Source: Patescibacteria group bacterium
GTDB taxonomy: Bacteria; Patescibacteriota; Minisyncoccia; Phycocordibacterales; Zambryskibacteraceae
NCBI GenBank assembly: GCA_038058745.1
Contig: JBBUAI010000013.1
Span: 1-26,762 of the forward strand
Length of the DNA: 26,762 nt
Direction of reading: 5' to 3'
In this document: positions 1 through 26,762 of the stretch, piece after piece
Position numbering within the stretch: the stretch's first letter is position 1
How the letters are laid out: each line of letters starts with the position of its first letter
The notes under the pieces: generated by a model
Told to the model about the DNA's origin: nothing
Seen by the model: the letters and a program-made list of their open reading frames with translations, nothing else
Databases searched by the model: none
Made by a program: the position numbers and the translations under genes

Positions 1-83
1 AAGCCGAAGTAAGTGGCAGTGATAATGCTTTTATCAAATTCATTCAAAGCCCACTTCAGCTTGATTTGAACTTTTTCCATCAT
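1..83 (-). CDS. N-terminal fragment of an unknown protein; the gene runs off the window start
   Basis: On the minus strand ATGATGG (83..77) starts an open frame to position 1 (MMEKVQIKLKWALNEFDKSIITATYFG...). The ATG overlaps the lepB stop (ATGA overlap), suggesting translational coupling. Too short to identify. Confidence 0.3.
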   Translation of the reverse strand, partial: MMEKVQIKLKWALNEFDKSIITATYFG

Positions 84-652
84 TGATTTTCGCTTGAGGA
101 CACCTCATCATTCCCCGAGTCATCGCCGGGAAAGAACGCCGGCGGGAAGAAGCGGATGATAGGCCGGCCGATAATATTTTGCTCCGGCACCGGGCCCCAG
201 ACGCGGGAATCGGAACTCGCTATGCGGTTGTCTCCCATGACGAAGTATTCTCCCTGGCCCAGGGTGTAATTAAGAGATTCTTTTTTCTCCAACTTGACAT
301 AGGGCTCGTCAAGGCGGATTCCCTCCGGGTTTAGGGCATTGACTATTGTCACCTCGCCATCCTTCACGGAAATGATTTCAGTCGGCAGGCCGATAACTCT
401 TTTAATGTAATACTTCTTTGGATTGAGCGGATATTTGAAAATAAGGACCGAGCCGCGTTCCGGCGCCTTGAAGTGATAAGTGACCTCATCCACTATGAGG
501 TACTGCCCGTTCCTGAAGGTCGGGTCCATGGAGGCGCCGTCGACTATGAACGGCTGTGCCACGTAGAGGCGGAAGGGGATGACGATGATGAGGGCGAGAA
601 AAAGGAGTTTGCCCAATTCTTTCCAAAAGTTCGAAGTTTTTTTCTCCTCCAT
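80..652 (-). CDS. lepB: Signal peptidase I (LepB family, S26)
   Basis: 190-aa ORF with N-terminal TM anchor, the catalytic Ser box 'GASMDPTF', and a 'GDNR..S.DSR' box characteristic of S26 signal peptidases. Confidence 0.9.
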   Translation of the reverse strand: MEEKKTSNFWKELGKLLFLALIIVIPFRLYVAQPFIVDGASMDPTFRNGQYLIVDEVTYHFKAPERGSVLIFKYPLNPKKYYIKRVIGLPTEIISVKDGEVTIVNALNPEGIRLDEPYVKLEKKESLNYTLGQGEYFVMGDNRIASSDSRVWGPVPEQNIIGRPIIRFFPPAFFPGDDSGNDEVSSSENQ

Positions 653-696
653 TTGCAGAGATTGTATTATCTAATCTTATTTGACACAATAGCTTT

Positions 697-1203
697 ATGT
701 ATATCGCCGTGGGTCTTGGTAATCCGGGAGAGGAATACGCGAAGACGCGTCACAACAGTGGACGCATGGCGGCCGAAGAAGTTGTTAAGTTAGAAGTTGA
801 TAAGGTAAAAGTTTTGGTTCCTGACACTTTTATGAACAAGTCCGGCCCCTTCGTCGCTAAAGCTATGAAGGGCAAGAGCGCTAAAAATTTGATTGTGCTC
901 TACGATGACCTCGATTTGCCTCTCGGCACCATGAAAATCTCTTACAACCGCGGCTCGGGCGGGCATAAGGGCTTGGAATCTGTAATCCGGGCTTTAAAAA
1001 CCAAAGAATTTATAAGAATCCGCATCGGCATCTCACCGAAGAAGAAGCCGTCTGGTGAAGCCGCGGTCGAAAAACACATTTTAAGCGATTTCAAGCTGGC
1101 CGAAATGAAAATCATCAAAAAAGTTTTTAAACGCGCCGCCGAAGCCGTCGAAACCATCGTCTCCCGCGGCCTCGCTCCCGCGATGACGGAGTTTAATAAA
1201 TAA
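697..1203 (+). CDS. pth: Peptidyl-tRNA hydrolase
   Basis: N-terminal 'VGLGNPGEEYAKTRHNSG' matches the Pth signature (GLGNPG..Y..TRHN.G). Length 168 aa. Confidence 0.9.
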   Translation: MYIAVGLGNPGEEYAKTRHNSGRMAAEEVVKLEVDKVKVLVPDTFMNKSGPFVAKAMKGKSAKNLIVLYDDLDLPLGTMKISYNRGSGGHKGLESVIRALKTKEFIRIRIGISPKKKPSGEAAVEKHILSDFKLAEMKIIKKVFKRAAEAVETIVSRGLAPAMTEFNK

Positions 1204-1433
1204 TGGAATCAAAAAAATACAGAATGAGAGTTGTTCGGGGAGCATTTATGGACCCAAAGGTTTTGGATGATAAAAACGAAATTACTATTGCTTTCGGTGC
1301 TGACGATGGCGAAGGAGGAAGAATTTTCCAATTCAGAAGAGACGACAAGCAAATAGCTGGCGAAGCAATCAAATACGGAATCAATAAAGGCATTCCACCC
1401 GAAGAGATGGATTTTTTGGAGGTAAAATTGTAA
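1203..1433 (+). CDS. Hypothetical 76-aa protein, translationally coupled between pth and the tlyA-like gene
   Basis: Its start overlaps the pth stop (TAATG) and its stop sits 2 nt before the next ATG. No recognisable motif (MESKKYRMRVVRGAFMDPK...). Not an S4 or L25/Ctc-like sequence. Confidence 0.45.
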   Translation: MESKKYRMRVVRGAFMDPKVLDDKNEITIAFGADDGEGGRIFQFRRDDKQIAGEAIKYGINKGIPPEEMDFLEVKL

Positions 1434-1435
1434 AC

Positions 1436-1987
1436 ATGGCCTATGTTTCCAGAGCGGGAGAGAAGTTGGAGCATGCGCTGAAGACATTTGATGTCGCGGT
1501 AAAAGGACTTACTTGCGCGGACTTCGGCGCGAGCACAGGAGGATTCACGGACTGTCTTTTGCAGAACGGCGCGGAGAAAGTTTATGCGGTCGAGACCGGC
1601 TATGGAGTAGTTGATTACAAACTTCGCACCAATCCGCGCGTCGTGGTGATGGAGCGGCAGAATGCCATGCACGTTGAACTTCCGGAGAAAGCGGATTTTA
1701 TCTCCGTTGACACCAGTTGGACTAAATTAGAAAAAGTTTTGCCGAACGCTCTTAAGAATCTGAAAGACGGCGGAAAGATTATCGCTCTGGTCAAGCCACA
1801 TTACGAAGCCGAGCAAAGAATGCTCCGCAAAGGCAGATTGGCCGAAGAATTCATTCCCGAAGTGCTCGAATCGGTAAAGGAGAAAATCAAAAGCATGGGA
1901 TTACAAATCCTTAATGAAACGGAGTCACCAATCCTCGGTGAGAAAGGGAAGAATAAAGAATTCTTACTATATTTAAAACAAGAGTAG
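1436..1987 (+). CDS. tlyA: TlyA-family (FtsJ-like) rRNA 2'-O-ribose methyltransferase, lacking the usual N-terminal S4 domain
   Basis: 'VSRAGEKLEHAL...DFGASTGGFTDCLLQNGAEKVYAVETGYG...NPRVVVMERQNA' aligns with the TlyA catalytic domain (SAM-binding D.GASTGGFT). The protein is only 183 aa and begins directly at the MTase domain. Confidence 0.75.
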   Translation: MAYVSRAGEKLEHALKTFDVAVKGLTCADFGASTGGFTDCLLQNGAEKVYAVETGYGVVDYKLRTNPRVVVMERQNAMHVELPEKADFISVDTSWTKLEKVLPNALKNLKDGGKIIALVKPHYEAEQRMLRKGRLAEEFIPEVLESVKEKIKSMGLQILNETESPILGEKGKNKEFLLYLKQE

Positions 1988-2037
1988 AAGATTGCCACCA
2001 TACGTTAAGATTTCCCTGTGGTGAAAAGATAACGTAT

Positions 2038-2071
2038 ACATCTAACTCTAGCTATAGCAGAAGATAGATGT
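2038..2071. repeat. Palindromic element copy D: ACATCTA-N6-GCTATAGC-N6-TAGATGT
   Basis: 7-bp inverted arms (acatcta / tagatgt) placed symmetrically around the palindromic core gctatagc. Same core and geometry as the copies at 3401, 24217 and 24842. Lies in the convergent tlyA/rpsA intergenic region. Confidence 0.4.
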
Positions 2072-2073
2072 AA

Positions 2074-2103
2074 GCAAAAACTCCGCACTTACGAAGTTTT
2101 TGC
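2074..2103. terminator. AT-rich hairpin (12-bp stem, 1 mismatch, 6-nt loop) between convergent tlyA and rpsA; weak bidirectional terminator candidate
   Basis: gcaaaaactccg-cactta-cgaagtttttgc. A/T runs lie inside the stem, so it is weak as an intrinsic terminator. A second AT-rich 9-bp inverted repeat (agaaataga...tctatttct, 2122..2155) overlaps the rpsA stop. Confidence 0.3.
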
Positions 2104-2147
2104 TTTAGGTCAGTTAGAACTAGAAATAGAAATTAGAATAATTTTCT

Positions 2148-3269
2148 CTATTTCTTTTCTACAAACGAGAAAGCCATTTTCTGCTCCTTCGGGTCGAACA
2201 AAGTGATTTTGAAGGTGTAGGTCTTGCCCATCTCGAGCTTCTCGCGCAATTTTTCTTCCGAGCCGAACTCCGAGATGTGGATAAGACCAGCGACGCCTTC
2301 TTCTATCGAGGCGAGCGCGCCGTGCTTGTTGTATTTGATGATAACGCCTTCGACCACATCATCTTTCTTGTAAATCTTCGAGGCTTCTTTCCACGGATTC
2401 TCCTTGAGCGCCTTGATAGAGAGGGAAATCTTGTCATCCTTGATTTCTATAACCTTCACTCTGACCTTCTCACCGATTTTAAACATAGTTTTCGGATTCT
2501 CTACCAAGCCCCAGTCGATTTCCGAGATATGCACCAAGCCCTCGAGGCCTTCCTCGAGCTTGACGAAGACGCCGAAGTCCACGAGCCCCGTCACTTCGCC
2601 CATAAGTTCATCGCCGAGCGAATATTTGGAGACGATATTTTCCTTATCTTTAGTTTCAGGAGATTTTTCTGAGAAGATTAATTTCCCTTCTTTGGGATTT
2701 ACGCCGATGATAGTGACCGAGAGCTTCTCACCGATGAGCTTCTTAAGCTCATCGAGGATTTTATCTTTATCTCCATCGGAGATGCGCGGGTAGTGCTCCG
2801 GCTTCAGCTGCGATGCCGGGAGGAATCCGATAATGCCCTGCCAGTTGATGATGAGACCGCCCTTATTAGCATCCGTTATTGGGAGCTCGAATATACGCTT
2901 CTCGCGGATAGCATCTTCGGCTTCGTTCCAGATGATGGCCTGACGCGCTTCCTTGAGAGAAATTTCGAAATATCCTTCAGCGCCACCCACGCCCACGACC
3001 TTGCCGGCGACGATATCACCGACGTTAATCTTCTTGATAATGTCGCGGGCGTTGATGAACTCGCGCCCGTAGATGATGCCCGTGCCGAAAGGTGGCAGGT
3101 CGATGTAGACCGCGCCCTTATCAATGGAGATAACCGGCCCTTCCATCAAGTCGTCGACCGCCGGCGGAGCAGGGATTTTGTCTAGGAAACTTGATGCAGG
3201 AGCTTCAGCAGGAAATATTGCCTCGCTTTTAACTTCTTCTATCTTTTTCTTGCGTGTAAATAATGCCAT
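2148..3269 (-). CDS. rpsA: 30S ribosomal protein S1 (short, 373 aa, multi-S1-domain)
   Basis: Repeated S1 (OB-fold) domain signatures, e.g. 'GEVTGLVDFGVFVKLEEGLEGLVHISEI' and 'VEGVIIKYNKHGALASIEEGVAGLIHISEF', and the 'KVRVKVIEIKDDKISLSIK' pattern. Confidence 0.9.
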   Translation of the reverse strand: MALFTRKKKIEEVKSEAIFPAEAPASSFLDKIPAPPAVDDLMEGPVISIDKGAVYIDLPPFGTGIIYGREFINARDIIKKINVGDIVAGKVVGVGGAEGYFEISLKEARQAIIWNEAEDAIREKRIFELPITDANKGGLIINWQGIIGFLPASQLKPEHYPRISDGDKDKILDELKKLIGEKLSVTIIGVNPKEGKLIFSEKSPETKDKENIVSKYSLGDELMGEVTGLVDFGVFVKLEEGLEGLVHISEIDWGLVENPKTMFKIGEKVRVKVIEIKDDKISLSIKALKENPWKEASKIYKKDDVVEGVIIKYNKHGALASIEEGVAGLIHISEFGSEEKLREKLEMGKTYTFKITLFDPKEQKMAFSFVEKK

Positions 3270-3372
3270 ATGATCCGCCAGCTGACGGATGCCGCTTCCG
3301 GTCCGACTGCTTCATCTGTGTTTGCCAGAGCAGCCGGGATAACAGAAACGGTTGCTAATAAATAACTACGCT

Positions 3373-3400
3373 ACTATATCAGAATCTCTAAAAAATTCAA
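3373..3400 (-). promoter_or_regulatory. Candidate sigma70-type promoter for rpsA (TTGAAT-16-TATAGT on the minus strand)
   Basis: Reverse complement reads TTGAAT tttttagagattctga TATAGT. The -35 abuts palindromic element copy A. It would give a ~95-nt 5'UTR. Confidence 0.35.
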
Positions 3401-3438
3401 CTACATAATAAGAATCCTATAGGACCACTATTATGTAG
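3401..3438. repeat. Palindromic element copy A: CTACATAATA-N18-TATTATGTAG with central CCTATAGG
   Basis: Perfect 10-bp inverted arms with palindromic centre cctatagg. The reverse complement matches copy C in 13 consecutive nt (ctactacataata), the CTATAG core and TTATTATGT. Confidence 0.55.
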
Positions 3439-3583
3439 TAGTTAAATAATTAAATAATGAAAAGGGCGGGACCATCACGGTCCCGCCCTGGTTGATCTCG
3501 GTTCCGCCGATCACGGTTGCGCGCACGTTGGTCCGAGCGAATTCCAGAACTTCCGAGAAGACCGCCAACTTGTCAGTCCGCAT
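3431..3583 (-). CDS. Possible 50-codon small ORF (MRTDKLAVFSEVLEFARTNVRATVIGGTEINQGGTVMVPPFSLFNYLTTT) inside an orphan promoter-to-terminator unit
   Basis: AGGAGG sits 8 nt upstream of the ATG (3583). It is below the ORF-track length cutoff. The terminator hairpin lies inside its 3' coding part, so it may instead be a small RNA. Confidence 0.3.
   Translation of the reverse strand: MRTDKLAVFSEVLEFARTNVRATVIGGTEINQGGTVMVPPFSLFNYLTTT
3452..3488 (-). terminator. Rho-independent terminator on the minus strand
   Basis: Minus strand reads GGGCGGGACC-GTGAT-GGTCCCGCCC followed by TTTTCATTATTT (10-bp GC-rich perfect stem plus U-run). No U-run follows it on the plus strand. Confidence 0.6.
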
Positions 3584-3603
3584 AATGTAAACCTCCTGTT
3601 ACC

Positions 3604-3632
3604 ATATTATCATATTTAAACTTAAATGTCAA
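3604..3632 (-). promoter_or_regulatory. Strong sigma70-like promoter on the minus strand: TTGACA-17-TAATAT
   Basis: Reverse complement of 3604..3632 is TTGACA tttaagtttaaatatga TAATAT. The predicted TSS is just upstream of the AGGAGG at 3598..3593. Confidence 0.5.
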
Positions 3633-3654
3633 GGATGAAAATAGGGCTCAAATT

Positions 3655-3663
3655 TGGTATAAT
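3655..3663 (+). promoter_or_regulatory. Extended -10 (TGgTATAAT) 6 nt upstream of the ATG at 3670; candidate leaderless promoter
   Basis: tttgGTATAATttagctATG. There is no Shine-Dalgarno sequence between the hexamer and the start codon. Confidence 0.4.
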
Positions 3664-3669
3664 TTAGCT

Positions 3670-4164
3670 ATGATTATCAGCTACCAAGGGGTAGAGAGCT
3701 TCAAGATTTCCCAAGGCGATTTGACGCTTGCGTTGAACCCGCAAGCGAAGGTATCAGCCGATATCACTCTCTTCACCAAAGGCCGAAATGAGACATCAGA
3801 GAAATCTGGTTTTGTTATAGACAGCCCGGGCGAATACGAAATAAAAAATGTTTTCATCAAAGGATTCCTTGATAAGACATATCTTGTGACATTTGAAGGA
3901 ATCAAATTATGCTTTCTTGGTTCAAAGGCGGAGCAGGAAGAAATTGAGGATATCGACATCCTCTTCGTGCGGCCTAACGCTTATAAAGCCGCGGTGGCTC
4001 TGGAGCCGGCTGTAATCATTCCGATGAATTATGATAAAAACACTCTGGCCCAGTTTCTGAAAGAAGCCGGAGAAGACAAAGTTCTACCACTCGACAAATT
4101 CGTGGTAAAGAAGAAGGACCTCGAGGGCATGGAAAGCGAGATAGTTGTTCTGAAAGAGGAATAG
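3670..4164 (+). CDS. Hypothetical protein; N-terminus resembles MBL-fold (UPF0173-like) hydrolases but lacks the HxHxDH metal motif
   Basis: 'MIISYQGVESFKISQGDLTLALNPQ' resembles the 'MKITYLGHS.F.IE.G...L.DP' opening of UPF0173/MBL proteins. No His-rich motif follows. 164 aa. Confidence 0.55.
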   Translation: MIISYQGVESFKISQGDLTLALNPQAKVSADITLFTKGRNETSEKSGFVIDSPGEYEIKNVFIKGFLDKTYLVTFEGIKLCFLGSKAEQEEIEDIDILFVRPNAYKAAVALEPAVIIPMNYDKNTLAQFLKEAGEDKVLPLDKFVVKKKDLEGMESEIVVLKEE

Positions 4165-4188
4165 TTCGACAAGCTCACTATAAATAAC
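4162..4188 (+). repeat. Junction motif copy 1: TAGTTCGA-N4-CTCACTATAAAT (stop-to-start linker, T7-promoter-like core)
   Basis: aTAGTTCGAcaagCTCACTATAAATaacATG. A near-identical copy lies at 8195..8217. Confidence 0.5.
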
Positions 4189-4431
4189 ATGAGAAAGTAC
4201 TTAGCCACGCTTCATAAAAGGCCGCCCCATCATAAAAAGCGTTTCGCGCTCCTTACTTCCGGCGCCTTCACCCTCTTAATCTTTGCCGTCTGGGCCCTGG
4301 TCAATTTTGGCGAAGGCGACGAAACCCCGGCCGCGGCGGAAAAATCTCTTGAAGTTATAAATCCGCTTGAATCCCTAAAAAACAACTTTAGTGATTTGAG
4401 AGATAGCACTCTCGATATTTATGGAAGATAG
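4189..4431 (+). CDS. Small single-TM membrane protein, hypothetical
   Basis: 80 aa with a basic N-terminus, one hydrophobic helix ([14 protein letters not shown]) and an acidic tail. Its 3' end overlaps the gyrA start by 11 nt. Confidence 0.45.
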
Positions 4432-6853
4432 TAAAGACAGAATAATAGCTCGTCCGATAACGAACGAGATGAAGGAGAGCTTCATCGACTATGCCATGTC
4501 GGTCATCACCGACCGCGCCCTGCCGGACATCCGCGACGGTCTTAAGCCGGTGCACCGCCGCATTCTCTATTCGATGAATGAGAAGGGCCTGACTGCCGGC
4601 GGCAAACCAAGGAAGTCGGCCACGGTGGTGGGAGACGTCATCGGCTCATACCACCCGCATGGCGATGTCGCCGTCTATGAATCGATGGTGGTTATGGCGC
4701 AAGACTTCAAGATGCGTTACCCCTTAATTATTGGACAAGGGAACTGGGGTTCCATAGACGGCGATAGCGCCGCCGCTTACCGCTATACCGAGGCCAAGAT
4801 GAGCCGCCTCGCGAGCGAGATGCTCAAGGATATAGAGAAAGAGACGGTCGACTTCAGGCCTAATTATGATGGGACGAAGACCGAACCAATGGTGCTGCCG
4901 GCCTCGGCGCCGAATCTATTATTGAACGGCACCTTGGGCATTGCCGTCGGCATGGCTACCAACATTCCGCCACACAATCTTACGGAAGTAATCGACGCTA
5001 CTATTCATCTTGCCGATGACAAAGACGTCACCACTGAAGATCTTTTGAAATTCGTGAAGGGTCCGGATTTCCCTACCGGCGGCATCATTTTCAATGAGAA
5101 GGACATTCATCACGCTTATGCCACCGGCCGCGGGCCAGTGGTGGCGAGAGGTGTGGCAGACATAGTTGAAGGCAAGAGCGGGCAGTTCCAAATCATCGTG
5201 AGCGCCATCCCTTACCGCGTCAACAAATCCGACCTTATCGAGAAGATTGCGGACTTGGTGCGGGAGAAGAAGATTGAGGGAGTGAGAGGCCTTCGCGACG
5301 AATCGACCAAGGATATTCGCGTGGTCATCGATTTGAAGCAGGGGAGCCAGCCGCAGAAAATTTTAAATGCTCTCTACAAACATACTCAGCTTGAGGATAC
5401 CTTCCACTTCAACCTTGTAGCGCTCGTCGACGGCGTGCCGCAGACCTTGTCGCTCAAGAGCATGCTCGCGGAGTTTCTGAAGCACAGGAAAGAAGTGGTT
5501 AAGCGCCGCTCGGTCTTCGACCTTGCTCGCGCGGAAGAGCGCGAGCACATCCTCCTCGGCCTCTCGAAAGCGCTTGACCACATCGAGCAGGTTATCAAGA
5601 CCATCCGAGCGTCGAAGACCGTCGACGACGCGCGCAGCGCTCTCATGAAGGAGTTTAAGTTCTCCGAAATTCAGGCCAATGCCATTCTTGAGATGCGCCT
5701 TCAGAAGCTCGCCGGCCTCGAGAGGAAGAAAGTAGAGGACGAGCTCAAGGAAGTGCAAGTGTTCATAAAGGAGATGAAAGATTTGCTGGCGTCGCCAGCA
5801 AAAATTCTAAAGGTGGTCAAAGCTGAACTCGAAGCCATCAAAGAAAAGTACGGCGACGAACGCCGCACCAAGGTCGTCAAAGGCGGAGTAAAAGCGCTTT
5901 CTGTCGAGGATTTGATACCGGACGAAGAGCAGGCGCTCGTGCTCACGGCCGGCGGCTATATCAAACGCACCAATCCGGAAGAATACAAGCGGCAGAAGCG
6001 CGGCGGTATAGGGGTGGTAGACCTCGATACCAAAGAAGAGGATTTCGTCTCCATCTTCTTAACCGCCTCCACTCATTCCGACCTTCTTTTCTTCACCGAC
6101 AAAGGCAAGGCCTATAGACTAAAGATGTACGACATACCCGAGGGCAAGCGCGCAACCCGCGGCAAGTCGGTGGTCAATTTCATCTCGCTCTCCGATGATG
6201 AAAAAGTAACCTCCATTCTTGCCATGCCTAAGGAGCTTAAAAATATCGAGGGCTCGCTAACGCTCATTACCAAGAGCGGCACGGGCAAGCGCGTCTCGGC
6301 CAAGTCCTTCCATGATGTGCGCTCATCCGGCATTATCGCTATCCGGCTCGAGCCGGGAGATAGACTTATCTCCGTCGCGCATAGCGAGAAGGGAGACAAT
6401 ATTTCCATCGTAACGAAAGAAGGCATGTCCATCCGCTTCAAGGAATCGGATATTCGCGAGATGGGCCGGGCGGCCGGTGGCGTGCGGGCCGTAAACCTAG
6501 ATAAAGGAGACGAGGTGGTGGGCTCCCACATTATAAAACCGGCATGGAAGAATGCCTGTCTTCTCGTAATCTCGGCCAACGGCTACGGCAAGCGCACCAA
6601 ACTTTCGGAATACAAGGTGCAGGGCAGGGGCGGTTCCGGCATTCTTACTTCGAAAGTTACCGTAAAGACAGGCAAAGTCATGGCATCGCAAATTGTGACC
6701 GAAGAGGAATCGGAAGTCATCGCCATCTCCAAGAAAAGCCAGGTCGTGCGCGTCGCCTTGGATGAAGTGCCGGTGCTCGGTCGTTCCACGCAAGGCGTAA
6801 GAATAATGAAATTGAGAGAAGGCGATTCACTCGCCTCGGTTATCTGCCTTTAG
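4421..6853 (+). CDS. gyrA: DNA gyrase subunit A
   Basis: '[28 protein letters not shown]', '[16 protein letters not shown]' (QRDR region) and 'GKYHPHGD'-type motifs are present. The C-terminal beta-pinwheel repeats are also present. 810 aa. Confidence 0.95.
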
Positions 6854-6899
6854 CCCTATTGGGGATTATTCTCGAGTCCGTCTGTTATAGAATTAAAAT

Positions 6900-8198
6900 A
6901 TGTCCAAGTTTCAGATAATCCTCCTTTCGACTTTCGGCTTCTTCATCATCCTTGCGGTCGTGGTCTTCGCCTTCTATCGCGGGGGCTCGAGTTCTCTTGA
7001 AGCAACAGTTGCAATCTGGGGCGATATCCACGCGGAAGACTTCAATGTTTTCCTTAACAATACCATCCAGAGCCGCGAGGAGAATCTCACTATCAAATAC
7101 AGAGAACTTTCGTCCGAGAGCATCGACCGCGAATTTACCGAGGCGTTGGCGCGCGGAGAGGGTCCTGACCTTCTCTTAACCACCCAAGACAAGTTATGGA
7201 AGGAGAAATCCAAGCTTCTCCCAATTCCCTACGAAAGCATAAGCGAACGCGATTTCAAACAGACTTTCGTTGAAGAAGGAGAGCTCTTCTTGGGCAAAGA
7301 TGGCATCTACGGCCTGCCTTTATCCATAGACCCGATGGTTCTTTATTATAATCGCGACCTTCTTACCACTGCTGGTCTTGCCCAGCCGATTGGCTATTGG
7401 GACGAAATTTATTCGACTATCTATAAGCTCACCCGCCGCGACGGCGCGGGGAATCTCGTGGAGTCCGCTATCGCCTTAGGCGAGGCGAGGAACATCCCGC
7501 ATGCCAAAGATATCCTCTCGCTTCTCTTATTACAGGCAGGCACGCCCATTACAAGCTTTACGGCTCCGCCAGATGGCGGAGAATTGCGCTCATATCTCTC
7601 GGCAAACTTCAACCTCACCGTTTCTCCCGGAGAATCCGCGCTTGATTTCTACACCCAATTCTCAAATCCTTCGAAGCCGTATTACAGTTGGAACAGGACA
7701 TTGCCTCCCGCCCAAGCCCGCTTCGTCTCGGGCGACTCGGCTTATTACTTGGGCTTCGCGAGCGAATTGAAGACTCTCCGCAATAAAAATCCGAATCTCA
7801 ATTTCAGCGTAACCACTGTGCCCCAGTCGAGAGTGCAGGGTAGGACCTTGACCTTCGGTCGCCTGCGGGCTCTCTCCATTTCGCGCGGCACCAGGTCTCC
7901 GGCCGCCGCTTTGAATGCCGCCTTGTCTCTCGTCGCCAAAGATGAGGCCTCGGTCCTCTCCCAAGTCCTTAATCTTCCGCCAGCCCGCCGCAACCTTCTC
8001 TCGCAGGAGCCTGCGGGCGCGGAGATGCCGGTTTTTTATGAAGCAGCTTTGCAGTCGAAGGGATGGCTTGACCCGGATGACGAGCGCACCCGGGCCATCT
8101 TCGGCGAGATGATAGAACAGGTTACGAGCGGCCGGGCGAGGACGCTCGAGGCCCTAAACCAGGCCGACCGCGCCCTGGAAGACGCTATAAAACAATAG
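6900..8198 (+). CDS. Extracellular solute-binding protein (family 1, MalE-like) with N-terminal TM anchor; no ABC partner genes nearby
   Basis: N-terminal TM (IILLSTFGFFIILAVVVFAF). 'ATVAIWGD...GEGPDLLL...LPLSIDPMVLYYNRDLL' parallels MalE 'KLVIW.NGDKG...GDGPDII...YPIAVEALSLIYNKDLL'. Confidence 0.65.
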   Translation: MSKFQIILLSTFGFFIILAVVVFAFYRGGSSSLEATVAIWGDIHAEDFNVFLNNTIQSREENLTIKYRELSSESIDREFTEALARGEGPDLLLTTQDKLWKEKSKLLPIPYESISERDFKQTFVEEGELFLGKDGIYGLPLSIDPMVLYYNRDLLTTAGLAQPIGYWDEIYSTIYKLTRRDGAGNLVESAIALGEARNIPHAKDILSLLLLQAGTPITSFTAPPDGGELRSYLSANFNLTVSPGESALDFYTQFSNPSKPYYSWNRTLPPAQARFVSGDSAYYLGFASELKTLRNKNPNLNFSVTTVPQSRVQGRTLTFGRLRALSISRGTRSPAAALNAALSLVAKDEASVLSQVLNLPPARRNLLSQEPAGAEMPVFYEAALQSKGWLDPDDERTRAIFGEMIEQVTSGRARTLEALNQADRALEDAIKQ

Positions 8199-8217
8199 TT
8201 CGATTAACTCACTATAA
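8195..8217 (+). repeat. Junction motif copy 2: TAGTTCGA-N4-CTCACTATAAAT
   Basis: aTAGTTCGAttaaCTCACTATAAATG sits between the SBP stop and the ATG of the first two-TM gene. Confidence 0.5.
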
Positions 8218-8523
8218 ATGAAAGATTTAATTGTCTGCGACGGAGTAACGGTGCCATGCACTTTCGAAAAACTTGTTGAACTGGTGGAGGTTATCATTAC
8301 CGACCTGGTCTACCTCTCAACCTTTCTTGCCGTAGCCGCCTTCGCTTACGCTGGCTACATTCTTCTCACCTCCGGAGGCAATACCTCAGCCCGTGACAGA
8401 GCCAAGAGCATATTTCTCAAAGTACTTATCGGCTATGTGTGGATACTCGCGGCCTGGCTTGTGGTTTACACTATAACCAGTGTTTTGCTTAATCCCGGGT
8501 ATTCTCTGCTCGGTGCGCCATGA
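8218..8523 (+). CDS. Small two-TM membrane protein (VirB2/TrbC-like hairpin architecture), array member 1
   Basis: TM1 LVYLSTFLAVAAFAYAGYILL, short polar loop (TSGGNTSARDRAKS), TM2 IFLKVLIGYVWILAAWLVVYTI. 101 aa. Confidence 0.55.
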   Translation: MKDLIVCDGVTVPCTFEKLVELVEVIITDLVYLSTFLAVAAFAYAGYILLTSGGNTSARDRAKSIFLKVLIGYVWILAAWLVVYTITSVLLNPGYSLLGAP

Positions 8524-8527
8524 TAAA

Positions 8528-8881
8528 ATGAAAAAAATAATTCTTACCGCATATTACTTTCTCATCATTTCTTCGGCTTTTGCCCAGGGTGATGTCGAGC
8601 ATAGGATAGAAATCAAAAATCCCTTCGGCCGCGGCATCGACTCGCTCTTCGACCTTTTGAAAACGGTGGTAAACGATATCATCTTGCCTATAGGGGGAGT
8701 GCTCGCGGTGCTTGCTTTCATCTATTCCGGCTTTCTCTATGTGACGGCGCAGGGCAACGATACCAAGCTCAAGACGGCACACAACGCCCTTCTTTATACC
8801 GCCATAGGCACGGCGGTGCTTCTCGGTTCCTGGACTCTGGCCAATGTCATCAGCAATACTATCGATAAACTGAAGACATGA
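8528..8881 (+). CDS. Small secreted/two-TM protein (VirB2/TrbC-like), array member 2
   Basis: Start chosen at MKKIIL (8528), 5 nt after the upstream stop. Sec-type signal peptide (...SSAFAQG) followed by two hydrophobic helices separated by 'TAQGNDTKLKTAHN'. Confidence 0.55.
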   Translation: MKKIILTAYYFLIISSAFAQGDVEHRIEIKNPFGRGIDSLFDLLKTVVNDIILPIGGVLAVLAFIYSGFLYVTAQGNDTKLKTAHNALLYTAIGTAVLLGSWTLANVISNTIDKLKT

Positions 8882-9168
8882 AAGACCCCCGCACATTCGC
8901 CGACATAATAAAGATTTTTACCGGTTTAATCAGTCTTGCCGTTCCCGTCGTGGCTGCCTTGGCGCTTCTCGCCTTTCTTAAAGGTTTGGTCGCTTTTATC
9001 GCCAAGGCGGGAGATGAGAAGAGTCATGCGGAAGGCAAAAATCTCATGGTCTGGGGCCTCGTCGCTCTTTTTGTCATGGTGTCGATTTGGGGAATAGTAC
9101 GCTTCCTATCTGGAGAGGTTGGTTTCGGCCCCACCTTAAAGCTTCCCTTTTTACCCCCAGTCAAGTAA
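8878..9168 (+). CDS. Small two-TM protein, array member 3 (paralog of members 4 to 6)
   Basis: ATGA start/stop overlap with member 2. Conserved block 'ALLAFLKGLVAFIAKAGDEKSHAEGKNLMVWGLVALFVMVSIWGIV'. Confidence 0.6.
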   Translation: MKDPRTFADIIKIFTGLISLAVPVVAALALLAFLKGLVAFIAKAGDEKSHAEGKNLMVWGLVALFVMVSIWGIVRFLSGEVGFGPTLKLPFLPPVK

Positions 9169-9178
9169 TATTAAAATC

Positions 9179-9529
9179 ATGAATAAATTGACCAAAGTCT
9201 GCATTCTCACTCTGGCGGCTATTCCTTCTATGGTGTTCGCGCAAGGGCGGATTATTTTATTGCTTACAGATGTAAAGTACATCATAAGAACTCTTATCAT
9301 CATAGTCGCGGCTATTGCTCTCCTGGTTTTCTTCTGGGGCCTGGTTAGATTTATTTTCAAGGTTGGCGGAAGCGAAGAAGCGGTAAAAGAAGGCAGAACT
9401 CTCATGATATGGGGGTTAATCGCCCTCTTCGTCATGGTTACAGTGTGGGGGTTAATAAGCTTTATAGAAAGGGAAATATTCGGCACTCTTGATAAGAGTG
9501 ACCCTAATATTCCAAGCTTTAGACCTTAG
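9179..9529 (+). CDS. Small two-TM protein with signal peptide, array member 4
   Basis: Signal peptide ending AQG, then 'ALLVFFWGLVRFIFKVGGSEEAVKEGRTLMIWGLIALFVMVTVWGLISFI', clearly paralogous to members 3, 5 and 6. Confidence 0.6.
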   Translation: MNKLTKVCILTLAAIPSMVFAQGRIILLLTDVKYIIRTLIIIVAAIALLVFFWGLVRFIFKVGGSEEAVKEGRTLMIWGLIALFVMVTVWGLISFIEREIFGTLDKSDPNIPSFRP

Positions 9530-9533
9530 AATA

Positions 9534-9877
9534 GTAGGGGATAACCCCCACACCTATTTTTCTATTGTCGCAAATCATATAATACGTCTATGTATTATGT
9601 ATTATGTGTATATTCTAAAAAGTAAAAAAGATAACAATTTGTATTATGGTTCCACAAATGATTTGCGACGCAGGCTAGTAGAGCACAATACTGGTAAAAA
9701 TCGCTCTACCAAAGCTAGAAAACCATTTGAGCTGCGCTATTACGAAGCTTACTATAACGAAAATGATGCCAGAGGTAGAGAGTATTCTTTAAAGAAGGAC
9801 GGTAGAGCTTTAGCGCAGCTCAGGCGGAGGTTAGAAAATAGCCTGCTATAGAGAAATAGGTGTGGGGGATAACCCGG
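9534..9877. mobile_element. AT-rich ~340-bp cassette: GIY-YIG nuclease gene bounded by ~22-bp imperfect terminal inverted repeats, inserted within the two-TM gene array
   Basis: Left end GGGGATAACCCCCACACCTATTT (9537..9559). Right end AAATAGGTGTGGGGGATAACCCGG (9854..9877). The inner 15 nt (CCCCCACACCTATTT) are identical in inverted orientation. Each end also contains a GGGG-ATAA-CCCC mini-hairpin. Cassette GC is about 33% versus about 48% in the flanking genes. Confidence 0.45.
9597..9851 (+). CDS. GIY-YIG nuclease superfamily protein (YhbQ/UPF0213-like), 85 aa
   Basis: 'YYVYILKSKKDNNLYYGSTNDLRRRLVEHN...GKNRSTKARKPFELRYYEAY..ENDARGREYSLKK' carries the GIY...YIG, catalytic Arg and Glu/Asn motifs. 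Start placed at the in-frame ATG at 9597, where the domain begins. Confidence 0.8.
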   Translation: MYYVYILKSKKDNNLYYGSTNDLRRRLVEHNTGKNRSTKARKPFELRYYEAYYNENDARGREYSLKKDGRALAQLRRRLENSLL

Positions 9878-9965
9878 TTGTCTTTATAGTCCCTTGACGT
9901 ATCATAGATATATACCATCAGGTATTAAAATTAGTAGTAAATAGTAGATAGTAAATAGTAAATAA

Positions 9966-10310
9966 ATGAAAAAAGTTATTCTTGCCGCTCTGGCCCTGGC
10001 CCCCTCACTCGCTTTCGCACAGAATCTAGGCAACCTTAATAATCTCATAACCTCCGTTGGCAATCTTGTTGAGCTTGCCTTGCCTATTGTGGTAGCAATT
10101 GCGCTCCTCGCCTTCTTCTGGGGTTTGGTCAAATTCATCTTCTCTGCTTCCGGTGAAGAGGCGCATAAGGAAGGCCAGCGCCTGATGATCTGGGGCCTCG
10201 TTGCCCTCTTCGTCATGGTTTCCGTCTGGGGACTTGTAAAGTTTATCGGCACCGCCCTCGGCGTCCAGCAGGGAGATACCATCATTGTCCCAAGAGTTCC
10301 GGGCATATAG
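9966..10310 (+). CDS. Small two-TM protein with signal peptide, array member 5
   Basis: 'MKKVILAALALAPSLAFAQ' signal peptide, then 'ALLAFFWGLVKFIFSASGEEAHKEGQRLMIWGLVALFVMVSVWGLVKFI'. A tandem AT-rich repeat (gtaaatagtaRat x2, 9937..9963) precedes it. Confidence 0.6.
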   Translation: MKKVILAALALAPSLAFAQNLGNLNNLITSVGNLVELALPIVVAIALLAFFWGLVKFIFSASGEEAHKEGQRLMIWGLVALFVMVSVWGLVKFIGTALGVQQGDTIIVPRVPGI

Positions 10311-10364
10311 TTTCGACTCCGCTGGTTCAATATCCTCACCATAAATCACTACAAGTAGTCTCTA

Positions 10365-10631
10365 ATGCCGATAGAATCGTTCCTGAACAAAATCAATCAG
10401 TTCATCCTTAACCCTATAATCGGGCTTGCGTTTGCCGTCGCCCTCCTCGTCTTCTTCTGGGGAATCTTCCAGTTCATCAATTCGGAGACGACTGATGCCA
10501 AGCGCGATGAGGGGAAGAGAAAGATTTTCTACGGACTTCTCGGCATGTTCATCATGATTTCCGCCTTCGGCCTTATCCGCTTGATTTTGAACACCTTCGG
10601 CATCACTCCGCCTTCTTACCCCGGATTCTGA
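10365..10631 (+). CDS. Small two-TM protein, array member 6 (no signal peptide)
   Basis: 'IIGLAFAVALLVFFWGIFQFI...DEGKRKIFYGLLGMFIMISAFGLIRLIL' is paralogous to members 3 to 5. Confidence 0.55.
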   Translation: MPIESFLNKINQFILNPIIGLAFAVALLVFFWGIFQFINSETTDAKRDEGKRKIFYGLLGMFIMISAFGLIRLILNTFGITPPSYPGF

Positions 10632-11361
10632 TTAAATGCCCCAAAGGGGCCACTTTGTGAAAAGAGCCGCCCGCGACCGTAAGGTCGGGGGCGGCTTTGA
10701 TTACCGGCACTGTATCGGGTGGTACTGGTGGCAGGTCCGGAGCGGGTTTCTTCAACTCCGGCGCGGGTGGCACCACCTTATCCGGGTGTGGTGTGCCGAT
10801 GGGCCAGAAGCGCAGGATGACGGCGACAACTGGCACTTCTTCGTCTGTGACGCGGAAGCGCACCTTCTCGACACTCTCCCTTATTGGCACGCGATTCTTG
10901 AGTTCGCGCGGGAACAAGACCGGTTTGGGCAAACTCGGTGTTTCCATCTCGTACGCTACGAGCTCCGTCCTGTCGAATGCCAGATGATAGCCCAGTGGCA
11001 CGTCAACCCACTCTGACCATTCCAGGTCGATGAGGATGGTGTGGACGACCACCCTGTTCGGTGTGGCACGTCCTCCGCCGGAAACGGAGTAATCTCTCCA
11101 TTGCCGGTAGGAACTCCCGACGACAAGTAAGAGTAGAGCGATCACTAGGACCGTTCCGATAGGGAAGCTTCCCTGACGTCCGCCGGCCTTGAAAAAATAG
11201 ACCAGGCTCGCTAGGACGACGAGAAGGAGAAGAACCCAGAGAATCGGCCTCCACGAGGTGCCGGTGAAAAGGCCAGAAAAATACCTGACCACCACCATCG
11301 CGAGTACTAGGCAGATGAGAGCCCAAACCATGACTTGAAACTTCGTGAGCAAAGCACGCAT
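10603..11361 (-). CDS. Membrane protein: three N-terminal TM helices, a beta-rich middle domain and a Pro-rich C-terminal tail; possibly NfeD-like
   Basis: TM segments MVWALICLVLAMVVV, ILWVLLLLVVLASLVYFF and IGTVLVIALLLLVVGSS. Tail 'PPAPELKKPAPDLPPVPPDTVP'. GGAGGAG SD 4 nt before the ATG, with a TGaTATAAT extended -10 at 11394..11402 (minus strand). Confidence 0.6.
   Translation of the reverse strand: MRALLTKFQVMVWALICLVLAMVVVRYFSGLFTGTSWRPILWVLLLLVVLASLVYFFKAGGRQGSFPIGTVLVIALLLLVVGSSYRQWRDYSVSGGGRATPNRVVVHTILIDLEWSEWVDVPLGYHLAFDRTELVAYEMETPSLPKPVLFPRELKNRVPIRESVEKVRFRVTDEEVPVVAVILRFWPIGTPHPDKVVPPAPELKKPAPDLPPVPPDTVPVIKAAPDLTVAGGSFHKVAPLGHLIRIRGKKAE
10666..10702 (+). terminator. Rho-independent terminator ending the two-TM array (GNRA tetraloop hairpin plus T-run)
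   Basis: GCCGCCCGCGACC-GTAA-GGTCGGGGGCGGC (13-bp stem, 1 mismatch) followed by TTTGATT. It lies inside the 3' end of the convergent minus-strand ORF 10603..11361. A smaller hairpin gcccc-aaa-ggggc sits at 10639..10651. Confidence 0.55.
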
Positions 11362-11423
11362 GCAACTCCTCCTTAGATATTCAGTCTGCTTAAATTATAT
11401 CACATATTATATTAAAAAGCCAA

Positions 11424-11454
11424 GGGCCGGACGATATATCGTCCGGCCCGTTTT
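11424..11454. terminator. Bidirectional intrinsic terminator between two minus-strand genes
   Basis: GGGCCGGACGA-TATA-TCGTCCGGCCC perfect palindrome. It is followed by TTTT on the plus strand, and on the minus strand after 3 nt (TTGGCTTTTTAAT). Confidence 0.7.
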
Positions 11455-11458
11455 CACC

Positions 11459-12490
11459 TCACTTGCCCAATGGTATCGCCGTACTTGCTCCGGGAGCGAA
11501 GGTGGTCATCGTCTTGTTGTTCTCGTAGGCGTCGGCCCACCTTACCAAGGCCATTTCAGGACTCGCCGCTGCTGGTTTGATTACCCGCGCGATGCGGTCA
11601 GCGTCAGCGTCGTTCTTGAGTATCTGCTTCTGCTTCTCCCTCTCGGCATCGATGAGCTGCGCTTCCTTTGTTTTTTCGGCTGTCACCTTCAGTTCGAGGA
11701 GCGCGCGATACTTGGGGTCCATGGTGACATCGCGGATGCTCACTTTCTCTATATCGAAACCTATCTCTCTTTCAATCACCTCCCGTAAGACCACATCATT
11801 CTCGATGCGCTCTGCCATCGTCTTGCGGTTCGCTTCCGCGTGAGGGCCGCCGATGTAAGCTTCTGCCGTCTGGGAGGTCGTCATGTTATTGACGATGTTT
11901 TCGACAAGACTGGTGAGAAAGGCCGATGCATCGGCCAGTTTCAGGACCGACCGGACCGGAAATTTTCTCGCAAAAACGAAATCAATTTCGAAGTTGAGGC
12001 CAATCAGGTCGAAAGTGTCGGCTTCCTTGACCTTGACCGTCAGGTCGCCGGTGTAGAAAACGTTCCTGGTTTGGTACGCCTTGGCGACCGTGCGAAGCTC
12101 CTCTTTCTGGCCCTCTTGCGCGAATCGCAGATGCCGGTCGACGTTGACTCGCGGCTTCCAGAAAGGATTGCCCATTGACTGGATGCCGAGAGTTCTGAAC
12201 AGGAAAGCCGAGTGTCTCGGGTCTTCGCCTATTTTCTCGAAATGCCAATTCATGGGGTCTGGGTCATTGTCCTTGACCAAAGTTTGACCGCTCACTCCAT
12301 GGAGGACATCCACCACGGTGCCGCTGCCCTTCATGCCGTCGCCGGACTCGTCTTCATGGGTCACGATGAGAGCGAAGGTGTTGGCCGGGGTAAATATCCA
12401 CAGCTTGTCTCTCTTGGCCAGTTCCCGGACGATGACAGCCGGGGCGACGAAGAATAAGACTGCGAGAAGGATGGTAATCAGAATCTCCAT
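11459..12490 (-). CDS. SPFH/band-7 (stomatin/prohibitin/flotillin-like) domain membrane protein
   Basis: N-terminal TM, then SPFH-like 'FEIDFVFARKFPVRSVLKLADASAFLTSLVENIVNNMTTSQTAEAYIG' and a coiled-coil 'AEKTKEAQLIDAEREKQKQILKNDADADRIARV' typical of band-7 proteins. Confidence 0.7.
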   Translation of the reverse strand: MEILITILLAVLFFVAPAVIVRELAKRDKLWIFTPANTFALIVTHEDESGDGMKGSGTVVDVLHGVSGQTLVKDNDPDPMNWHFEKIGEDPRHSAFLFRTLGIQSMGNPFWKPRVNVDRHLRFAQEGQKEELRTVAKAYQTRNVFYTGDLTVKVKEADTFDLIGLNFEIDFVFARKFPVRSVLKLADASAFLTSLVENIVNNMTTSQTAEAYIGGPHAEANRKTMAERIENDVVLREVIEREIGFDIEKVSIRDVTMDPKYRALLELKVTAEKTKEAQLIDAEREKQKQILKNDADADRIARVIKPAAASPEMALVRWADAYENNKTMTTFAPGASTAIPLGK

Positions 12491-12677
12491 ATGTTCTCCT
12501 AGGGAAGGAAATGTGTGAAGGGTGTTCAGTCTTCCTTAATTATGACACGTTATAAAATAAATGCAAATGAGAAATCCACCATACAACATTTTGACTTAAT
12601 CCGAAATTGGAGTAAACTAGTCAAAAGATTGCTCTATTTCAGAGAAACCATTTAAATACGCTTGCGGAGGTGGAGAG

Positions 12678-13181
12678 ATGAAAGGTAGAATCGTGCCGGT
12701 CTTTCTTACTGTGAACAACGACAACAGCGAGCGCAACCCGCGTAGCGCTGTTGTGGTGGACCGTCTCCAAGCGCGCTTGCTTGAGCTTGAGGAAAAGAAC
12801 TGGAGCAACAAGATGGGTGCCATGGTCCTGCATTCCCTCGAAGATCTCGAGATGGCCAGAGCCATTTTCGCGCTTCAAGAGGGGCATCAGTTCGTGCCAG
12901 TCACGATTTTCGATTCGATTGACAAGGTCGAATGTTGGAGCTTCCAGTTCAACCACATCGAACATTCGACCCCGGCCTGGGCGCGCGATGCCGCATGGTG
13001 CGGCGTGAGAATTGGTTCACTGGCAGTTGCGAGCCCGGAACAGGTCGAACGTTGCGCCAGGGAAATTTCCTCAAGCGTTCTGGACTATCTGCGCCTTGGC
13101 TTCACTCTTGGAGACCGGGAATTCGCGTCTCCTTTGAAGCCCGGGTCACCGGCAACGGGGTTGCGTATTAATTTCGCGTAA
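12678..13181 (+). CDS. Hypothetical 167-aa protein with no recognisable domain
   Basis: Strong SD (GGAGGTGGAGAG) before the ATG and a terminator immediately after. The region is GC-rich (about 65% in one hand-counted 60-nt window), so overlapping alternative-frame ORFs are probably spurious. Confidence 0.45.
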   Translation: MKGRIVPVFLTVNNDNSERNPRSAVVVDRLQARLLELEEKNWSNKMGAMVLHSLEDLEMARAIFALQEGHQFVPVTIFDSIDKVECWSFQFNHIEHSTPAWARDAAWCGVRIGSLAVASPEQVERCAREISSSVLDYLRLGFTLGDREFASPLKPGSPATGLRINFA

Positions 13182-13193
13182 CAAAATTCATGA

Positions 13194-13236
13194 CCGGGCG
13201 GGTGCCTCGAGCACTCGTCCGGCCATTTCTTTTCAC
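13194..13236 (+). terminator. Plus-strand intrinsic terminator (RNA hairpin with G·U wobbles plus T-rich tail)
   Basis: CCGGGCGGGUG-ccucgag-CACUCGUCCGG pairs with two G·U wobbles in plus-strand RNA only. It is followed by CCATTTCTTTTCAC. Confidence 0.5.
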
Positions 13237-13910
13237 GAAGCCGTTTCTTGTTTGATGATATCAATAATCTCGTCGTGGCTGTCGGTAATAACAAAAAGAT
13301 CCAAATCACCGTCTTTTATCGCTCCGCGCTTGAGCATGTTTGTCCTCATTAATTCCTTTAAAGGGTTCCAATATTCGCTCCCGACGCAGATAAGCGGCAC
13401 ATTAAGAATTTTCCTTGTTTGTATAAGGGTAAGGATTTCGAAGAATTCATCCATAGTGCCGAATCCGCCCGGGTAGAAGATGAAAACTTCCGCGCCGAAG
13501 GCCAGGCAAACTTTTCGCGCGAAGAAATAATAAAAGCTGATGCTCTTGGTGATATATGGGTTTACCGGCTGTTCATGGGGCAGTTTGATAAGAAGGCCCA
13601 GAGAGTTCCCGCCCGCCTCAAGGGCGCCGCGGTCGGCCGCTTCCATAATGCCAGGCCCGCCTCCGGAGACGACCGAATATCCGAGTTCCTTGACCATCCG
13701 GCCGGAGACTGTGCGAGCGCTCTGATAATAAGGATTGTCTTCCTTAAACTGATTTGAACCAAAAAAAGTAACGGATTTCGGGTAATCTTCCAGGAACTCG
13801 AAGCCCTCGGTAAACTCTCTCGCAATCTCCGCCACCCGCTCACTCGCCACTTTATGCATTTCCGCCCGGCTTAGGGTCTTTGCCATCAGCCTTTCAGTTG
13901 ATTCTTTCAT
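13233..13910 (-). CDS. LOG family protein (cytokinin riboside 5'-monophosphate phosphoribohydrolase-like, TIGR00730 type)
   Basis: 'SVTFFGSNQF', 'VVSGGGPGIMEAADRGA' and 'PGGFGTMDEFFEILTLIQ' are the diagnostic LOG motifs. Confidence 0.9.
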   Translation of the reverse strand: MKESTERLMAKTLSRAEMHKVASERVAEIAREFTEGFEFLEDYPKSVTFFGSNQFKEDNPYYQSARTVSGRMVKELGYSVVSGGGPGIMEAADRGALEAGGNSLGLLIKLPHEQPVNPYITKSISFYYFFARKVCLAFGAEVFIFYPGGFGTMDEFFEILTLIQTRKILNVPLICVGSEYWNPLKELMRTNMLKRGAIKDGDLDLFVITDSHDEIIDIIKQETAS

Positions 13911-13935
13911 AGGGCTATCATATCATATAGACATT

Positions 13936-14409
13936 ATGAAAAAATTAAACAGAAAAGAAGGAATCGCCGTATTCGCGGGCATTGGTTTATTGGCTTATCT
14001 TTTCTTCTCCGGTCCGTTATCTAATCTTTTTAAAATACCCGGCTTTCAGAACCATAATGAAAATAATCAAATGCCAACCACAGGATTCACCGTTCGTGAT
14101 ATCTCGGTAGGCCAAGGTCCGATTGCGGAGAAGGGCGACCGTCTTACCGTGCATTATGTAGGCACGCTTCCCAACGGGCAGGTCTTCGACAGCTCTCGTG
14201 ACAGGAATACTCCCATAACTTTCATTCTGGGAGTGGGCCAGGTTATCCGCGGCTGGGATGAGGGAGTACTCGGCATGCGCGAGGGAGGTAAGCGTATTCT
14301 GACCATTGCTCCTGACTACGGCTACGGCGCGCAAAACGCCGGTCCCTTGCCTCCAAACTCAACTCTTGTATTCGAAGTTGAGCTTCTGAATGTTGAAAAA
14401 CCTCAATAA
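13936..14409 (+). CDS. FKBP-type peptidyl-prolyl cis-trans isomerase, membrane-anchored
   Basis: 'LTVHYVGTLPNGQVFDSS..R..P..F.LG.GQVIRGWDEGV.GM.EGGKR.L.IAPDYGYG' and C-terminal 'LVFEVELL' fit the FKBP fold. N-terminal TM or signal segment. Confidence 0.9.
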   Translation: MKKLNRKEGIAVFAGIGLLAYLFFSGPLSNLFKIPGFQNHNENNQMPTTGFTVRDISVGQGPIAEKGDRLTVHYVGTLPNGQVFDSSRDRNTPITFILGVGQVIRGWDEGVLGMREGGKRILTIAPDYGYGAQNAGPLPPNSTLVFEVELLNVEKPQ

Positions 14410-14989
14410 TCTCCACCACGCTTATCTTCTCGTGGGAGAGCGGGAAGCCGCCCGGTCTTTTCTACTCTCTTTTTTCAAAGAACAAAGGATTATTCTTACC
14501 GGCTCTCCGGACTTCCTCATCTTTTCGGAAGATGTCTTTGGCATAGATGAGGCGCGTGCGCTTAATATCCAAGCCATAAGCAAGGCCTTCGGGGAGAGAA
14601 AAGTATTTTTCATCGCTGCCCATCGCCTGACTCACGAGGCCCAGAACGCCCTCCTCAAAACCTTTGAAGACCCGTATCCGGATACCCACTTTTTCTTGGT
14701 AGTCCGGGAGGAGGCGCTTGTTCTGCCGACTCTACGTTCCAGAATGCAGACGCTTCACGTCAAGAGCGGCAAAGTGAGTTCGGAAGCGGAGAAATTCCTG
14801 AAACTTTCTATCTCGGACCGTCTCAAATTCGCGAAGGAGTTCGTCGAGAAGGAGAAAAATCTTTCGACTTTTCTTGACGAACTCCTGCTTCTTTCGAAGT
14901 CGAGGAAGGTTTATGATATGCGGCTTTTAAGCGATAACAGAGGAGCGGCACCTAAACTTATTCTCGAGCATCTTGCCTTGGTGCTATAA
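14390..14989 (+). CDS. holB: DNA polymerase III delta-prime-like subunit (short form)
   Basis: 'HAYLLVG' at the N-terminus with no Walker A, 'NALLKTFEDP' (the clamp-loader NALLKTLEEP box) and 'LPTLRSRMQ' (SRC/sensor motif). Confidence 0.65.
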   Translation: MLKNLNNLHHAYLLVGEREAARSFLLSFFKEQRIILTGSPDFLIFSEDVFGIDEARALNIQAISKAFGERKVFFIAAHRLTHEAQNALLKTFEDPYPDTHFFLVVREEALVLPTLRSRMQTLHVKSGKVSSEAEKFLKLSISDRLKFAKEFVEKEKNLSTFLDELLLLSKSRKVYDMRLLSDNRGAAPKLILEHLALVL

Positions 14990-14996
14990 TTCGCCC

Positions 14997-15536
14997 ATGG
15001 CGTATAATCTTTCTCAACTAAAAACGGGATTAGACGGAGCCGTGGAGTGGCTGCGTAAGGAATACGTAGGGCTCCGGACCGGCCGGGCCAATCCGGCAGT
15101 TTTGGATATAATCCAGATTGAGGCCTATGGCGGGAGAATGCCGATTAACCAGCTGGCCGGGGTGAATATTGAAGACGCCTTCACCATCCGTATCACTCCA
15201 TGGGATGCGAATGTTACCCGGTCCATTGAGTCTGGCATTCAGCAGTCGGACCTCGGGCTCTCTGTCGCAACGGATGATAAGGGTTTGCGGGTAATCTTTC
15301 CCCGGCTGACCAATGACACCAGACAGGCATTGATTAAAGTGGCCAAACAGAAATTGGAAGAAGCCCGCATCAAAATTCGCAATGAACGGCAGAAAACTCT
15401 CGCCGATATCGAAAAGAAGGTTCCGGCGGAAGACGAACAGAAACGCTTAAGGAACGAAATTCAGAAGCTTATTGACGAAGTCAACTCGAAACTCGAGGAA
15501 CTTTCCAAACACAAGGAGAAAGAGATTTCCGAATAA
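14997..15536 (+). CDS. frr: Ribosome recycling factor
   Basis: 'LRTGRANPAVLDIIQIEAYG....INQLA.V.......I.PWD' and a C-terminal Lys/Glu-rich helix. Start placed at ATG 14997 (MAYNL), just after the holB stop. The longer in-frame start at 14973 is possible. A TATAAT lies 6 nt upstream of 14997. Confidence 0.85.
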   Translation: MAYNLSQLKTGLDGAVEWLRKEYVGLRTGRANPAVLDIIQIEAYGGRMPINQLAGVNIEDAFTIRITPWDANVTRSIESGIQQSDLGLSVATDDKGLRVIFPRLTNDTRQALIKVAKQKLEEARIKIRNERQKTLADIEKKVPAEDEQKRLRNEIQKLIDEVNSKLEELSKHKEKEISE

Positions 15537-15545
15537 ACAAAATCC

Positions 15546-16619
15546 GTGTCTATCATCATTTTTCTCATAATCCTCTCCGCGCTTATCATTGTCCACGAAC
15601 TCGGGCATATGCTTGTGGCAAAGTATTACGGTATCCGGGTAGATGAATTCGGCCTGGGCTATCCGCCCCGCGCAGCTAAATTATTTTCCTGGAAAAAGAC
15701 CATCTTTACCTTAAATTGGCTGCCCTTCGGCGGCTTCGTCAAAATCTTCGGGGAAAACCCGGTGGAAACTACTAGCTCTGCTTCTGACAATTTTCAATCT
15801 AAAAATCACGGTATTCAAACGGCCGTGCTTGCGGCGGGAGTTCTGGGAAACTTTCTCTTCGCCTGGTTTCTAATCTCAATAGGATTCGTAAGTGGCTTGC
15901 CGTCGCCGGCCAGGATGTCTTTGCCGATTACAGACCCGCGCACACTCATCACAACAGTCATATCCGGCTCGCCTGCGGCACTCGCGGGCTTGAAGGAGGG
16001 CGATGCCATTGTCTCAATGTCCCGGGGAGGGTCTTACGCGGAGCTTTCTCCCGAAGCCTTTTCAAAATTCATCTCCCGCTCGCTTGAGCCAATCACCTTG
16101 TCAATAGAAAGGGGGAAATCATCCATTGAAAAGATAGTTACTCCCAAGGAAGGCATTATCGCCGGCCGCCCCGCTTTAGGCATCTCCATGGAAACCGTAG
16201 GCATCGTAAAGCTTCCTCCGCTTCGGGCCTTCTGGGAGGGCTTAAAGACCACAGCATCCCTCACTTTCGTTACAGCCAAGGCAATCATCGCTCTATTGTC
16301 GCAAGCAGTATTGGGCCGGGCCGATTTGACCGCGGTCGCCGGACCGGTGGGCATCGTGGGTATGGTGGGCGATATACGCGAATTGGGATTTGCCTATCTA
16401 ATCACTTTCACGGCGCTTCTTTCCATTAATCTCTCCATCATCAACTTGATGCCCTTTCCCGCGCTTGACGGCGGGCGGCTCCTTTTCGTCGCTATTGAGA
16501 GTGTTTCTGGCCGCCCGATTCCACCGCACTTTTTCAATGCCTTGAACACTGCCGGCTTTGCCCTGCTTATTTTTCTTATGATTCTAATCACCATCCACGA
16601 CGTCCGGAACATCTTTTAA
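15546..16619 (+). CDS. rseP: RseP-type site-2 protease (M50 zinc metalloprotease with PDZ domain)
   Basis: GTG start. HExxH in TM1 ('VHELGHMLVAKYYGIRVDEFGLG'), PDZ-like 'SGSPAALAGLKEGDAIV', and a C-terminal 'LDGG' motif ('NLMPFPALDGGRLLF'). Confidence 0.85.
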   Translation: MSIIIFLIILSALIIVHELGHMLVAKYYGIRVDEFGLGYPPRAAKLFSWKKTIFTLNWLPFGGFVKIFGENPVETTSSASDNFQSKNHGIQTAVLAAGVLGNFLFAWFLISIGFVSGLPSPARMSLPITDPRTLITTVISGSPAALAGLKEGDAIVSMSRGGSYAELSPEAFSKFISRSLEPITLSIERGKSSIEKIVTPKEGIIAGRPALGISMETVGIVKLPPLRAFWEGLKTTASLTFVTAKAIIALLSQAVLGRADLTAVAGPVGIVGMVGDIRELGFAYLITFTALLSINLSIINLMPFPALDGGRLLFVAIESVSGRPIPPHFFNALNTAGFALLIFLMILITIHDVRNIF

Positions 16620-16662
16620 ACCATAGCTTTGTTTTTACCCCGGCTTTCTGTAAAATAGCCCC

Positions 16663-17886
16663 ATGAGACAGAGCCAACTCTTTACTAAAACTCGCCGGGA
16701 GGCGCCAGCGGATGAAGTCTCCAAGAACGCCATTCTCCTCACCCGCGCCGGATTCATACACAAAGAAATGGCGGGCGTTTATTCATATCTGCCTTTGGGA
16801 TTGAAAGTGCTTAAAAAGATAGAAAGTGTTATTCGCGAAGAAATGGACAAGCTTGGTGCGCAGGAAATTGAGTTGGCGACATTTCAAAACAAGGAATTGT
16901 GGGAAAAGACAAATCGTTGGGACGATAAAATTATTGACGTTTGGTACAAATTGCGTGATGAAGATATTGGATTAGGATTTACACATGAGGAACCATTGAC
17001 TGCTATCGCAAAGGAATACGTGCAATCATACCGAGACCTACCCTTCTCCGCTTATCAATTCCAGACAAAATTCAGAAGAGAATTAAGGACTAAATCAGGT
17101 ATTATGCGTGGCCGAGAGTTTCTAATGAAAGATCTCTATTCTTTCTGTGAAAATTATGATCAGCATCGTGATTTTTATAAAAAAGCACAGGACTCATATA
17201 AACGGATTTTTGATAGAGTAGGAATAGGTCATTTAACGTATCTAACCTATGCGTCTGGCGGTAGTTTTTCAGATGTCTCTCATGAATTCCAAACAATTAC
17301 TGCTTCTGGTGAAGATATAATATTTATACGCGAAGAAAATGATTATGCAGTTAATAAAGAAATATTTAATGATGAGTGGAAGGCGAAACTTAATATGAAC
17401 AAGTTTAGGGAGGAGAAATCAATTGAGGTGGGAAATATATTTAATCTAGGCACAAAATTTTCAGAAGCTCTAGGTTTGAAATATAAAGAGATTGACGGAA
17501 GTGAAAGGCCGGTATGGATGGGCTCATATGGTATTGGTTTGGGAAGACTCATGGGCACTGTAGTCGAAGTGCTTTCAGATGAGAAGGGAATTGTCTGGCC
17601 GAAAGAGGTAGCGCCGTTTCAAGTTCATTTAATTTCTCTCAATCAGAATGAGCTCTCGGATGAGGTTTATAAAACCCTTAGAGCCAATAAAATAGACGTT
17701 CTTTATGATGACCGCGATGTTCGCGCCGGGGAAAAGTTCGCAGACGCAGACTTAATTGGTATCCCGCTCCGCGTCGTGATTGGGGAAAAGTCTCTTGAAT
17801 CAAAAATGCTTGAGGTCAAAAATAGGAATGCCGATGAGGTACGACAGGTTACTCTCGAATATTTGCTCGAGGAGTTAAAAAGTTAA
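16663..17886 (+). CDS. proS: Prolyl-tRNA synthetase, bacterial-like N-terminus but lacking an editing (INS) domain (407 aa)
   Basis: 'MRQSQLFTKTRREAPADE...LLTRAGFI......Y..LPLGLKVLKKIE.VIREEM' parallels E. coli ProS. Class II motif 2 'FRRELRTKSGIMRGREFLMKDLYSF' and motif 3 'GSYGIGLGRLMG' are present. Confidence 0.9.
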   Translation: MRQSQLFTKTRREAPADEVSKNAILLTRAGFIHKEMAGVYSYLPLGLKVLKKIESVIREEMDKLGAQEIELATFQNKELWEKTNRWDDKIIDVWYKLRDEDIGLGFTHEEPLTAIAKEYVQSYRDLPFSAYQFQTKFRRELRTKSGIMRGREFLMKDLYSFCENYDQHRDFYKKAQDSYKRIFDRVGIGHLTYLTYASGGSFSDVSHEFQTITASGEDIIFIREENDYAVNKEIFNDEWKAKLNMNKFREEKSIEVGNIFNLGTKFSEALGLKYKEIDGSERPVWMGSYGIGLGRLMGTVVEVLSDEKGIVWPKEVAPFQVHLISLNQNELSDEVYKTLRANKIDVLYDDRDVRAGEKFADADLIGIPLRVVIGEKSLESKMLEVKNRNADEVRQVTLEYLLEELKS

Positions 17887-18950
17887 TGAAATTTCCCTAC
17901 GCCCAAAAACTCAAACGCTTATTCTCGCATGACGTCGGCATCGACCTCGGCACGGCCAATACTCTGGTCTATTTGCGCGGCAAGGGCATTGTCATCAACG
18001 AGCCGTCGGTCGTGGCGGTAAACCAGAAGACCGGCCAGATTGTGGCCATCGGCACAGAGGCCAAGGCCATGCTCGGACGCACCCCGGGCCATATTCTCGC
18101 CATCAAGCCCTTGGTCGACGGCGTCATCTCGGACTTCGAGACGACCGAAGAGATGGTCGCGTACCTTCTTGGCAAGGCCACTGCCGGCTCCGGCAAAATC
18201 TTTTCTCCGCGCGTGGTGGTCGGGGTGCCTTCCGGCATTACCAACGTGGAAATCCGGGCCGTGCGCGACGCCACCAAGAATGCCGGCGCGGGCGAGGTCC
18301 ATATCGTCGAGGAGCCTATGGCTTCCGCCATAGGCATGCGGCTTCCGATACATGAGCCGGTCGGCAACATGGTTATAGACATCGGCGGTGGCACTTCCGA
18401 CATCGCCATCATCTCCTTGGGCGGCGTAGTAAGCTCGAAGAATTTGCGCATCGCCGGAGACAAGTTTAATTCCGACATCGTGGCTTACGTCAGGAATCAA
18501 TTCAAGATTCTCATAGGAGACAAGACCGCCGAGAGTATTAAGACATCCATCGGTTCGGTTCTGCCGACGCATGCGCCGTTAGAGGCGCCGGTCAAGGGCC
18601 GCGACCTGGTGACCGGTCTGCCGAAAGAGGTTATCCTTACCGACACCGATATCCGCGAGGCGCTTTCGCAATCGGTTGAGACGCTGGTTGAAGCTACGCG
18701 CGAGGTCCTGGAATCGACTCCTCCGGAAATTTTGTCCGACGTAATGCACAGAGGGATATTCCTTTCCGGCGGTGGCGCTCTCATCAAGGGCCTGGCGGAG
18801 CTTTTCGAAAATGAACTTAACATCCCGGTGCATATTGCGGCAGACCCTCTTACCGCCGTGGCCCGCGGCACCGGCATTATCCTCGAAGATATGGAGAGCT
18901 TCACGGATATTCTTGTAGAAAATGAAGATGAATTACCTCCAAAAAAGTAG
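17886..18950 (+). CDS. mreB: Rod shape-determining protein MreB (actin homolog)
   Basis: 'DVGIDLGTANTLVY..GKGIVINEPSVVA', 'VIDIGGGTSDIAIISLGG' and 'LSGGGALIKGL' actin-fold motifs. Confidence 0.95.
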   Translation: MKFPYAQKLKRLFSHDVGIDLGTANTLVYLRGKGIVINEPSVVAVNQKTGQIVAIGTEAKAMLGRTPGHILAIKPLVDGVISDFETTEEMVAYLLGKATAGSGKIFSPRVVVGVPSGITNVEIRAVRDATKNAGAGEVHIVEEPMASAIGMRLPIHEPVGNMVIDIGGGTSDIAIISLGGVVSSKNLRIAGDKFNSDIVAYVRNQFKILIGDKTAESIKTSIGSVLPTHAPLEAPVKGRDLVTGLPKEVILTDTDIREALSQSVETLVEATREVLESTPPEILSDVMHRGIFLSGGGALIKGLAELFENELNIPVHIAADPLTAVARGTGIILEDMESFTDILVENEDELPPKK

Positions 18951-19704
18951 GCCGAAGAGAGGACGCCGCAAGCTGGCGCTATTCTTGCTGGGAGTTTTCT
19001 TCTTCGGCTTTACCGTTTTTTATTTCCTCTCCGGCCTTATCATCTCGGCGGCAATTCCATTCTGGAATGCTGAAAATCAACTGGTCAAAACACTTTCGGA
19101 TTGGAAGGAAATCTGGCGTGGAAGGCTGGCTCTTGTCTCGGAAAACATCCAGCTCAAGGAAAAAATCTCTTCGCTCGAGCTGGAGCTTAGCGCGCGTCCA
19201 GCCGCCATAGACGGGAACGATACTCTGCTCTCGCTCCTGGGCCGCAAAGCTGAAGATGGAGGCATAGCTGCCACAGTACTCGTCCGGCCTCCGCAGACGC
19301 CCTATGACATTATTATCATTGACGCCGGAAGAGATGATGGAGTGCTCGCTGACTCACAAGTGTTTTTGCCGGAAGGACCTGTGCTTGGAACAATTTCAGA
19401 AATTTTTCCAAGTTCGGCTAAGGTCAAGCTTTTCTCGAGCGCGGGAGAGAAGACCGCAGCCATCCTCGAACGTTCCGGCTTATCGACTATTCTCGAAGGT
19501 GAGGGCGGCGGCAACTTCAGAGCGGTCGTACCCAGAGAAACTCCGGCAGAAAAGGGGGACAGGATTCTCTCGGCCGATATTTTCTCCCGGCTCCTCGCGG
19601 TTGTCGAAGATATTAAAATCGAACCGACCGACTCATTCAAGGAGATTTTCGCGCGCTCTCCGAGGAACCTCTTCAATATCCGTTTCGTTGTTGTAAGGCC
19701 ATGA
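18922..19704 (+). CDS. mreC: Rod shape-determining protein MreC
   Basis: Position after mreB, N-terminal TM, a coiled-coil segment (ENIQLKEKISSLELELSA), then a beta-rich domain 'VLVRPPQTPYDIIIIDAGRDDGV'. Confidence 0.75.
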   Translation: MKMNYLQKSRPKRGRRKLALFLLGVFFFGFTVFYFLSGLIISAAIPFWNAENQLVKTLSDWKEIWRGRLALVSENIQLKEKISSLELELSARPAAIDGNDTLLSLLGRKAEDGGIAATVLVRPPQTPYDIIIIDAGRDDGVLADSQVFLPEGPVLGTISEIFPSSAKVKLFSSAGEKTAAILERSGLSTILEGEGGGNFRAVVPRETPAEKGDRILSADIFSRLLAVVEDIKIEPTDSFKEIFARSPRNLFNIRFVVVRP

Positions 19705-19964
19705 CCTACCGCCCACTCGCCACTATTTTTCTCATTATTACCATCATTTTTCTGCCATATTGGGTCTACGTTCCGGCTTTAATCGCCGCCGAGGCCCTTC
19801 TGCCTCTTTATTGGGAAGGCATTCTTCTGGGATTCTTGATAGACGCTTTATATGGAGGGAAGATAAGCTCTGTTTCATCTTTTTTCTTATCGGCGAGCTT
19901 TCTTTCTTTAGCGGGACTAATCTTCCTTATACCTATAAGAGCGCGCTTAAGGTCACATGTTTAG
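19701..19964 (+). CDS. mreD: Small polytopic membrane protein, MreD-like by position (short, 87 aa)
   Basis: Overlaps the mreC stop and the PBP2 start. Highly hydrophobic (2 to 3 TM). Assignment is positional only. Confidence 0.4.
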   Translation: MTYRPLATIFLIITIIFLPYWVYVPALIAAEALLPLYWEGILLGFLIDALYGGKISSVSSFFLSASFLSLAGLIFLIPIRARLRSHV

Positions 19965-21645
19965 AAAACTTTTTAAAAAAAGAAAGAGATACGACGATAT
20001 CAATCCGGAGGATATTTTCCTTGATTCCACCAATCTCCCGGGGTTTGCCGAACACGCGCTCCAAGGCAGGATTGAGCGGCCAATGAGCCGTGAAACCTTC
20101 ACTCTGCTTAAGATTTTTTTCGTCGTGCTGATACTTGTTCTTGCTTCAAAGTTGTGGTTTCTCACGATAATCGATGGCTCGGTTTACGCCGAAATTTCAG
20201 ACAACAATCGTCTTGAGAAAACTCTCATTTTTGCCAACAGGGGAGTCATCAAGGATAGAAACGGATTGGAGCTGGCCGGCAACGTCATCAAAGATGCGGA
20301 GAGCGATTTTGCCGCACGGCAATACGTTCCCATTGAGGGGCTCTCTCACGTGGTGGGTTACATCAAATATCCTCAAACCGATTCTGCCGGCGTTTATTAT
20401 GAAGAAAAGTACAGGGCCAGAGACGGAGTCGAGCGCGCGTATGACGAAGAGCTCCGGGGCAAAAACGGCACGAAGCTCGTGGAAACCGATGTCTCTGGCA
20501 CCGTTACTTCCGAAAGCATTATAGAAAATCCGGTAGACGGCGATATTCTCATCTTGTCAATCGATGCTTCCGTGACAGAGGCGCTTTATAAAGCGATAAA
20601 GTCCCTGGCCCGCGAAAAGGGCTTCGTTGGAGGGGCCGCTGTCATCATGGATGTCAATACCGGAGAGATTCTTGCCATGACGAGCTACCCCGAATACGAC
20701 CAGAACGCCTTGACCCATGGCATGGACCAAAAATCCTTCAATCTCTTGTTAAACGGCCCGGGCAAGCCGTTTTTGAACCGCGTCATCGGCGGTCTCTATA
20801 CTCCCGGCTCCATAATAAAGCCCATTGTCGCTATCGCCGCCCTTAACGAAAGCATTATTTCTCCGGAGAAAAGTATTCTCTCCACCGGCTCCATTACCGT
20901 ACCGAATCCCTATGACCCCGAGAAGCCCTCGGTTTTCAAAGACTGGAGGGCGCACGGCTGGACGAATATGAAAGAAGCCCTGGCCGTATCTTCCGACACC
21001 TACTTTTATTCCATCGGCGGCGGATTCGGCGGTCAGAAGGGTCTCGGCATATCGCTTCTTGACCATTATTTATCGCTTTTCGGCCTTCCCGAAATGACGG
21101 GTATCGAACTTTCCGGAGAAGCACAGGGAATTATCGCCACTCCGGAATGGAAAGCGGAAAAGTTCCAGGGTGATGTCTGGCGTCTGGGCGACACCTACAT
21201 TACCGCCATTGGCCAATACGGAACCCAAATTACGCCCATTGGAGCTGCCCGCTTTACAGCGGCTCTGGCCAACAAAGGTCGGCTCTTGAAGCCCTCGCTT
21301 ATGAAAGGCGGCAAGGCCAACCCTGTTATGAGCACAGTCTCTTTCAAGGAAGAAGATTGGCAGACCGTACTTCAGGGCTTAAGAGAGAGCGTTACCTACG
21401 GCACATCCGTTGGACTTAACGTTCCTTACGTCAATGCCGCCGGCAAGACCGGCACGGCGGAAATCGGCTCCGGCAAAAGCTATGTCCATTCATGGTCTGT
21501 CGGCTTCTTCCCGTTCGAGCACCCCCGATACGCCTGGGCGGTGGTCATGGAGAAAGGTCCGGCTACAAACGCCATAGGGGCGACTTCCGTCATACGCACT
21601 CTTTTCGACTGGATGAGTGTCAATGCTAGAGAGTACTTCGAGTAG
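19957..21645 (+). CDS. mrdA: Penicillin-binding protein 2 (elongasome transpeptidase)
   Basis: N-terminal TM. Active-site motifs SxxK 'GSIIKP', SxN/D 'SSDTYFY' and KTG 'KTGTAE'. Sits in an mreBCD-pbp2 context. Confidence 0.85.
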   Translation: MFRKLFKKRKRYDDINPEDIFLDSTNLPGFAEHALQGRIERPMSRETFTLLKIFFVVLILVLASKLWFLTIIDGSVYAEISDNNRLEKTLIFANRGVIKDRNGLELAGNVIKDAESDFAARQYVPIEGLSHVVGYIKYPQTDSAGVYYEEKYRARDGVERAYDEELRGKNGTKLVETDVSGTVTSESIIENPVDGDILILSIDASVTEALYKAIKSLAREKGFVGGAAVIMDVNTGEILAMTSYPEYDQNALTHGMDQKSFNLLLNGPGKPFLNRVIGGLYTPGSIIKPIVAIAALNESIISPEKSILSTGSITVPNPYDPEKPSVFKDWRAHGWTNMKEALAVSSDTYFYSIGGGFGGQKGLGISLLDHYLSLFGLPEMTGIELSGEAQGIIATPEWKAEKFQGDVWRLGDTYITAIGQYGTQITPIGAARFTAALANKGRLLKPSLMKGGKANPVMSTVSFKEEDWQTVLQGLRESVTYGTSVGLNVPYVNAAGKTGTAEIGSGKSYVHSWSVGFFPFEHPRYAWAVVMEKGPATNAIGATSVIRTLFDWMSVNAREYFE

Positions 21646-21715
21646 CATGTTCGTAATAGACATGGTTGCGTCGGGAGAGAAAGTGAAGTATCATATCTGC
21701 CAATAATTTAAAAAT

Positions 21716-22186
21716 ATGTACAGCACCGAACGGGAGTATCTAACCAAGGAGAAGTTCAAAGAATTGCAAAAAGAGCTTGTGTATTTAAGAACCGCCAAAA
21801 GGAAGGAGATCGCGGACGCACTGGAGTACGCGAAGTCTCTGGGCGACCTTTCCGAGAATCAGGAATATCAGGAAGCGCGTGACAGCCAGGCGGTTCTCGA
21901 GGACCGCATCGCCCGCCTCGAACAGATTTTGAAGTCAGCTGCTATCGTCTCGGCCCAGAGCACGAATGTCGTCTCCGTTGGCTCGGTTATTATGGTGGAA
22001 AAGGAATCAGATAAGTCGAAGAAATCATATGCCATTGTCGGTTCAGAGGAGGCCGATGCCGCGAAGGGTCTCATCTCAACCCGCTCGCCTCTGGGTGCTG
22101 GAGCGATGGGTAAATCAAAAGGGGACTCATTCTCATTCGAGACACCTGGTGGTATGATGTCGTATAAGATTATCGACATCAAATAG
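21716..22186 (+). CDS. greA: Transcription elongation factor GreA
   Basis: 'LT.E....L..EL..L....R.EI...L..A...GDLSENQEY..A...Q...E.RI..LE..L' coiled-coil N-domain and C-terminal FKBP-like 'ISTRSPLGAGAMGKSKGDSF'. Confidence 0.9.
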   Translation: MYSTEREYLTKEKFKELQKELVYLRTAKRKEIADALEYAKSLGDLSENQEYQEARDSQAVLEDRIARLEQILKSAAIVSAQSTNVVSVGSVIMVEKESDKSKKSYAIVGSEEADAAKGLISTRSPLGAGAMGKSKGDSFSFETPGGMMSYKIIDIK

Positions 22187-22187
22187 T

Positions 22188-23750
22188 TTGGAGCACCAAA
22201 AAAATAGATTTGATTTTTCGAAAGTGAAAGACAAAACTTCCTGGGCCTCACAGGCGGCGGATGAAATTATTGCCGCGCATCCTGGCGAAGGAGCATATGT
22301 GACGGCCGCTGGCATCAGTCCTTCGGGAGTGGTGCACTTTGGCAATTTCCGCGACGTGGCAACTGCTCACCTGGTACGGGAAGAACTGGTCAGAAAAGGC
22401 AAAAAATCCAAACTCATCTTCTCCTGGGACAATTTTGACCGTTTCCGAAAAATTCCGGCCGGTGTGCCGGAATCCTTCTCCGAGTATATCGGCAAGCCGC
22501 TTTCCAAAATTCCCGACCCTATGGGTAAACTTTCTTCATACGCGGAGCATTTCCAAAAGCTGTTTGTCGAAGCGATGCGAAAACTTAACATCGAAATCGA
22601 GTATCGTGACCAGACGACTTTGTATGAAAGCGGTATTTATGATGAAGCGATTTTTGAAGCGCTTAAGAAGAGGAAGGAAATCGCGGATATTCTACTCTCC
22701 TTCATGTCGGAGAAAGCAAAGGGGGAGAAGGGTATTAATCCCGCCGAATACCAGGAAAACTATTATCCTATTTCCGTCTACTCCCGCTTTACAGGCAAAG
22801 ATACCACGAAGGTTCTTAGATTCGACGGTAATACCAGTATCACTTATCTCTGTGTCGAAACGGGCAAGGAAGAGCCCATAGACCTTTCAAAAGAACATAT
22901 CGCCAAGCTTGCCTGGAAAGTGGATTGGCCCATGAGGTGGCGGCACGAGAGGGTGGTTTTCGAGCCAGGCGGACACGACCACGCTTCCCCGGGGTCGAGC
23001 TTCGACATCGGTACGGAGATTGCGCCGAAAATATTCGATTACAATCCACCGCTTTTCGTCGAGTATAAATTTGTGGGCATCCAGGGCCTCGGCGCTAAGA
23101 TGTCCGGTTCAAAGGGTAATGCCATCTCTCCCTTAGAGCTCATGGAAGTCTATGAGCCGGAGGTGTTGAAGTGGCTTTACTTCAGGAAGTCGCCCGACCA
23201 ATCATTCGAACTCGCTTTCAATACGGAAATTTATCGCCAATATGATGAATACGACGCAGAACATTTGGAACTTAATTCCATCCCATTCCGCCAGGTAGTC
23301 GGCTTCGGACAGGTTGTGCAATGGCAGGAGAATAAATTAAAAACCATTCTTGATGCGCTCAATTTAAAATACAGTACAAAAAGTATTTCCAGCCGACTAC
23401 CGCTCGCGAAAAATTGGCTCGAGAAATACAATCCATACGAAGTAATAAAATTAAACAATACTCCAAACTCCTCTTACGCGTTTTCCATGAATGATGTGGG
23501 GAGAAGACAAATCAATCGGTTGCGGGAAGAATTGGAGAAAAATAAAAATGCTTCAGTCCAGGAGCTGGATATCCTGGTCTACGATATTCCAAAATTGCCA
23601 GGGTTGAACGAAGAAGAATTAAAGAAAGCTCAAAGAGCGTTCTTTAAAGACGTTTACAATCTTTTAATAAACAGGGATGCTGGTCCTCGCCTCGGCACTT
23701 TCCTCTGGGCTGCGGATAGGGGACAAGTTTTGAAGCTATTGACTTTTTAA
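22188..23750 (+). CDS. lysK: Class I lysyl-tRNA synthetase (LysK type)
   Basis: TTG start adjacent to the greA stop. HIGH-like 'GISPSGVVHFGNFRDV' and KMSKS-like 'KMSGSKGNAISP' match class I LysRS rather than class II LysS. Confidence 0.8.
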   Translation: MEHQKNRFDFSKVKDKTSWASQAADEIIAAHPGEGAYVTAAGISPSGVVHFGNFRDVATAHLVREELVRKGKKSKLIFSWDNFDRFRKIPAGVPESFSEYIGKPLSKIPDPMGKLSSYAEHFQKLFVEAMRKLNIEIEYRDQTTLYESGIYDEAIFEALKKRKEIADILLSFMSEKAKGEKGINPAEYQENYYPISVYSRFTGKDTTKVLRFDGNTSITYLCVETGKEEPIDLSKEHIAKLAWKVDWPMRWRHERVVFEPGGHDHASPGSSFDIGTEIAPKIFDYNPPLFVEYKFVGIQGLGAKMSGSKGNAISPLELMEVYEPEVLKWLYFRKSPDQSFELAFNTEIYRQYDEYDAEHLELNSIPFRQVVGFGQVVQWQENKLKTILDALNLKYSTKSISSRLPLAKNWLEKYNPYEVIKLNNTPNSSYAFSMNDVGRRQINRLREELEKNKNASVQELDILVYDIPKLPGLNEEELKKAQRAFFKDVYNLLINRDAGPRLGTFLWAADRGQVLKLLTF

Positions 23751-23811
23751 TACTTTAAGTGTATAGTCTAAGTAGATTAGGTTTTGCGGTTATGGCCGCG
23801 AGGAGAAAGAG

Positions 23812-24156
23812 ATGAGAAATCGAGCAAGTCTCGACCCCATCGTCTGGAGTTCATTTGGCCTGCTCATGTTCGTCTTTGGACTGTTGGGATTTGTTATCGC
23901 CCAACAATCCGCAAACGAGAACACCGCACTCAAGGAGAGTCTTACCGGCCCAGTCACGGAAGCAGTAGTGCTTCCAAATGGCGAGCAGTACAAGGTACTC
24001 ACTTTGGGCAACCGCCGGTTCCTGGCCGCAGAAATTATCGAAACAGTAGAGGGTGGCCCAACATGCGAGAGTCTCATCGTCTACGGTTCCGGCACCCGCG
24101 TGTATAACCCGGTGAGGTTCGAGTGCCATCAGAGACAGTCAATATTCGGCAAGTAG
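23812..24156 (+). CDS. Small membrane-anchored hypothetical protein (114 aa)
   Basis: GAGGAGAAAGAG SD. One N-terminal TM (FGLLMFVFGLLGFVIA). Followed directly by a strong terminator. The 23784..24107 frame is rejected in its favour. Confidence 0.5.
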   Translation: MRNRASLDPIVWSSFGLLMFVFGLLGFVIAQQSANENTALKESLTGPVTEAVVLPNGEQYKVLTLGNRRFLAAEIIETVEGGPTCESLIVYGSGTRVYNPVRFECHQRQSIFGK

Positions 24157-24163
24157 TTAAGAA

Positions 24164-24197
24164 GGGCGGAAGCGCTAACGCGCTTCCGCCCTTTCTT
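24164..24197 (+). terminator. Strong Rho-independent terminator
   Basis: GGGCGGAAGCGC-TAAC-GCGCTTCCGCCC (12-bp perfect stem) followed by TTTCTT. Confidence 0.8.
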
Positions 24198-24216
24198 CAT
24201 GTCAAAAATTTCTATA

Positions 24217-24254
24217 CTACATTTTAATAATGCTATAGCATCCTTATAATGTAT
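24217..24254. repeat. Palindromic element copy B: CTACATTTTAATAAT-GCTATAGC-ATCCTTATAATGTA
   Basis: Direct repeat of copy C at about 80% identity, with the same gctatagcatc core and the same flank lengths. Abuts the stop codon of the wHTH/Cas2-like gene. Confidence 0.55.
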
Positions 24255-24824
24255 TTAGATAAGATTGAAATCCATCCGTAAATACTTGTCGTTTTCTATT
24301 TGGTCCACTATCATGTAAAGCAAATTCTTTCCTATACCTAGATCAGTTTTCATCAAGCCCATAACATCTTCGCAATCGTAAGGATAAACCCAAACGCTGT
24401 CTTGTAGCCGGATGAATCCTGTGGCTGAAAGTATTTTTCTAACCCGTTCTCGCATTTTCTTTTTCTTCTCCGGAATGTCGAAGATTATCACTCGCCACTT
24501 TTTATCCCATCTTTTTGGACGTTTAATTCGATAGTTAGACATTTGCCATTGATCTAATATTTTTGTTCCGGCTGCAGTAGGAGAATAATGCCCGTTCTCA
24601 AATATAAGCAATCCTTTTCGGCTTAAGCGACTTGCGGCAGATTTCACTATCTCACTTTTTCTTGGAGAAGTAGCGGAGAAATCAGTATCGAGCAGGGAGT
24701 CTATTACTTGTTTTGCTAGCATATCTCCTCCTATTCTTCCGCTAGAAACAATAACTAAAAGAATTGCCTCCTGCATTTTTGTTCTTCTTAAATTTTTTCT
24801 AGTTGCTTCCTCGAGATTTCCCAT
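24255..24824 (-). CDS. Hypothetical regulator-like protein: N-terminal winged-helix-like region plus a C-terminal segment resembling the Cas2/VapD beta-alpha-beta core
   Basis: C-terminal 'WRVIIFDIPEKKKKMRERVRKILSATGFIRLQDSVWVYP' resembles the Cas2 N-terminal core as recalled from memory ('hhVhV.YDIs.dkRRrKlaKlL.dyG.RvQ.SVFEc'). N-terminal 'EIVKSAASRLSRKGLLIFENG' looks like a wHTH recognition helix plus wing. About 38% GC. Flanked by palindromic copies B and C. The start may be Met1 or Met17. Confidence 0.55.
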   Translation of the reverse strand: MGNLEEATRKNLRRTKMQEAILLVIVSSGRIGGDMLAKQVIDSLLDTDFSATSPRKSEIVKSAASRLSRKGLLIFENGHYSPTAAGTKILDQWQMSNYRIKRPKRWDKKWRVIIFDIPEKKKKMRERVRKILSATGFIRLQDSVWVYPYDCEDVMGLMKTDLGIGKNLLYMIVDQIENDKYLRMDFNLI

Positions 24825-24841
24825 TTTTAGTTACTATTCTA

Positions 24842-24879
24842 CTACATAATAATAAAGCTATAGCATCGTTATTATGTTT
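24842..24879. repeat. Palindromic element copy C: CTACATAATAATAAA-GCTATAGC-ATCGTTATTATGTTTA
   Basis: 8-bp inverted arms cataataa / ttattatg placed symmetrically around gctatagc. It lies 18 nt upstream of the wHTH/Cas2-like start, over its presumed promoter (TAGAAT 13 nt upstream of the ATG). Confidence 0.55.
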
Positions 24880-24901
24880 AACGTGTGCTTGCTATTTGTA
24901 C

Positions 24902-26128
24902 TTATTTTCTCTCTTTTATCTCGTCTTTAAGTTTGATAATCAAATCGTCGGGAGACATTTGGCCCAAGTTTCCGGCATCTCGGCTTTCGACAGAGACTTT
25001 CTTATCAGCCACTTCCTTGTCTCCGATGACGAGGGCGTAGGGAACTTTCTCTATTTTGAAATTACGGATCTTCTTGCTTAGAGTTTCGTTTGACACATCC
25101 ATCTCCACTCTCATATTAGCTGCTTTAAGCTTATCCATTACTTCGGTGGCGTAGAGGAAGTGAGTTTCGCCAATAGGCAAGATTTTCACTTGTACTGGAG
25201 CGAGCCAGAGAGGGAAGGCGCCAGCGTATTTCTCGATTAAAAAGGCCATGAATCTTTCTATCGTTCCAACCGAAGAACGGTGAATAACGAATGCACGATG
25301 TTTCTTGCCATCTTCACCAATGTAAGAGAGATCGAACCTGTCAGGCATACAGAAATCGTACTGGACAGTAAATGCCGTATCTTCTTTGCCATTCACGTTT
25401 TTTATCTGAATGTCAATCTTCGGTCCATAGAAAGCCGCCTCACCCTTAGCTTCCTCGAATTCACCTACACGCTTCTTTAGAAGTTGTCGCAGAAGCTGCT
25501 CACTTTTCTCCCAAGCTTTATCATTTTTGTAATATTTCTCAGTGTTACTCCTATCGCCCATAGATAATCTGTAACGATAATCTCTGCCAAGCTCAAGCCC
25601 AAAGACGCTAGCCACATACTCTATAAGATCCAAGGCCTTACTGGCTTCTTCTACAGCCTGCTCCTCAGATGCGCAGATGATATGAGCATCAGAAAGGCAC
25701 ATAGCTCTAGTTCTCTGAAGGCCCATAAGCTCTCCTGATTGCTCGTAGCGATAGAGTTTTGCCCATTCAGCAATACGCATCGGAAGGTCTTTATAGCTTC
25801 TGGGTCTACTTAAATACATCTCAAAATGATGCGGGCAAGTCATTGGACGAAGTATAAATTCCTCATCATCTATAACAATAGGAGCATACATACTGTCCTG
25901 GTAATGAGGATAGTGACCAGATTTCTTATATAAATCTAACTTTGCGATATCGGGAGTGTAGACATGCATATAACCGCGTAACGTTTCTTCCTCAACAATA
26001 AATTTCTCGATCTCGCGCCTGATGATCGAACCTTTAGGCAGCCAGAGGGGGAGCCCTTTACCCACGGTATCCGAGAAGGTAAAAAGCTCCAGCTCTTTAC
26101 CTAACTTCTTATGGTCCCTTTCTTCCAT
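24902..26128 (-). CDS. thrS: Threonyl-tRNA synthetase, catalytic core plus anticodon-binding domain only (no TGS or editing N-domains)
   Basis: 'RDHKKLGKELELF', 'PMTCPHH', 'TRAMCLSDAHIIC', 'FYGPKIDIQI', 'QYDFCMPDRF' and 'HRSSVGTIERFMAFLIEKYAGAFPLWLAPVQVKILPI' match the ThrRS class II core and anticodon-binding domain. 408 aa. Confidence 0.9.
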   Translation of the reverse strand: MEERDHKKLGKELELFTFSDTVGKGLPLWLPKGSIIRREIEKFIVEEETLRGYMHVYTPDIAKLDLYKKSGHYPHYQDSMYAPIVIDDEEFILRPMTCPHHFEMYLSRPRSYKDLPMRIAEWAKLYRYEQSGELMGLQRTRAMCLSDAHIICASEEQAVEEASKALDLIEYVASVFGLELGRDYRYRLSMGDRSNTEKYYKNDKAWEKSEQLLRQLLKKRVGEFEEAKGEAAFYGPKIDIQIKNVNGKEDTAFTVQYDFCMPDRFDLSYIGEDGKKHRAFVIHRSSVGTIERFMAFLIEKYAGAFPLWLAPVQVKILPIGETHFLYATEVMDKLKAANMRVEMDVSNETLSKKIRNFKIEKVPYALVIGDKEVADKKVSVESRDAGNLGQMSPDDLIIKLKDEIKERK

Positions 26129-26138
26129 TTCTCTAATC

Positions 26139-26762
26139 TTACAGGGCCTTTATCTTCTCGGCAATGAAGGATGTTTCGCCTTTGCGTTTCGAAACCTTAC
26201 CTTTGATGGCGATGCAGGCGTCCGGGTAGACATACTCACGGAATTCAGAGAGTACTCTCGGGAAGACGGCTACCTCGGTTGAGCCGGAGAGGTCCGCGAG
26301 CTTCATGAAGACCATGCGCTCGTTGTTCTTCGTAAGGACATCGCGCGCGCCTTCGACCATGCCACCAATGACGGTGACAGCGCCTTCGGGCAAATCTTTG
26401 AGCTTGGCGATATTCATATCCTTTGAAAGAAACTTTTCCTTATGCGCTTCGAGTGGATGGCCGGAAATGTAGAGCCCTAAAAGTTCTTTTTCCCAACCAA
26501 GCTTCTCCCTCAGAGAAGTTGGTTGCCCTGAGCTTATTCGAAGGGCAGGCAGCGATTCGGTGGTAAAGAGAGAGCTCTGATTGTCCGAGGTGTTCATTCT
26601 TTCTTTGTGGTAGGAAAGAAGAGCATTAAGATTGGCAAGCAGGAGCCCGCGTTCTTCAAATTCATCCAAGGCGCCAGATTTTATAAGTGCCTCGAGCGAT
26701 TTCTTGTTTAAATTTTTGTCTTTGATGCGGTCGAGGAAGTCAGCCAGATTCTTGAACTTGCC
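26139..26762 (-). CDS. dnaE: DNA polymerase III alpha subunit, C-terminal part (gene continues beyond the window end)
   Basis: 'KELLGLYISGHPL' and the OB-fold 'ERMVFMKLADLSGSTEVAVFPRVL'. The frame stays open upstream of the TTG at 26669 to the window edge (...LADFLDRIKDKNLNKKSLEALIKSGALDEF). Confidence 0.85.
   Translation of the reverse strand, partial: GKFKNLADFLDRIKDKNLNKKSLEALIKSGALDEFEERGLLLANLNALLSYHKERMNTSDNQSSLFTTESLPALRISSGQPTSLREKLGWEKELLGLYISGHPLEAHKEKFLSKDMNIAKLKDLPEGAVTVIGGMVEGARDVLTKNNERMVFMKLADLSGSTEVAVFPRVLSEFREYVYPDACIAIKGKVSKRKGETSFIAEKIKAL

Follow-up and report, generated by a model that had tools for sequence, protein, structure and literature searches.

The 26,762-nt stretch of DNA analysed here (hereafter the window), from a Patescibacteria group bacterium of the Zambryskibacteraceae, carries rpsA and, some 21 kb away, a small gene for a PaaX-like protein whose public annotation is 'CRISPR-associated endonuclease Cas2'. 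Five copies of a palindrome lie beside these genes (Table 1). Copies B and C bracket the PaaX-like gene, and the other three are orphans that stand apart from any such gene: copy A adjoins a candidate rpsA promoter, and copy D and a fifth copy occupy the gap between rpsA and a convergent FtsJ-like gene. All five copies are identical across independent assemblies of the same population.

Table 1 Palindrome copies and associated features in the window
Feature	Position	Strand	Remarks
Fifth copy	2001..2036	.	TACGTTAAGATTTCC CTGTGG TGAAAAGATAACGTA; directly adjoins copy D; overlooked in the preliminary description
Copy D	2037..2072	.	orphan palindrome, TACATCTAACTCTAG CTATAG CAGAAGATAGATGTA
rpsA	2148..3269	-	373 aa, four S1 domains; adjoins orphan copies, not a demonstrated target
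rpsA candidate promoter	3373..3400	-	sigma-70-like TTGAAT-16-TATAGT, consensus match only; adjoins copy A
Copy A	3402..3437	.	orphan 36-bp palindrome, TACATAATAAGAATC CTATAG GACCACTATTATGTA
Copy B	24218..24253	.	downstream palindrome of the PaaX-like gene; starts 1 nt past the stop codon
PaaX-like gene	24255..24824	-	189 aa, winged helix-turn-helix (wHTH) + Cas2-like (PaaX_M); proposed cognate binder of the palindromes; bracketed by copies B and C
TAGAAT, -10-like hexamer	24836..24841	-	in the gap between copy C and the PaaX-like gene; 11 nt separate it from the start codon
Copy C	24843..24878	.	upstream of the PaaX-like gene, on its promoter side; 18 nt separate it from the ATG

The preliminary description had grouped copies A to D into one family with a common geometry, and this grouping holds. 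The four copies align without gaps in a single register, TACAT-N10-CTATAG-N10-ATGT, and this 15-base pattern matches just these four sites in the window, with a mean of 0.01 matches in dinucleotide shuffles even when two mismatches are permitted; a generalised pattern is expected 0.001 times per window (2000 shuffles). The four palindromes rank first, second, third and seventh among the inverted repeats of the window, and four of its seven CTATAG sites are their centres. The sequences and positions previously given for copies A (3401-3438, CTACATAATA-agaat-CCTATAGG-accac-TATTATGTAG) and D (2038-2071) are correct and copies B and C do exist; base pairing in copy A reaches one base further on either side (3400/3439), and the arms of copy D are 8 bp long (2037/2072). 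Copy D, for which similarity at the level of random background had been considered, is identical at 34 of 36 positions to the palindrome downstream of another PaaX-like gene (L100) and at 30 of 36 to an orphan in the closest related MAG.

Scanning 185,579 species genomes with a 17-base pattern returned 47 loci, 41 of which lie in Zambryskibacteria or Parcubacteria MAGs, all intergenic, and the remaining six in other phyla, mostly within ORFs. The motif is nearly restricted to the Candidatus Zambryskibacteria-like (CPR) lineage of the window, itself a contig from a groundwater MAG, with ~2-7 matching copies per MAG, and the half-site layout TACAT-N26-ATGTA is common to the window copies and ~170 related sites. 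The shuffle expectation and the lineage restriction lead us to reject a chance origin, and the palindromes around rpsA are confirmed as true members of a conserved 36-bp family.

The product of the PaaX-like gene matches Pfam PF20803 (PaaX_M; 1.2e-19) and scores above the cutoff of NCBIfam TIGR01573 (Cas2; 32.6 bits versus 24.5) and far below that of TIGR02277 (PaaX; 38.7 bits versus 264.55). Its AF2 model, in which the N-terminal half is of low confidence (pLDDT 50-69), consists of an H-H-H-beta-beta element followed by beta-alpha-beta-beta-alpha-beta. A sequence search of the PDB gave marginal matches only and a fold search was needed; Foldseek with the AF2 model returned E. coli PaaX (8a39) and Rv0674 (3kfw) as best matches, followed by Cas2. 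The domain order is that of the PaaX family, with a winged helix at the N-terminus and then the central Cas2-like domain (PaaX_M), and the protein stops after the latter, without the C-terminal helical phenylacetyl-CoA effector domain. Across the family the Cas2-like domain is better conserved than the wHTH, and the Asp at the Cas2 catalytic position (FDIPE), which is lost in Rv0674, is invariant; both features hint at a role beyond dimerisation.

With CRISPR Cas2 the protein has in common the predicted ferredoxin-like fold, this Asp at the end of beta1 and the TIGR01573 score, and the repeats happen to be 36 bp long and palindromic. Unlike CRISPR Cas2, it has a wHTH fused to its N-terminus, and two repeats 625 bp apart enclose its gene. 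The gene and Pfam tables (L001 and L006) contain no cas1 or other cas genes near the PaaX-like gene, TRF found no repeat-spacer array, and no paa genes occur in 41 kb of contig, where the neighbours are housekeeping genes. Judged from its sequence and model, the product is likely a small PaaX-type regulator mislabelled "Cas2", which is also the usual public annotation of its more than 1800 homologues, and a candidate binder of the palindromes. The earlier remark that the pairing pattern was not explained by any annotated feature is true merely because the putative cognate gene carries that label.

The bracketing of the PaaX-like gene recurs in related genomes. In 10 MAGs an orthologue is bracketed by two palindrome copies ~630 bp apart, and in nearly all of the 80 best family loci from metagenomes one 36-bp palindrome precedes the gene and a second follows its stop codon at a distance of 6-40 nt, with ~90 bracketed homologous loci in all. 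Bracketing extends to a distant paralogue (L050, 1002-1547), where the repeat is 35 bp long and its core is CGGTCG. In more than 50 of the best 80 loci the A of the ATG is the final A of the upstream palindrome; in the window the gap between the two holds TAGAAT, and orthologues have TAGAAT, TACAAT or TATAAT at the equivalent position, which would leave a leader that is very short or missing altogether. Copy B occupies the gap toward a convergent gene, and of 74 loci 55 have a convergent neighbour beyond the downstream palindrome, for which reason we reject the downstream copy as an operator of a co-directional downstream gene.

Each paralogue has constant neighbours from genome to genome, even though the flanking proteins share only 40-85% identity. 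At two syntenic sites genomes either have the whole cassette or lack it entirely, and the empty sites bear no footprint; no target duplication was seen at cassette borders, no near-identical gene copies were seen, and 2.9 million viral contigs contain no member of the family. Active mobility is rejected on the strength of the synteny across divergent genomes, the viral contigs and the lack of target duplications. Clean empty sites, syntenic stable positions and the absence of target-site duplication also set the cassette apart from MITEs and IS elements.

Palindrome classes co-cluster with protein clades, the classes being TACATWATAA, TACATC..GATGTA and TACGTTA..TAACGTA. Residue 59, located in the predicted third helix, is Ile or Val in proteins that accompany TACAT palindromes and Tyr in all 30 of 30 that accompany TACGT, making it a candidate specificity residue. 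A genome has several paralogues, every one of them with a palindrome 'code' of its own, and its orphans match the palindromes of the cassettes that it carries, for example in MHVR01, LCQJ01, MHWN01 and JACOVQ01. In the window, copy A has arms of the resident-cassette type (TACATWATAA), with inner bases C..G versus G..C in copies B and C. Copy D belongs to the TACATC/GATGTA class, the type flanking clade-1a PaaX-like genes, and the fifth copy to the TACGT class (clade 1b). The closest relative, JACOVQ01, carries a clade-1a cassette with an arm identical to the left arm of copy D, and the 72-bp tandem pair formed by the fifth copy and copy D is near-identical (34/36) in a Lake Baikal MAG (L054), where it sits between other genes, BipA and TruB.

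Orphans are sparse, three having been found in ~400 kb of unselected flanking DNA (~1 per 130 kb). Their neighbours are, by Pfam, assorted housekeeping genes, and all-against-all clustering of these neighbours revealed no conserved regulon, giving 49 singletons and few orthologous positions. About 20% of orphans, copy D and the fifth copy among them, lie in convergent gaps, where a promoter operator makes no sense. Perfect palindromes account for 13 of 33 orphans, with symmetry kept even at positions that vary between sites; this excess is not predicted by independent half-site recognition, and quasipalindrome correction via template switching could be its source. Orphans as remnants of decayed cassettes were rejected, since a profile search of six-frame translations with filters off, covering ±800 nt around 41 orphans, found nothing at E<=1.

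The TTGAAT hexamer noted earlier beside copy A is present at 3400-3395 (-) and is followed, after its 16-nt spacer, by TATAGT at 3378-3373; copy A spans roughly -36 to -71 relative to this candidate promoter. Copy D does lie 3' of the rpsA stop codon, at a distance of 75 nt rather than the reported 77. The idea that the family is about rpsA finds no support: orphans elsewhere adjoin unrelated housekeeping genes, and the only other rpsA locus recovered (L053; RpsA 72% identical) is laid out differently, with one copy in the rpsA-MBL gap, at distances of 530 nt to rpsA and 114 nt to the divergently oriented MBL gene, and no palindrome copy downstream of rpsA. The bracketing of rpsA looks incidental rather than conserved. 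The symmetric DNA-binding protein that the preliminary description proposed fares better and is the best explanation, the PaaX-like gene in the window being a candidate to encode it. The loop that was suggested with it is unlikely to be formed by one protein between copies A and D, since these belong to different specificity classes tracking different clades; copy D, being located between convergent genes, cannot be a promoter operator for either of them.

We think it probable that the palindromes are operators of autoregulated small PaaX-type repressors. The cassette would comprise three parts, namely a 36-bp palindrome that contains or abuts the promoter, a ~565-bp gene and a second palindrome just past the stop codon. 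The regulator, with an N-terminal winged helix and a Cas2-like dimerisation domain and without a ligand domain, would, as a symmetric oligomer, recognise both the inner S-CNNNNG-S core and the outer half-sites TACAT/ATGTA, which are spaced 26 bp apart. Bound upstream, it would occlude its own promoter and thereby repress itself; the downstream copy may serve as an auxiliary operator (~625 bp loop) or form a roadblock to the neighbouring gene, which is usually convergent. Copies B and C would be the operators of the resident cassette, copy A an orphan with the resident arm type beside the candidate rpsA promoter, and copy D and the fifth copy orphans with the codes of two other paralogue clades, presumably encoded elsewhere in the genome. 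Family membership, lineage restriction, the cassette architecture and the co-variation of protein with site are observed; binding, for which this co-variation speaks, as well as repression, a loop or roadblock, and any effect on rpsA are inferred.

E. coli PaaX recognises the operator TGATTC-N27-GAATCA and shuts down its own promoter by keeping RNA polymerase off it (PMC9493321). The inverted half-sites of the PaaX box in E. coli and Pseudomonas are, like those described here, ~26-27 bp apart, in both proteins the wHTH precedes the Cas2-like middle domain, with 8a39 as the best structural match, and the PaaX operator lies at the autorepressed promoter as the palindrome lies just upstream of the gene here. 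In contrast to PaaX, the protein has no C-terminal phenylacetyl-CoA-binding domain (189 versus ~305-316 aa), falls far short of the TIGR02277 cutoff, has no paa genes nearby and keeps the Cas2 Asp; its palindrome has a conserved central core and 10-bp arms and is specific over the whole 36 bp, a second copy follows the stop codon, and several paralogues with their own codes coexist per genome. The DeoR, GalR and LacI systems likewise have an operator in two or more copies, separated by hundreds of bp and with one at the promoter, whereas here the second operator would follow the 3' end of the monocistronic gene that encodes the regulator itself, in a layout conserved family-wide. Simple autorepression does not require a conserved downstream copy, and this copy, the convergent-gap orphans and the excess symmetry are left unexplained, which keeps a nuclease or REP-like reading alive.

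According to that reading, the palindromes are enzyme substrates whose hairpin or cruciform forms are cut, nicked or recombined by the wHTH/Cas2-like protein, the orphans being dispersed products of a REP/RAYT-like module, selfish or domesticated. The bracketing of the gene on both sides at ~90 loci, an orphan placement that ignores gene orientation and has unrelated neighbours, the recurrence of the tandem pair in the Baikal MAG, the excess of perfect palindromes, the invariant Asp and the presence or absence of the cassette as a whole unit are all in keeping with it, as is a flipped interior of the downstream palindrome between two related loci (L066 and L071). We nevertheless judge it unlikely. 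Copies are few, both per MAG and per length of flanking DNA, paralogue neighbours are constant across genomes, near-identical gene copies and gene remnants within 800 nt of the 41 orphans are absent, empty sites are free of footprints, no target duplication was seen, the family is missing from viral contigs, the hairpins are thermodynamically weak, and Pfam detects no HUH or other transposase domain. The comparison with REP/RAYT itself points both ways: in each case copies of an extragenic palindrome stand on either side of a single gene and recur dispersed among intergenic regions, and the palindrome type co-varies with the gene, whereas the gene here encodes no HUH/Y1 transposase (the domains found in its product are PaaX_M and Cas2 alone), a handful of copies per genome contrasts with tens to hundreds for REP, the stems are weak and AT-rich, and positions are stable over long divergence. 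That these proteins are sequence- and structure-specific nucleic-acid enzymes acting on the palindromes flanking their own genes, a CPR counterpart of REP/RAYT modules built on the Cas2 fold, would be a long shot.

The palindrome might instead be mainly a pair of back-to-back promoters, with an outward TATWAT -10 element, followed by GTA, in each arm driving leaderless or short-leader transcripts and no dedicated binder. TATAAT or TATTAT is present in both arms, more than 50 loci have a start codon that opens on the last base of the upstream palindrome and is preceded, at 6 nt, by a TAnnnT hexamer, and in TACGT-class upstream copies the gene-distal arm is almost always TACGTTATAAT. Against this, the copies are too few per genome for a general promoter, conservation extends to the outermost TAC/GTA and the C-N4-G core, neither of which is a sigma-70 element, the arm and core classes follow PaaX-like protein clades, and downstream copies and convergent-gap orphans would drive antisense transcripts only; we regard promoter pairs as distinctly improbable as the main function.

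Several observations separate the palindromes from RNA elements. Sense-strand mismatches of the G:T and A:C types are equally frequent (56 versus 60 and 61 versus 64), hairpins are weak (-4 to -7 kcal/mol), an Rfam search with the palindromes gave no match, and a terminator scan of the window did not report them, the combination of a GC-rich stem and a U-tract being missing. Given the lack of wobble bias, the weak hairpins and the absence of Rfam matches, the palindromes are a DNA signal rather than an RNA signal. RNA hairpins acting as terminators, stabilisers or translational operators on flanking mRNAs, that of rpsA included, are very improbable: every copy is foldable (z-scores -1.9 to -4.2) and copies occur at both the 5' and 3' ends of transcription units, but the stems are AT-rich and lack a U-tract, separate GC-rich terminator hairpins lie ~0-25 nt from copies A, B and D, and the upstream copy would lie largely upstream of the putative start site, and an RNA motif was rejected for want of an Rfam match and of G:U strand bias.

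No prior description of the palindrome family or the cassette was found in the literature searched, on PaaX with Cas2 or Cas2-like proteins, on PaaX in Patescibacteria or CPR and on palindromes in Zambryskibacteria, and a gene-bracketing palindrome layout that recurs across a lineage of ultra-small groundwater bacteria seems to be undescribed. CPR/Patescibacteria have few regulator genes and do not grow in isolation, and to our knowledge almost nothing is known about their transcriptional regulation. The analysis pairs a large protein family, mostly called "Cas2", with predicted DNA sites, reveals an unusual and strongly conserved cassette in which a gene is enclosed by two putative operators, and points to several apparently orthogonal protein/operator codes per genome together with a candidate specificity residue. 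The predictions could be tested in vitro without cultivation, and a widespread mis-annotation would be corrected. Compact orthogonal repressor/operator pairs could also be supplied. Should the proteins prove to be enzymes, a free-standing Cas2 homologue would recognise CRISPR-repeat-sized palindromes without a CRISPR system, which would bear on how Cas2 first became associated with repeats.

The palindromes recognized in the preliminary description, those flanking rpsA (copies A and D) and the pair near 24.2-24.9 kb (B and C), are all present, with slightly longer pairing in A and arms in D; B and C bracket a 189-aa gene. The four copies align without gaps in a single register, TACAT-N10-CTATAG-N10-ATGT(A), and are the only matches in the window to a 15-base pattern with a chance expectation of 0.01 sites (mean, ≤2 mismatches, dinucleotide-preserving shuffles), confirming one family with a common geometry. 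When the window's inverted repeats are ranked, these four take places 1, 2, 3 and 7, and their centres account for four of its seven CTATAG hexamers. A generalised motif scan (0.001 sites expected per window, 2000 shuffles) adds a fifth copy, TACGTTAAGATTTCC CTGTGG TGAAAAGATAACGTA, directly adjoining D; no additional copies were found in the 41 kb scanned of contig CAYIXK010000002.1 (MAG GCA_964367465.1), whose positions 6147-32908 equal the window. Assemblies of 0.1-µm-filtered groundwater from Hainich well H51 also contain this sequence, and no copy differs between independent assemblies of the population. With its class I LysRS, its T4SS-pilin-like genes and its compact housekeeping set, the gene content is typical of CPR/Parcubacteria.

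Features of the window (positions in nt)
Feature	Position	Strand	Remark
Fifth copy	2001-2036		palindrome
Copy D	2038-2071		inverted repeat; 8-bp arms reach 2037/2072
A-tract/T-tract hairpin	2072-2105		AAGCAAAAACTCCG...CGAAGTTTTTGCTT; begins at last base of D
rpsA	2148-3269	minus	flanked by A and D
rpsA leader	3267-3372	minus	106 nt, promoter candidate to ATG
Copy A	3401-3438		inverted repeat; pairing to 3400/3439
Putative 50-aa ORF	3431-3583	minus	strong AGGAGG ribosome-binding site
GC-rich terminator hairpin	3463-3489		in 3' part of 50-aa ORF
T4SS-pilin-like genes (PF18895)	8218-10631	plus	run of six small genes
GIY-YIG ORF	9597-9851		84 aa; interrupts the run; in a low-GC stretch (0.41 vs ~0.50)
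Copy B	24218-24253		inverted repeat
189-aa gene	24255-24824	minus	between B and C; PaaX_M/Cas2-like domain (PF20803, 1.2e-19)
Copy C	24843-24878		inverted repeat

A 17-base version of the motif, scanned over 185,579 species (one genome each), yields 47 loci. Forty-one, all intergenic, belong to Candidatus Zambryskibacteria or related Parcubacteria MAGs from Rifle, California groundwater, Lake Baikal, Hainich and other sites, with ~2-7 matching copies per MAG and the consensus TACATWATAA-nnnnS-CTATAG-Snnnn-TTATWATGTA; the other six, from other phyla, lie mostly inside ORFs and behave as chance matches would. In ten of these MAGs an orthologue of the 189-aa gene lies between two copies spaced ~630 bp apart. 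Searching metagenome contigs with an alignment of the orthologues gave >538 relatives; among the best 80 loci kept, nearly all carry a 36-bp palindrome just upstream and a second 6-40 nt past the stop, and in >50 the upstream palindrome ends on the A of the ATG. A more distant 181-aa paralogue (L050, 1002-1547) also stands between two 35-bp repeats (955-989 and 1562-1596), which have arms of the TTTGTAC type around a CGGTCG core, and extra TTTGTAGAA repeats follow downstream; the bracketing layout is therefore older than the TACAT and TACGT palindrome classes. No description of such palindromes or of the cassette (palindrome, gene, palindrome) was found in the literature searched.

The AlphaFold2 model of the 189-aa protein (mean pLDDT 69.5; ~85 in the C-terminal domain, 50-69 in the N-terminal half) has a helix-helix-helix-wing followed by a ferredoxin-like βαββαβ fold, and Foldseek returns first E. 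coli W PaaX (8a39) and M. tuberculosis Rv0674 (3kfw), then many Cas2 structures. Unlike PaaX, the protein lacks a C-terminal effector domain; its Cas2-like half is more conserved than the wHTH half, and the family keeps the Asp at the end of β1 (FDIPE) that is missing in Rv0674. NCBI names it "CRISPR-associated endonuclease Cas2" and JGI PaaX, because its NCBIfam similarity to PaaX is below threshold and that to Cas2 above. Public records mostly name the family Cas2, with no cas genes or arrays nearby; the naming is likely a mis-annotation, and a widespread one (1818 homologues at E≤1e-5).

In E. coli, PaaX has the operator TGATTC-N27-GAATCA and represses itself by blocking RNA polymerase binding at its own promoter; no PaaX-DNA structure had been elucidated as of a 2022 review (PMC9493321). 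The window family has essentially this geometry, with 5-bp outer half-sites 26 bp apart, and its upstream copy is placed at the predicted promoter of the regulator gene. In orthologues, TAGAAT, TACAAT or TATAAT lies between palindrome and ATG or, alternatively, the ATG itself overlaps the palindrome end and is preceded at 6 nt by a TAnnnT hexamer; both arrangements imply that the mRNAs would be short-leader or leaderless.

Palindrome sequence follows protein phylogeny: arms are TACATWATAA in clade 2, which includes the window's protein, TACATC...GATGTA in clade 1a and TACGTTA...TAACGTA in clade 1b, and the core takes several forms (CTATAG, CGGTCG/CGACCG/CGATCG, CCATGG). In the predicted third helix of the wHTH, proteins of the TACAT classes have I/V at residue 59 and 30/30 TACGT-class proteins have Y; being confounded with phylogeny, this residue is a candidate specificity determinant only. 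Up to three paralogues with different codes share one contig (Ga0155128_15: L073, L085, L118). Orphans, palindromes without such a gene, resemble the cassette palindromes of their own genome, inner positions included. The closest related MAG, JACOVQ01, has a clade-1a cassette with one arm that agrees at 15/15 bases with the left arms of D and of this MAG's orphan L036; D matches the downstream palindrome of a clade-1a locus (L100) at 34/36 positions, as the fifth copy does a site in L054. Copy A shares the arm type of the resident cassette, with inner bases C..G vs G..C in B and C. Orphans of different classes also tend to stand side by side in one gap, abutting or 13-46 nt apart (L012 1465/1547; L015 5846/5895; L054 4238/4274; window 2001/2037), which suggests composite sites.

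Several features favour a signal in double-stranded DNA over one in RNA. G:T and A:C arm mismatches on the gene sense strand balance each other, at 56 vs 60 for upstream and 61 vs 64 for downstream copies, and thus leave no RNA-strand signature; the hairpins are weak as DNA (-4 to -7 kcal/mol), separate GC-rich terminator hairpins lie ~0-25 nt from A, B and D, and the palindromes have no Rfam match. Much of the arm-to-arm covariation (for example position 15 A/G, 100% complementary vs 51% expected, and position 4 S:S) reflects specificity classes. Yet in 13 of 33 orphans the palindrome is perfect throughout, positions that vary freely between sites included, an excess symmetry that independent half-site recognition, or a simple dimer-operator model, does not explain. 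It could stem from an established mutational mechanism, the correction of quasipalindromes by template switching, or from a need for cruciform or hairpin formation. Perfect 36-bp orphans (18/18 pairs) with site-specific inner spacers occur in L010, L017, L020, L025, L026, L027, L039, L040, L048 and L054. In the related loci L066 and L071, which share neighbours, the palindrome downstream of the PaaX-like gene has its asymmetric interior in opposite orientations (CTTTC..GATTA vs its reverse complement), as an inversion of the inter-arm segment would leave it.

The bracketing of rpsA noted earlier does not recur in L053 (RpsA 72% identical), the single other rpsA locus recovered. No palindrome lies downstream of rpsA there; one class-I copy is in the rpsA-MBL gap, where 530 nt separate it from rpsA and 114 nt from the start of a divergent MBL-fold gene. 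As A and D also differ in class, the bracketing is most likely incidental. Copy A is located 132 nt ahead of the rpsA start codon, and the TTGAAT noted beside it belongs to a candidate rpsA promoter, TTGAAT-16-TATAGT; A may yet have a regulatory influence, so far unsupported, on rpsA or in the divergent direction. The rpsA leader folds strongly as RNA (-40 kcal/mol, z = -3.55, equalled by 0/200 shuffles), its final hairpin ending just before the start codon with no obvious Shine-Dalgarno; it has no Rfam match and may be an S1-type autoregulatory leader. The stop codon of the 50-aa ORF lies inside the right arm of A. The hairpin following D aligns with one after a D-type orphan in JACOVQ01 (L036 595-650), where flanking genes differ (ParB region).

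The cassette's downstream neighbour is convergent in 55/74 loci, so we rejected the idea that the downstream copy serves a co-directional gene as its operator. Convergent gene pairs enclose about 20% of orphans, including D and the fifth copy (between an FtsJ-like gene and rpsA); this tandem pair is found again in a Baikal MAG, where BipA and TruB flank it, only a few orphan positions are orthologous, and orphan neighbours are unrelated housekeeping genes (BipA/TruB, SMC, SecF, GatB, AspRS/ScpA, SHMT, TGT/MreB, RpiB/Rpe, SerRS). The convergent downstream neighbours, convergent gaps, unrelated orphan neighbours and recurring pair do not fit a simple regulon. A nuclease or REP-like reading of the palindromes is unlikely, and a role as promoters only is somewhat less likely still. 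Against a mobile element stand the low copy number, the retention of neighbours by each paralogue although flanking proteins are only 40-85% identical, two syntenic "empty" sites without palindrome, and the lack of gene remnants near 41 orphans, of target duplication at cassette borders and of copies in 2.9 million viral contigs.

The earlier observation therefore stands, enlarged by a fifth copy, and its interpretation holds in part. We consider it probable that the palindromes are operators of autoregulated, paralogue-specific PaaX-like regulators, arranged in operator-gene-operator cassettes with a few orphans; each regulator would act on its own gene through the flanking operators, and each paralogue would have its own palindrome code.

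Follow-up and report, generated by a model that had tools for sequence, protein, structure and literature searches.

A promoter, a 50-codon orphan frame and an embedded terminator in the variable slot upstream of rpsA in a Zambryskibacteria-like Patescibacterium

The gap between rpsA and the divergent MBL-fold gene

The analyzed stretch of DNA (26,762 nt, hereafter the window) carries rpsA (3269-2148, minus strand, four S1 domains) and, 400 nt away from it, a divergent MBL-fold gene of 164 aa (3670-4164, plus strand) that is followed by gyrA. The gap between the two holds what a sequence-only reading had described as a self-contained orphan transcription unit, with its own promoter, a 50-codon frame and an intrinsic terminator embedded in that frame. 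The locus is also found in the Patescibacteria MAG GCA_964367465.1 (Hainich groundwater), assigned to Candidatus Zambryskibacteria / Parcubacteria group. The 400-nt intergenic region was 100% identical in four fetched loci (an NCBI MAG, an ENA assembly, and two Logan assemblies), and as these are independent, an assembly artefact was ruled out; being identical in all four, the unit carries no polymorphism with which constraint could be tested. The features of the region are as follows.

3284-3363, minus strand: structured 5' leader of rpsA, with covariation
3373-3400, minus strand: rpsA's own promoter, TTGAAT-16-TATAGT with TG; equivalents in the related loci L104, L092, and L090
3395-3436, no strand: AT-rich palindromic repeat, ACATAATA...CCTATAGG...TATTATGT; holds the stop codon of the 50-codon frame and abuts or overlaps the -35 of rpsA
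3431-3583, minus strand: 50-codon open reading frame, MRTDKLAVFSEVLEFARTNVRATVIGGTEINQGGTVMVPPFSLFNYLTTT; species-specific, stop codon TAA at 3433-3431
3452-3489, minus strand: intrinsic terminator, GGGCGGGACC, loop GUGAU, GGUCCCGCCC, U-rich tail; inside the frame, codons 32-44
3498-3510, minus strand: small hairpin UCGG, loop CGGAA, CCGA; first element of a conserved 3' module
3524-3583, minus strand: orphan 5' part of the frame, codons 1-20, with gene-like codon usage
3581-3597, minus strand: Shine-Dalgarno (SD) sequence and start codon, AGGAGG 3597-3592, 8-nt spacer, ATG 3583-3581
3604-3632, minus strand: sigma-70-type promoter by sequence, TTGACA 3632-3627, 17-nt spacer, TAATAT 3609-3604
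3635-3663, plus strand: promoter-like site of the MBL-fold gene, ATGAAA-17-TATAAT with TG, back-to-back with the preceding promoter

The promoter, the SD sequence and the start codon are present on the minus strand where they had been read. Both hexamers are near consensus, the 17-nt spacer lies in the 16-18 nt range of sigma-70-type promoters, and an extended -10 TG is found at 3612-3611. In a scan of the window the site scored 10 of 12 consensus positions plus the TG; five promoter sites in the whole window reach 10/12, three of them with the TG as well. AGGAGG followed after 4-10 nt by ATG occurs at only three sites window-wide, one of which is the ATG at 3583. Since 6 nt separate the -10 from AGGAGG, the transcript is predicted to start at or just before the SD sequence (about 3597), with the latter at its extreme 5' end, unpaired in the predicted fold, and with a predicted 5' UTR of about 14 nt.

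The frame opened by this ATG runs from 3583 to 3431 and encodes exactly the peptide that had been quoted. The terminator does lie inside it and ahead of its stop, with the stem at 3488-3464 beginning at codon 32 and the tail extending to 3452; as DNA, the arms are GGGCGGGACC (3488-3479) and GGTCCCGCCC (3473-3464), with a GTGAT loop between them and the tail TTTTCATTATTT (3463-3452). Its stem has 10-12 bp, 9 of them G-C, with a loop of 3-5 nt and the U-tract directly after the stem, and by scan (12 pairs, 9 G-C) it equals the best-scoring terminator-like hairpin of the first 20 kb. Unlike the order found in an ordinary small-protein gene, the stop codon (3433-3431) is downstream of the terminator (3489-3452), 24 nt past the start of the U-run. 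The unit is on the rpsA strand, 162 nt upstream of rpsA, and no second terminator is found between the embedded one and rpsA. From the signals present we infer that an RNA would be made and terminated here, its transcription most likely ending at the embedded hairpin. Its predicted length of about 143 nt (from about 3597 to about 3455) keeps the short terminated RNA that had been proposed and refines the earlier figure of about 145 nt; bounded by its own promoter and terminator, it falls in the 50-300 nt range of trans-acting small RNAs. An RNA ended at about 3455 has no in-frame stop codon.

The neighbouring elements lie outside the unit. The palindromic repeat is context; the stop codon does fall in it, as had been noted, together with the rest of the last six codons of the frame. 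It is kept at the same place in L104, L092, and L097 and has two further copies in the window (24211-24252 and 24836-24877), which flank a PaaX-like regulator gene. On the other side of the unit, the ATG of the MBL-fold gene (3670) is only 7 nt past its -10, and the mRNA is therefore probably leaderless. The rpsA leader consists of two nested helices enclosing the loop CUGGCAACCAYUGAUGAAG, which is conserved. Of the cells of a 9-sequence alignment, 96% were paired, with double changes at 10 of the 17 pairs. A model built for the leader had 41 matches, each of them immediately 5' of rpsA, in which 92.8% of the cells were paired and 15/17 pairs compensated, as compared to 35-51% paired in controls in which the partner was slid by 1-3 columns. 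The leader has no Rfam match, and rpsA, bS1, Parcubacteria, and Patescibacteria are not named in a 2020 survey of ribosomal leaders (PMC7247131).

The same slot in related genomes

The intergenic region was compared by blastn and nhmmer with rpsA loci, 80 of them drawn from species-representative genomes and the other 80 from metagenomes (given here by their L numbers). At about 100 of the related loci the MBL-fold gene precedes rpsA on the opposite strand. The interval between the MBL-fold start and rpsA residue 35 varies from 97 to 2270 nt in 59 genomes; nine of the shortest measure about 195-200 nt, and that of the window 503 nt. Both ends of the gap recur: the promoter block adjoining the MBL-fold gene (3665-3604) is kept in L007, L008, L032, and L034, and about 110 nt directly upstream of rpsA are kept at many loci. 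Long gaps usually hold, in this order, a promoter, a 5' UTR with a strong SD sequence, one gene, its stop codon (often TAG, then CAC..CG), often a small hairpin with a CGG loop, and a GGGCGG...CCGCCC terminator with a T-run, beyond which follow rpsA's own promoter and then the structured leader. A promoter of the form TTGACA-N17-TAnnAT with a preceding TG stands before such cargo genes at many of the related loci; because the promoter in the window matches this conserved form of the clade, it is probably active, and this part of the self-contained unit is credible. The cargo genes are mutually unrelated, range from 41 to over 400 aa, and encode mostly secreted, membrane or small proteins.

L007, L097: membrane protein of 292-335 aa
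L011, L018, L025, L101, L107: helical protein of about 100 aa
L009: 411-aa protein
L104: lipoprotein-like protein
L008: 41-aa membrane peptide
L093: 57-aa basic protein
L086, L092: further genes

The terminator of the unit is credible on similar grounds, as the hairpin-plus-terminator module recurs at the equivalent site upstream of rpsA in relatives. The small hairpin stands between the cargo-gene stop and the terminator in L007, L009, L011, L018, L025, L092, and L097, and its loop always starts with CGG. The stem changes in a compensatory manner (UCGG/CCGA, CCCGG/CCGGG, CCAGG/CCUGG, GUACAG/CUGUAC, and CUCGA/UCGAG, with a G-U pair in L018). A terminator lies past the cargo-gene stop codon in these seven loci as well as in L104, and those of L104, L097, L025, L009, and L011 are homologous to that of the window. 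As an alignment of the module with MAFFT and RNAalifold misaligned the hairpins, a structural descriptor (stem ≥ 4 bp, CGG-initial loop, short spacer, strong terminator) and a covariance model were used instead. The descriptor scan returned 17 sites in about 1.46 Mb (both strands), 7/17 of which lie exactly here upstream of rpsA, the window included; the module of L009 was missed due to a bulge. The covariance model recovered L097, L025, L104, L009, L011, L007, L094, L107, L092, and L018, and its search also showed that GGGCGG...CCGCCC terminators are generic across the clade. The module is confined to a small subclade and occurs at about 8-10 of the roughly 160 loci.

Wherever relatives have them, the counterparts of the hairpin (3510-3498) and of the terminator (3489-3452) are non-coding and lie past a stop codon. 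In this genome only about 75 nt of orphan sequence lie between the promoter, SD sequence and ATG on one side and the 3' module on the other, and the frame opened by the ATG consequently runs through what in relatives is 3' UTR, terminator and palindromic repeat. Because those counterparts are non-coding and the last six codons are inside the repeat, about 60% of the 'protein' is translated 3' UTR, terminator and repeat. The conservation check that had been proposed for both peptide and hairpin gave a divided answer, with the hairpin module kept in relatives and the peptide not.

The orphan frame and its RNA

The 50-aa peptide was found only as itself among 5.8 billion proteins and has no Pfam family, while the five other reading frames, joined as one query, gave no match at E up to 10; the label 'orphan' that the unit had been given is correct. 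When all six frames were searched by tblastn against the related loci, only noise was obtained (best E 0.06). The tblastn check of the peptide that had been suggested was likewise without a match in the 160 related loci, except across the non-coding terminator: residues 22-48 matched DNA past the cargo-gene stop codon of L097, the sole match outside the own species.

The first 20 codons have a different character. Codon usage was scored with a codon table of 23 window genes, for which 20-codon windows of real genes have a mean of 0.33 (standard deviation 0.21). Codons 2-20 scored 0.326 per codon in the frame of the ORF, against -0.47 and -0.30 in the other two frames, a value reached by 0.4% of stop-free shuffles and by 5% of spurious open frames inside real genes. 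Their GC content by codon position (0.55, 0.35, 0.75) compares with 0.54, 0.37, and 0.58 in the genes. Codons 21-50 are weaker (0.10 per codon), and the score of the whole ORF is still positive. Codons 2-20 hence have the appearance of a stretch that codes, or once coded, for protein in the ATG frame, and codons 1-20 may represent either what is left of the 5' end of a lost cargo gene or coding sequence of recent origin.

Neither a DNA nor a protein match to this 5' part was found in the relatives, and no donor was recognised among their cargo genes. Local alignments of the DNA to 8, and then to 10, cargo genes were comparable to shuffles after multiple testing. By eye the N-terminus resembles the cargo family of about 100 aa (L011/L018/L025/L101/L107; MxxRTxKKM...EI.E), a likeness that was rejected in a profile test, where the peptide stood at the median of 5000 shuffles. 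An alternative frame ending before the small hairpin at TGA 3513-3511 was rejected as the ancestral one, with a codon score of -0.54 and no start codon.

These results bear on the small protein that the sequence-only reading had put forward, i.e., a functional lineage-specific micro-protein as the cargo gene of this genome, in which closely following ribosomes would block the hairpin and the mRNA would reach the stop at 3431. The strong SD sequence with its optimal 8-nt spacing, the unpaired start region and the gene-like codons argue for it, as do the very small cargo genes in the same slot of L008 and L093 and the fact that the ORF is present on six contigs, where a gene caller predicted it. 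Against it stand the lack of any homolog or family in the searches above and the C-terminal 60% made of relatives' non-coding sequence. In addition, the cargo genes of all relatives examined stop short of the terminator, and here one of the two strongest terminator-like hairpins of the first 20 kb sits 24 nt ahead of the stop. We consider such a protein unlikely.

The RNA was examined in the same way. The covariance-model check that had been proposed gave nothing at the gathering score when the Rfam 15 models were run on the window, and nothing meaningful at E up to 10; the best sub-threshold match was on the wrong strand and covered the terminator hairpin alone. No tRNA or tmRNA was predicted by ARAGORN. 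A structured body was rejected: with the terminator removed, the remaining 108 nt fold no more stably than their shuffles (z = +0.68), and the z of -2.1 of the whole transcript is carried by the terminator. Between the SD sequence and the module, the body (about 3590-3515) has no match by blastn or nhmmer in the 160 related loci. Pairing of the RNA with the leader or start of rpsA or with the 5' end of the MBL-fold gene was also rejected, duplex energies being no better than those of dinucleotide shuffles.

In the dual-function sRNAs SgrS/SgrT, RNAIII/Hld, and SR1/SR1P the ORF ends before the terminator, and RNA and peptide are both conserved among relatives. Like them, the unit would give a short transcript bounded by a promoter and terminator of its own, with a small ORF behind an SD sequence, but neither its RNA nor its peptide is conserved and its ORF overruns the terminator. 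Another parallel may be offered by CpxQ and SroC, 3'-UTR-derived small RNAs of enterobacteria, since here too a conserved hairpin and terminator at an mRNA 3' end could exist as a separate short RNA; the module is short, however, and may amount to a plain terminator plus a helper hairpin. A stand-alone small regulatory RNA would have this 3' module as its core, normally freed from the 3' UTR of the cargo mRNA and here directly expressed. The promoter and terminator about 143 nt apart are in line with this, and so is a module kept behind unrelated genes with an invariant loop-initial CGG and compensatory stem changes, including the G-U pair of L018. The unconserved and unstructured body, the fold owed to the terminator, the missing Rfam match and the shuffle-like pairing with the neighbouring genes speak against it, the module is found in only a small fraction of the loci and GGGCGG terminators are generic in the clade, and a hairpin beside a terminator can also be explained as a plain stabiliser of the 3' end. 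This reading is decidedly unlikely in our view.

The third product that had been considered was a leader or attenuator-like element. Ribosomal-protein autoregulatory leaders include that of E. coli rpsA, and the present unit is likewise upstream of rpsA, but the structured leader here is a separate element (3363-3284) downstream of rpsA's own promoter. With a conserved promoter and leader of its own further downstream, rpsA does not need the unit as a leader. The E. coli pyrBI attenuator, where a leader ORF overlaps an intrinsic terminator upstream of the regulated gene, is a comparable arrangement: a promoter, an SD sequence and an ORF of about 44-50 codons with its frame running through the terminator. 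Unlike pyrBI, no U-rich pause sites are found upstream here, the downstream gene has its own promoter and leader, and the arrangement is not conserved in any relative.

In a pyrBI-like, translation-coupled attenuator of rpsA, a ribosome close behind the polymerase would, by translating the 50-codon frame, keep the terminator from forming and so let transcription from the strong upstream promoter continue into rpsA, whereas termination would follow when translation fails. The architecture fits (promoter, SD sequence and ORF through the terminator, 162 nt ahead of rpsA on its strand), and in L090 the equivalent upstream promoter leads directly into the promoter and leader of rpsA, no terminator intervening. 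However, only in this genome do ORF and terminator overlap; in the relatives the terminator comes after a complete gene. The covarying leader behind rpsA's own conserved promoter is the likelier regulator. Moreover, inspection of the sequence by eye and of the predicted folds showed nothing upstream that is complementary to the terminator arm, and there are no diagnostic codon runs ahead of the hairpin. We regard this attenuator as highly improbable. A broader version, in which either a translating ribosome masks the terminator of a translation-sensing attenuator or a micro-protein has been newly born by read-through of a former 3' UTR, appears very unlikely.

None of the three proposed products is conserved, the outcome that the sequence-only reading had itself taken to speak against them: the peptide has no homolog and its module is non-coding after the stop of a full-length gene in relatives, the RNA body has neither a DNA match nor a fold better than shuffles, and rpsA is served by its own promoter and leader.

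A proposed truncated or nascent cargo gene as the filling of the slot

The explanation we favour, with roughly even confidence, is that the unit is a truncated or nascent cargo gene, a nearly empty filling of the hypervariable slot between the MBL-fold gene and rpsA. A cargo-gene stump comprising the promoter, the SD sequence, the start codon and about 20 codons may have been joined to the 3' module of the slot by an internal deletion; alternatively, what is joined to the module may be a very young gene. Because the stump matches no cargo gene of the relatives, in DNA or protein, its origin as a relic of a deletion is only presumed. The promoter would fire, the polymerase would halt at the hairpin, and the resulting RNA of about 143 nt would contain no in-frame stop. 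If ribosomes did start at the strong SD sequence, they would make a non-stop or run-on protein without a conserved function. The part under selection would be the terminator module, which may serve to keep upstream transcription out of rpsA. Counting against the stump, a strong SD sequence, an accessible start and coding-like codons are also what would be expected of a functional small ORF.

Gene remnants and lineage-specific orphan small ORFs in variable slots offer a fitting comparison, with intact expression signals around an unconserved short frame and conserved flanks whose content changes between related genomes. The present case is unlike them in that the donor was not found and in that the frame was lengthened through the 3' UTR and terminator, with no premature stop.

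By itself the orphan frame matters little, being species-specific and with no sign of a conserved function, and gene callers should not spread it as a 'hypothetical protein'. Were the frame shown to be translated, or to control read-through into rpsA, it would provide one of the few worked cases of gene birth or of attenuation from an uncultivated lineage with reduced genomes, and if the attenuator were true, the synthesis of S1 would be tied to ribosome availability in a reduced-genome Patescibacterium. What the locus means more broadly is that the gap between the MBL-fold gene and rpsA in Zambryskibacteria-like Patescibacteria is a hotspot for the gain and loss of unrelated cargo genes behind strong promoters, some of these genes having a recurrent 3' hairpin and terminator in common, and the unit in the window would be a snapshot of one such cargo gene dying or being born.

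Gene turnover between the MBL-fold gene and rpsA

The slot that separates rpsA from the divergent MBL-fold gene is a gene-turnover hotspot, as seen when positions 3270-3669 of the window were compared with the related loci fetched around rpsA (L006-L165). The distance from the start of the MBL-fold gene to residue 35 of rpsA varied from 97 to 2270 nt (n = 59 genomes), and the slot was occupied by unrelated, lineage-specific "cargo" genes, each located downstream of a TTGACA-17-TAnnAT/TG promoter. Several of these unrelated cargo genes shared a single 3' context, which consisted, in this order, of the stop codon (mostly TAG), CAC..CG, a hairpin of 4-6 bp with an invariant CGG at the start of its loop, a spacer of 4-12 nt, and a terminator. 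This context was located as follows:

3498-3522, window
1222-1287 in L097, 2182-2249 in L025, 2192-2260 in L009 and 1860-1925 in L011, relatives
2318-2388 in L007, 494-562 in L092 and 1974-2041 in L018, further relatives

Locus L008 (2156-2400, identical in locus L088) harbors a hairpin, GGGCGGGACC...GGTTCCGCCC, that is nearly identical to the terminator of the window. It is situated directly 3' of the promoter and upstream of the SD of an ORF encoding a 41-aa membrane peptide, which is followed by a second, different terminator; hairpin and gene thus occur in the reverse of the arrangement seen at the other loci. On the other side of the slot, the MBL-fold gene (3635-3672, plus strand) seems to be leaderless: the end of its -10 box (TATAAT, 3658-3663, with a TG in front) and the ATG at 3670 are 6 nt apart, and an ATTATA/ATTTTA box is similarly close to the start codon in relatives.

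A second cargo-like unit and the palindromic repeat

Another unit of the window has its elements in the same order as those upstream of rpsA:

23739-24197, plus strand, second cargo-like unit
23739-23767, plus strand, its promoter (TTGACT-17-TATAGT)
23812-24156, plus strand, its ORF of 114 aa

No Pfam family was found for the 114-aa ORF. The unit is closed by the terminator GGGCGGAAGCGC...GCGCTTCCGCCC, and approximately 20 nt past it lies a copy of an AT-rich palindromic repeat, ACATAATAA-N5-CTATAG-N5-TTATTATGT, the copies of which are listed here together with a neighboring gene:

3395-3436, 24211-24252 and 24836-24877, copies in the window
~748-785 in L104, ~583-617 in L092 and ~1320-1362 in L097, copies in relatives
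24255-24824, minus strand, PaaX-like regulator gene (PF20803)

At the rpsA promoter, one of the copies in the window overlaps the -35, and the repeat is kept there in the three relatives with arms that change symmetrically. The remaining two copies in the window are placed immediately upstream and downstream of the PaaX-like regulator gene. The repeat could be the operator of this regulator or, alternatively, a hairpin-forming intergenic repeat.

A structured leader of rpsA

A conserved structured RNA makes up the 5' leader of rpsA in the window and in 40 related loci:

3284-3363, minus strand, structured rpsA 5' leader
2421-2500 in L008, 2393-2472 in L016 and 2391-2472 in L014, examples in relatives

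It contains two nested helices, P1 (CCGUUUCUG/CGGAAGCGG) enclosing P2 (8 bp, variable in sequence); its loop (CUGGCAACCAYUGAUGAAG) and its 5' flank (UUUAUUAG) are both conserved. Searching with a covariance model recovered the leader in 41 of 81 sources, directly upstream of rpsA every time; 92.8% of the cells were paired and 15 of the 17 pairs had compensatory changes, values matched by none of 500 shuffles. At least one lineage can do without the leader, since locus L013 (2434-2510) lacks it altogether, its promoter (TTGCAT-17-TATATT) being followed after 14 nt by the TTG start of rpsA. No match was found in Rfam 15, and none of the words rpsA, bS1, Parcubacteria, and Patescibacteria turned up when the 2020 survey of ribosomal leaders (PMC7247131) was searched for them. 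We regard the rpsA leader as a candidate for a new S1 autoregulatory leader of Patescibacteria.

What the first reader, a model, noticed from the sequence alone, without database searches (positions are those of the whole stretch)
8218..10631. Tandem array of six paralogous small two-TM proteins (VirB2/TrbC-like hairpins), three with Sec signal peptides, ended by a single strong terminator and preceded by an orphan solute-binding protein
- Members 3 to 6 share a conserved block: ALLxFFWGLVxFI-(G/S-x-E-charged loop)-LMIWGLVALFVMVSVWGLVxFI.
- Members 1 and 2 keep the helix-loop-helix architecture with diverged sequence.
- Signal peptide plus two hydrophobic helices separated by a short charged loop is the architecture of conjugative/T4SS pilins (VirB2/TrbC). 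It is not that of type IV prepilins, because there is no G/FxxxE leader.
- No VirB4, VirB6 or VirD4 genes are in the window. The array is therefore either a surface-filament or pilin repertoire served by machinery elsewhere, or a family of small membrane proteins of unknown role.
- Gene-to-gene couplings (ATGA overlaps, 5 to 10 nt gaps), absence of SDs, and one terminator at 10666..10702 suggest a single operon that begins with the TM-anchored MalE-like protein (6900..8198).
Basis: partly seen in the sequence, partly recalled or inferred. Interest (0 to 1): 0.55.

Follow-up and report, generated by a model that had tools for sequence, protein, structure and literature searches.

The report
VirB2-like pilin gene array, Patescibacteria
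This is a row of six related genes for small membrane proteins of the 'type IV secretion pilin' family in an ultrasmall (Patescibacteria) bacterium; such arrays are already described and are essential in a cultured relative, but how they work is still unknown.

Summary
Six paralogous small hairpin proteins lie on the + strand at 8218-10631, and all six pass Pfam's cut-off for PF18895 (T4SS_pilin). Member 2 also passes PF04956 (TrbC/VirB2). Three members carry A-x-A|Q signal peptides. A MalE-like, membrane-anchored solute-binding protein (SBP) lies 19 nt upstream, and a strong hairpin follows the last gene.

- A GIY-YIG nuclease cassette interrupts the array between members 4 and 5.
- Members 5-6 have their own conserved promoter region, so a single operon is doubtful.

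The window comes from a Zambryskibacteria-like Patescibacteria genome assembled from a metagenome (a MAG). VirB2-like pilin arrays in this phylum are published (Wang 2023; Quinonero-Coronel 2025). Southlakia has six tandem PF18895 genes, each essential.

New here:
- In 62 of 69 related Paceibacteria loci the array (4-8 genes, mode 6) sits directly behind the same SBP gene. No T4SS machinery lies within 10 kb of the array in any of the 80 loci.
- Gene order m1-m2-...-m5-m6 is conserved. That favours a fixed heteromeric set over a variable repertoire.

I could not test whether this MAG has VirB4. Verdict: a new member of a known kind, of moderate interest.

The parts
6900..8198 (+). Membrane-anchored MalE-like solute-binding protein (432 aa), first gene of the conserved SBP-pilin module
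   Evidence: Hits PF13416 and PF01547. The AF2 model is poor (pLDDT 58), but all top Foldseek PDB hits are oligosaccharide SBPs at E about 1e-10. It lies directly upstream of the array, same strand, in 62 of 69 related loci, with a median gap of 2.5 nt. Orthologues are 60-88% identical.
8218..8523 (+). m1, T4SS_pilin-family hairpin protein without signal peptide (101 aa)
   Evidence: PF18895 29.1 bits against 26.6. Two hydrophobic segments. It takes the first position in related arrays.
8528..8881 (+). m2, the most TrbC/VirB2-like member, with signal peptide ...SSAFA|QGD (117 aa)
   Evidence: PF18895 33.5 bits and PF04956 28.1 against 27.9. The second position is conserved. The L061 orthologue hits PF04956 at 30.0.
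8878..9168 (+). m3, core-type pilin-like protein without signal peptide (96 aa); its start overlaps the m2 stop (ATGA)
   Evidence: PF18895 29.9 bits. It is 49-51% identical to m4 and m5.
9179..9529 (+). m4, core-type pilin-like protein with signal peptide ...SMVFA|QGR (116 aa)
   Evidence: PF18895 29.8 bits. It is 57% identical to m5.
9534..9875 (+). GIY-YIG nuclease cassette inserted in the m4-m5 spacer: ORF 9597-9851, 28-nt inverted repeats at 9538-9565 and 9848-9875, and direct repeats GTAGGGGATAACCC (9534-9547) and GTGGGGGATAACCC (9862-9875)
   Evidence: PF01541, E = 6e-18. Repeats. GC falls to 0.41 here. Relatives have only a 100-120-nt spacer at this point, including the closest one, L003.
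9866..9925 (+). Conserved regulatory region upstream of m5: GGGGATAAC (reverse complement GTTATCCCC, resembling a DnaA box) at 9866-9874, promoter-like TTGTCT-16-TATCAT at 9878-9905, and palindrome ATACC-ATCA-GGTAT at 9912-9925
   Evidence: Promoter scan. Alignment with five relatives shows invariant columns. The motif [AT]ATCC[AC]C occurs in 58 of 80 upstream regions against 8.3% of background windows. ATCCACA is the most enriched 7-mer, 30 of 80 against 1.9 expected.
9966..10310 (+). m5, core-type pilin-like protein with signal peptide MKKVILAALALAPSLAFA|QN (114 aa); one of the two best-conserved members (with m6) and the candidate major subunit
   Evidence: PF18895 37.3 bits. There are 989 homologues at E <= 0.001 among the scored candidates; those listed are 64-86% identical and mostly 112-116 aa long. 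AF2 gives helices 2-16, 21-59 and 64-97 at pLDDT 72.
10365..10631 (+). m6, last member, without signal peptide (88 aa)
   Evidence: PF18895 30.8 bits and PF04956 20.2. It takes the last position in related arrays with up to 90% identity. Only 1 of 73 m6-class proteins has a signal-peptide-like N-terminus.
10666..10704 (+). GC-rich hairpin (10666-10695) plus TTTGATTAC tail: terminator-like end of the array
   Evidence: dG -28.3 kcal/mol. The 96-nt context has z = -4.7. The equivalent element is present in 61 of 77 related loci against 11% of random windows.

Best explanation
The six genes encode the Paceibacteria version of the Patescibacteria VirB2-like pilin set. These are small inner-membrane helix-loop-helix proteins of Pfam family PF18895.

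**Membrane insertion.** Three members (m2, m4, m5) are made with Sec signal peptides cut at A-x-A|Q. That places the mature N-terminus outside, the charged loop in the cytoplasm and the C-terminus outside, which is the topology of VirB2/TraA propilins. The three members without a leader (m1, m3, m6) would insert as hairpins in the same orientation.

**Assembly (inferred).** From this membrane pool, a VirB4-type, monoderm-like T4SS encoded elsewhere in the genome would extract the subunits. It would assemble them into a short surface filament or envelope-spanning conduit used in contact with a host cell.

**Fixed set, not a repertoire.** Each array position keeps its identity across the class. 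In Southlakia each of the six homologues is individually essential. The set is therefore best read as non-redundant parts of one heteromeric structure, with m5-type as the abundant subunit and the others as minor or specialised subunits. It is not a repertoire of interchangeable antigenic variants.

**Transcription.** There are probably two units: SBP-m1-m2-m3-m4 (tightly coupled), and m5-m6 from its own regulated promoter. Both end at the hairpin after m6.

**Shown versus inferred.**
- Shown: family membership, architecture, synteny, positional orthology, and the conserved promoter and terminator motifs.
- Inferred: filament formation, dependence on a T4SS, heteromeric assembly, and any role of the SBP.
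For: - **Pfam.** All six members are above the PF18895 cut-off, and m2 is above the PF04956 TrbC/VirB2 cut-off. The same holds in distant arrays.
- **NCBIfam.** Five of six give sub-threshold hits to NF045849, 'Mbov_0395 family pilin-like conjugal transfer protein' of Mycoplasma ICEs, which are monoderm MPF-FATA elements.
- **Cleavage site.** The A-x-A|Q context is shared with Agrobacterium-type VirB2.
- **Fold.** AF2 predicts a signal helix plus a two-helix hairpin.
- **Genomic association elsewhere.** PF18895 genes sit next to VirB4, TrsD, VirB3 and VirB6 in other Patescibacteria. In Woesebacteria there are 6-8 in a row, and in Paceibacteria one copy lies beside VirB4 (Table S3 of PMC12102498).
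- **Southlakia.** SEML1_0014-0019 are six tandem PF18895 genes beside the T4SS genes, all scored essential by Tn-seq (PMC10633639 supplement; PMC12857230).
- **VirB4 in the lineage.** 22 of 25 Zambryskibacteria drafts listed in one part of Table S1 have VirB4. So does the Vogelbacteria genome that carries locus L050.
- **Positional orthology.** Order m1-m2-m3-(m4/m5)-m5-m6 recurs across 80 loci.
- **Array size.** Where the SBP is present, array sizes are 6 (31 loci), 5 (16), 4 (8) and 7 (7).
- **Expression.** T4SS_pilin proteins are among the five most highly expressed signal-peptide genes of unknown function in two Paceibacteria MAGs, including the adjacent pair PMX.50_00607/00608 (PMC10936435).
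Against: - No VirB4, VirB6 or VirD4 lies within 10 kb of the array in any of 80 related loci, nor within positions 1-42274 of this 55-kb contig.
- I could not test whether VirB4 is present in this MAG.
- Profile-profile comparison with an eight-sequence VirB2 alignment was not significant.
- Sequence search of the PDB found nothing.
- Foldseek returned only generic helical hairpins, with best E = 0.7 and no solved T4SS pilus subunit among the 50 listed hits.
- In Paceibacteria a separate PF18895 gene sits beside VirB4, so the T4SS may not need this array.
- No pilus built of these proteins has been seen in any Patescibacterium, according to the papers read.
- The loop charge is roughly neutral in m3-m5, so topology for the members without a leader rests on homology alone.
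Confidence: 0.55

Rival explanations
1. The array is a T4SS-independent membrane module that works with the upstream solute-binding protein. The six hairpin proteins would form a small hetero-oligomeric membrane complex (a channel, scaffold or envelope anchor) that partners the MalE-like SBP in capturing host-derived sugars or nucleotides. Their resemblance to VirB2 would reflect only distant common ancestry.
For: - The SBP is directly upstream on the same strand in 62 of 69 loci, at coupling distances (median gap 2.5 nt).
- T4SS genes are never adjacent.
- Paceibacteria carry another PF18895 gene right beside VirB4.
- hhalign and fold search do not tie the proteins to solved pilins.
- SBP fold hits are oligosaccharide binders and also include a dinucleotide-binding SBP.
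Against: - S1, the metallo-beta-lactamase-fold gene (MBL) and gyrA are equally syntenic upstream, so adjacency may reflect general synteny rather than function.
- No ABC permease or ATPase is nearby.
- Two-TM hairpins are not known to serve as SBP-dependent importers.
- The homologous six-gene array in Saccharimonadia sits in the T4SS cluster.
Confidence: 0.2
2. The six genes are a variation repertoire. They would be interchangeable alternative major pilins that diversify the surface to fit different host strains or to evade host defences, as proposed for the VirB2 paralogues of Bartonella and Anaplasma.
For: - Quinonero-Coronel et al. suggest this for Patescibacteria arrays, which average 25% identity between members.
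- m1 and m2 are only 19-27% identical to the other members.
- Array size varies from 4 to 8, with local duplications of the m5 type.
Against: - Positions are orthologous across the class, and individual members are conserved: up to 87% identity for m5 and 90% for m6 between species.
- Signal-peptide status is position-specific: 113 of 158 m5-class proteins have one, against 1 of 73 m6-class proteins.
- All six Southlakia genes are individually essential, so they are not redundant.
Confidence: 0.12
3. The proteins are unrelated small hydrophobic proteins, such as holin-like, bacteriocin/immunity or ATP-synthase-c-like hairpins. They would match pilin profiles only through transmembrane composition.
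For: - Pfam scores are only 2-11 bits above the cut-off.
- Helical hairpins match many folds.
- One Southlakia homologue has an ECOD hit to F1Fo subunit c.
Against: - All six members hit the same family, and no other Pfam family reaches its own cut-off for any of them.
- TM2 has no conserved carboxylate of the c-subunit kind (sequence).
- There is no phage, lysis or bacteriocin context; the neighbours are housekeeping genes.
- The family is linked to VirB4 clusters in other classes.
Confidence: 0.05

Closest known systems
Essential pilin array of Ca. Southlakia epibionticum ML1 (SEML1_0014-0019; Wang et al. 2023, PMC10633639)
   Same: - Six tandem genes on one strand, all PF18895, some also PF04956.
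- Small size (about 100-185 aa).
- Members are sequence-divergent but share a predicted helical hairpin.
- The host is a Patescibacterium with a monoderm-type T4SS.
   Different: - The Southlakia array lies inside the T4SS gene cluster, next to the VirB6-like, PrgI/VirB3-like and VirB4-like genes. Here the array follows gyrA and an SBP gene, with no T4SS gene for tens of kb.
- Essentiality is shown there and untested here.
- I could not test one-to-one orthology between the two sets.
VirB2-like pilin arrays of Patescibacteria surveyed by Quinonero-Coronel et al. 2025 (PMC12102498)
   Same: [quoted passage not shown]
- Low identity between members.
- Chromosomal, with no relaxase nearby.
   Different: - That survey centres on the virB4 neighbourhood and finds arrays mostly in Microgenomatia and Saccharimonadia.
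- For the Paceibacteria visible in its Table S3, only a single VirB4-proximal VirB2 is listed.
- The gyrA/SBP context is not mentioned in its main text.
- Its suggested role is host-range versatility. The positional orthology found here points instead to a fixed set.
VirB2 / TrbC / TraA conjugative pilins of diderm T4SSs (Pfam PF04956)
   Same: - Cleavable leader ending A-x-A|Q.
- Two hydrophobic helices joined by a short polar loop.
- Mature size under 100 aa.
- m2 passes the family cut-off.
   Different: - Diderm systems usually have one major pilin gene, located inside the virB/trb/tra operon.
- Here there are six paralogues in a monoderm, three without leaders and distant from the ATPase.
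- Cyclisation or acetylation, and pilus formation, are unknown.
- Profile-profile and fold comparisons were not significant.
Mbov_0395 / MMCAP2_0565 pilin-like conjugal transfer proteins of Mycoplasma ICEs (NCBIfam NF045849)
   Same: Small two-helix membrane proteins linked to a monoderm (MPF-FATA) conjugation system. Five of six members give E-values of 2e-7 to 2e-3.
   Different: - All scores (18-31 bits) are below the family cut-off of 40.
- Those proteins are encoded singly on mobile elements, not as chromosomal arrays.

Membership tests
Pfam PF18895 T4SS_pilin | Whole-protein score at or above the curated gathering score (26.6 bits) | tested here: met
   m1 29.1, m2 33.5, m3 29.9, m4 29.8, m5 37.3, m6 30.8 bits.
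Pfam PF04956 TrbC/VirB2 pilin | Whole-protein score at or above the gathering score (27.9 bits) | tested here: inconclusive
   m2 scores 28.1, just above the cut-off. m6 scores 20.2, below it, and the other four have no hit. The m2-position orthologue in L061 scores 30.0. hhalign against eight VirB2 sequences gave probabilities of 5% and 1.7%.
VirB2/TrbC-type conjugative pilins | Cleavable N-terminal leader followed by two hydrophobic helices separated by a short loop | tested here: met
   m2, m4 and m5 have leaders ending AFA|Q followed by two hydrophobic segments. VirB2 has the same A-x-A|Q context. m1, m3 and m6 have the hairpin but no leader. No dedicated signal-peptide predictor was available.
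VirB2/TrbC-type conjugative pilins | Encoded with, and dependent on, a VirB4-containing T4SS | tested here: not met
   This applies to co-location only. No VirB4, VirB6 or VirD4 occurs in the window, in contig positions 1-42274 or in 80 related loci. Presence elsewhere in this genome and functional dependence could not be tested. Most relatives do have VirB4.
VirB2/TrbC-type conjugative pilins | Polymerises into an extracellular pilus with bound phospholipid | not testable with these tools
   This needs cryo-EM or cryo-ET, or a multimer prediction. The monomer fold search was uninformative.
Patescibacteria VirB2-like pilin array (Wang 2023; Quinonero-Coronel 2025) | Two or more PF18895/PF04956 genes in tandem, or separated by one non-pilin gene, on a Patescibacteria chromosome | tested here: met
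   Six such genes are present, with one intervening GIY-YIG gene. The source is a Patescibacteria MAG, and its relatives are Zambryskibacteria.
Type IV (T4P) prepilins / Flp pilins | Class III leader with G|F/MxxxE (or G|XXXXEY for Flp) cut by a prepilin peptidase | tested here: not met
   No such motif appears in any of the six sequences, and no T4P or Flp Pfam family was hit.
ABC-transporter solute-binding protein, family 1 (upstream gene) | SBP_bac_1/SBP_bac_8 domain and bilobed fold, normally encoded beside permease and ATPase genes | tested here: inconclusive
   The domain is met: PF13416 45.5 bits and PF01547 41.6 bits, and Foldseek top hits are MalE-like SBPs at E about 1e-10, although the model has pLDDT 58. 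No permease or ATPase is adjacent here or in the related loci.

The most novel reading that the evidence does not exclude
In Paceibacteria the multi-pilin set has been detached from the T4SS cluster and fused into an operon with a sugar- or nucleotide-type solute-binding protein. Together they would form a dedicated uptake device: a heteromeric VirB2-like conduit reaching the host surface, with the SBP capturing what comes through. Expression of the main subunit (m5-m6) would be tied to replication status through a DnaA-box-like element at its promoter. That would give the long-sought route by which these auxotrophic ultrasmall bacteria extract building blocks from their hosts.
Probability: 0.1. 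Interest if true: 0.8.

Novelty: new member of a known kind. Interest (0 to 1): 0.38.

Why it matters
**The open question.** Patescibacteria make up a large share of bacterial diversity and live off other microbes, yet how they take what they need is unknown. Their unusual T4SS and its VirB2-like pilin array are essential in the one species tested, and the function of both is described in the literature as completely unknown (PMC11665869).

**What this locus adds.**
- It shows the Paceibacteria form of that array.
- It adds three testable points: a fixed, positionally conserved set of about six paralogues; constant operon-like coupling to a MalE-like binding protein instead of to the secretion ATPase; and a conserved, separately regulated promoter for the best-conserved members.

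**Limits.** These are refinements of a known system, not a new one. By themselves they do not reveal the mechanism.

Tried and rejected
1. **PDB sequence search** with the m5-family profile found nothing relevant; the best hit was E = 0.21 to a viral glycoprotein.
2. **AF2 plus Foldseek on m5** returned only generic helical hairpins (chemoreceptors, pore-forming toxins). No solved T4SS pilus subunit was among the 50 listed hits, and the best E was 0.7. A two-helix hairpin is too simple for fold search to discriminate.
3. **hhalign** of the family against eight genuine VirB2/TrbC sequences fetched from plasmids was not significant. Both alignments are shallow (Neff 2-3), so this is inconclusive rather than negative.
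4. **Search for T4SS genes** downstream of arrays in distant loci and among all ORFs of 450 aa or more in 80 loci. Only housekeeping genes turned up (RbfA, IF-2, ClpB, DnaG, RpoD, AddA-like helicase, PrkA, aaRS).
5. **Rest of the source contig.** I reached positions 1-42274 of 55348 and found no T4SS gene. I could not obtain a Paceibacteria VirB4 sequence to query for this MAG's own copy.
6. **Copies of the GIY-YIG cassette ends** in other loci: none. GIY-YIG homologues in L017 and L081 lie several kb from the arrays.
7. **DnaA-box enrichment in the window as a sign of an origin:** none, 5 matches against 4.2 expected.
8. **Rfam and tRNA scans** of the window were empty.
9. **SBP structure.** The model was poor (pLDDT 58) because the alignment was shallow.

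Full report
**1. What is there**

The + strand between 8218 and 10631 carries six small ORFs: m1 8218-8523, m2 8528-8881, m3 8878-9168, m4 9179-9529, m5 9966-10310 and m6 10365-10631. The GenBank gene calls for the source contig agree. Each protein has two long hydrophobic segments separated by a short charged loop.

m2, m4 and m5 also start with a basic n-region, a hydrophobic h-region and AFA|Q. In m5 orthologues M1, K2, K3, P13, A18 and Q19 are nearly invariant. Identities are 49-57% among m3, m4 and m5, and 30-38% between m6 and those three. m1 and m2 are only 19-27% identical to anything else.

**2. Family**

All six exceed the curated cut-off of Pfam PF18895 'T4SS_pilin' (29.1-37.3 bits against 26.6). 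m2 also just exceeds PF04956 'TrbC/VirB2 pilin' (28.1 against 27.9), and m6 reaches 20.2. Five of six give sub-threshold hits to NCBIfam NF045849, a pilin-like conjugal transfer protein of Mycoplasma ICEs.

Genuine VirB2 proteins fetched from plasmids share the A-x-A|Q leader end. Three other tests did not help:
- Profile-profile comparison against those eight VirB2 sequences was not significant (probabilities 5% and 1.7%).
- The PDB sequence search was empty.
- The AF2 model of m5 (pLDDT 72; helices 2-16, 21-59, 64-97) matched only generic helical hairpins.

So membership of PF18895 is met. Kinship to classical VirB2 rests on one marginal Pfam score, the shared architecture, and genomic association in other lineages.

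**3. Source and surroundings**

The window is part of contig CAYIXK010000002.1 (55 kb) of a Patescibacteria MAG, and m5 and the SBP have close homologues annotated as Candidatus Zambryskibacteria. The rest of the window is housekeeping: signal peptidase, Pth, S1, GyrA, RRF, RseP, MreB/C, PBP2, GreA, class I LysRS and others. Contig positions 1-42274 contain no VirB4, VirB6 or VirD4.

**4.

- *The array is interrupted.* A GIY-YIG nuclease ORF (9597-9851; PF01541, E = 6e-18) with 28-nt inverted repeats (9538-9565 and 9848-9875) and flanking direct repeats G(T/G)(A/G)GGGGATAACCC lies in the m4-m5 gap. Relatives, including the closest one (L003, 87% identical m5), have only a 100-120-nt spacer there. 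So it is a recent insertion.
- *m5 has its own promoter region.* In relatives the spacer is a conserved regulatory region. It holds a promoter-like TTGnnn-16-TAT(C/T)AT, a palindrome ATACCGTnTAGGTAT just downstream, and upstream a motif resembling the DnaA box. That motif reads GTTATCCCC on the opposite strand in Zambryskibacteria-like loci and (T/A)ATCCACA(G) in more distant Paceibacteria. [AT]ATCC[AC]C occurs in 58 of 80 upstream regions against 8.3% of background windows. ATCCACA is the most enriched 7-mer (30 of 80 against 1.9 expected). m5-m6 therefore probably has its own regulated promoter, and the 'single operon' idea is doubtful. SBP-m1-m2-m3-m4 are tightly coupled, with gaps of 19, 4, -4 and 10 nt.
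- *The terminator is real and conserved.* The hairpin is at 10666-10695 (dG -28 kcal/mol, tail TTTGATTAC). It is conserved in kind: 61 of 77 related loci against 11% of random windows. However, it lies within the last 100 nt of a convergent, lineage-specific ORF (10603-11361).

**5. Comparative genomics**

A scan of one genome per species with m5 returned 80 loci from Zambryski-, Adler-, Nomura-, Campbell-, Vogel- and Lloydbacteria and unnamed Paceibacterota. With an HMM of the six window proteins, nearly every locus shows a tandem array.

- In 62 of 69 loci with enough upstream DNA, the SBP orthologue lies directly upstream on the same strand, with a median gap of 2.5 nt. Array sizes are 6 (31 loci), 5 (16), 4 (8) and 7 (7).
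- Further upstream, the metallo-beta-lactamase-fold gene (MBL) and gyrA are also conserved.
- Downstream genes vary: LOG/FKBP/HolB/RRF in close relatives, and Band7, RbfA, IF-2 or ClpB in others.
- No T4SS ATPase or channel gene occurs in any locus.
- Best-hit assignment shows a collinear order, with m1 first, m2 second, m3/m4/m5-type in the middle and m6 last.
- Signal-peptide status is position-specific: 113 of 158 m5-class proteins have a leader, and 84 of these have Q at +1. Only 1 of 73 m6-class proteins has one.

**6. What is already known**

- Quinonero-Coronel et al. 2025 searched 3,035 Patescibacteria genomes with PF18895 and PF04956. [quoted passage not shown] The arrays are most abundant in Microgenomatia and Saccharimonadia, and the authors suggest host-range versatility.
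- Their Table S3 shows 6-8 PF18895 genes a few genes from VirB4 in Woesebacteria. For the Paceibacteria visible to me it lists only one PF18895 gene, beside VirB4. Their main text does not mention gyrA or a binding protein.
- Wang et al. 2023 found six tandem PF18895 genes (SEML1_0014-0019) beside the T4SS genes of Southlakia, each essential by Tn-seq. A 2025 review calls them six structurally conserved, sequence-divergent VirB2-like pilins and speculates about a conduit for uptake from the host.
- Kuroda et al. 2024 found T4SS_pilin proteins among the most highly expressed signal-peptide genes in Paceibacteria.
- 22 of 25 Zambryskibacteria drafts listed in one part of Table S1 have VirB4. So does the Vogelbacteria genome carrying locus L050.

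**7. Interpretation**

The array is the Paceibacteria counterpart of a known Patescibacteria feature. The most likely mechanism is a membrane pool of VirB2-like subunits assembled by a T4SS encoded elsewhere into a filament or conduit at the host interface.

Conserved positions, position-specific leaders and the individual essentiality in Southlakia argue for a fixed heteromeric set rather than interchangeable variants. The main rival is a T4SS-independent complex working with the SBP. The constant SBP coupling and the absence of nearby T4SS genes favour that rival. The equally conserved but clearly unrelated gyrA, and the T4SS-embedded arrays of other classes, weaken it.

**8. The SBP**

It is a distant MalE-type binding protein (Pfam; weak PDB sequence hits; Foldseek E about 1e-10 on a poor model). 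It has an N-terminal membrane anchor, is well conserved (60-88% identity) and has no adjacent permease. Its role with the pilins is open.

**9. Verdict**

- Observation: confirmed.
- Interpretation: supported.
- Novelty: a new member of a known kind, with some undescribed context (SBP coupling, positional orthology, the m5 promoter motif).
- Interest: moderate.

Noticed in passing
window 9534-9875: A compact GIY-YIG nuclease cassette is inserted exactly at the conserved GGGGATAAC motif of the m4-m5 spacer. It consists of an 84-aa ORF at 9597-9851, 28-nt terminal inverted repeats, and 14-nt direct repeats that look like a target-site duplication. It is absent from the closest relative and has low GC (0.41), so it looks like a recently mobile element with a preferred target.
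   Followed up: partly
window 9866-9925; upstream of the m5 orthologue in L003-L082: A regulatory region upstream of the m5-type pilin gene is conserved across Paceibacteria. It holds a motif resembling the DnaA box, TTATCC(A/C)C(A), present in 58 of 80 loci against 8% of background windows. It also holds a promoter-like -35/-10 pair and, in Zambryskibacteria-like loci, the palindrome ATACCGTnTAGGTAT over the likely start site. This may tie pilin expression to DnaA or to another regulator.
   Followed up: partly
window 10603-11361 (-) and 11459-12490 (-): A lineage-specific 252-aa ORF with three N-terminal TM helices lies downstream of an SPFH/Band7 gene. This resembles an SPFH-NfeD-type pair, and many relatives have a small membrane ORF plus Band7 in the same place. 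The ORF overlaps the m6 stop by 29 nt and contains the terminator hairpin in its 3' end, so its annotated C-terminus may be wrong.
   Followed up: no
window 16663-17886 (+) and 24902-26128 (-): Two mutually homologous class II aminoacyl-tRNA-synthetase-like genes (tRNA-synt_2b plus HGTP_anticodon, about 407 aa each) lie in the window. A third gene with an HGTP_anticodon domain lies just upstream of the window. Both window copies sit in stretches of lower GC (0.40-0.43, against about 0.50 for much of the window).
   Followed up: no
window 22188-23750 (+): The lysyl-tRNA synthetase is of class I (PF01921), the archaeal-type enzyme, not the usual bacterial class II.
   Followed up: no
L061 19558-20330; L037 11442-12147; L039 7992-8669: Some Paceibacteria carry further PF18895 genes a few kb beyond the main array. 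One is a 257-aa protein with the pilin domain at residues 74-138, so the family also occurs as longer fusion proteins.
   Followed up: no
L052 and L081 (about 9960-10340): In two loci a single m5-like pilin gene stands alone upstream of dnaG-rpoD-addA-like genes, instead of in an SBP-linked array.
   Followed up: no

Follow-up and report, generated by a model that had tools for sequence, protein, structure and literature searches.

The nearest described counterparts of the locus studied here are the Ssn enzymes with their NTS repeats, single-domain GIY-YIG nucleases of ca. 90 amino acids (aa) that are specific for single-stranded DNA (ssDNA) and guided by hairpins (CDD family cd10448; Chenal et al., Nat Commun 2025, PMC11893778). 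These enzymes bind an ssDNA hairpin and cut beside it, and a hairpin split over two strands still works (PMC11893778). The ssn genes are flanked by their own repeat, an architecture noted to be like that of an insertion sequence (IS), and mobility of the NTS-ssnA-NTS unit was only hypothesized; in Neisseria, SsnA modulates transformation (PMC11893778). The statement in an initial annotation of our locus that no described IS family was known to use a GIY-YIG enzyme with terminal inverted repeats therefore needs qualifying, since Ssn with its NTS/SRM hairpins is a described analogue.

We analyzed a window of 26,762 nt from a Patescibacteria group bacterium (GenBank assembly GCA_038058745.1, contig JBBUAI010000013.1), in which a GIY-YIG gene lies between the fourth and fifth pilin genes of an array (all features below are given on the + strand). 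As in Ssn, the protein is a single-domain GIY-YIG enzyme (84 aa) without a DNA-binding domain, and its gene sits between inverted, hairpin-forming repeats (arms of 28 nt, the Ssn criterion being 20 to 50 nt). In relatives, extra repeat copies also occur near the gene, and the likely substrate would be ssDNA. We conclude that the locus is probably a compact IS-like mobile cassette of ca. 320 bp, the sole gene of which encodes a minimal single-domain GIY-YIG nuclease.

The gap between pilin genes 4 and 5 is 436 nt, which confirms that the spacing of the array is broken here; the remaining gaps measure 1, -4, 10, and 54 nt. The GC content is 39.0% at 9534-9877 and 36.7% between the arms (the earlier estimate was ca. 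33%), against 48.9% for the window, and GC3 of the nuclease gene is 37.6% versus 48 to 71% in neighboring host genes; by GC3, the composition of the cassette is foreign relative to host genes. A repeat search of the window placed the inverted arms at 9538-9565 and 9848-9875 (28 nt, 89% complementary, 282 nt apart), in agreement with the terminal repeats that had been reported to bound the open reading frame, and the 15-nt core, described as identical in inverted orientation, is indeed perfect (CCCCCACACCTATTT at 9545-9559 and AAATAGGTGTGGGGG at 9854-9868). A 23-mer of the arm has only two sites in the window, with 0.00 expected, and the 9-mer GGGGATAAC occurs there only at 9537-9545 and 9865-9873, with 0.15 expected. 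There were no further arm copies elsewhere in the window or in a 20-kb stretch of the cassette's 55-kb contig.

The terminal arms proper run from 9545 to 9565 on the left, where CCCCCACACCTATTT is followed by an imperfect inner part and the invariant box CCCACACC occupies 9547-9554, and from 9848 to 9868 on the right, where the imperfect inner part lies over the stop codon (TAG, 9849-9851) and is followed by AAATAGGTGTGGGGG. The two ends are the halves of one palindrome with a stem of 15 to 17 bp. Outer GGGG-ATAA-CCCC hairpins had been noted, and they exist, but only part of their sequence belongs to the element: the left GGGGATAAC (9537-9545) is the host-derived target, found once in the empty sites of relatives, and the right one (9865-9873), the G-run of which overlaps the right arm, is its duplicate. 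The left G-run begins 7 nt, not 5 nt, past the upstream stop codon (TAG, 9527-9529).

Contigs of the same species were all filled at this position, and empty sites were looked for in sister species by means of the SBP protein. Two sister genomes showed the same gyrA-SBP-pilin-Band7 synteny with a spacer of only 106 to 110 nt that contains GGGGATAAC once. In L038/L039 (SBP 88% identical), the empty site reads GTAGGGGATAAC, and in L041 (SBP 84% identical), it reads GGGGGGATAAG, with one difference from GGGGATAAC. The empty target sequence is GTAGGGGATAACCCGGTTG, and the empty junction reads CCTTAGAATAGTAGGGGATAACCCGGTTGTC. In the filled/empty alignment with L038 and L041, the inserted segment spans 9546-9873, ca. 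328 bp that comprise the element and a single copy of the 9-mer, so that GGGGATAAC stands on either side of the insert in the window and once in the sisters. A second pair of filled and empty sites, independent of the first and with an identical target 9-mer, came from the RNase J/MFS locus, and at both loci the insertions were precise relative to genomes with neighboring proteins 84 to 96% identical. Thus, at two independent sites, a cassette is present in one genome and absent from another, its boundaries are precise, and the target site is duplicated. Because the site is empty in sister genomes, the sequence comparison shows that the cassette was inserted after pilin gene 4, at a host GGGGATAAC site, with duplication of the 9-mer. 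This comparison of the paralog 4-5 junction among relatives had been proposed in the initial annotation, which took the cassette for a small mobile element and named presence at the same position in all relatives, without copies anywhere else, as what would speak against it; the nearest relatives lack it.

Along the same lines, ca. 90 related cassettes were found in Patescibacteria metagenomes, with an invariant box CCCACACC/GGTGTGGG. Close homologues (71 to 88% aa identity) with the same ends occupied at least 60 unrelated contexts, with 64 distinct flank pairs, which bears out the mobile-element reading. The arms were present in 12 of 15 matches from representative genomes and in 72 of 78 evaluable metagenomic homologues, and in nearly all relatives the right arm begins 0 to 2 nt past the stop codon. 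Terminal inverted repeats, a generic attribute of IS, are therefore conserved among copies. In addition, the arms were almost confined to the surroundings of this gene family or to mini-elements; among the loci examined, no cargo other than the GIY-YIG gene was seen between them. Flanking direct repeats of 5 to 11 nt accompany ca. 45 of 58 elements, with ca. 13 of 58 lacking a clear repeat; in one lineage (L013), the two direct-repeat copies differ (TGTGGATAACT versus GGGAGATAACT). Related copies lie at other GGGGATAAC-like sites and elsewhere; in some, the arm directly adjoins the 3' end of tRNA-His, and it does so in either orientation. Many left ends at other loci read TGTGGATAA, which resembles a DnaA box. 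This resemblance is noted as an observation only (5 boxes in the window versus 4.2 expected, hence not enriched, and empty sites that read GGGGATAAC). A strict clade-specific target "address" was rejected, given that a single protein clade (at least 85% identity) has GATAAC, mirror, and other end types.

At one locus (L018/L019), tandem copies meet at a perfect palindromic junction, AAAAGTAGGTGTGGGAG-ATAA-CTCCCACACCTACTTTT, while other samples have a single copy there. The sequence of the junction palindrome is AAATAGGTGTGGGGGATAACCCCCACACCTATTT. Within 0.5 Mb of relatives' flanks, we found ca. 20 distinct mini or deletion derivatives that share the termini, and CCCACACC occurred 148 times versus 4.4 expected. 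The gene-less mini copies measure 31 to 171 nt and have flanking duplications similar to those of the full element; minis or deletion derivatives adjoin full copies, with cassettes and minis in head-to-tail clusters. Elements 97 to 99.6% identical had different right-hand neighbors in the same samples. Full copies numbered one per genome in 15 representative metagenome-assembled genomes (MAGs), a count that MAG assembly may lower by collapsing repeats, and at some loci the cassette has been inherited vertically among related species. A search of viral contigs for copies of the cassette gave no matches. Taken together, these sequence patterns suggest that nuclease-plus-hairpin cassettes of this "Ssn-like" kind do behave as an insertion element.

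Besides the terminal arms, the cassette contains a conserved internal stem, P2, with perfect 12-nt complementarity between 9567-9578 (GTCGCAAATCAT) and 9658-9669 (ATGATTTGCGAC, within codons 21 to 25, N-D-L-R-R). In an alignment of 60 elements, P2 showed compensatory changes at 8 of 9 pairs, the box CCCACACC was invariant or nearly so, and the inner left arm covaried with the right arm. Over the terminal arms and P2 of these 60 elements, 96.8% of cells were paired versus 81% in shuffles and 36 to 57% in slid controls, and double changes numbered 266 versus 71 expected, a value reached by none of 500 shuffles. Compensation was almost strictly Watson-Crick, with G-T pairs in only ca. 29 of 1,666 cells. 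Since both stems covary almost without G-T wobble, the cassette probably passes through a form in which its DNA is single stranded. The fold of the whole cassette as ssDNA had z scores of -8.5 (+ strand) and -7.3 (- strand); together with the Watson-Crick covariation, these strong folds of both strands lend indirect support to a nuclease that would cleave only ssDNA. An Rfam search returned no matches for the cassette at an E value of ≤1.

The nuclease gene (9597-9851) starts at ATG 9597 and encodes 84 aa, one fewer than first annotated; the exact protein is also recorded in NCBI assembly GCA_964367465.1. Residues 3 to 73 match PF01541 (GIY-YIG) with an E value of 6e-18 (65.4 bits; cutoff, 22.6), while NCBIfam gave only subthreshold matches (TIGR01453, 22.7 bits versus a cutoff of 56, E value of 8e-5). 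The AlphaFold model (pLDDT of 88) has the strand-strand-helix-strand-helix-helix topology of the GIY-YIG fold, and Foldseek matched it to 1zg2, Slx1, I-TevI, and UvrC, with UPF0213 protein BH0048 and Slx1 nuclease domains as the nearest solved structures. The best annotated relative was Bacillus subtilis YazA (40% identity). In a Vogelbacteria MAG, a distant representative carries the annotation "GIY-YIG nuclease family protein." Among 31 homologues, 70 to 87% identical to the window protein and with a mean column identity of 80%, residues Y3, Y5, Y16, G18, R25, R26, H30, N31, and E50 were invariant and E62 was conserved in ≥90%; these Tyr, Arg, His, and Glu positions are presumably catalytic-type residues, with their roles mapped by inference. 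This is the only cassette open reading frame with a domain match; no HUH/Y1 transposase was found, and PADLOC and PHROGs assigned the cassette no defense or phage family.

Directly downstream of the 5' strand of P2 there is a -10-like hexamer, TATAAT (9578-9583), conserved in the alignment and probably the cassette's own promoter, which the sigma-70 scan left uncalled because its -35 region is poor. In 46 of 60 elements, the hexamer ends 6 to 7 nt upstream of the ATG, and this distance predicts a leaderless mRNA. The window copy alone has a 7-nt tandem duplication (ATGTATT/ATGTATT, 9590-9603) that puts the canonical leaderless ATG (9590) out of frame, so that the open reading frame starts at the second ATG (9597), and this duplication of the start codon may impair expression.

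By analogy with Ssn/NTS pairs, the GIY-YIG nuclease would be the cognate partner of the cassette ends. On ssDNA, be it the lagging-strand template or transforming DNA on its way into the cell, pairing of the arms would extrude the cassette, and the enzyme would recognize the CCCACACC/GGTGTGGG box and nick at the base or loop. GIY-YIG enzymes hydrolyze DNA without rejoining it, so that joining would be left to host functions, with excision or copying completed by host repair or ligation. Reinsertion would take place at sites resembling the "G-run + loop" end of the element itself, and since the target mimics that end, the duplicated target is proposed to lengthen the inverted repeat. Transcription would proceed from the internal -10 as a leaderless mRNA, which the 7-nt duplication may blunt in the window copy. 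In its full form, our proposal is that the 84-aa protein itself mobilizes a so far unclassified family of insertion elements in bacteria, complete with MITEs, by way of a folded ssDNA intermediate, and that targets (GGGGATAAC-like sites or the tRNA-His 3' end) are chosen by resemblance or pairing to the element end; we offer it tentatively, as a possibility somewhat short of an even chance.

Several other explanations have to be weighed against a cassette mobilized by its own nuclease. The foremost is that of a domesticated, Ssn-like system, acquired horizontally and no longer self-moving, in which the host benefits from the nuclease (which might, for instance, cut repeat-bearing incoming or replicating ssDNA) and the arms are the recognition sites of the enzyme. 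Patescibacteria depend on DNA uptake, a dependence that would suit such a role, as would the single copy per genome in the 15 MAGs, the long persistence at some loci, and the strong conservation of the protein (80% mean column identity among the 31 homologues). Domestication is also the reading favored for Neisseria in the Ssn work (PMC11893778). We nevertheless consider it unlikely here in view of the precise recent insertions relative to genomes with 84 to 96% identical neighboring proteins, the tandem copies and deletion derivatives, and the foreign composition of the cassette, although domestication is compatible with past mobility and differs only in the present beneficiary. The initial annotation had left the nuclease as a passenger or a homing-like gene; the presence of the arms in 72 of 78 evaluable homologues makes it more likely a partner of the ends than a passenger. 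A passenger moved in trans by a site-specific recombinase (integron-like, Xer-like, or other) that acts at the palindromic junction would account for the attC-like perfect palindrome between tandem copies, the core common to ends and target, and the head-to-tail clusters. Such a passenger is quite improbable, given that the arms occur almost only around the GIY-YIG family or as gene-less minis with no other cargo seen, that genes up to 10 kb from the window copy have no integrase or recombinase domain on record, and that no recombinase recurs at other loci with listed genes.

A free-standing GIY-YIG homing endonuclease gene, copied into a cut cognate allele by double-strand-break repair, is less probable still: the domain, the weak similarity to TIGR01453 (far below the cutoff), and the site-specific targets would fit, but a protein of 84 aa without a DNA-binding domain, the terminal inverted repeats, target duplication, and mini copies, and short-motif targets in unrelated intergenic regions instead of a single conserved allele would not. 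Finally, we give next to no credence to a vertically inherited housekeeping gene of the UPF0213/YhbQ type with a promoter and a terminator as flanks, a reading that had been dismissed from the outset. BH0048 and EF2693 (UPF0213) are the best solved relatives and YazA is 40% identical, but the gene is absent at the locus in L038, L039, and L041, and the empty sites contradict such inheritance, as do homologues in at least 60 contexts, arms that covary across the gene, and the low GC3. Nor are the arms ordinary terminator hairpins, the other way in which the early interpretation could have failed: there were no terminator-like sites in 9400-10050, and the arms are almost confined to this gene family and its minis.

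If mobilization by the nuclease itself is correct, it would constitute DNA-guided transposition by a hydrolytic nuclease, distinct from that of DDE, HUH, serine, and tyrosine enzymes. The question of mobility becomes testable with the sites now known in both filled and empty state, the defined target and its duplications, the junction of tandem or circle type, and the nonautonomous derivatives. The present data also suggest that a transposable element can be driven by, or built around, the smallest known nuclease fold. The defined pair of nuclease and recognition box (the CCCACACC stem) may be of use for ssDNA tools, and the repeat family is a cause of broken assemblies and of reshuffled gene order in Patescibacteria.

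Among known systems, REP/BIME-RAYT and IS200/IS605 resemble the cassette in having a small gene, palindromic repeats that also exist without a gene, strong single-strand structure at the ends, and insertion beside a short end-related sequence. However, the cassette enzyme is a hydrolytic GIY-YIG nuclease and not an HUH/Y1 transposase, and IS200/IS605 elements have neither the terminal inverted repeats nor the flanking duplication seen here. Like MITEs and the bacterial palindromic repeats Correia/NEMIS, RUP, and ERIC, the gene-less minis share only their termini with the full element, whereas known bacterial MITEs are mobilized by DDE transposases of recognized IS families. Integron cassettes (attC) share the single gene, an imperfect-loop palindrome at the tandem junction, and the head-to-tail arrangement of cassettes and minis; in contrast, no IntI or attI was recorded within 10 kb, and our cassette has its own (inferred) promoter and many dispersed sites.

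At the protein level, UPF0213 members (Escherichia coli YhbQ, B. subtilis YazA, BH0048 [1zg2], and EF2693 [1ywl]) have the same minimal fold, with a profile E value of 9e-10 to 1zg2, but they are single chromosomal genes with terminal repeats unreported, whereas the cassette is an insertion absent in sisters. Slx1 nuclease domains are the best crystal matches after 1zg2 (TM scores of 0.61 to 0.67, 26 to 29% identity), and their structure-based cutting of branched or stem-loop DNA fits action at the base of a DNA stem, although Slx1 is eukaryotic, has a RING domain, depends on Slx4, and is not associated with mobile elements. In comparison with Ssn, the cassette ends are halves of one palindrome instead of two self-contained hairpins, the nearest annotated relatives are UPF0213/YazA and not proven Ssn, and the published SRM pattern HGTCWYN(0-2)YYVSBRHN(0-5)WNVSBRGN(0-2)RNCYNB matched neither strand of the window and nothing within 150 nt of the gene at 81 loci. 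The host phylum, Patescibacteria, goes unmentioned in the Ssn work (PMC11893778), and for the cassette, unlike for Ssn, genome comparisons directly document insertion and duplication of the target as well as tandem copies and derivatives formed by deletion. Ssn/NTS is the closest described system, and the cassette would represent a related variant with another repeat motif in a new phylum.

The cassette interrupts an array of six small T4SS_pilin-type genes (PF18895; 8218-10631) that follows gyrA (4421-6853) and a solute-binding protein (SBP) gene (6900-8198), and it separates pilin 4 (9179-9529) from pilin 5 (9966-10310). Its GIY-YIG domain (PF01541; E value of 6e-18) is encoded by an ORF running from the ATG at 9597 to the TAG at 9851, which gives 84 aa and not the 85 aa of the initial annotation; an exact record of the protein exists in the Patescibacteria MAG NCBI GCA_964367465.1 (contig CAYIXK010000002.1). 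The inverted repeat described around this ORF is real, with 28-nt arms (9538-9565 and 9848-9875) that are 89% complementary and contain a perfectly complementary 15-nt core (CCCCCACACCTATTT/AAATAGGTGTGGGGG). The window contains the arm just twice, at the two cassette ends (0.00 expected), and GGGGATAAC only at 9537-9545 and 9865-9873 (0.15 expected). The spacer between pilins 4 and 5 measures 436 nt, compared with 1, -4, 10, and 54 nt for the other spacers of the array. The GC content is well below the 48.9% of the whole window, although the 33% first given was too low (39.0% in the interval then considered and 36.7% between the arms). GC3 was 37.6% in the nuclease ORF versus 48 to 71% in its neighbours.

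The cassette was present in all same-species contigs. Using the neighbouring SBP as an anchor, we found three sister genomes (L038 and L039, with 88% SBP identity to the window, and L041, with 84%) that keep the order gyrA-SBP-pilin array-Band7 without the GIY-YIG gene, so that the comparison of the junction in relatives proposed at the outset revealed absence of the cassette in all three. Their empty pilin 4-pilin 5 spacers are 106 to 110 nt long. The empty site reads ...CCGTAGGGGATAACGGCATATTGTCTTTATAAGG... in L038 and ...GAATGGGGGGATAAGACAGTTGTGTTTTAAG... in L041, and the filled site in the window reads ...AATAGTAGGGGATAAC[CCCCACACC...gene...GGTGTGGGGGATAAC]CCGGTTGTCTTTATAG... (alignment A3), which indicates insertion of a segment of ca. 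328 bp into a host GGGGATAAC, now found on either side. A further filled/empty pair, independent of the first, involves the copy flanked by RNase J and an MFS gene (L013), which is absent from the relatives L122 and L123 (RNase J identities to L013 of 96% and 93%, respectively). These empty sites read AACCTGGGGATAACC and AAC-TGGGGATAAC, that is, the same 9-mer is found in both empty sites. This target 9-mer corresponds to the G-run plus the loop of the element's right end, and a 40-nt hairpin adjacent to the L013 copy was missing in the empty relatives. The cassette is shown to be a discrete insertion whose ends are conserved, whose target is duplicated, and which prefers certain targets.

The location within the pilin array appears to be incidental, the sole link being that GGGGATAAC happens to occur in a host spacer. 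In the pilin genes, the codons for the conserved V-W-G-L (9443-9454, also 9407-9419) read GTGTGGGGGTTA, the perfect complement of the left-arm segment TAACCCCCACAC (9542-9553); thus, the array holds several sequences resembling the element end or target, which may be due to chance. Directly upstream of pilin 5 there is a 14-nt tandem repeat (TAGTAAATAGTAGA/TAGTAAATAGTAAA; 9935-9962) at which same-species short-read (Logan) contigs break (end of L002, start of L037). The array itself turns over fast, with pilin paralogues varying in length and number (six in the window and L041, four to five in L038/L039). A gene of ca. 190 aa with a PaaX_M domain, found between gyrA and SBP in the sister genomes (L038 3299-3871, L039, and L040) and not at the same junction of the window (6853-6900), has similar counterparts near other GIY-YIG loci (L005, L009 6503-7072, and L122 1-402) and may likewise be variable or mobile.

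Hundreds of close protein relatives, nearly all of exactly 84 aa, were found in Patescibacteria metagenomes. A word-limited search provided 404 relative clusters at 90% identity, and among 1.84 billion representatives searched there were 749 clusters at an E value of ≤1e-10 and 6,829 at ≤1e-3. Homologues with 83 to 85% identity are located between UPF0102 and an exonuclease gene, upstream of mraZ, and between MFS and RNase J, all with the same cassette flanks as in the window. A gapped search of 185,579 species genomes with the arm core recovered 15 loci, all in Patescibacteria and one per genome, 12 of them with an 84- or 85-aa ORF inside, and a protein-based metagenome scan added 80 loci. 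Arms were found in 72 of the 78 metagenome loci having enough flank, with the right arm beginning 0 to 2 nt past the stop codon. The elements represent 64 distinct flank pairs. Many homologues were on contigs of <1 kb, and scaffold gaps (N runs) start precisely where the element ends on its outer side (L009/L010 4281-4380 and L024 6618-6716), as expected if the element is an assembly-breaking repeat. Five elements with 97 to 99.6% DNA identity (L061, L068, L082, L087, and L088) have in common the left gene and ca. 45 nt of right flank, beyond which there are four different right neighbours, some of them in the same metagenome samples, a pattern suggestive of rearrangement associated with the element or of several copies in one genome.

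The invariant part of the ends is the box CCCACACC/GGTGTGGG, while the inner 7 to 10 bp of the arms vary among elements yet remain complementary (TATTT/AAATA, TGTTTTG/CAAAACA, TTTCATT/AATGAAA, and AATCCCT/AGGGATT). Outside the box, ca. 45 of 58 elements have a direct repeat of 5 to 11 nt, made up of the terminal G's of the right arm, a 4- to 6-nt "loop," and, in some cases, the initial C's of the left arm, so that right end, repeat, and left end form a perfect palindrome. Across the 64 distinct loci, the end type was GATAAC in 19 (plus 4 mirror cases), the 3' end of tRNA-His in 9, and others in 32. Since the end type varies within one protein clade, the repeat is a target-derived duplication, with sites resembling the element end preferred, and not a fixed address. 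Insertions at tRNA-His occur in both orientations, with the tRNA overlapping the arm by 3 nt (L021 1431-1503, L022, L025, L027, L032, L046, L047, L051, L060, L064, L065, L090, L092, L103, and L105), and carry a 9- to 10-nt copy of the tRNA end (TAGGCACCC) on the far side. The outer edge of the GATAAC type is often (C/G)TGTGGATAAC, containing a perfect DnaA-box 9-mer (TTATCCACA on the other strand), as in L003, L009, L013, L023 (ca. 1290-1305), and metagenome loci such as L053, L066, L085, L093, and L117, with mirror edges in L058, L078, L081, and L114. Both empty sites have GGGGATAAC in place of this edge, and the window shows no enrichment in DnaA boxes.

The junction palindrome was seen at the RNase J-MFS locus in two samples (L018 1-100 and L019 4255-4326), where the right end is joined to the left end via one shared GATAACT in a perfect palindrome with a 17-bp stem. 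Both contigs stop inside the second copy, and the junction reflects either copies in tandem or the co-assembly of a circle; five other samples have a single copy there. In ca. 0.5 Mb of collected flanking DNA, CCCACACC occurred 148 times versus 4.4 expected, and we detected ca. 20 distinct gene-less units of 31 to 171 nt whose termini match those of the full elements and whose flanking repeats are similar, including one recurring type of ca. 130 nt. Clear internal-deletion derivatives retain the parts near the promoter and near the stop codon (L072 1323-1449 and L080 1316-1486). At one locus (L023 519-1300 and 5606-5649 [= L108]), three gene-less units (about 80, 140, and 125 nt) and one full copy follow one another head to tail, and at another (L024 6478-6790), tandem units of ca. 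78 nt share the left terminus, with a scaffold gap between them. The cassette is shown to have tandem (or circle) junctions as well as relatives that are non-autonomous.

As single-stranded DNA, the whole cassette folds at -63.8 kcal/mol for the plus strand (z of -8.5 versus shuffles) and -58.8 kcal/mol for the minus strand (z of -7.3). RNAalifold applied to 60 distinct aligned elements gave two helices, P1, formed by the terminal arms, and P2 (9567-9578 with 9658-9669; alignment A2, columns 43-54 and 143-152), in which a non-coding segment just upstream of a -10-like hexamer pairs with codons 21 to 25 (N-D-L-R-R). Over the 28 pairs of both helices, 96.8% of cells were paired, versus 81.0% after shuffling and 36 to 57% with partners slid, and there were 266 double-sided changes versus 71 expected; the observed values were reached in 0 of 500 shuffles. 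Compensatory changes affected 8 of 9 P2 pairs, synonymous or conservative codon changes (e.g., GAT TTG CGA to GAC TTA AGG) being matched upstream. A third, 12-bp stem of the window copy (9728-9739 with 9811-9822) is lineage specific. Given that G-T pairs are very rare (ca. 29 of 1,666 cells), that both strands fold, and that the 5' strand of P2 sits upstream of the probable promoter, we infer that selection on the structure acts on DNA and not mRNA. P2 could be a recognition structure in single-stranded DNA or, alternatively, by analogy with IS10, could inhibit read-through transcripts by folding back.

In 46 of 60 elements, the hexamer, a conserved TATAAT, ends 6 to 7 nt upstream of the ATG, a distance that predicts a leaderless mRNA. 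Only the window copy has a 7-nt tandem duplication at the start of the gene (ATGTATT|ATGTATT; 9590-9603), by which the canonical first ATG, 6 nt after TATAAT, is out of frame and opens an 11-codon ORF, whereas the second ATG, from which the intact GIY-YIG ORF is read, has a distance of 13 nt to the hexamer. Judging from this arrangement, expression of the window copy may be reduced.

The precise empty sites, target duplication, many contexts, and gene-less copies support the original reading of a small mobile element. The GIY-YIG nuclease would be the partner of the cassette ends and would act on a folded single strand, with the DNA rejoined by host functions and targets picked by their likeness to the element's own end. 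The main rival is a domesticated, host-serving role, which is compatible with past mobility; the presence of one copy per MAG and the long persistence at some loci argue against an active transposon.

The AlphaFold model of the protein (pLDDT of 88) has the GIY-YIG topology, and active-site-type residues are invariant or nearly so across the family. Its closest solved structures are the UPF0213 proteins BH0048 (1zg2) and EF2693 (1ywl), along with the nuclease domains of the structure-specific endonuclease Slx1; among annotated genes of the plasmid collection, yazA of B. subtilis came closest (40% identity). In agreement with the initial annotation, no bacterial IS family using a GIY-YIG enzyme emerged from full-text literature searches, the nearest system being Ssn/NTS (Chenal et al. 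2025, PMC11893778). Ssn proteins are single-domain GIY-YIG enzymes of ca. 94 aa (cd10448); they bind to single-stranded DNA at a hairpin repeat (NTS/SRM) and cleave next to it, including when two oligonucleotides each supply part of the hairpin, and the repeat flanks 42% of the homologues on both sides (PMC11893778). Those authors, who do not mention Patescibacteria, likened NTS-ssnA-NTS to an IS and proposed domestication, without evidence of movement (PMC11893778). The cassette resembles this system in architecture and enzyme type but differs in its repeat motif, the published SRM pattern having 0 matches in the window and near the gene in 81 loci. It can be regarded as a variant of the recently described Ssn-like nuclease/hairpin units with a repeat motif of its own, and its filled and empty sites provide comparative support for the insertion of such units as mobile elements.

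Follow-up and report, generated by a model that had tools for sequence, protein, structure and literature searches.

Intragenic recombination probably accounts for a GC discontinuity in the prolyl-tRNA synthetase gene of a groundwater Paceibacteria genome

The window, that is, the whole 26.8-kb stretch of DNA analyzed here, belongs to an uncultivated CPR bacterium from groundwater that is known from metagenomes alone. Its host was shown to be a relatively GC-rich member (coding GC3 of ~0.6) of a Zambryskibacteria-like clade of the Paceibacteria (Patescibacteria/CPR). The gene for prolyl-tRNA synthetase (ProRS), proS, lies in the conserved order holB-frr-rseP-proS-mreB-mreC-PBP2-greA, of which rseP-proS-mreB is kept in most related loci and is the ancestral position of proS. 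The intergenic spacer is shared as well: the 13 nt 5′ of the proS ATG are identical in L175, and the promoter-like motif is recognizable in L087 and L180 too. L175, the closest relative, was found via an RseP search; a scan of species-representative genomes gave relatives at 54 to 62%, with L175 absent among the matches listed. A tRNA scan found no tRNA genes in the whole window. The features of the locus are collected in Table 1.

Table 1. Coordinates of proS, its upstream spacer, and the segments distinguished within the gene
Feature	Position	Strand	Description
proS	16663..17886	+	407-aa bacterial-type prolyl-tRNA synthetase; class II core and HGTP anticodon-binding domain, without INS editing domain
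rseP-proS spacer	16620..16662	+	Conserved promoter-like motif GCTTTGTTTTT...TTTCTGTAAAATAGCCCC directly 5′ of the proS ATG; native
Block 1, codons 1-45	16663..16797	+	Native 5′ end; host-like, GC3 0.58
Junction J1, codons ~45-47	16795..16803	+	Putative 5′ crossover and 5′ GC step; follows directly on the conserved N-terminal nucleotide block, where helix 44-63 starts
Block 2, codons 47-162	16801..17148	+	Includes motif 2; closest to the P0004/L093 allele; GC3 0.38
Junction J2, codons ~158-163	17134..17151	+	Putative crossover where the motif 2 strand (KSGIMRGREFLMKDLYSF) ends and the GC3 minimum begins
Block 3, codons 163-295	17149..17547	+	Foreign; closest to the P0003/P0016 lineage (contigs L089, L090, L095, L094); GC3 0.25
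INS-remnant linker, codons ~236-252	17368..17418	+	NDEWKAKLNMNKFREEK; "long" form, a diagnostic indel within Block 3 shared with P0003/P0016
Junction J3, codons ~289-298	17527..17556	+	Putative 3′ crossover within motif 3 (GIGLGRLMGT), where strand 285-292 gives way to helix 293-304
Block 4a, codons 296-330	17548..17652	+	Native; dN 0.08 and dS 0.59 versus L175, within the flanking-gene baseline
Block 4b, codons 331-407	17653..17886	+	Most of the anticodon-binding domain; GC3 ~0.45-0.48; diverged from L175 beyond the baseline

The predicted ProRS matched PF00587 (E = 1.2e-28) and PF03129 (E = 1.4e-19) in Pfam and scored 423 bits against TIGR00409 (proS_fam_II, NCBIfam; cutoff, 306.7), with the NCBIfam matches split into two stretches. 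Its best PDB matches were bacterial ProRSs (5ZNJ, 2J3L, and 2I4L). In the alignment with 5ZNJ, query residues 1 to 241 corresponded to chain residues 1 to 242 and query residues 252 to 402 to chain residues 403 to 556; since chain residues 243 to 402 were skipped, the INS domain is absent from this enzyme. The INS-less subtype was common to all homologues recovered. A class II core followed by a C-terminal HGTP domain is also the architecture of the Rhodopseudomonas palustris ProRS (2I4L), in which INS is reduced or absent. In contrast to the R. palustris type, the Paceibacteria enzymes carry a linker of 10 to 20 residues in place of INS, which occurs in two length classes, and the window ProRS has the long class on a short-class genomic background.

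Base composition changes abruptly within this gene. A sequence-only reading of the window had reported the discontinuity from hand counts of 60-nt windows, and these counts were reproduced exactly (0.55, 0.317, 0.367, and 0.517). With 300-nt windows, GC was 0.33 to 0.40 over ~16800 to 17700, versus 0.49 to 0.55 upstream and 0.55 to 0.64 downstream, and the lowest value of the entire window, 0.330, fell at 17101-17400. Along the gene, GC3 went from 0.58 to 0.67 in codons 1 to 40 down to 0.10 to 0.30 (17113-17500) and then back to ~0.5. Because GC3 itself falls, to as little as 0.10 to 0.25, amino-acid composition alone was ruled out as the cause of the dip. GC3 is also uneven within the low-GC stretch, being 0.38 in codons 46 to 161, 0.25 in codons 162 to 290, and 0.41 in codons 291 to 346. 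The interval first proposed for the core, 16850..17700, is indeed low in GC, but the foreign tract defined by sequence comparison runs from ~16801 to 17547. Both ends of the gene had been taken to be host-like; this holds for the 5′ end, but the 3′ end recovers in part, with a GC3 of 0.48 versus ~0.61 in the neighboring genes. Mildly higher GC3 in codons 1 to 45 than in the core is common across the proS family, and part of the 5′ GC step may be intrinsic to the gene family.

The dip was next set against the other genes of the window and against other genomes. GC3 of the whole proS gene is 0.38, versus 0.53 to 0.70 in most window genes; further AT-shifted genes are thrS (0.45, in agreement with the earlier claim), a PaaX-like gene (0.35), and a GIY-YIG ORF (0.38). 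A per-gene change-point test placed the strongest internal tract at proS codons 163 to 237 (17149-17373; GC3 of 0.15 versus 0.43; 0/200 permutations), in Block 3, the most AT-rich piece of the gene. Other signals at 0 to 1/200 came only from mreB and the gene at 2148-3269, whose best tracts span nearly the whole gene and omit only ~20 to 30 end codons. Sliding-window GC and the per-gene tests thus showed most other genes to be without comparable dips, so generic heterogeneity fails to explain the discontinuity, which is real and exceeds every other intragenic step in the window. Across 113 related Paceibacteria loci, the GC3 of proS minus that of its neighbor genes averaged −0.011 (SD, 0.049), which ruled out a general AT shift of proS in Paceibacteria, and the deficit of −0.23 in the window was the most extreme of all.

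Comparison with L175 provided a baseline for vertical divergence. The nine flanking genes were 77 to 98% identical in amino acid sequence (MreB, 98%; RseP, 86%; PBP2, 86 to 87%; GreA, 90%), with dS of 0.46 to 0.90 and dN of 0.01 to 0.15, yet ProRS was only 64 to 66% identical. Other Paceibacteria pairs have flanking proteins less similar than those of the window and L175 (RseP, 72 to 80%; MreB, 86 to 95%; PBP2, 76 to 78%), yet their ProRSs are 84 to 91% identical. The excess divergence from L175 is confined to codons ~46 to 295 and 331 to 407. Block 1 is identical to L175 in amino acid sequence and 88% identical in nucleotide sequence (dN of 0.00; dS of 0.82, inside the flanking-gene range), and Block 4a, also on the baseline, has the indel pattern at codon 330 in common with L175. 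For Blocks 2 and 3, by contrast with the baseline, dN rises to 0.30 and 0.44, respectively, and dS is saturated. The promoter region, the first 45 codons, and codons ~296 to 330 were shown to be native sequence retained at the ancestral locus.

A three-parent hidden Markov model (HMM) applied to proS yielded four blocks and assigned Block 1 to L175. Block 2 is 88% identical in amino acid and 79% in nucleotide sequence to L093 (the P0004 allele), a relative of Zambryskibacteria type that is GC-rich and stems from the same aquifer, versus 63% and 64% to L175, with dN of 0.07 versus L093. The HMM counted 56 unique-match sites out of 75 in this block, and neighbor-joining (NJ) trees grouped the window with P0004 in 200 of 200 bootstrap replicates for codons 1 to 161 and in 197 of 200 for codons 46 to 161. 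Block 3 is 83% identical in amino acid and 77% in nucleotide sequence to L089, of the distant Paceibacteria lineage P0003/P0016, and 47 to 59% identical in amino acid sequence to all close genomic relatives; dN versus L089 is 0.09, the HMM count is 73/112, and the window, P0003, and P0016 formed an NJ clade in all 200 replicates for codons 164 to 285. Five parent triplets were subjected to a MaxChi-type test, each giving 0/500 permutations; for the best triplet, 43 of 44 informative residues were donor-like inside the central tract versus 10 of 72 outside it. A nucleotide triplet test with the GC-rich parent L093 returned a composition-driven tract and was set aside; the amino-acid tests and the HMM were relied on instead. 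An indel adds a further character within Block 3. The linker, located at the INS deletion site of the 5ZNJ alignment, is ~9 aa shorter in all close genomic relatives (L175, L180, L093/P0004, L087/P0005, L091/P0013, and L006), and the long form, found in P0003, P0016, L041, and L057, is the usual one in Paceibacteria.

Thus, the segment phylogenies proposed by the sequence-only reading were strongly incongruent, and its claim that the catalytic core was replaced through recombination with a foreign, AT-rich proS gained support from the conflicting trees and from the comparison with L175. The comparisons also refined that claim, the core consisting of at least two blocks of different origin. Replacement of the Block 3 core by a relative of the P0003/P0016 lineage was shown, and Block 2 was likely replaced by a P0004-type Zambryskibacteria allele. 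The case for Block 2 is the weaker one: its nearest relative, L093, is GC-rich there (GC3 of 0.52 versus 0.38 in the window), and the foreignness of this block depends on L175, whose own AT-shifted proS might be the replaced copy. Block 4b diverges similarly from L175 (dN of 0.26, dS of 2.4) and from other relatives; an NJ tree of codons 300 to 407 gave it no supported sister (bootstrap of ≤17/200), and the sequence nearest to codons 347 to 407, P0056, is 84% identical, which is not significant over 60 aa.

The three junctions fall within or beside strongly conserved nucleotide sequence. At J1, the HMM switched between gene nt 135 and 139, as also seen in the codon alignment, and the adjacent 30 nt rank at the 93rd percentile of conservation. 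J2 was found in both the protein and the codon alignments, with a MaxChi-type breakpoint between aa 158 and 162-164 and a GC3 change-point from codon 163; the conserved block of codons 151 to 161 is at the 99th percentile and ends with strand 152-162 of the AF2 model, from which the secondary-structure boundaries at all junctions were read. At J3 (95th percentile), where the HMM switched from gene nt 885 to 894, the codons upstream are L089-like, and from codon 296 onward the codon alignment shows identity to L175 at 39 of 42 nt. Since the conserved blocks coincide with secondary-structure boundaries, the chimera keeps its invariant residues and has the predicted fold of a normal ProRS: every family-invariant column of a 119-sequence alignment is retained, including R138, E140, R142, G290, G292, and R295, and the AF2 model has a pLDDT of 90.1 (94 to 97 near the junctions) and a pTM of 0.91.

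The donor-like sequences belong to other Paceibacteria at 36 to 44% GC, some of them from the same aquifer, and not to a remote phylum. The Hainich aquifer is the source of P0004 and L175 as well as of L041 and L057, the named relatives of the donor-like lineage, and P0003-type and Zambryski-type proS were found together in one JGI sample. A near-identical donor was not recovered for either block, the best values being those given above for L089 and L093. None of 281 aligned proS sequences (the 120 best whole-protein matches plus locus-derived proS) was close to the window in both Block 2 and Block 3; P0003 is 56 to 59% identical in the former and 83% in the latter, and P0004 is 88% and 55% identical, respectively. 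A centre-only scan of metagenome contigs returned just the known P0003 type (L095, 83%), all else being ≤61%, and nothing closer in that collection. A centre-only protein search gave short or partial proteins only (≤242 aa; ≤66% identity at substantial coverage) and missed even P0001 and P0003, so that it is uninformative on donors. Dating of the imports by dS was dropped, since synonymous sites are saturated versus all donor-like sequences. Given this saturation and the lack of a sampled donor, the timing, the number of events, and the direction of transfer rest on parsimony.

Replacement of the core may extend beyond this genome. The proS alleles of the clade generally do not track the flanking genes, and the core is AT-shifted in the window, in L175, and in L180/L177. 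As the L175 and L180 cores are also mutually divergent, core replacement appears recurrent, with sister genomes carrying different AT-shifted cores.

Taken together, we put the probability that the GC discontinuity reflects an intragenic recombination mosaic in proS at roughly 85%. The mosaic would have arisen when DNA of co-occurring lineages was taken into the cell and integrated via homeologous recombination, with crossovers at the N-terminal block, motif 2, and motif 3, the few stretches of nucleotide sequence still similar among diverged proS genes; the GC dip would follow because the imported pieces retain a donor-like synonymous composition. Experiments in Saccharibacteria have demonstrated natural competence and homologous recombination, for which the genes are reported to be widespread in Patescibacteria (PMC10633639, PMC12455944). 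What counts against this explanation is that recombination at ~60 to 65% nucleotide identity should be very rare.

An alternative that would need fewer events is one import of ~750 bp (codons ~47 to 295) from an unsampled AT-rich donor that was already a mosaic of a P0004-like N-terminal part and a P0003-like centre. The two AT-shifted blocks, 2 and 3, adjoin each other, and the uncoupling of proS alleles from their flanking genes in the clade makes mosaic donors plausible; nevertheless, not one of the 281 aligned sequences was close in both blocks, and GC3 differs between them (0.38 versus 0.25) with a sharp change-point exactly at J2, so we hold this version to be possible but doubtful. Considerably less probable is a transfer of Block 3 in the reverse direction, from the window lineage or a third lineage to that of P0003. 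It would agree with the identities of the P0003 centre, which are 83% to the window, 75% to P0016, and 56 to 59% to L041 and L057, the genomic relatives of P0003. However, the close genomic relatives of the window all have the short linker and dissimilar centres, the long linker is the state of P0003, P0016, L041, and L057 alike, and the window centre has a GC3 of 0.25 in a ~0.6 genome, whereas the L089 centre, at 0.32, departs little from the average of its gene (0.36).

Two readings that dispense with transfer altogether appear to us highly improbable, and to a like degree. If the gene were a chimera of assembly or binning, a path in the de Bruijn graph would have switched between co-occurring populations at k-mers shared in conserved motifs, and the junctions do sit in the most conserved nucleotide blocks, with related populations co-occurring in the same aquifer. 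Yet four assemblies agree on the mosaic. Two of them, per-run Logan contigs, match the window at 100% identity through J1, J2, and J3, and an ENA contig of metaSPAdes style, assembled from a different sample, is a variant of the same mosaic with 3 nt differences in 13.9 kb; such agreement argues against a chimera. In L004, three linked SNPs at 17493-17511 may mark a second recombination endpoint that segregates in the population. Moreover, the window centre with other flanks was absent from the top 120 whole-protein matches and from the centre-only scan of metagenome contigs, and between the lineages, the ~75 to 80% identity of the conserved blocks is insufficient for k-mers of ≥31 to be shared. 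Vertical descent with a locally accelerated core, through relaxed or positive selection and AT-biased mutation, could draw on the AT-shifted core of three sister genomes as a hint at a locus-specific process, e.g., a lack of GC-biased gene conversion. Acceleration would produce long branches, though, and not 83 to 88% identity to specific lineages, a shared 9-aa indel, conflicting sisters in 200/200 replicates, and an abrupt return of divergence to the baseline at the junctions.

Read as a recombination mosaic, proS illustrates a known process well and is not a new kind of system. In Streptococcus and Neisseria, the genes for penicillin-binding proteins are mosaics that arose from interspecies recombination after natural transformation. 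The window proS resembles them in having sharp-edged foreign blocks within a native essential gene, recognizable by segment divergence and composition, and DNA uptake is the likely route here as well; the donors of those mosaics were ~5 to 25% diverged in DNA, whereas the proS blocks are ~35 to 43% diverged from native-type sequence. A second parallel is found in the homeoalleles of aminoacyl-tRNA synthetases (aaRS) described by Andam, Williams, and Gogarten, divergent versions of the same aaRS that circulate and replace each other at one chromosomal slot by homologous recombination (PMC3191353). Divergent proS alleles also occupy the same syntenic slot and are uncoupled from their neighbors (66% versus 86 to 98% between the window and L175). 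Unlike homeoalleles, which are exchanged as whole genes through crossovers in the conserved genes that flank them, the window proS has intragenic crossovers and is a chimera of at least three lineages, and proS alleles are less divergent (~50 to 65% aa identity) than the classical case (~29% for ThrRS-C/R). Our literature search found no earlier description of an intragenic aaRS mosaic in Patescibacteria.

The neighboring aaRS genes are variable too. The class I type of LysRS proposed for lysK and the lack of an editing domain proposed for thrS at 24902-26128 were both confirmed, the N-terminal region of full-length ThrRS (TGS and editing domains) being absent from the latter. At these slots, class I and class II LysRS alternate, as do short and full-length ThrRS, and thrS is unusually divergent (47 to 53% identity, versus 67 to 76% for the adjacent DnaE). 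Three aaRS slots within 10 kb thus vary among close relatives, and the cell-shape genes between them are vertical. The varying slots point to a selective or mechanistic targeting of aaRS genes. A more far-reaching proposal, which we regard as unlikely, is that the proS core and the LysRS and ThrRS slots form an exchangeable cassette, repeatedly swapped among co-occurring groundwater Paceibacteria, with class II motifs as recombination joints, and that selection (e.g., through natural aaRS-targeting inhibitors or toxins, or editing-domain loss), not neutral drift, maintains the swapping. If this were true, aaRS genes would diversify within a CPR community as hot spots of recombination.

The mosaic bears on how such genes are to be used and understood. 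In Paceibacteria, proS, and probably thrS and lysS/lysK too, are unreliable phylogenetic markers, and detectors of horizontal transfer that work on composition gene by gene would misplace the boundaries. The motif-boundary junctions may be viewed, from the sequence, as a natural chimeragenesis experiment on interchangeable ProRS modules. Finally, an essential translation enzyme that was rebuilt from at least three lineages 35 to 45% apart in DNA is an internally controlled case, relevant to the view that informational genes are resistant to transfer and to the limits that divergence sets to recombination in nature.

The window (26.8 kb, 48.9% GC) was matched at 99.96% by the Patescibacteria MAG contig CAYIXK010000002.1 (GCA_964367465.1), and Hainich groundwater contigs (ENA ERZ1292643 and the Logan assemblies of ERR3858113 and ERR3858114) matched it as well. 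Its prolyl-tRNA synthetase (ProRS) combines a class II core (PF00587) with an HGTP anticodon-binding domain (PF03129), exceeds the cutoff score of TIGR00409 and is devoid of the INS editing domain, as residues 1-241 and 252-402 aligned to residues 1-242 and 403-556 of PDB 5ZNJ. The gene sits within the order holB-frr-rseP-proS-mreB-mreC-PBP2-greA, which is kept across Paceibacteria, and proS is therefore a resident gene at its ancestral locus. The 13 nt preceding its ATG, part of a promoter-like spacer, are identical in L175, the closest genomic relative. The rseP-proS spacer spans only 43 bp in the window (16620-16662), and relatives hold extra small ORFs there, namely a 115-aa ORF in L175 (3578-3925) and a Trp_repressor ORF plus a 123-aa ORF in the related contig L087 (6467-7389); the region just 5' of proS is thus also structurally variable. 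Elsewhere in the window, 8218-10342 holds a cluster of about six small ORFs whose matches to T4SS_pilin (PF18895/TrbC) range from weak to clear. A GIY-YIG nuclease ORF of AT-shifted composition (9597-9851; GC3 0.38) splits this cluster and may represent a mobile insertion resembling a homing endonuclease.

The sequence-only reading had placed a sharp GC discontinuity inside proS, and this was confirmed by exact 60-nt counts (0.55, 0.317, 0.367, and 0.517, reproducing all four earlier values), by 300-nt windows, and by a drop in GC3. GC was 0.33 to 0.40 from about 16800 to 17700, with the minimum of the entire window (0.330) at 17101-17400, and GC3 fell from 0.58-0.67 in the first 40 codons to 0.10-0.30 (17113-17500) before returning to about 0.5 near the end; the GC shift is located at synonymous sites. 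Whole-gene GC3 was 0.38 for proS versus 0.53 to 0.70 for most window genes, and a permutation-tested scan for the best GC3 tract of each gene found the strongest one in proS codons 163-237 (0.15 versus 0.43; 0/200 permutations). Over 113 loci, GC3 of proS minus that of its neighbours averaged -0.011 (sd 0.049), ruling out that proS is generally AT-shifted in this group. The window showed the most extreme deficit of all these loci (-0.23), followed by its closest relatives L175 (-0.17), L180 (-0.14), and L177 (-0.12).

A search with RseP gave genome relatives closer than any reached via ProRS. L175, from Hainich well H43, agrees with the window in gene order and shares with it 98% protein identity in MreB, 90% in RRF and GreA, 87% in FKBP, 86% in RseP and PBP2, 83% in MreC, and 77% in holB; for ProRS the value was only 64 to 66%. 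In other Paceibacteria pairs, ProRS identity was 84 to 91% with RseP at 72 to 80%, MreB at 86 to 95%, and PBP2 at 76 to 78%, neighbour identities lower than those between the window and L175, so the ProRS of the latter pair is an extreme outlier. As summarized in the table, dN and dS values put proS codons 1-45 and 296-330 on the flanking-gene baseline, and codons 331-407 are of intermediate divergence.

Features of the proS mosaic and of neighbouring synthetase genes (positions in the window unless another contig is named; HMM pieces give the best parent and its share of unique-match sites)
Feature	Position	Strand	Description	dN vs L175	dS vs L175
proS	16663..17886	+	407-aa bacterial-type prolyl-tRNA synthetase		
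Nine flanking genes				0.01-0.15	0.46-0.90
proS codons 1-45				0.00	0.82
HMM piece, codons 9-45	16689-16797		L175, 11/14		
Junction J1	about 16795-16803		just after conserved N-terminal block		
HMM piece, codons 47-162	16801-17148		L093, 56/75	0.30	saturated
Junction J2	about 17134-17151		end of motif 2		
HMM piece, codons 163-295	17149-17547		L089, 73/112	0.44	saturated
Junction J3	about 17527-17556		within motif 3		
proS codons 296-330				0.08	0.59
proS codons 331-407				0.26	2.4
HMM piece, codons 298-402	17556-17868		L175 (weak), 37/66		
LysRS slot	22188-23750	+			
LysRS slot, L087	13028-14386				
LysRS slot, L180	10069-11268				
LysRS slot, L091	8326-9888				
thrS	24902-26128	-	408-aa ThrRS, matches only TIGR00418 positions 170-564		

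The best whole-length ProRS homologues reached only 69 to 70% identity, and this was distributed very unevenly along the sequence. P0003, the homologue on contigs L089, L090, and L095, was 56% identical to the window over residues 46-150, 83% over 151-300, and 49% over 301-407. The corresponding values were 87 to 88% (46-150 or 46-161), 55%, and 59% for P0004 on contig L093, and 72 to 75%, 55 to 60%, and 65 to 70% for P0005 and P0013 (contigs L087 and L091). The indel distribution agrees with this pattern: the "long" INS-remnant linker of the window (...NDEWKAKLNMNKFREEK...) is common to P0003 and the homologue P0016 and about 9 residues shorter in every close genomic relative, and a 3-residue deletion near residue 97 is shared with Zambryskibacteria-type sequences.

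In a MaxChi-type triplet test at the amino-acid level with L093 and L089 as parents, L089-like informative residues made up 43/44 inside residues 164-311 and 10/72 outside, a value reached in 0/500 permutations; with L087 or L091 as first parent, the counts inside the tract were 30/31 and 44/48. Neighbour-joining trees (200 bootstraps) grouped the window with P0004 within a Zambryskibacteria-type clade for codons 1-161 (200/200) and with P0003 and P0016 for codons 164-285 (200/200), and the tree for codons 300-407 was unresolved (bootstrap at most 17/200). A three-parent HMM, using nucleotide sites at which exactly one parent matches the window, divided the gene into the pieces in the table. 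GC3 on nearly the same pieces (codons 1-45, 46-161, 162-290, and 291-346/347-407) was about 0.58, 0.38, 0.25, and 0.41-0.48, with a change-point at codon 163, the position of J2. The incongruent trees, the triplet test, and the HMM thus supported the proposal that the catalytic core was replaced by recombination; the foreign AT-rich core stood, its boundaries were refined from 16850-17700 to 16801..17547, and the data supported at least two donor lineages.

An assembly chimera is unlikely as the source of this pattern, since both Logan assemblies, each built from a single run, match the window at 100% over all three junctions, the same mosaic recurs with 3 SNPs in an ENA assembly of a different sample, the window centre was not found with other flanks (among the top 120 whole-protein hits and in a centre-only metagenome contig scan), and divergence within the conserved blocks is too great for long k-mers to be shared. 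Fast local evolution under an AT bias, with no transfer, is extremely improbable, because it cannot yield both shared indels and 83 to 88% identity to specific other lineages. The two blocks might have arrived together, from a donor allele that was itself mosaic; this is less likely than two imports, as no sampled sequence, among 281 aligned proS sequences, was near the window in both central blocks.

As for the donor-like lineages, L089 and L090 share only 47% (RseP), 71% (MreB), and 50% (PBP2) identity with the window and therefore represent a distant Paceibacteria lineage. Their nearest named genomes among the matches listed are Hainich H52-bin031_1 (L041) and H43-bin019_1 (L057), both about 36% GC, and the central-block GC3 of their proS is 0.32 versus 0.25 in the window. 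P0003-type and Zambryskibacteria-type proS were found together in one JGI sample (Ga0209542), and P0004, the nearest relative of codons 47-162, is from Hainich well H43. On its contig (L093), the mreB call is a truncated gene of 282 aa (3185-4404) and the MreB tblastn match falls in two pieces (3185-3439 and 3544-4401), which may reflect a frameshift or an assembly error. The long linker is the common Paceibacteria state, its commonest length class comprising 178/281 sequences, and the short form is the state of the window's genomic clade; this distribution points to the window as the probable recipient of codons 163-295. Transfer of this block in the reverse direction is very unlikely, with linker distribution and composition both arguing against it.

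The 30-nt stretches beside J1, J2, and J3 ranked at the 93rd, 99th, and 95th percentiles of conservation among ten homologues. In the AlphaFold2 model of the chimera (pLDDT 90.1, pTM 0.91; 94 to 97 around the junctions), the junctions fall at predicted secondary-structure boundaries: the start of helix 44-63 (J1), the end of strand 152-162 (J2), and the boundary of strand 285-292 and helix 293-304 (J3). The window ProRS retains the shared residue at all invariant columns of a 119-sequence family alignment. DNA from co-occurring relatives may have been taken up, and homeologous recombination would then have placed crossovers within the N-terminal block, motif 2, and motif 3. In Saccharibacteria, experiments have demonstrated natural competence along with homologous recombination (PMC10633639), and translation-gene HGT has been reported among groundwater Patescibacteria (PMC12455944). 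Over 13.9 kb, the Hainich H51_R3 contig L004 shows just three differences from the window, 17493 (T>C), 17507 (G>A, R282K), and 17511 (G>A). They all fall in a 19-bp span where the foreign block ends on its 3' side, which suggests micro-heterogeneity in the population or another conversion endpoint close to J3.

The proS cores of L175 and of L180/L177 differ from that of the window and from each other (65 to 68% overall), have their own coherent near-relative sets (homologues P0110 and P0106 for L175, P0065 for L180), and are each AT-shifted relative to neighbours; the core must therefore have been replaced in two or more of these three sister lineages. Two further aaRS slots in the same 10-kb stretch vary among relatives, and mreB, mreC, PBP2, and greA show vertical descent. 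Between greA and thrS, a class I LysRS (TIGR00467) is encoded in the window, as the sequence-only reading had called for lysK, and in the related loci L091 and L010, and a class II LysRS (TIGR00499/NF001756) in L087, L085, and L180; this looks like in-situ class I/class II displacement. Given its restricted TIGR00418 match, the window ThrRS is missing the N-terminal part that contains the TGS and editing domains in full-length ThrRS, in line with the earlier description of an editing-domain-less enzyme; L175 encodes a full-length 578-aa ThrRS (10778-12514, minus strand). The window ThrRS is only 47 to 53% identical to every relative, versus 67 to 76% for the adjacent DnaE C-terminus, and with a GC3 of 0.45 thrS is probably another replaced aaRS allele. 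The gene at 24255-24824 (minus strand), which encodes a 189-aa PaaX_M/Cas2-like protein, has a GC3 of 0.35, below that of every other full gene in the window; its protein is 74% identical in the same L091 slot and absent from L175, L087, and L180. In the dnaE 3' region, 8 of the 9 mismatches to the NCBI MAG contig L001 cluster within 118 bp (26271-26388), which may be a small recombination or strain-variant patch.

Mosaic-gene formation is known from transformable bacteria and is the closest mechanism to the proS case. The closest concept is that of aaRS "homeoalleles," which replace each other by recombination in a conserved syntenic context (PMC3191353). The proS case differs in three respects: its crossovers are intragenic and lie at conserved blocks including class II motifs 2 and 3, the mosaic draws on at least three lineages, and recombination bridged a large DNA divergence (about 35 to 43%). 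The proS mosaic is not a new kind of system, and we consider it a new and well-supported case of aaRS replacement by recombination in CPR bacteria.

Follow-up and report, generated by a model that had tools for sequence, protein, structure and literature searches.

The analyzed window, namely, the whole stretch of 26,762 nt, contained on its minus strand a gene for a PaaX-like protein located among housekeeping genes (thrS, lysK, greA, dnaE and similar), with no paa genes nearby. The AT-richness claimed in the first-pass annotation (approximately 38% against 50% GC) was reproduced: the GC content of the gene was 38.2% versus 48.9% for the window, and its GC3 was 0.35 versus 0.52–0.70 for most neighboring genes. 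Palindromes of 36 bp bracketed this gene and were also found around rpsA. The features of both places were as follows:

24255..24824, minus strand: gene for the 189-aa PaaX-like protein, ATG start
24843..24878, unstranded: upstream 36-bp palindrome TACATAATAATAAAGCTATAGCATCGTTATTATGTT, 1 mismatch to the main pattern; proposed autoregulatory operator
24218..24253, unstranded: downstream 36-bp palindrome TACATTTTAATAATGCTATAGCATCCTTATAATGTA, 0 mismatches, 1 nt past the stop codon; putative second cognate site
24836..24841, minus strand: candidate −10-like hexamer TAGAAT in the gap separating the upstream palindrome from the ATG, with no −35 match
24162..24193, unstranded: G+C-rich hairpin AAGGGCGGAAGCGC-taac-GCGCTTCCGCCCTT, read from the sequence, between a 114-aa ORF and the downstream palindrome
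2148..3269, minus strand: rpsA, bracketed by the palindromes 2037..2072 and 3402..3437
3402..3437, unstranded: extra palindrome TACATAATAAGAATCCTATAGGACCACTATTATGTA, of the subtype that flanks the PaaX-like gene
3373..3400, minus strand: rpsA promoter-like element TTGAAT-16-TATAGT, the −10 being preceded by TG; 1 nt separates the start of its −35 from the palindrome
2037..2072, unstranded: second-subtype palindrome TACATCTAACTCTAGCTATAGCAGAAGATAGATGTA, 75 nt downstream of rpsA
2001..2036, unstranded: third-subtype palindrome TACGTTAAGATTTCCCTGTGGTGAAAAGATAACGTA, 36 bp, TACGT arms and CTGTGG center; abuts 2037..2072

The main pattern was TACAT-N10-CTATAG-N10-ATGTA (36 bp), for which the window gave four matches versus 0.09 expected, and no shuffle reached four. 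The upstream palindrome ends 18 nt ahead of the start codon and lies 23 nt past the thrS stop, a position common to the relatives L006, L008, and L010, where hexamers TAAGAT, TAGTAT or TATAAT were found at the spot equivalent to that of the −10-like hexamer; a consensus promoter scan detected no full sigma-70 promoter upstream of the PaaX-like gene. The two gene-flanking palindromes were identical at 30 of 36 positions in direct versus 27 of 36 in inverted orientation, in agreement with their earlier description as related copies in direct orientation. The hairpin at 24162..24193 was not called by the terminator scan; judging from its sequence, it is the probable shared terminator of convergent units.

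Palindrome 3402..3437 was located in the divergent spacer between rpsA and an MBL-fold gene, with a terminator-like hairpin on one side and the promoter-like element of rpsA on the other (order: terminator 3463–3489, palindrome, −35 box), and the rpsA/MBL spacer of L032 likewise held a palindrome. On the other side of rpsA, palindrome 2037..2072, with the arms TACATCTA...TAGATGTA, belonged to another subtype than the gene-flanking pair and matched sites bracketing a clade of paralogues (~50% identity) in other genomes, while the abutting palindrome 2001..2036 matched sites bracketing the paralogue clade with TACGT arms and E142. Two copies bracketing rpsA had been reported earlier as members of one family; both are present, but the one at 2037 is of a different subtype and is joined by a third. 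This tandem pair (72 bp) was approximately 85–90% identical, by eye, to its counterpart in L040, whereas the adjacent spacer did not align. In contig positions 1–40,970 of 55,348 (the window and its flanks), neither a further main-type site nor the predicted second and third paralogues were found.

The 189-aa protein comprises a winged helix (approximately residues 15–96) and a Cas2-like PaaX_M domain (approximately residues 104–185). In the Pfam search, residues 104–174 matched PF20803 PaaX_M, "PaaX central Cas2-like domain" (E = 1.2 × 10−19; 70.7 bits versus a cutoff of 24; profile positions 2–72 of 83), and residues 110–147 matched PF09827 Cas2 (E = 2 × 10−5). The N-terminal part has the fold of a winged helix, with no match to the Pfam PaaX N-terminal model at E ≤ 1, and PaaX_C gave no match in the Pfam search, the protein terminating at residue 189. 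The top Foldseek match was E. coli PaaX (8a39; E = 4 × 10−6; 183 columns aligned), followed by Rv0674 (3kfw) and then by the Cas2 structures 5zyf, 2ivy, and 3exc. The fold called earlier, a winged helix joined to a Cas2-like domain, was thus right, and the Cas2-like similarity was found by profile as well as structure searches (PF20803, PF09827, and Foldseek); the statement that the architecture maps to no described system did not hold, since the protein matches the central domain of PaaX and, by structure, its N-terminal domain (PF20803 and 8a39). The PaaX equivalog model TIGR02277 gave 38.7 bits versus a cutoff of 264.55, and the domain searches revealed only the winged helix and PaaX_M, with no HUH/Y1 (IS200/IS605-like) transposase. 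PDB sequence searches with the whole protein, its C-terminal half, and the family profile yielded marginal matches only, and the register of the Cas2 aspartate is therefore not demonstrable residue by residue. Residue D116 in WRVIIFDIPE, which we take, from the model register, to be the Cas2 catalytic aspartate at the end of beta1, was invariant in 58 homologues and present in 69 of 70 aligned homologues, as counted from the alignment; it lies in a D-x-x-E helix-capping box and can therefore have a structural role.

The protein belongs to a large, uncharacterized family of small, predicted DNA-binding proteins of Patescibacteria with thousands of members: over 1800 homologues with lengths near 190 aa were counted, as were 4971 clusters at the 50% identity level. 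No description of it was found in the literature on PaaX together with Cas2 or Cas2-like proteins, on Patescibacteria or Parcubacteria, and on PF20803. A related pair of 36-bp palindromes bracketed 65 of 75 homologue loci, which had been picked by protein alone (40–71% identity), versus none of 139 random control segments; the downstream copy was present at 65 of the 75 loci. In other clades, the upstream site abuts the ATG, and in the TACGT clade TATAAT lies in the left arm of nearly every upstream copy. An exact-pattern scan across 185,579 species genomes returned at least 117 stretches, and the labels of all but one of the matches listed were Patescibacteria lineages, with the exception of two contigs whose bins were labeled Gammaproteobacteria and Nanoarchaeota. 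Two to three paralogues occurred per genome, each bracketed by its own palindrome subtype; the subtype followed the protein tree, and the extra sites matched these subtypes. The most-sampled genomes had at least about 5–15 exact-pattern sites each, and the copy numbers observed per genome were at least 5–13, counts in which diverged copies are not included.

The order dnaE-thrS-gene-aaRS-greA was kept in relatives of 72–74% identity, the gene and both palindromes hold their position in the closest relatives, other paralogues retained neighbors of their own (Obg/MYG1, gyrB), and extra sites were conserved at orthologous positions between species, as in the rpsA-downstream pair of L040. This synteny argues against recent mobility at the locus, not against the feature as such. 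The gene was also AT-rich relative to its flanks in the closest relatives, and across 48 loci its GC content was on average 4.8 points below that of the flanks and lower in 92% of cases; AT-richness is a family-wide trait and is therefore not evidence of recent acquisition at this locus. In 2.9 million viral contigs, the family gave only one weak match. With respect to gene orientation, 29% of the extra sites were in convergent spacers versus a baseline of 18% and 15% in divergent spacers versus 22%; several of them lay at transcription-unit boundaries rather than promoters, and flanking-gene clustering revealed no conserved partner gene, pathway or functional theme for them. Helical phasing of the two bracket sites was weak (p of about 0.03, uncorrected for relatedness or for the periods tried) and is given no weight here. 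Perfect palindromes made up 36 of 137 sites (26%), and identical 36-mers occurred at several loci within some genomes, which also fits copy-and-paste spread.

Comparison of proteins with their sites pointed to two residues. Residue 142 (LQ-D-SVW, in the Cas2-like domain) was D in all 38 proteins with CTATAG at both centers, whereas all 15 proteins with N, E or K at this position had another center at one or both sites; the nearest D142 relative of each of the latter always had the CTATAG center (Fisher p = 8 × 10−7, at least five apparently independent lineages, shared ancestry inflating both co-occurrence and covariation). A first pass by mutual information over all protein columns against center type gave no clean column, and the signal became clear only once the centers had been grouped according to their exact sequence. 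At residue 59 of the recognition helix, the 19 proteins having TACG arms all carried Y or F, and the 22 having TACA arms all carried I or V, a signal that comes mostly from one clade. The covariation of residue 142 with the center suggests that a Cas2 fold can read DNA sequence. Self-complementarity of the palindromes was 72–99% at positions 6–8 and 14–15 and only 49–55% at positions 11–12, and sense-strand mismatches comprised 45 G:U (G:T) versus 40 A:C overall, i.e., no excess of the former; this pattern fits DNA recognition by a dimer rather than an RNA hairpin.

Our preferred explanation, to which we assign a probability of roughly 60%, is that the protein, a sequence-specific regulator and not a CRISPR Cas2, forms a PaaX-type dimer that occupies the full 36 bp and represses the gene encoding it. 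A homodimer joined through the Cas2-like domain would span one palindrome. Its two winged helices would read the outer arms TACAT/ATGTA, approximately three helical turns apart, in the manner of a PaaX operator, and the Cas2-like dimer on the dyad would read the CTATAG center, both steps being supported by the covariation. Autorepression is suggested by the position of the upstream site, which overlaps the presumed core promoter and start region of the gene. The downstream site, conserved directly after the stop codon throughout the family, would be a second cognate site; most likely, although this is the weakest step, it adds a loop or a roadblock insulating the gene from neighboring transcription. 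Further cognate sites, such as that abutting the rpsA promoter and the two palindromes behind rpsA, which presumably belong to other paralogues, would be additional targets. The earlier proposal of an autoregulatory factor, perhaps a toxin or RNase, acting on these palindromes and on rpsA is thus retained in part: palindrome binding is strongly supported by the comparative evidence, owing to the near-universal bracketing, the paralogue-specific subtypes, the residue–site covariation, and the conserved palindromes downstream of rpsA, whereas a toxin or RNase role found no support. Control of rpsA by the protein is plausible, since the palindrome upstream of rpsA lies directly next to a promoter-like −35 box. 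The orientation bias of the extra sites is not explained by a classical repressor regulon.

PaaX (8a39), a repressor in E. coli and Pseudomonas that responds to phenylacetyl-CoA, shares with the present protein the order of a winged helix and a Cas2-like central (dimerization) domain, as well as the autorepression of its own promoter that is predicted here. The E. coli PaaX operator, TGATTC-N27-GAATCA, resembles TACAT-N26-ATGTA in that the arms are approximately three helical turns apart (PMC9493321). Unlike PaaX, the present protein has no C-terminal PaaX_C ligand-binding (phenylacetyl-CoA) domain, scores far below the equivalog cutoff (38.7 versus 264.6), and has no paa genes nearby; its site has a conserved center covarying with a residue of the Cas2-like domain, its gene is bracketed by two sites, and its family, confined to Patescibacteria among the matches listed, has several paralogues per genome.

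The name given to family members by NCBI in GenBank, "CRISPR-associated endonuclease Cas2", would make the gene a remnant of a lost CRISPR–Cas locus, and TIGR01573 cas2 does exceed its cutoff (32.6 bits versus 24.5), as PADLOC does report Cas2 matches. The likeness to Cas2 and VapD consists of the beta1-alpha1-beta2 signature hhhhFDIPE...R...L...GF.rLQ.SVW, with an Asp at the catalytic position, and of the structural matches to Cas2 listed above, and Cas2 dimers lie along duplex DNA in Cas1–Cas2 complexes. However, only this element is matched (residues 111–147 in TIGR01573; the Cas2 models cover residues 110–147 only, at model positions 2–36 of 74 and 3–40 of 96), the PADLOC matches are partial, and PaaX_M fits far better. 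Cas2 is a stand-alone protein of ~90–100 aa matched by its models end to end, whereas this one has 189 aa and is fused to a winged helix, the same stand-alone architecture recurring in thousands of members, and its function would lie in reading sequence, not in integrating spacers. Neither a tandem nor a CRISPR array was detected in the window, and no cas1 was found in the gene calls for the 55-kb contig region or the relatives' loci, as had been noted from the outset; the CRISPR reading was rejected on these grounds, and we regard it as hardly credible. It is also very improbable that the palindromes function as hairpins of RNA or single-strand DNA (terminators, stabilizers or processing sites), with a link to the gene that is incidental or depends on the Cas2-like domain binding RNA. 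The sites could form a UAUA loop closed by a 16-bp stem, many of them lie in 3′ regions, and some copies stay perfectly palindromic through compensatory changes (L018 versus L094), but strong pairing is limited to the positions given above and is near chance at 11–12, the sites are not followed by a T-run and have separate G+C-rich terminators alongside, the Rfam scan found no RNA family in the window, and sites also occur in divergent, apparently non-transcribed spacers. The hairpin reading was rejected on the lack of asymmetry between G:U and A:C.

More weight is due to two other readings, both of which we nevertheless consider improbable. In the first, which is rather unlikely, palindrome–gene–palindrome is a selfish or domesticated mobile module, akin to a REP/RAYT "REPtron" or to a cassette with recombination sites at its ends, whose protein, possibly a Cas2-like nuclease, copies, moves or maintains the palindromes, single ones being products or landing sites. 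REP/RAYT systems have a single-copy gene with its own palindromic repeat on either side and dispersed intergenic copies biased toward 3′ ends, and several gene/repeat pairs may coexist in a genome, each with its own repeat class. The present gene is similarly bracketed by its own palindrome across the family (65 of 75 loci) and has no conserved partner; extra sites are intergenic with a 3′-end excess, the identical 36-mers include asymmetric ones, in most loci the gene has a higher AT content than its flanks, and D116 is nearly invariant at the Cas2 catalytic position. The flanking copies evolve in concert, both centers of L008, which are in inverted orientation, having become CGGTCG. In L077, a near-identical direct duplication of ~120 bp, consisting of the palindrome and the 3′ end of the CCA-enzyme gene, surrounds an inserted [palindrome-gene]; the orthologous HU/CCA spacer of L023 and L126 holds one palindrome, where L077 has the cassette, and the cassette of L096 also adjoins the CCA-enzyme gene. 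On the other hand, the locus and the orthologous extra sites are stable between species, copy number appears low (tens at most versus hundreds for REP), L077 is the only locus at which the bracketing repeats share sequence beyond 36 bp, the family is essentially missing from viral contigs, D116 can be structural, and the protein carries no transposase, recombinase or HUH motif and its palindromes no conserved 5′ GTAG-type cleavage motif. A mobile or defense-like module bounded by recombination sites, as proposed earlier, is thus unsupported as a recent event, given the kept synteny, the single viral-contig match, and the only partial Cas2 matches of PADLOC; for the longer past, it is conceivable in view of the L077 duplication, the single palindromes at cassette positions, and the persistent AT-richness. 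In the second reading, which is unlikely, the bound palindromes are chiefly architectural, i.e., roadblocks or insulators at transcription-unit boundaries or chromosome-organizing sites comparable to those of Tus/Ter, RTP or MatP/matS, and the gene's own bracket just insulates it. RTP is a winged-helix dimer, Tus and RTP have about ten intergenic sites of ~30 bp per genome, and their genes adjoin one own site, which is used for autoregulation; the present system likewise combines a small DNA-binding protein with intergenic sites and a gene next to its own site. Sites after terminators and before the next promoter (as at 3402) and in convergent spacers beyond terminator hairpins, the convergent share itself, and the abutting sites of different subtypes conserved behind rpsA agree with this reading. 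Ter sites, however, are polar, clustered at the terminus, and served by one system per genome, whereas perfectly symmetric sites provide no polarity and a replication-terminus system would not be expected to have several paralogues in one genome, each with its own set of sites; the fold relation is limited to the winged helix, classical terminators already adjoin many sites, and site positions are known from contigs rather than from a complete-chromosome map.

A bolder proposal, held with considerable doubt, is that of a new self-bracketing protein/site system, in which either the unit spreads or maintains its sites in a REPIN-RAYT-like manner or the sites are transcription-unit boundaries. 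The Cas2-fold dimer would read, and perhaps nick, the palindrome's dyad while the winged helices hold the arms; in the spreading version the protein would be unrelated to RAYT, and in the boundary version the protein-defined sites would delimit transcription units in the tiny patescibacterial genomes. If true, this would give the Cas2 fold a role in sequence-specific DNA recognition and would bear on the relationships of Cas2, VapD, and PaaX.

The family members labeled Cas2 in GenBank are not CRISPR components, and they inflate CRISPR censuses of the candidate phyla radiation. As far as we found, the near-universal site–gene–site arrangement is undescribed in the literature, and it calls for a mechanism, be it a loop, an insulator or mobility. 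A DNA-reading Cas2 fold would have a bearing on how PaaX, and possibly Cas2, originated. Patescibacteria have tiny genomes and, to our knowledge, few characterized regulators; two to three paralogues per genome with recognizable 36-bp sites provide a directly testable entry into gene regulation in this group, with the sites adjoining rpsA, dnaE, gyrB, dnaB, and grpE as concrete targets.

The 189-aa ORF was confirmed as a real gene and is listed here with the palindromes of the window:

24255..24824, minus strand: PaaX-like gene, 189-aa ORF
24843..24878: upstream palindrome of the PaaX-like gene, with 18 nt between it and the start codon
24218..24253: downstream palindrome of the PaaX-like gene, 1 nt past the stop codon
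3402..3437: extra palindrome, upstream of rpsA
2037..2072: extra palindrome, downstream of rpsA
2001..2036: fifth 36-bp palindrome (arms TACGT, centre CTGTGG), abutting palindrome 2037..2072

The pattern TACAT-N10-CTATAG-N10-ATGTA occurred four times in the window at ≤1 mismatch (0.09 expected), and both pairs of palindromes noticed in the first-pass annotation, around the gene and around rpsA, were recovered. In Pfam, the protein matched PF20803, the PaaX central Cas2-like domain (E = 1.2e-19, residues 104–174), and gave a weak match to the Cas2 model PF09827 (residues 110–147 only); in NCBIfam, it was barely over the cutoff for cas2 TIGR01573 (residues 111–147 only) and far under that for PaaX TIGR02277. 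The top PDB match in Foldseek was E. coli PaaX 8a39 (E = 4e-6, 183 columns), followed by PaaX-like Rv0674 and several Cas2 structures. The winged-helix and Cas2-like fold proposed earlier was right, because the PF20803 match and the PaaX and Cas2 structural matches agree with it; the view that the architecture could not be mapped to a described system did not hold, since the protein is the known N-terminal and central module of PaaX, differing from PaaX in the absence of the C-terminal effector domain. Many homologues carry the label "Cas2" at NCBI, and this GenBank name is a misannotation of the PaaX-like family. As had been stated, no CRISPR array was found in the window and no cas1 among the called genes of the contig. 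Literature searches found no paper on this PaaX-like family.

More than 1800 word-indexed homologues were found, nearly all of about 190 aa, and all those named by organism belonged to Candidatus Zambryskibacteria or Parcubacteria. In the full profile search, 4971 clusters (50% identity, E ≤ 1e-3) matched the family, with a length of 165–215 aa in almost all of the best 150 of them. The window sequence also lies within contig CAYIXK010000002.1 (Patescibacteria MAG GCA_964367465.1), and near-identical contigs were present in ENA assemblies under the name Hain_H51 as well as in Logan assemblies from two sequencing runs.

An exact palindrome-pattern scan of one genome per species (185,579 species) matched at least 117 stretches; among the matches listed, all labels were Patescibacteria except for one Paenibacillus match and two contigs whose bins were labelled Gammaproteobacteria and Nanoarchaeota, and about 40 stretches contained a homologue between two sites. 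Since this sample was picked by DNA pattern, a second one was drawn from metagenome contigs by protein alone (80 loci, 40–71% identity). Related 36-bp partial palindromes were found immediately up- and downstream of the gene in 65 of the 75 loci that had 100 nt or more of sequence on each side, compared with none of 139 random 565-bp control segments, and several of the ten "negative" loci were visibly bracketed too. The arms varied widely by clade (TACAT, TACGT, TACAC, TGTAC, GGGAAC, ACAACA, ATTACC and others), and the centres were of few types, namely, CTATAG in 42, CGGTCG or CGACCG in 11, and rarer ones including CTATCG, CTGTGG, CTGCGG and CCATGG. A 60%-identical homologue in another neighbourhood was bracketed as well. 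The best-supported reading of these sequence comparisons is that of a large PaaX-like family, in the data examined confined to Patescibacteria, with paralogue-specific 36-bp palindromes on both sides of its genes.

The upstream palindrome occupies the expected promoter region of the gene. In the clade of the window, a -10-like hexamer (TAGAAT here) separates it from ATG, while in the TACATC and TACGT clades it directly abuts ATG; in the TACGT clade, TATAAT lies within the left arm of nearly all upstream copies and is absent from the downstream ones. A consensus scan upstream of the gene gave no full promoter. Autorepression, which would be exerted through the upstream palindrome, is supported by the position of this site in the promoter region with its -10-like or TATAAT hexamers. 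In almost all family members, another palindrome comes after the stop codon. Between the downstream palindrome and lysK, a 114-aa ORF (23812-24156, plus strand, 53% GC) had no Pfam match; its strand differs between gene callers, and it is not called there at two homologue loci of other genomes, L006 and L008.

The AT richness noted at first was evident (38% GC against 49% in the window; GC3 of the gene 0.35). Because a similar offset recurs in relatives' genes and across 48 loci (mean −4.8 points relative to the flanks, below them in 92%), low GC is a family trait and does not mark the gene as newly imported here. Unusually low GC3 was also seen in two class II aminoacyl-tRNA synthetase genes, 16663-17886 (plus strand) and 24902-26128 (minus strand), with values of 0.38 and 0.46 compared with 0.52–0.70 in most other window genes.

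Among 75 extra sites, i.e., palindromes away from the cassette gene, convergent-gene spacers accounted for 29% (baseline 18%), co-directional spacers for 56% (60%) and divergent ones for 15% (22%); the housekeeping genes next to them were varied and had no theme in common. The extra palindromes are not promoter-specific. Palindrome 3402 has a terminator-like hairpin (3463-3489) on one side and, on the other, a promoter-like rpsA element (TTGAAT-16-TATAGT with TG), whose -35 box begins 1 nt from the palindrome, and the rpsA/MBL-fold gene spacer of another genome (L032) also contains a palindrome. The 72-bp palindrome pair behind rpsA is kept between the window genome and L040, with the adjacent spacer unalignable, and is a phylogenetic footprint. 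Upstream of rpsA there is also a tiny transcription unit (3431-3632, minus strand). Its promoter-like site is strong (TTGACA-17-TAATAT with TG, 3632-3604) and, besides an AGGAGG ribosome-binding site, it has a called ORF of 50 aa (3583-3431), whose 3' part includes a G+C-rich terminator hairpin (3489-3463) and whose stop codon falls within the palindrome. The unit may specify a small RNA or a leader instead of a protein. In the region of the rpsA leader, the block at 3337-3353, GGGATAACAGAAACGGT, is identical in L032 (Baikal Zambryskibacteria MAG) amid diverged surroundings and is a possible leader or autoregulatory element of rpsA.

That the palindromes and gene form a REP/RAYT-like or recombination system, close to the mobile module suggested earlier, is a live minority alternative. 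It draws on locus L077, where a nearly identical direct duplication of about 120 bp (2860-2980 and 3667-3790; part of a terminator, a palindrome and the 3'-terminal codons of the CCA-enzyme gene) stands on either side of the inserted palindrome–gene unit, the upstream copy being decayed outside it, and on the lone palindrome in the orthologous HU/CCA spacer of two other genomes. The joint change of centre at both flanking sites of L008, in inverted orientation, the perfect palindromes (36 of 137 sites) and the identical 36-mers at several loci in some genomes point the same way. However, gene positions are stable in related genomes: in relatives of 72–73% identity, the gene and both palindromes are kept in the same dnaE-thrS-gene-aaRS-greA place. 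Moreover, extra sites are kept at orthologous positions, the flanks are common only within 36 bp in 20 of 21 brackets, and the family is essentially missing from viral contigs (a single weak relative among 2.9 million). An RNA-hairpin reading of the palindromes is disfavoured because sense-strand mismatches had no excess of G:T over A:C; no Rfam family matched in the window.

Several other features were observed. In the orthologous HU/CCA-enzyme spacer, L023 (5003-5038) and L126 (6496-6531) carry the same asymmetric palindrome in opposite orientation, as though the inner segment had turned round between its inverted arms. In the window, 8218-10480 contains a cluster of some six short paralogues with weak Pfam matches to T4SS-pilin/TrbC, which explain the direct-repeat families D1, D2 and D8; within this run of pilin-like genes, a small GIY-YIG-domain ORF (9597-9851, plus strand) is flanked by a 28-nt inverted repeat (9538-9565 and 9848-9875, 89% complementary) and resembles a miniature mobile or homing element. 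Downstream of the cassette, a 520-aa gene (22188-23750, plus strand) encodes a class I lysyl-tRNA synthetase (PF01921); a 520-aa gene, unannotated, has the same place in L081, whereas close relatives have a class II synthetase there (PF00152; L006 10713-12056, L008 11060-12418), which may represent non-orthologous displacement at a fixed locus.

Returning to the PaaX-like protein as the putative factor recognizing the palindromes, two or three paralogues occur per genome, each with its own bracketing subtype; the extra sites of a genome belong to the same subtypes, and palindrome subtype tracks the protein tree. Residue 142, in the turn between beta2 and beta3 of the Cas2-like domain (LQ-D-SVW), was Asp in 38/38 proteins with CTATAG at both centres, whereas in 15/15 proteins with Asn, Glu or Lys there, at least one of the two sites had a different centre (Fisher p = 8e-7). 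The nearest Asp-142 relative of each non-Asp protein (49–73% identical) had the centre CTATAG, and at least five lineages were apparently independent (L008; L139; L160/L168; L156/L167/L172; L169/L170; and the more distant L177 group). Residue 59, in the predicted recognition helix, was Tyr or Phe in 19/19 proteins with TACG arms and Ile or Val in 22/22 with TACA arms, most of this signal coming from a single clade and one case (L174) being independent. Two paralogues on one contig, L155 and L162 (genes about 9.3 kb apart), have TACGTTA arms in common and differ at the centre and inner positions (CACGGTCGTG vs ATGCTATAGCAT); therefore, arm identity alone is insufficient to split their site sets. 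Self-complementarity was 72–99% at palindrome positions 6–8 and 14–15 (33–70% expected) and near chance at positions 11–12, a pattern that fits dimer recognition. The E. coli PaaX operator is TGATTC-N27-GAATCA (PMC9493321), and the TACAT-N26-ATGTA spacing is close to it. Covariation of residues of both protein domains with the site sequence is the best-supported interpretation, and a PaaX-like dimer would cover the whole 36-bp site: its winged helices would lie on the arms and the dimerised Cas2-like domains on the centre.
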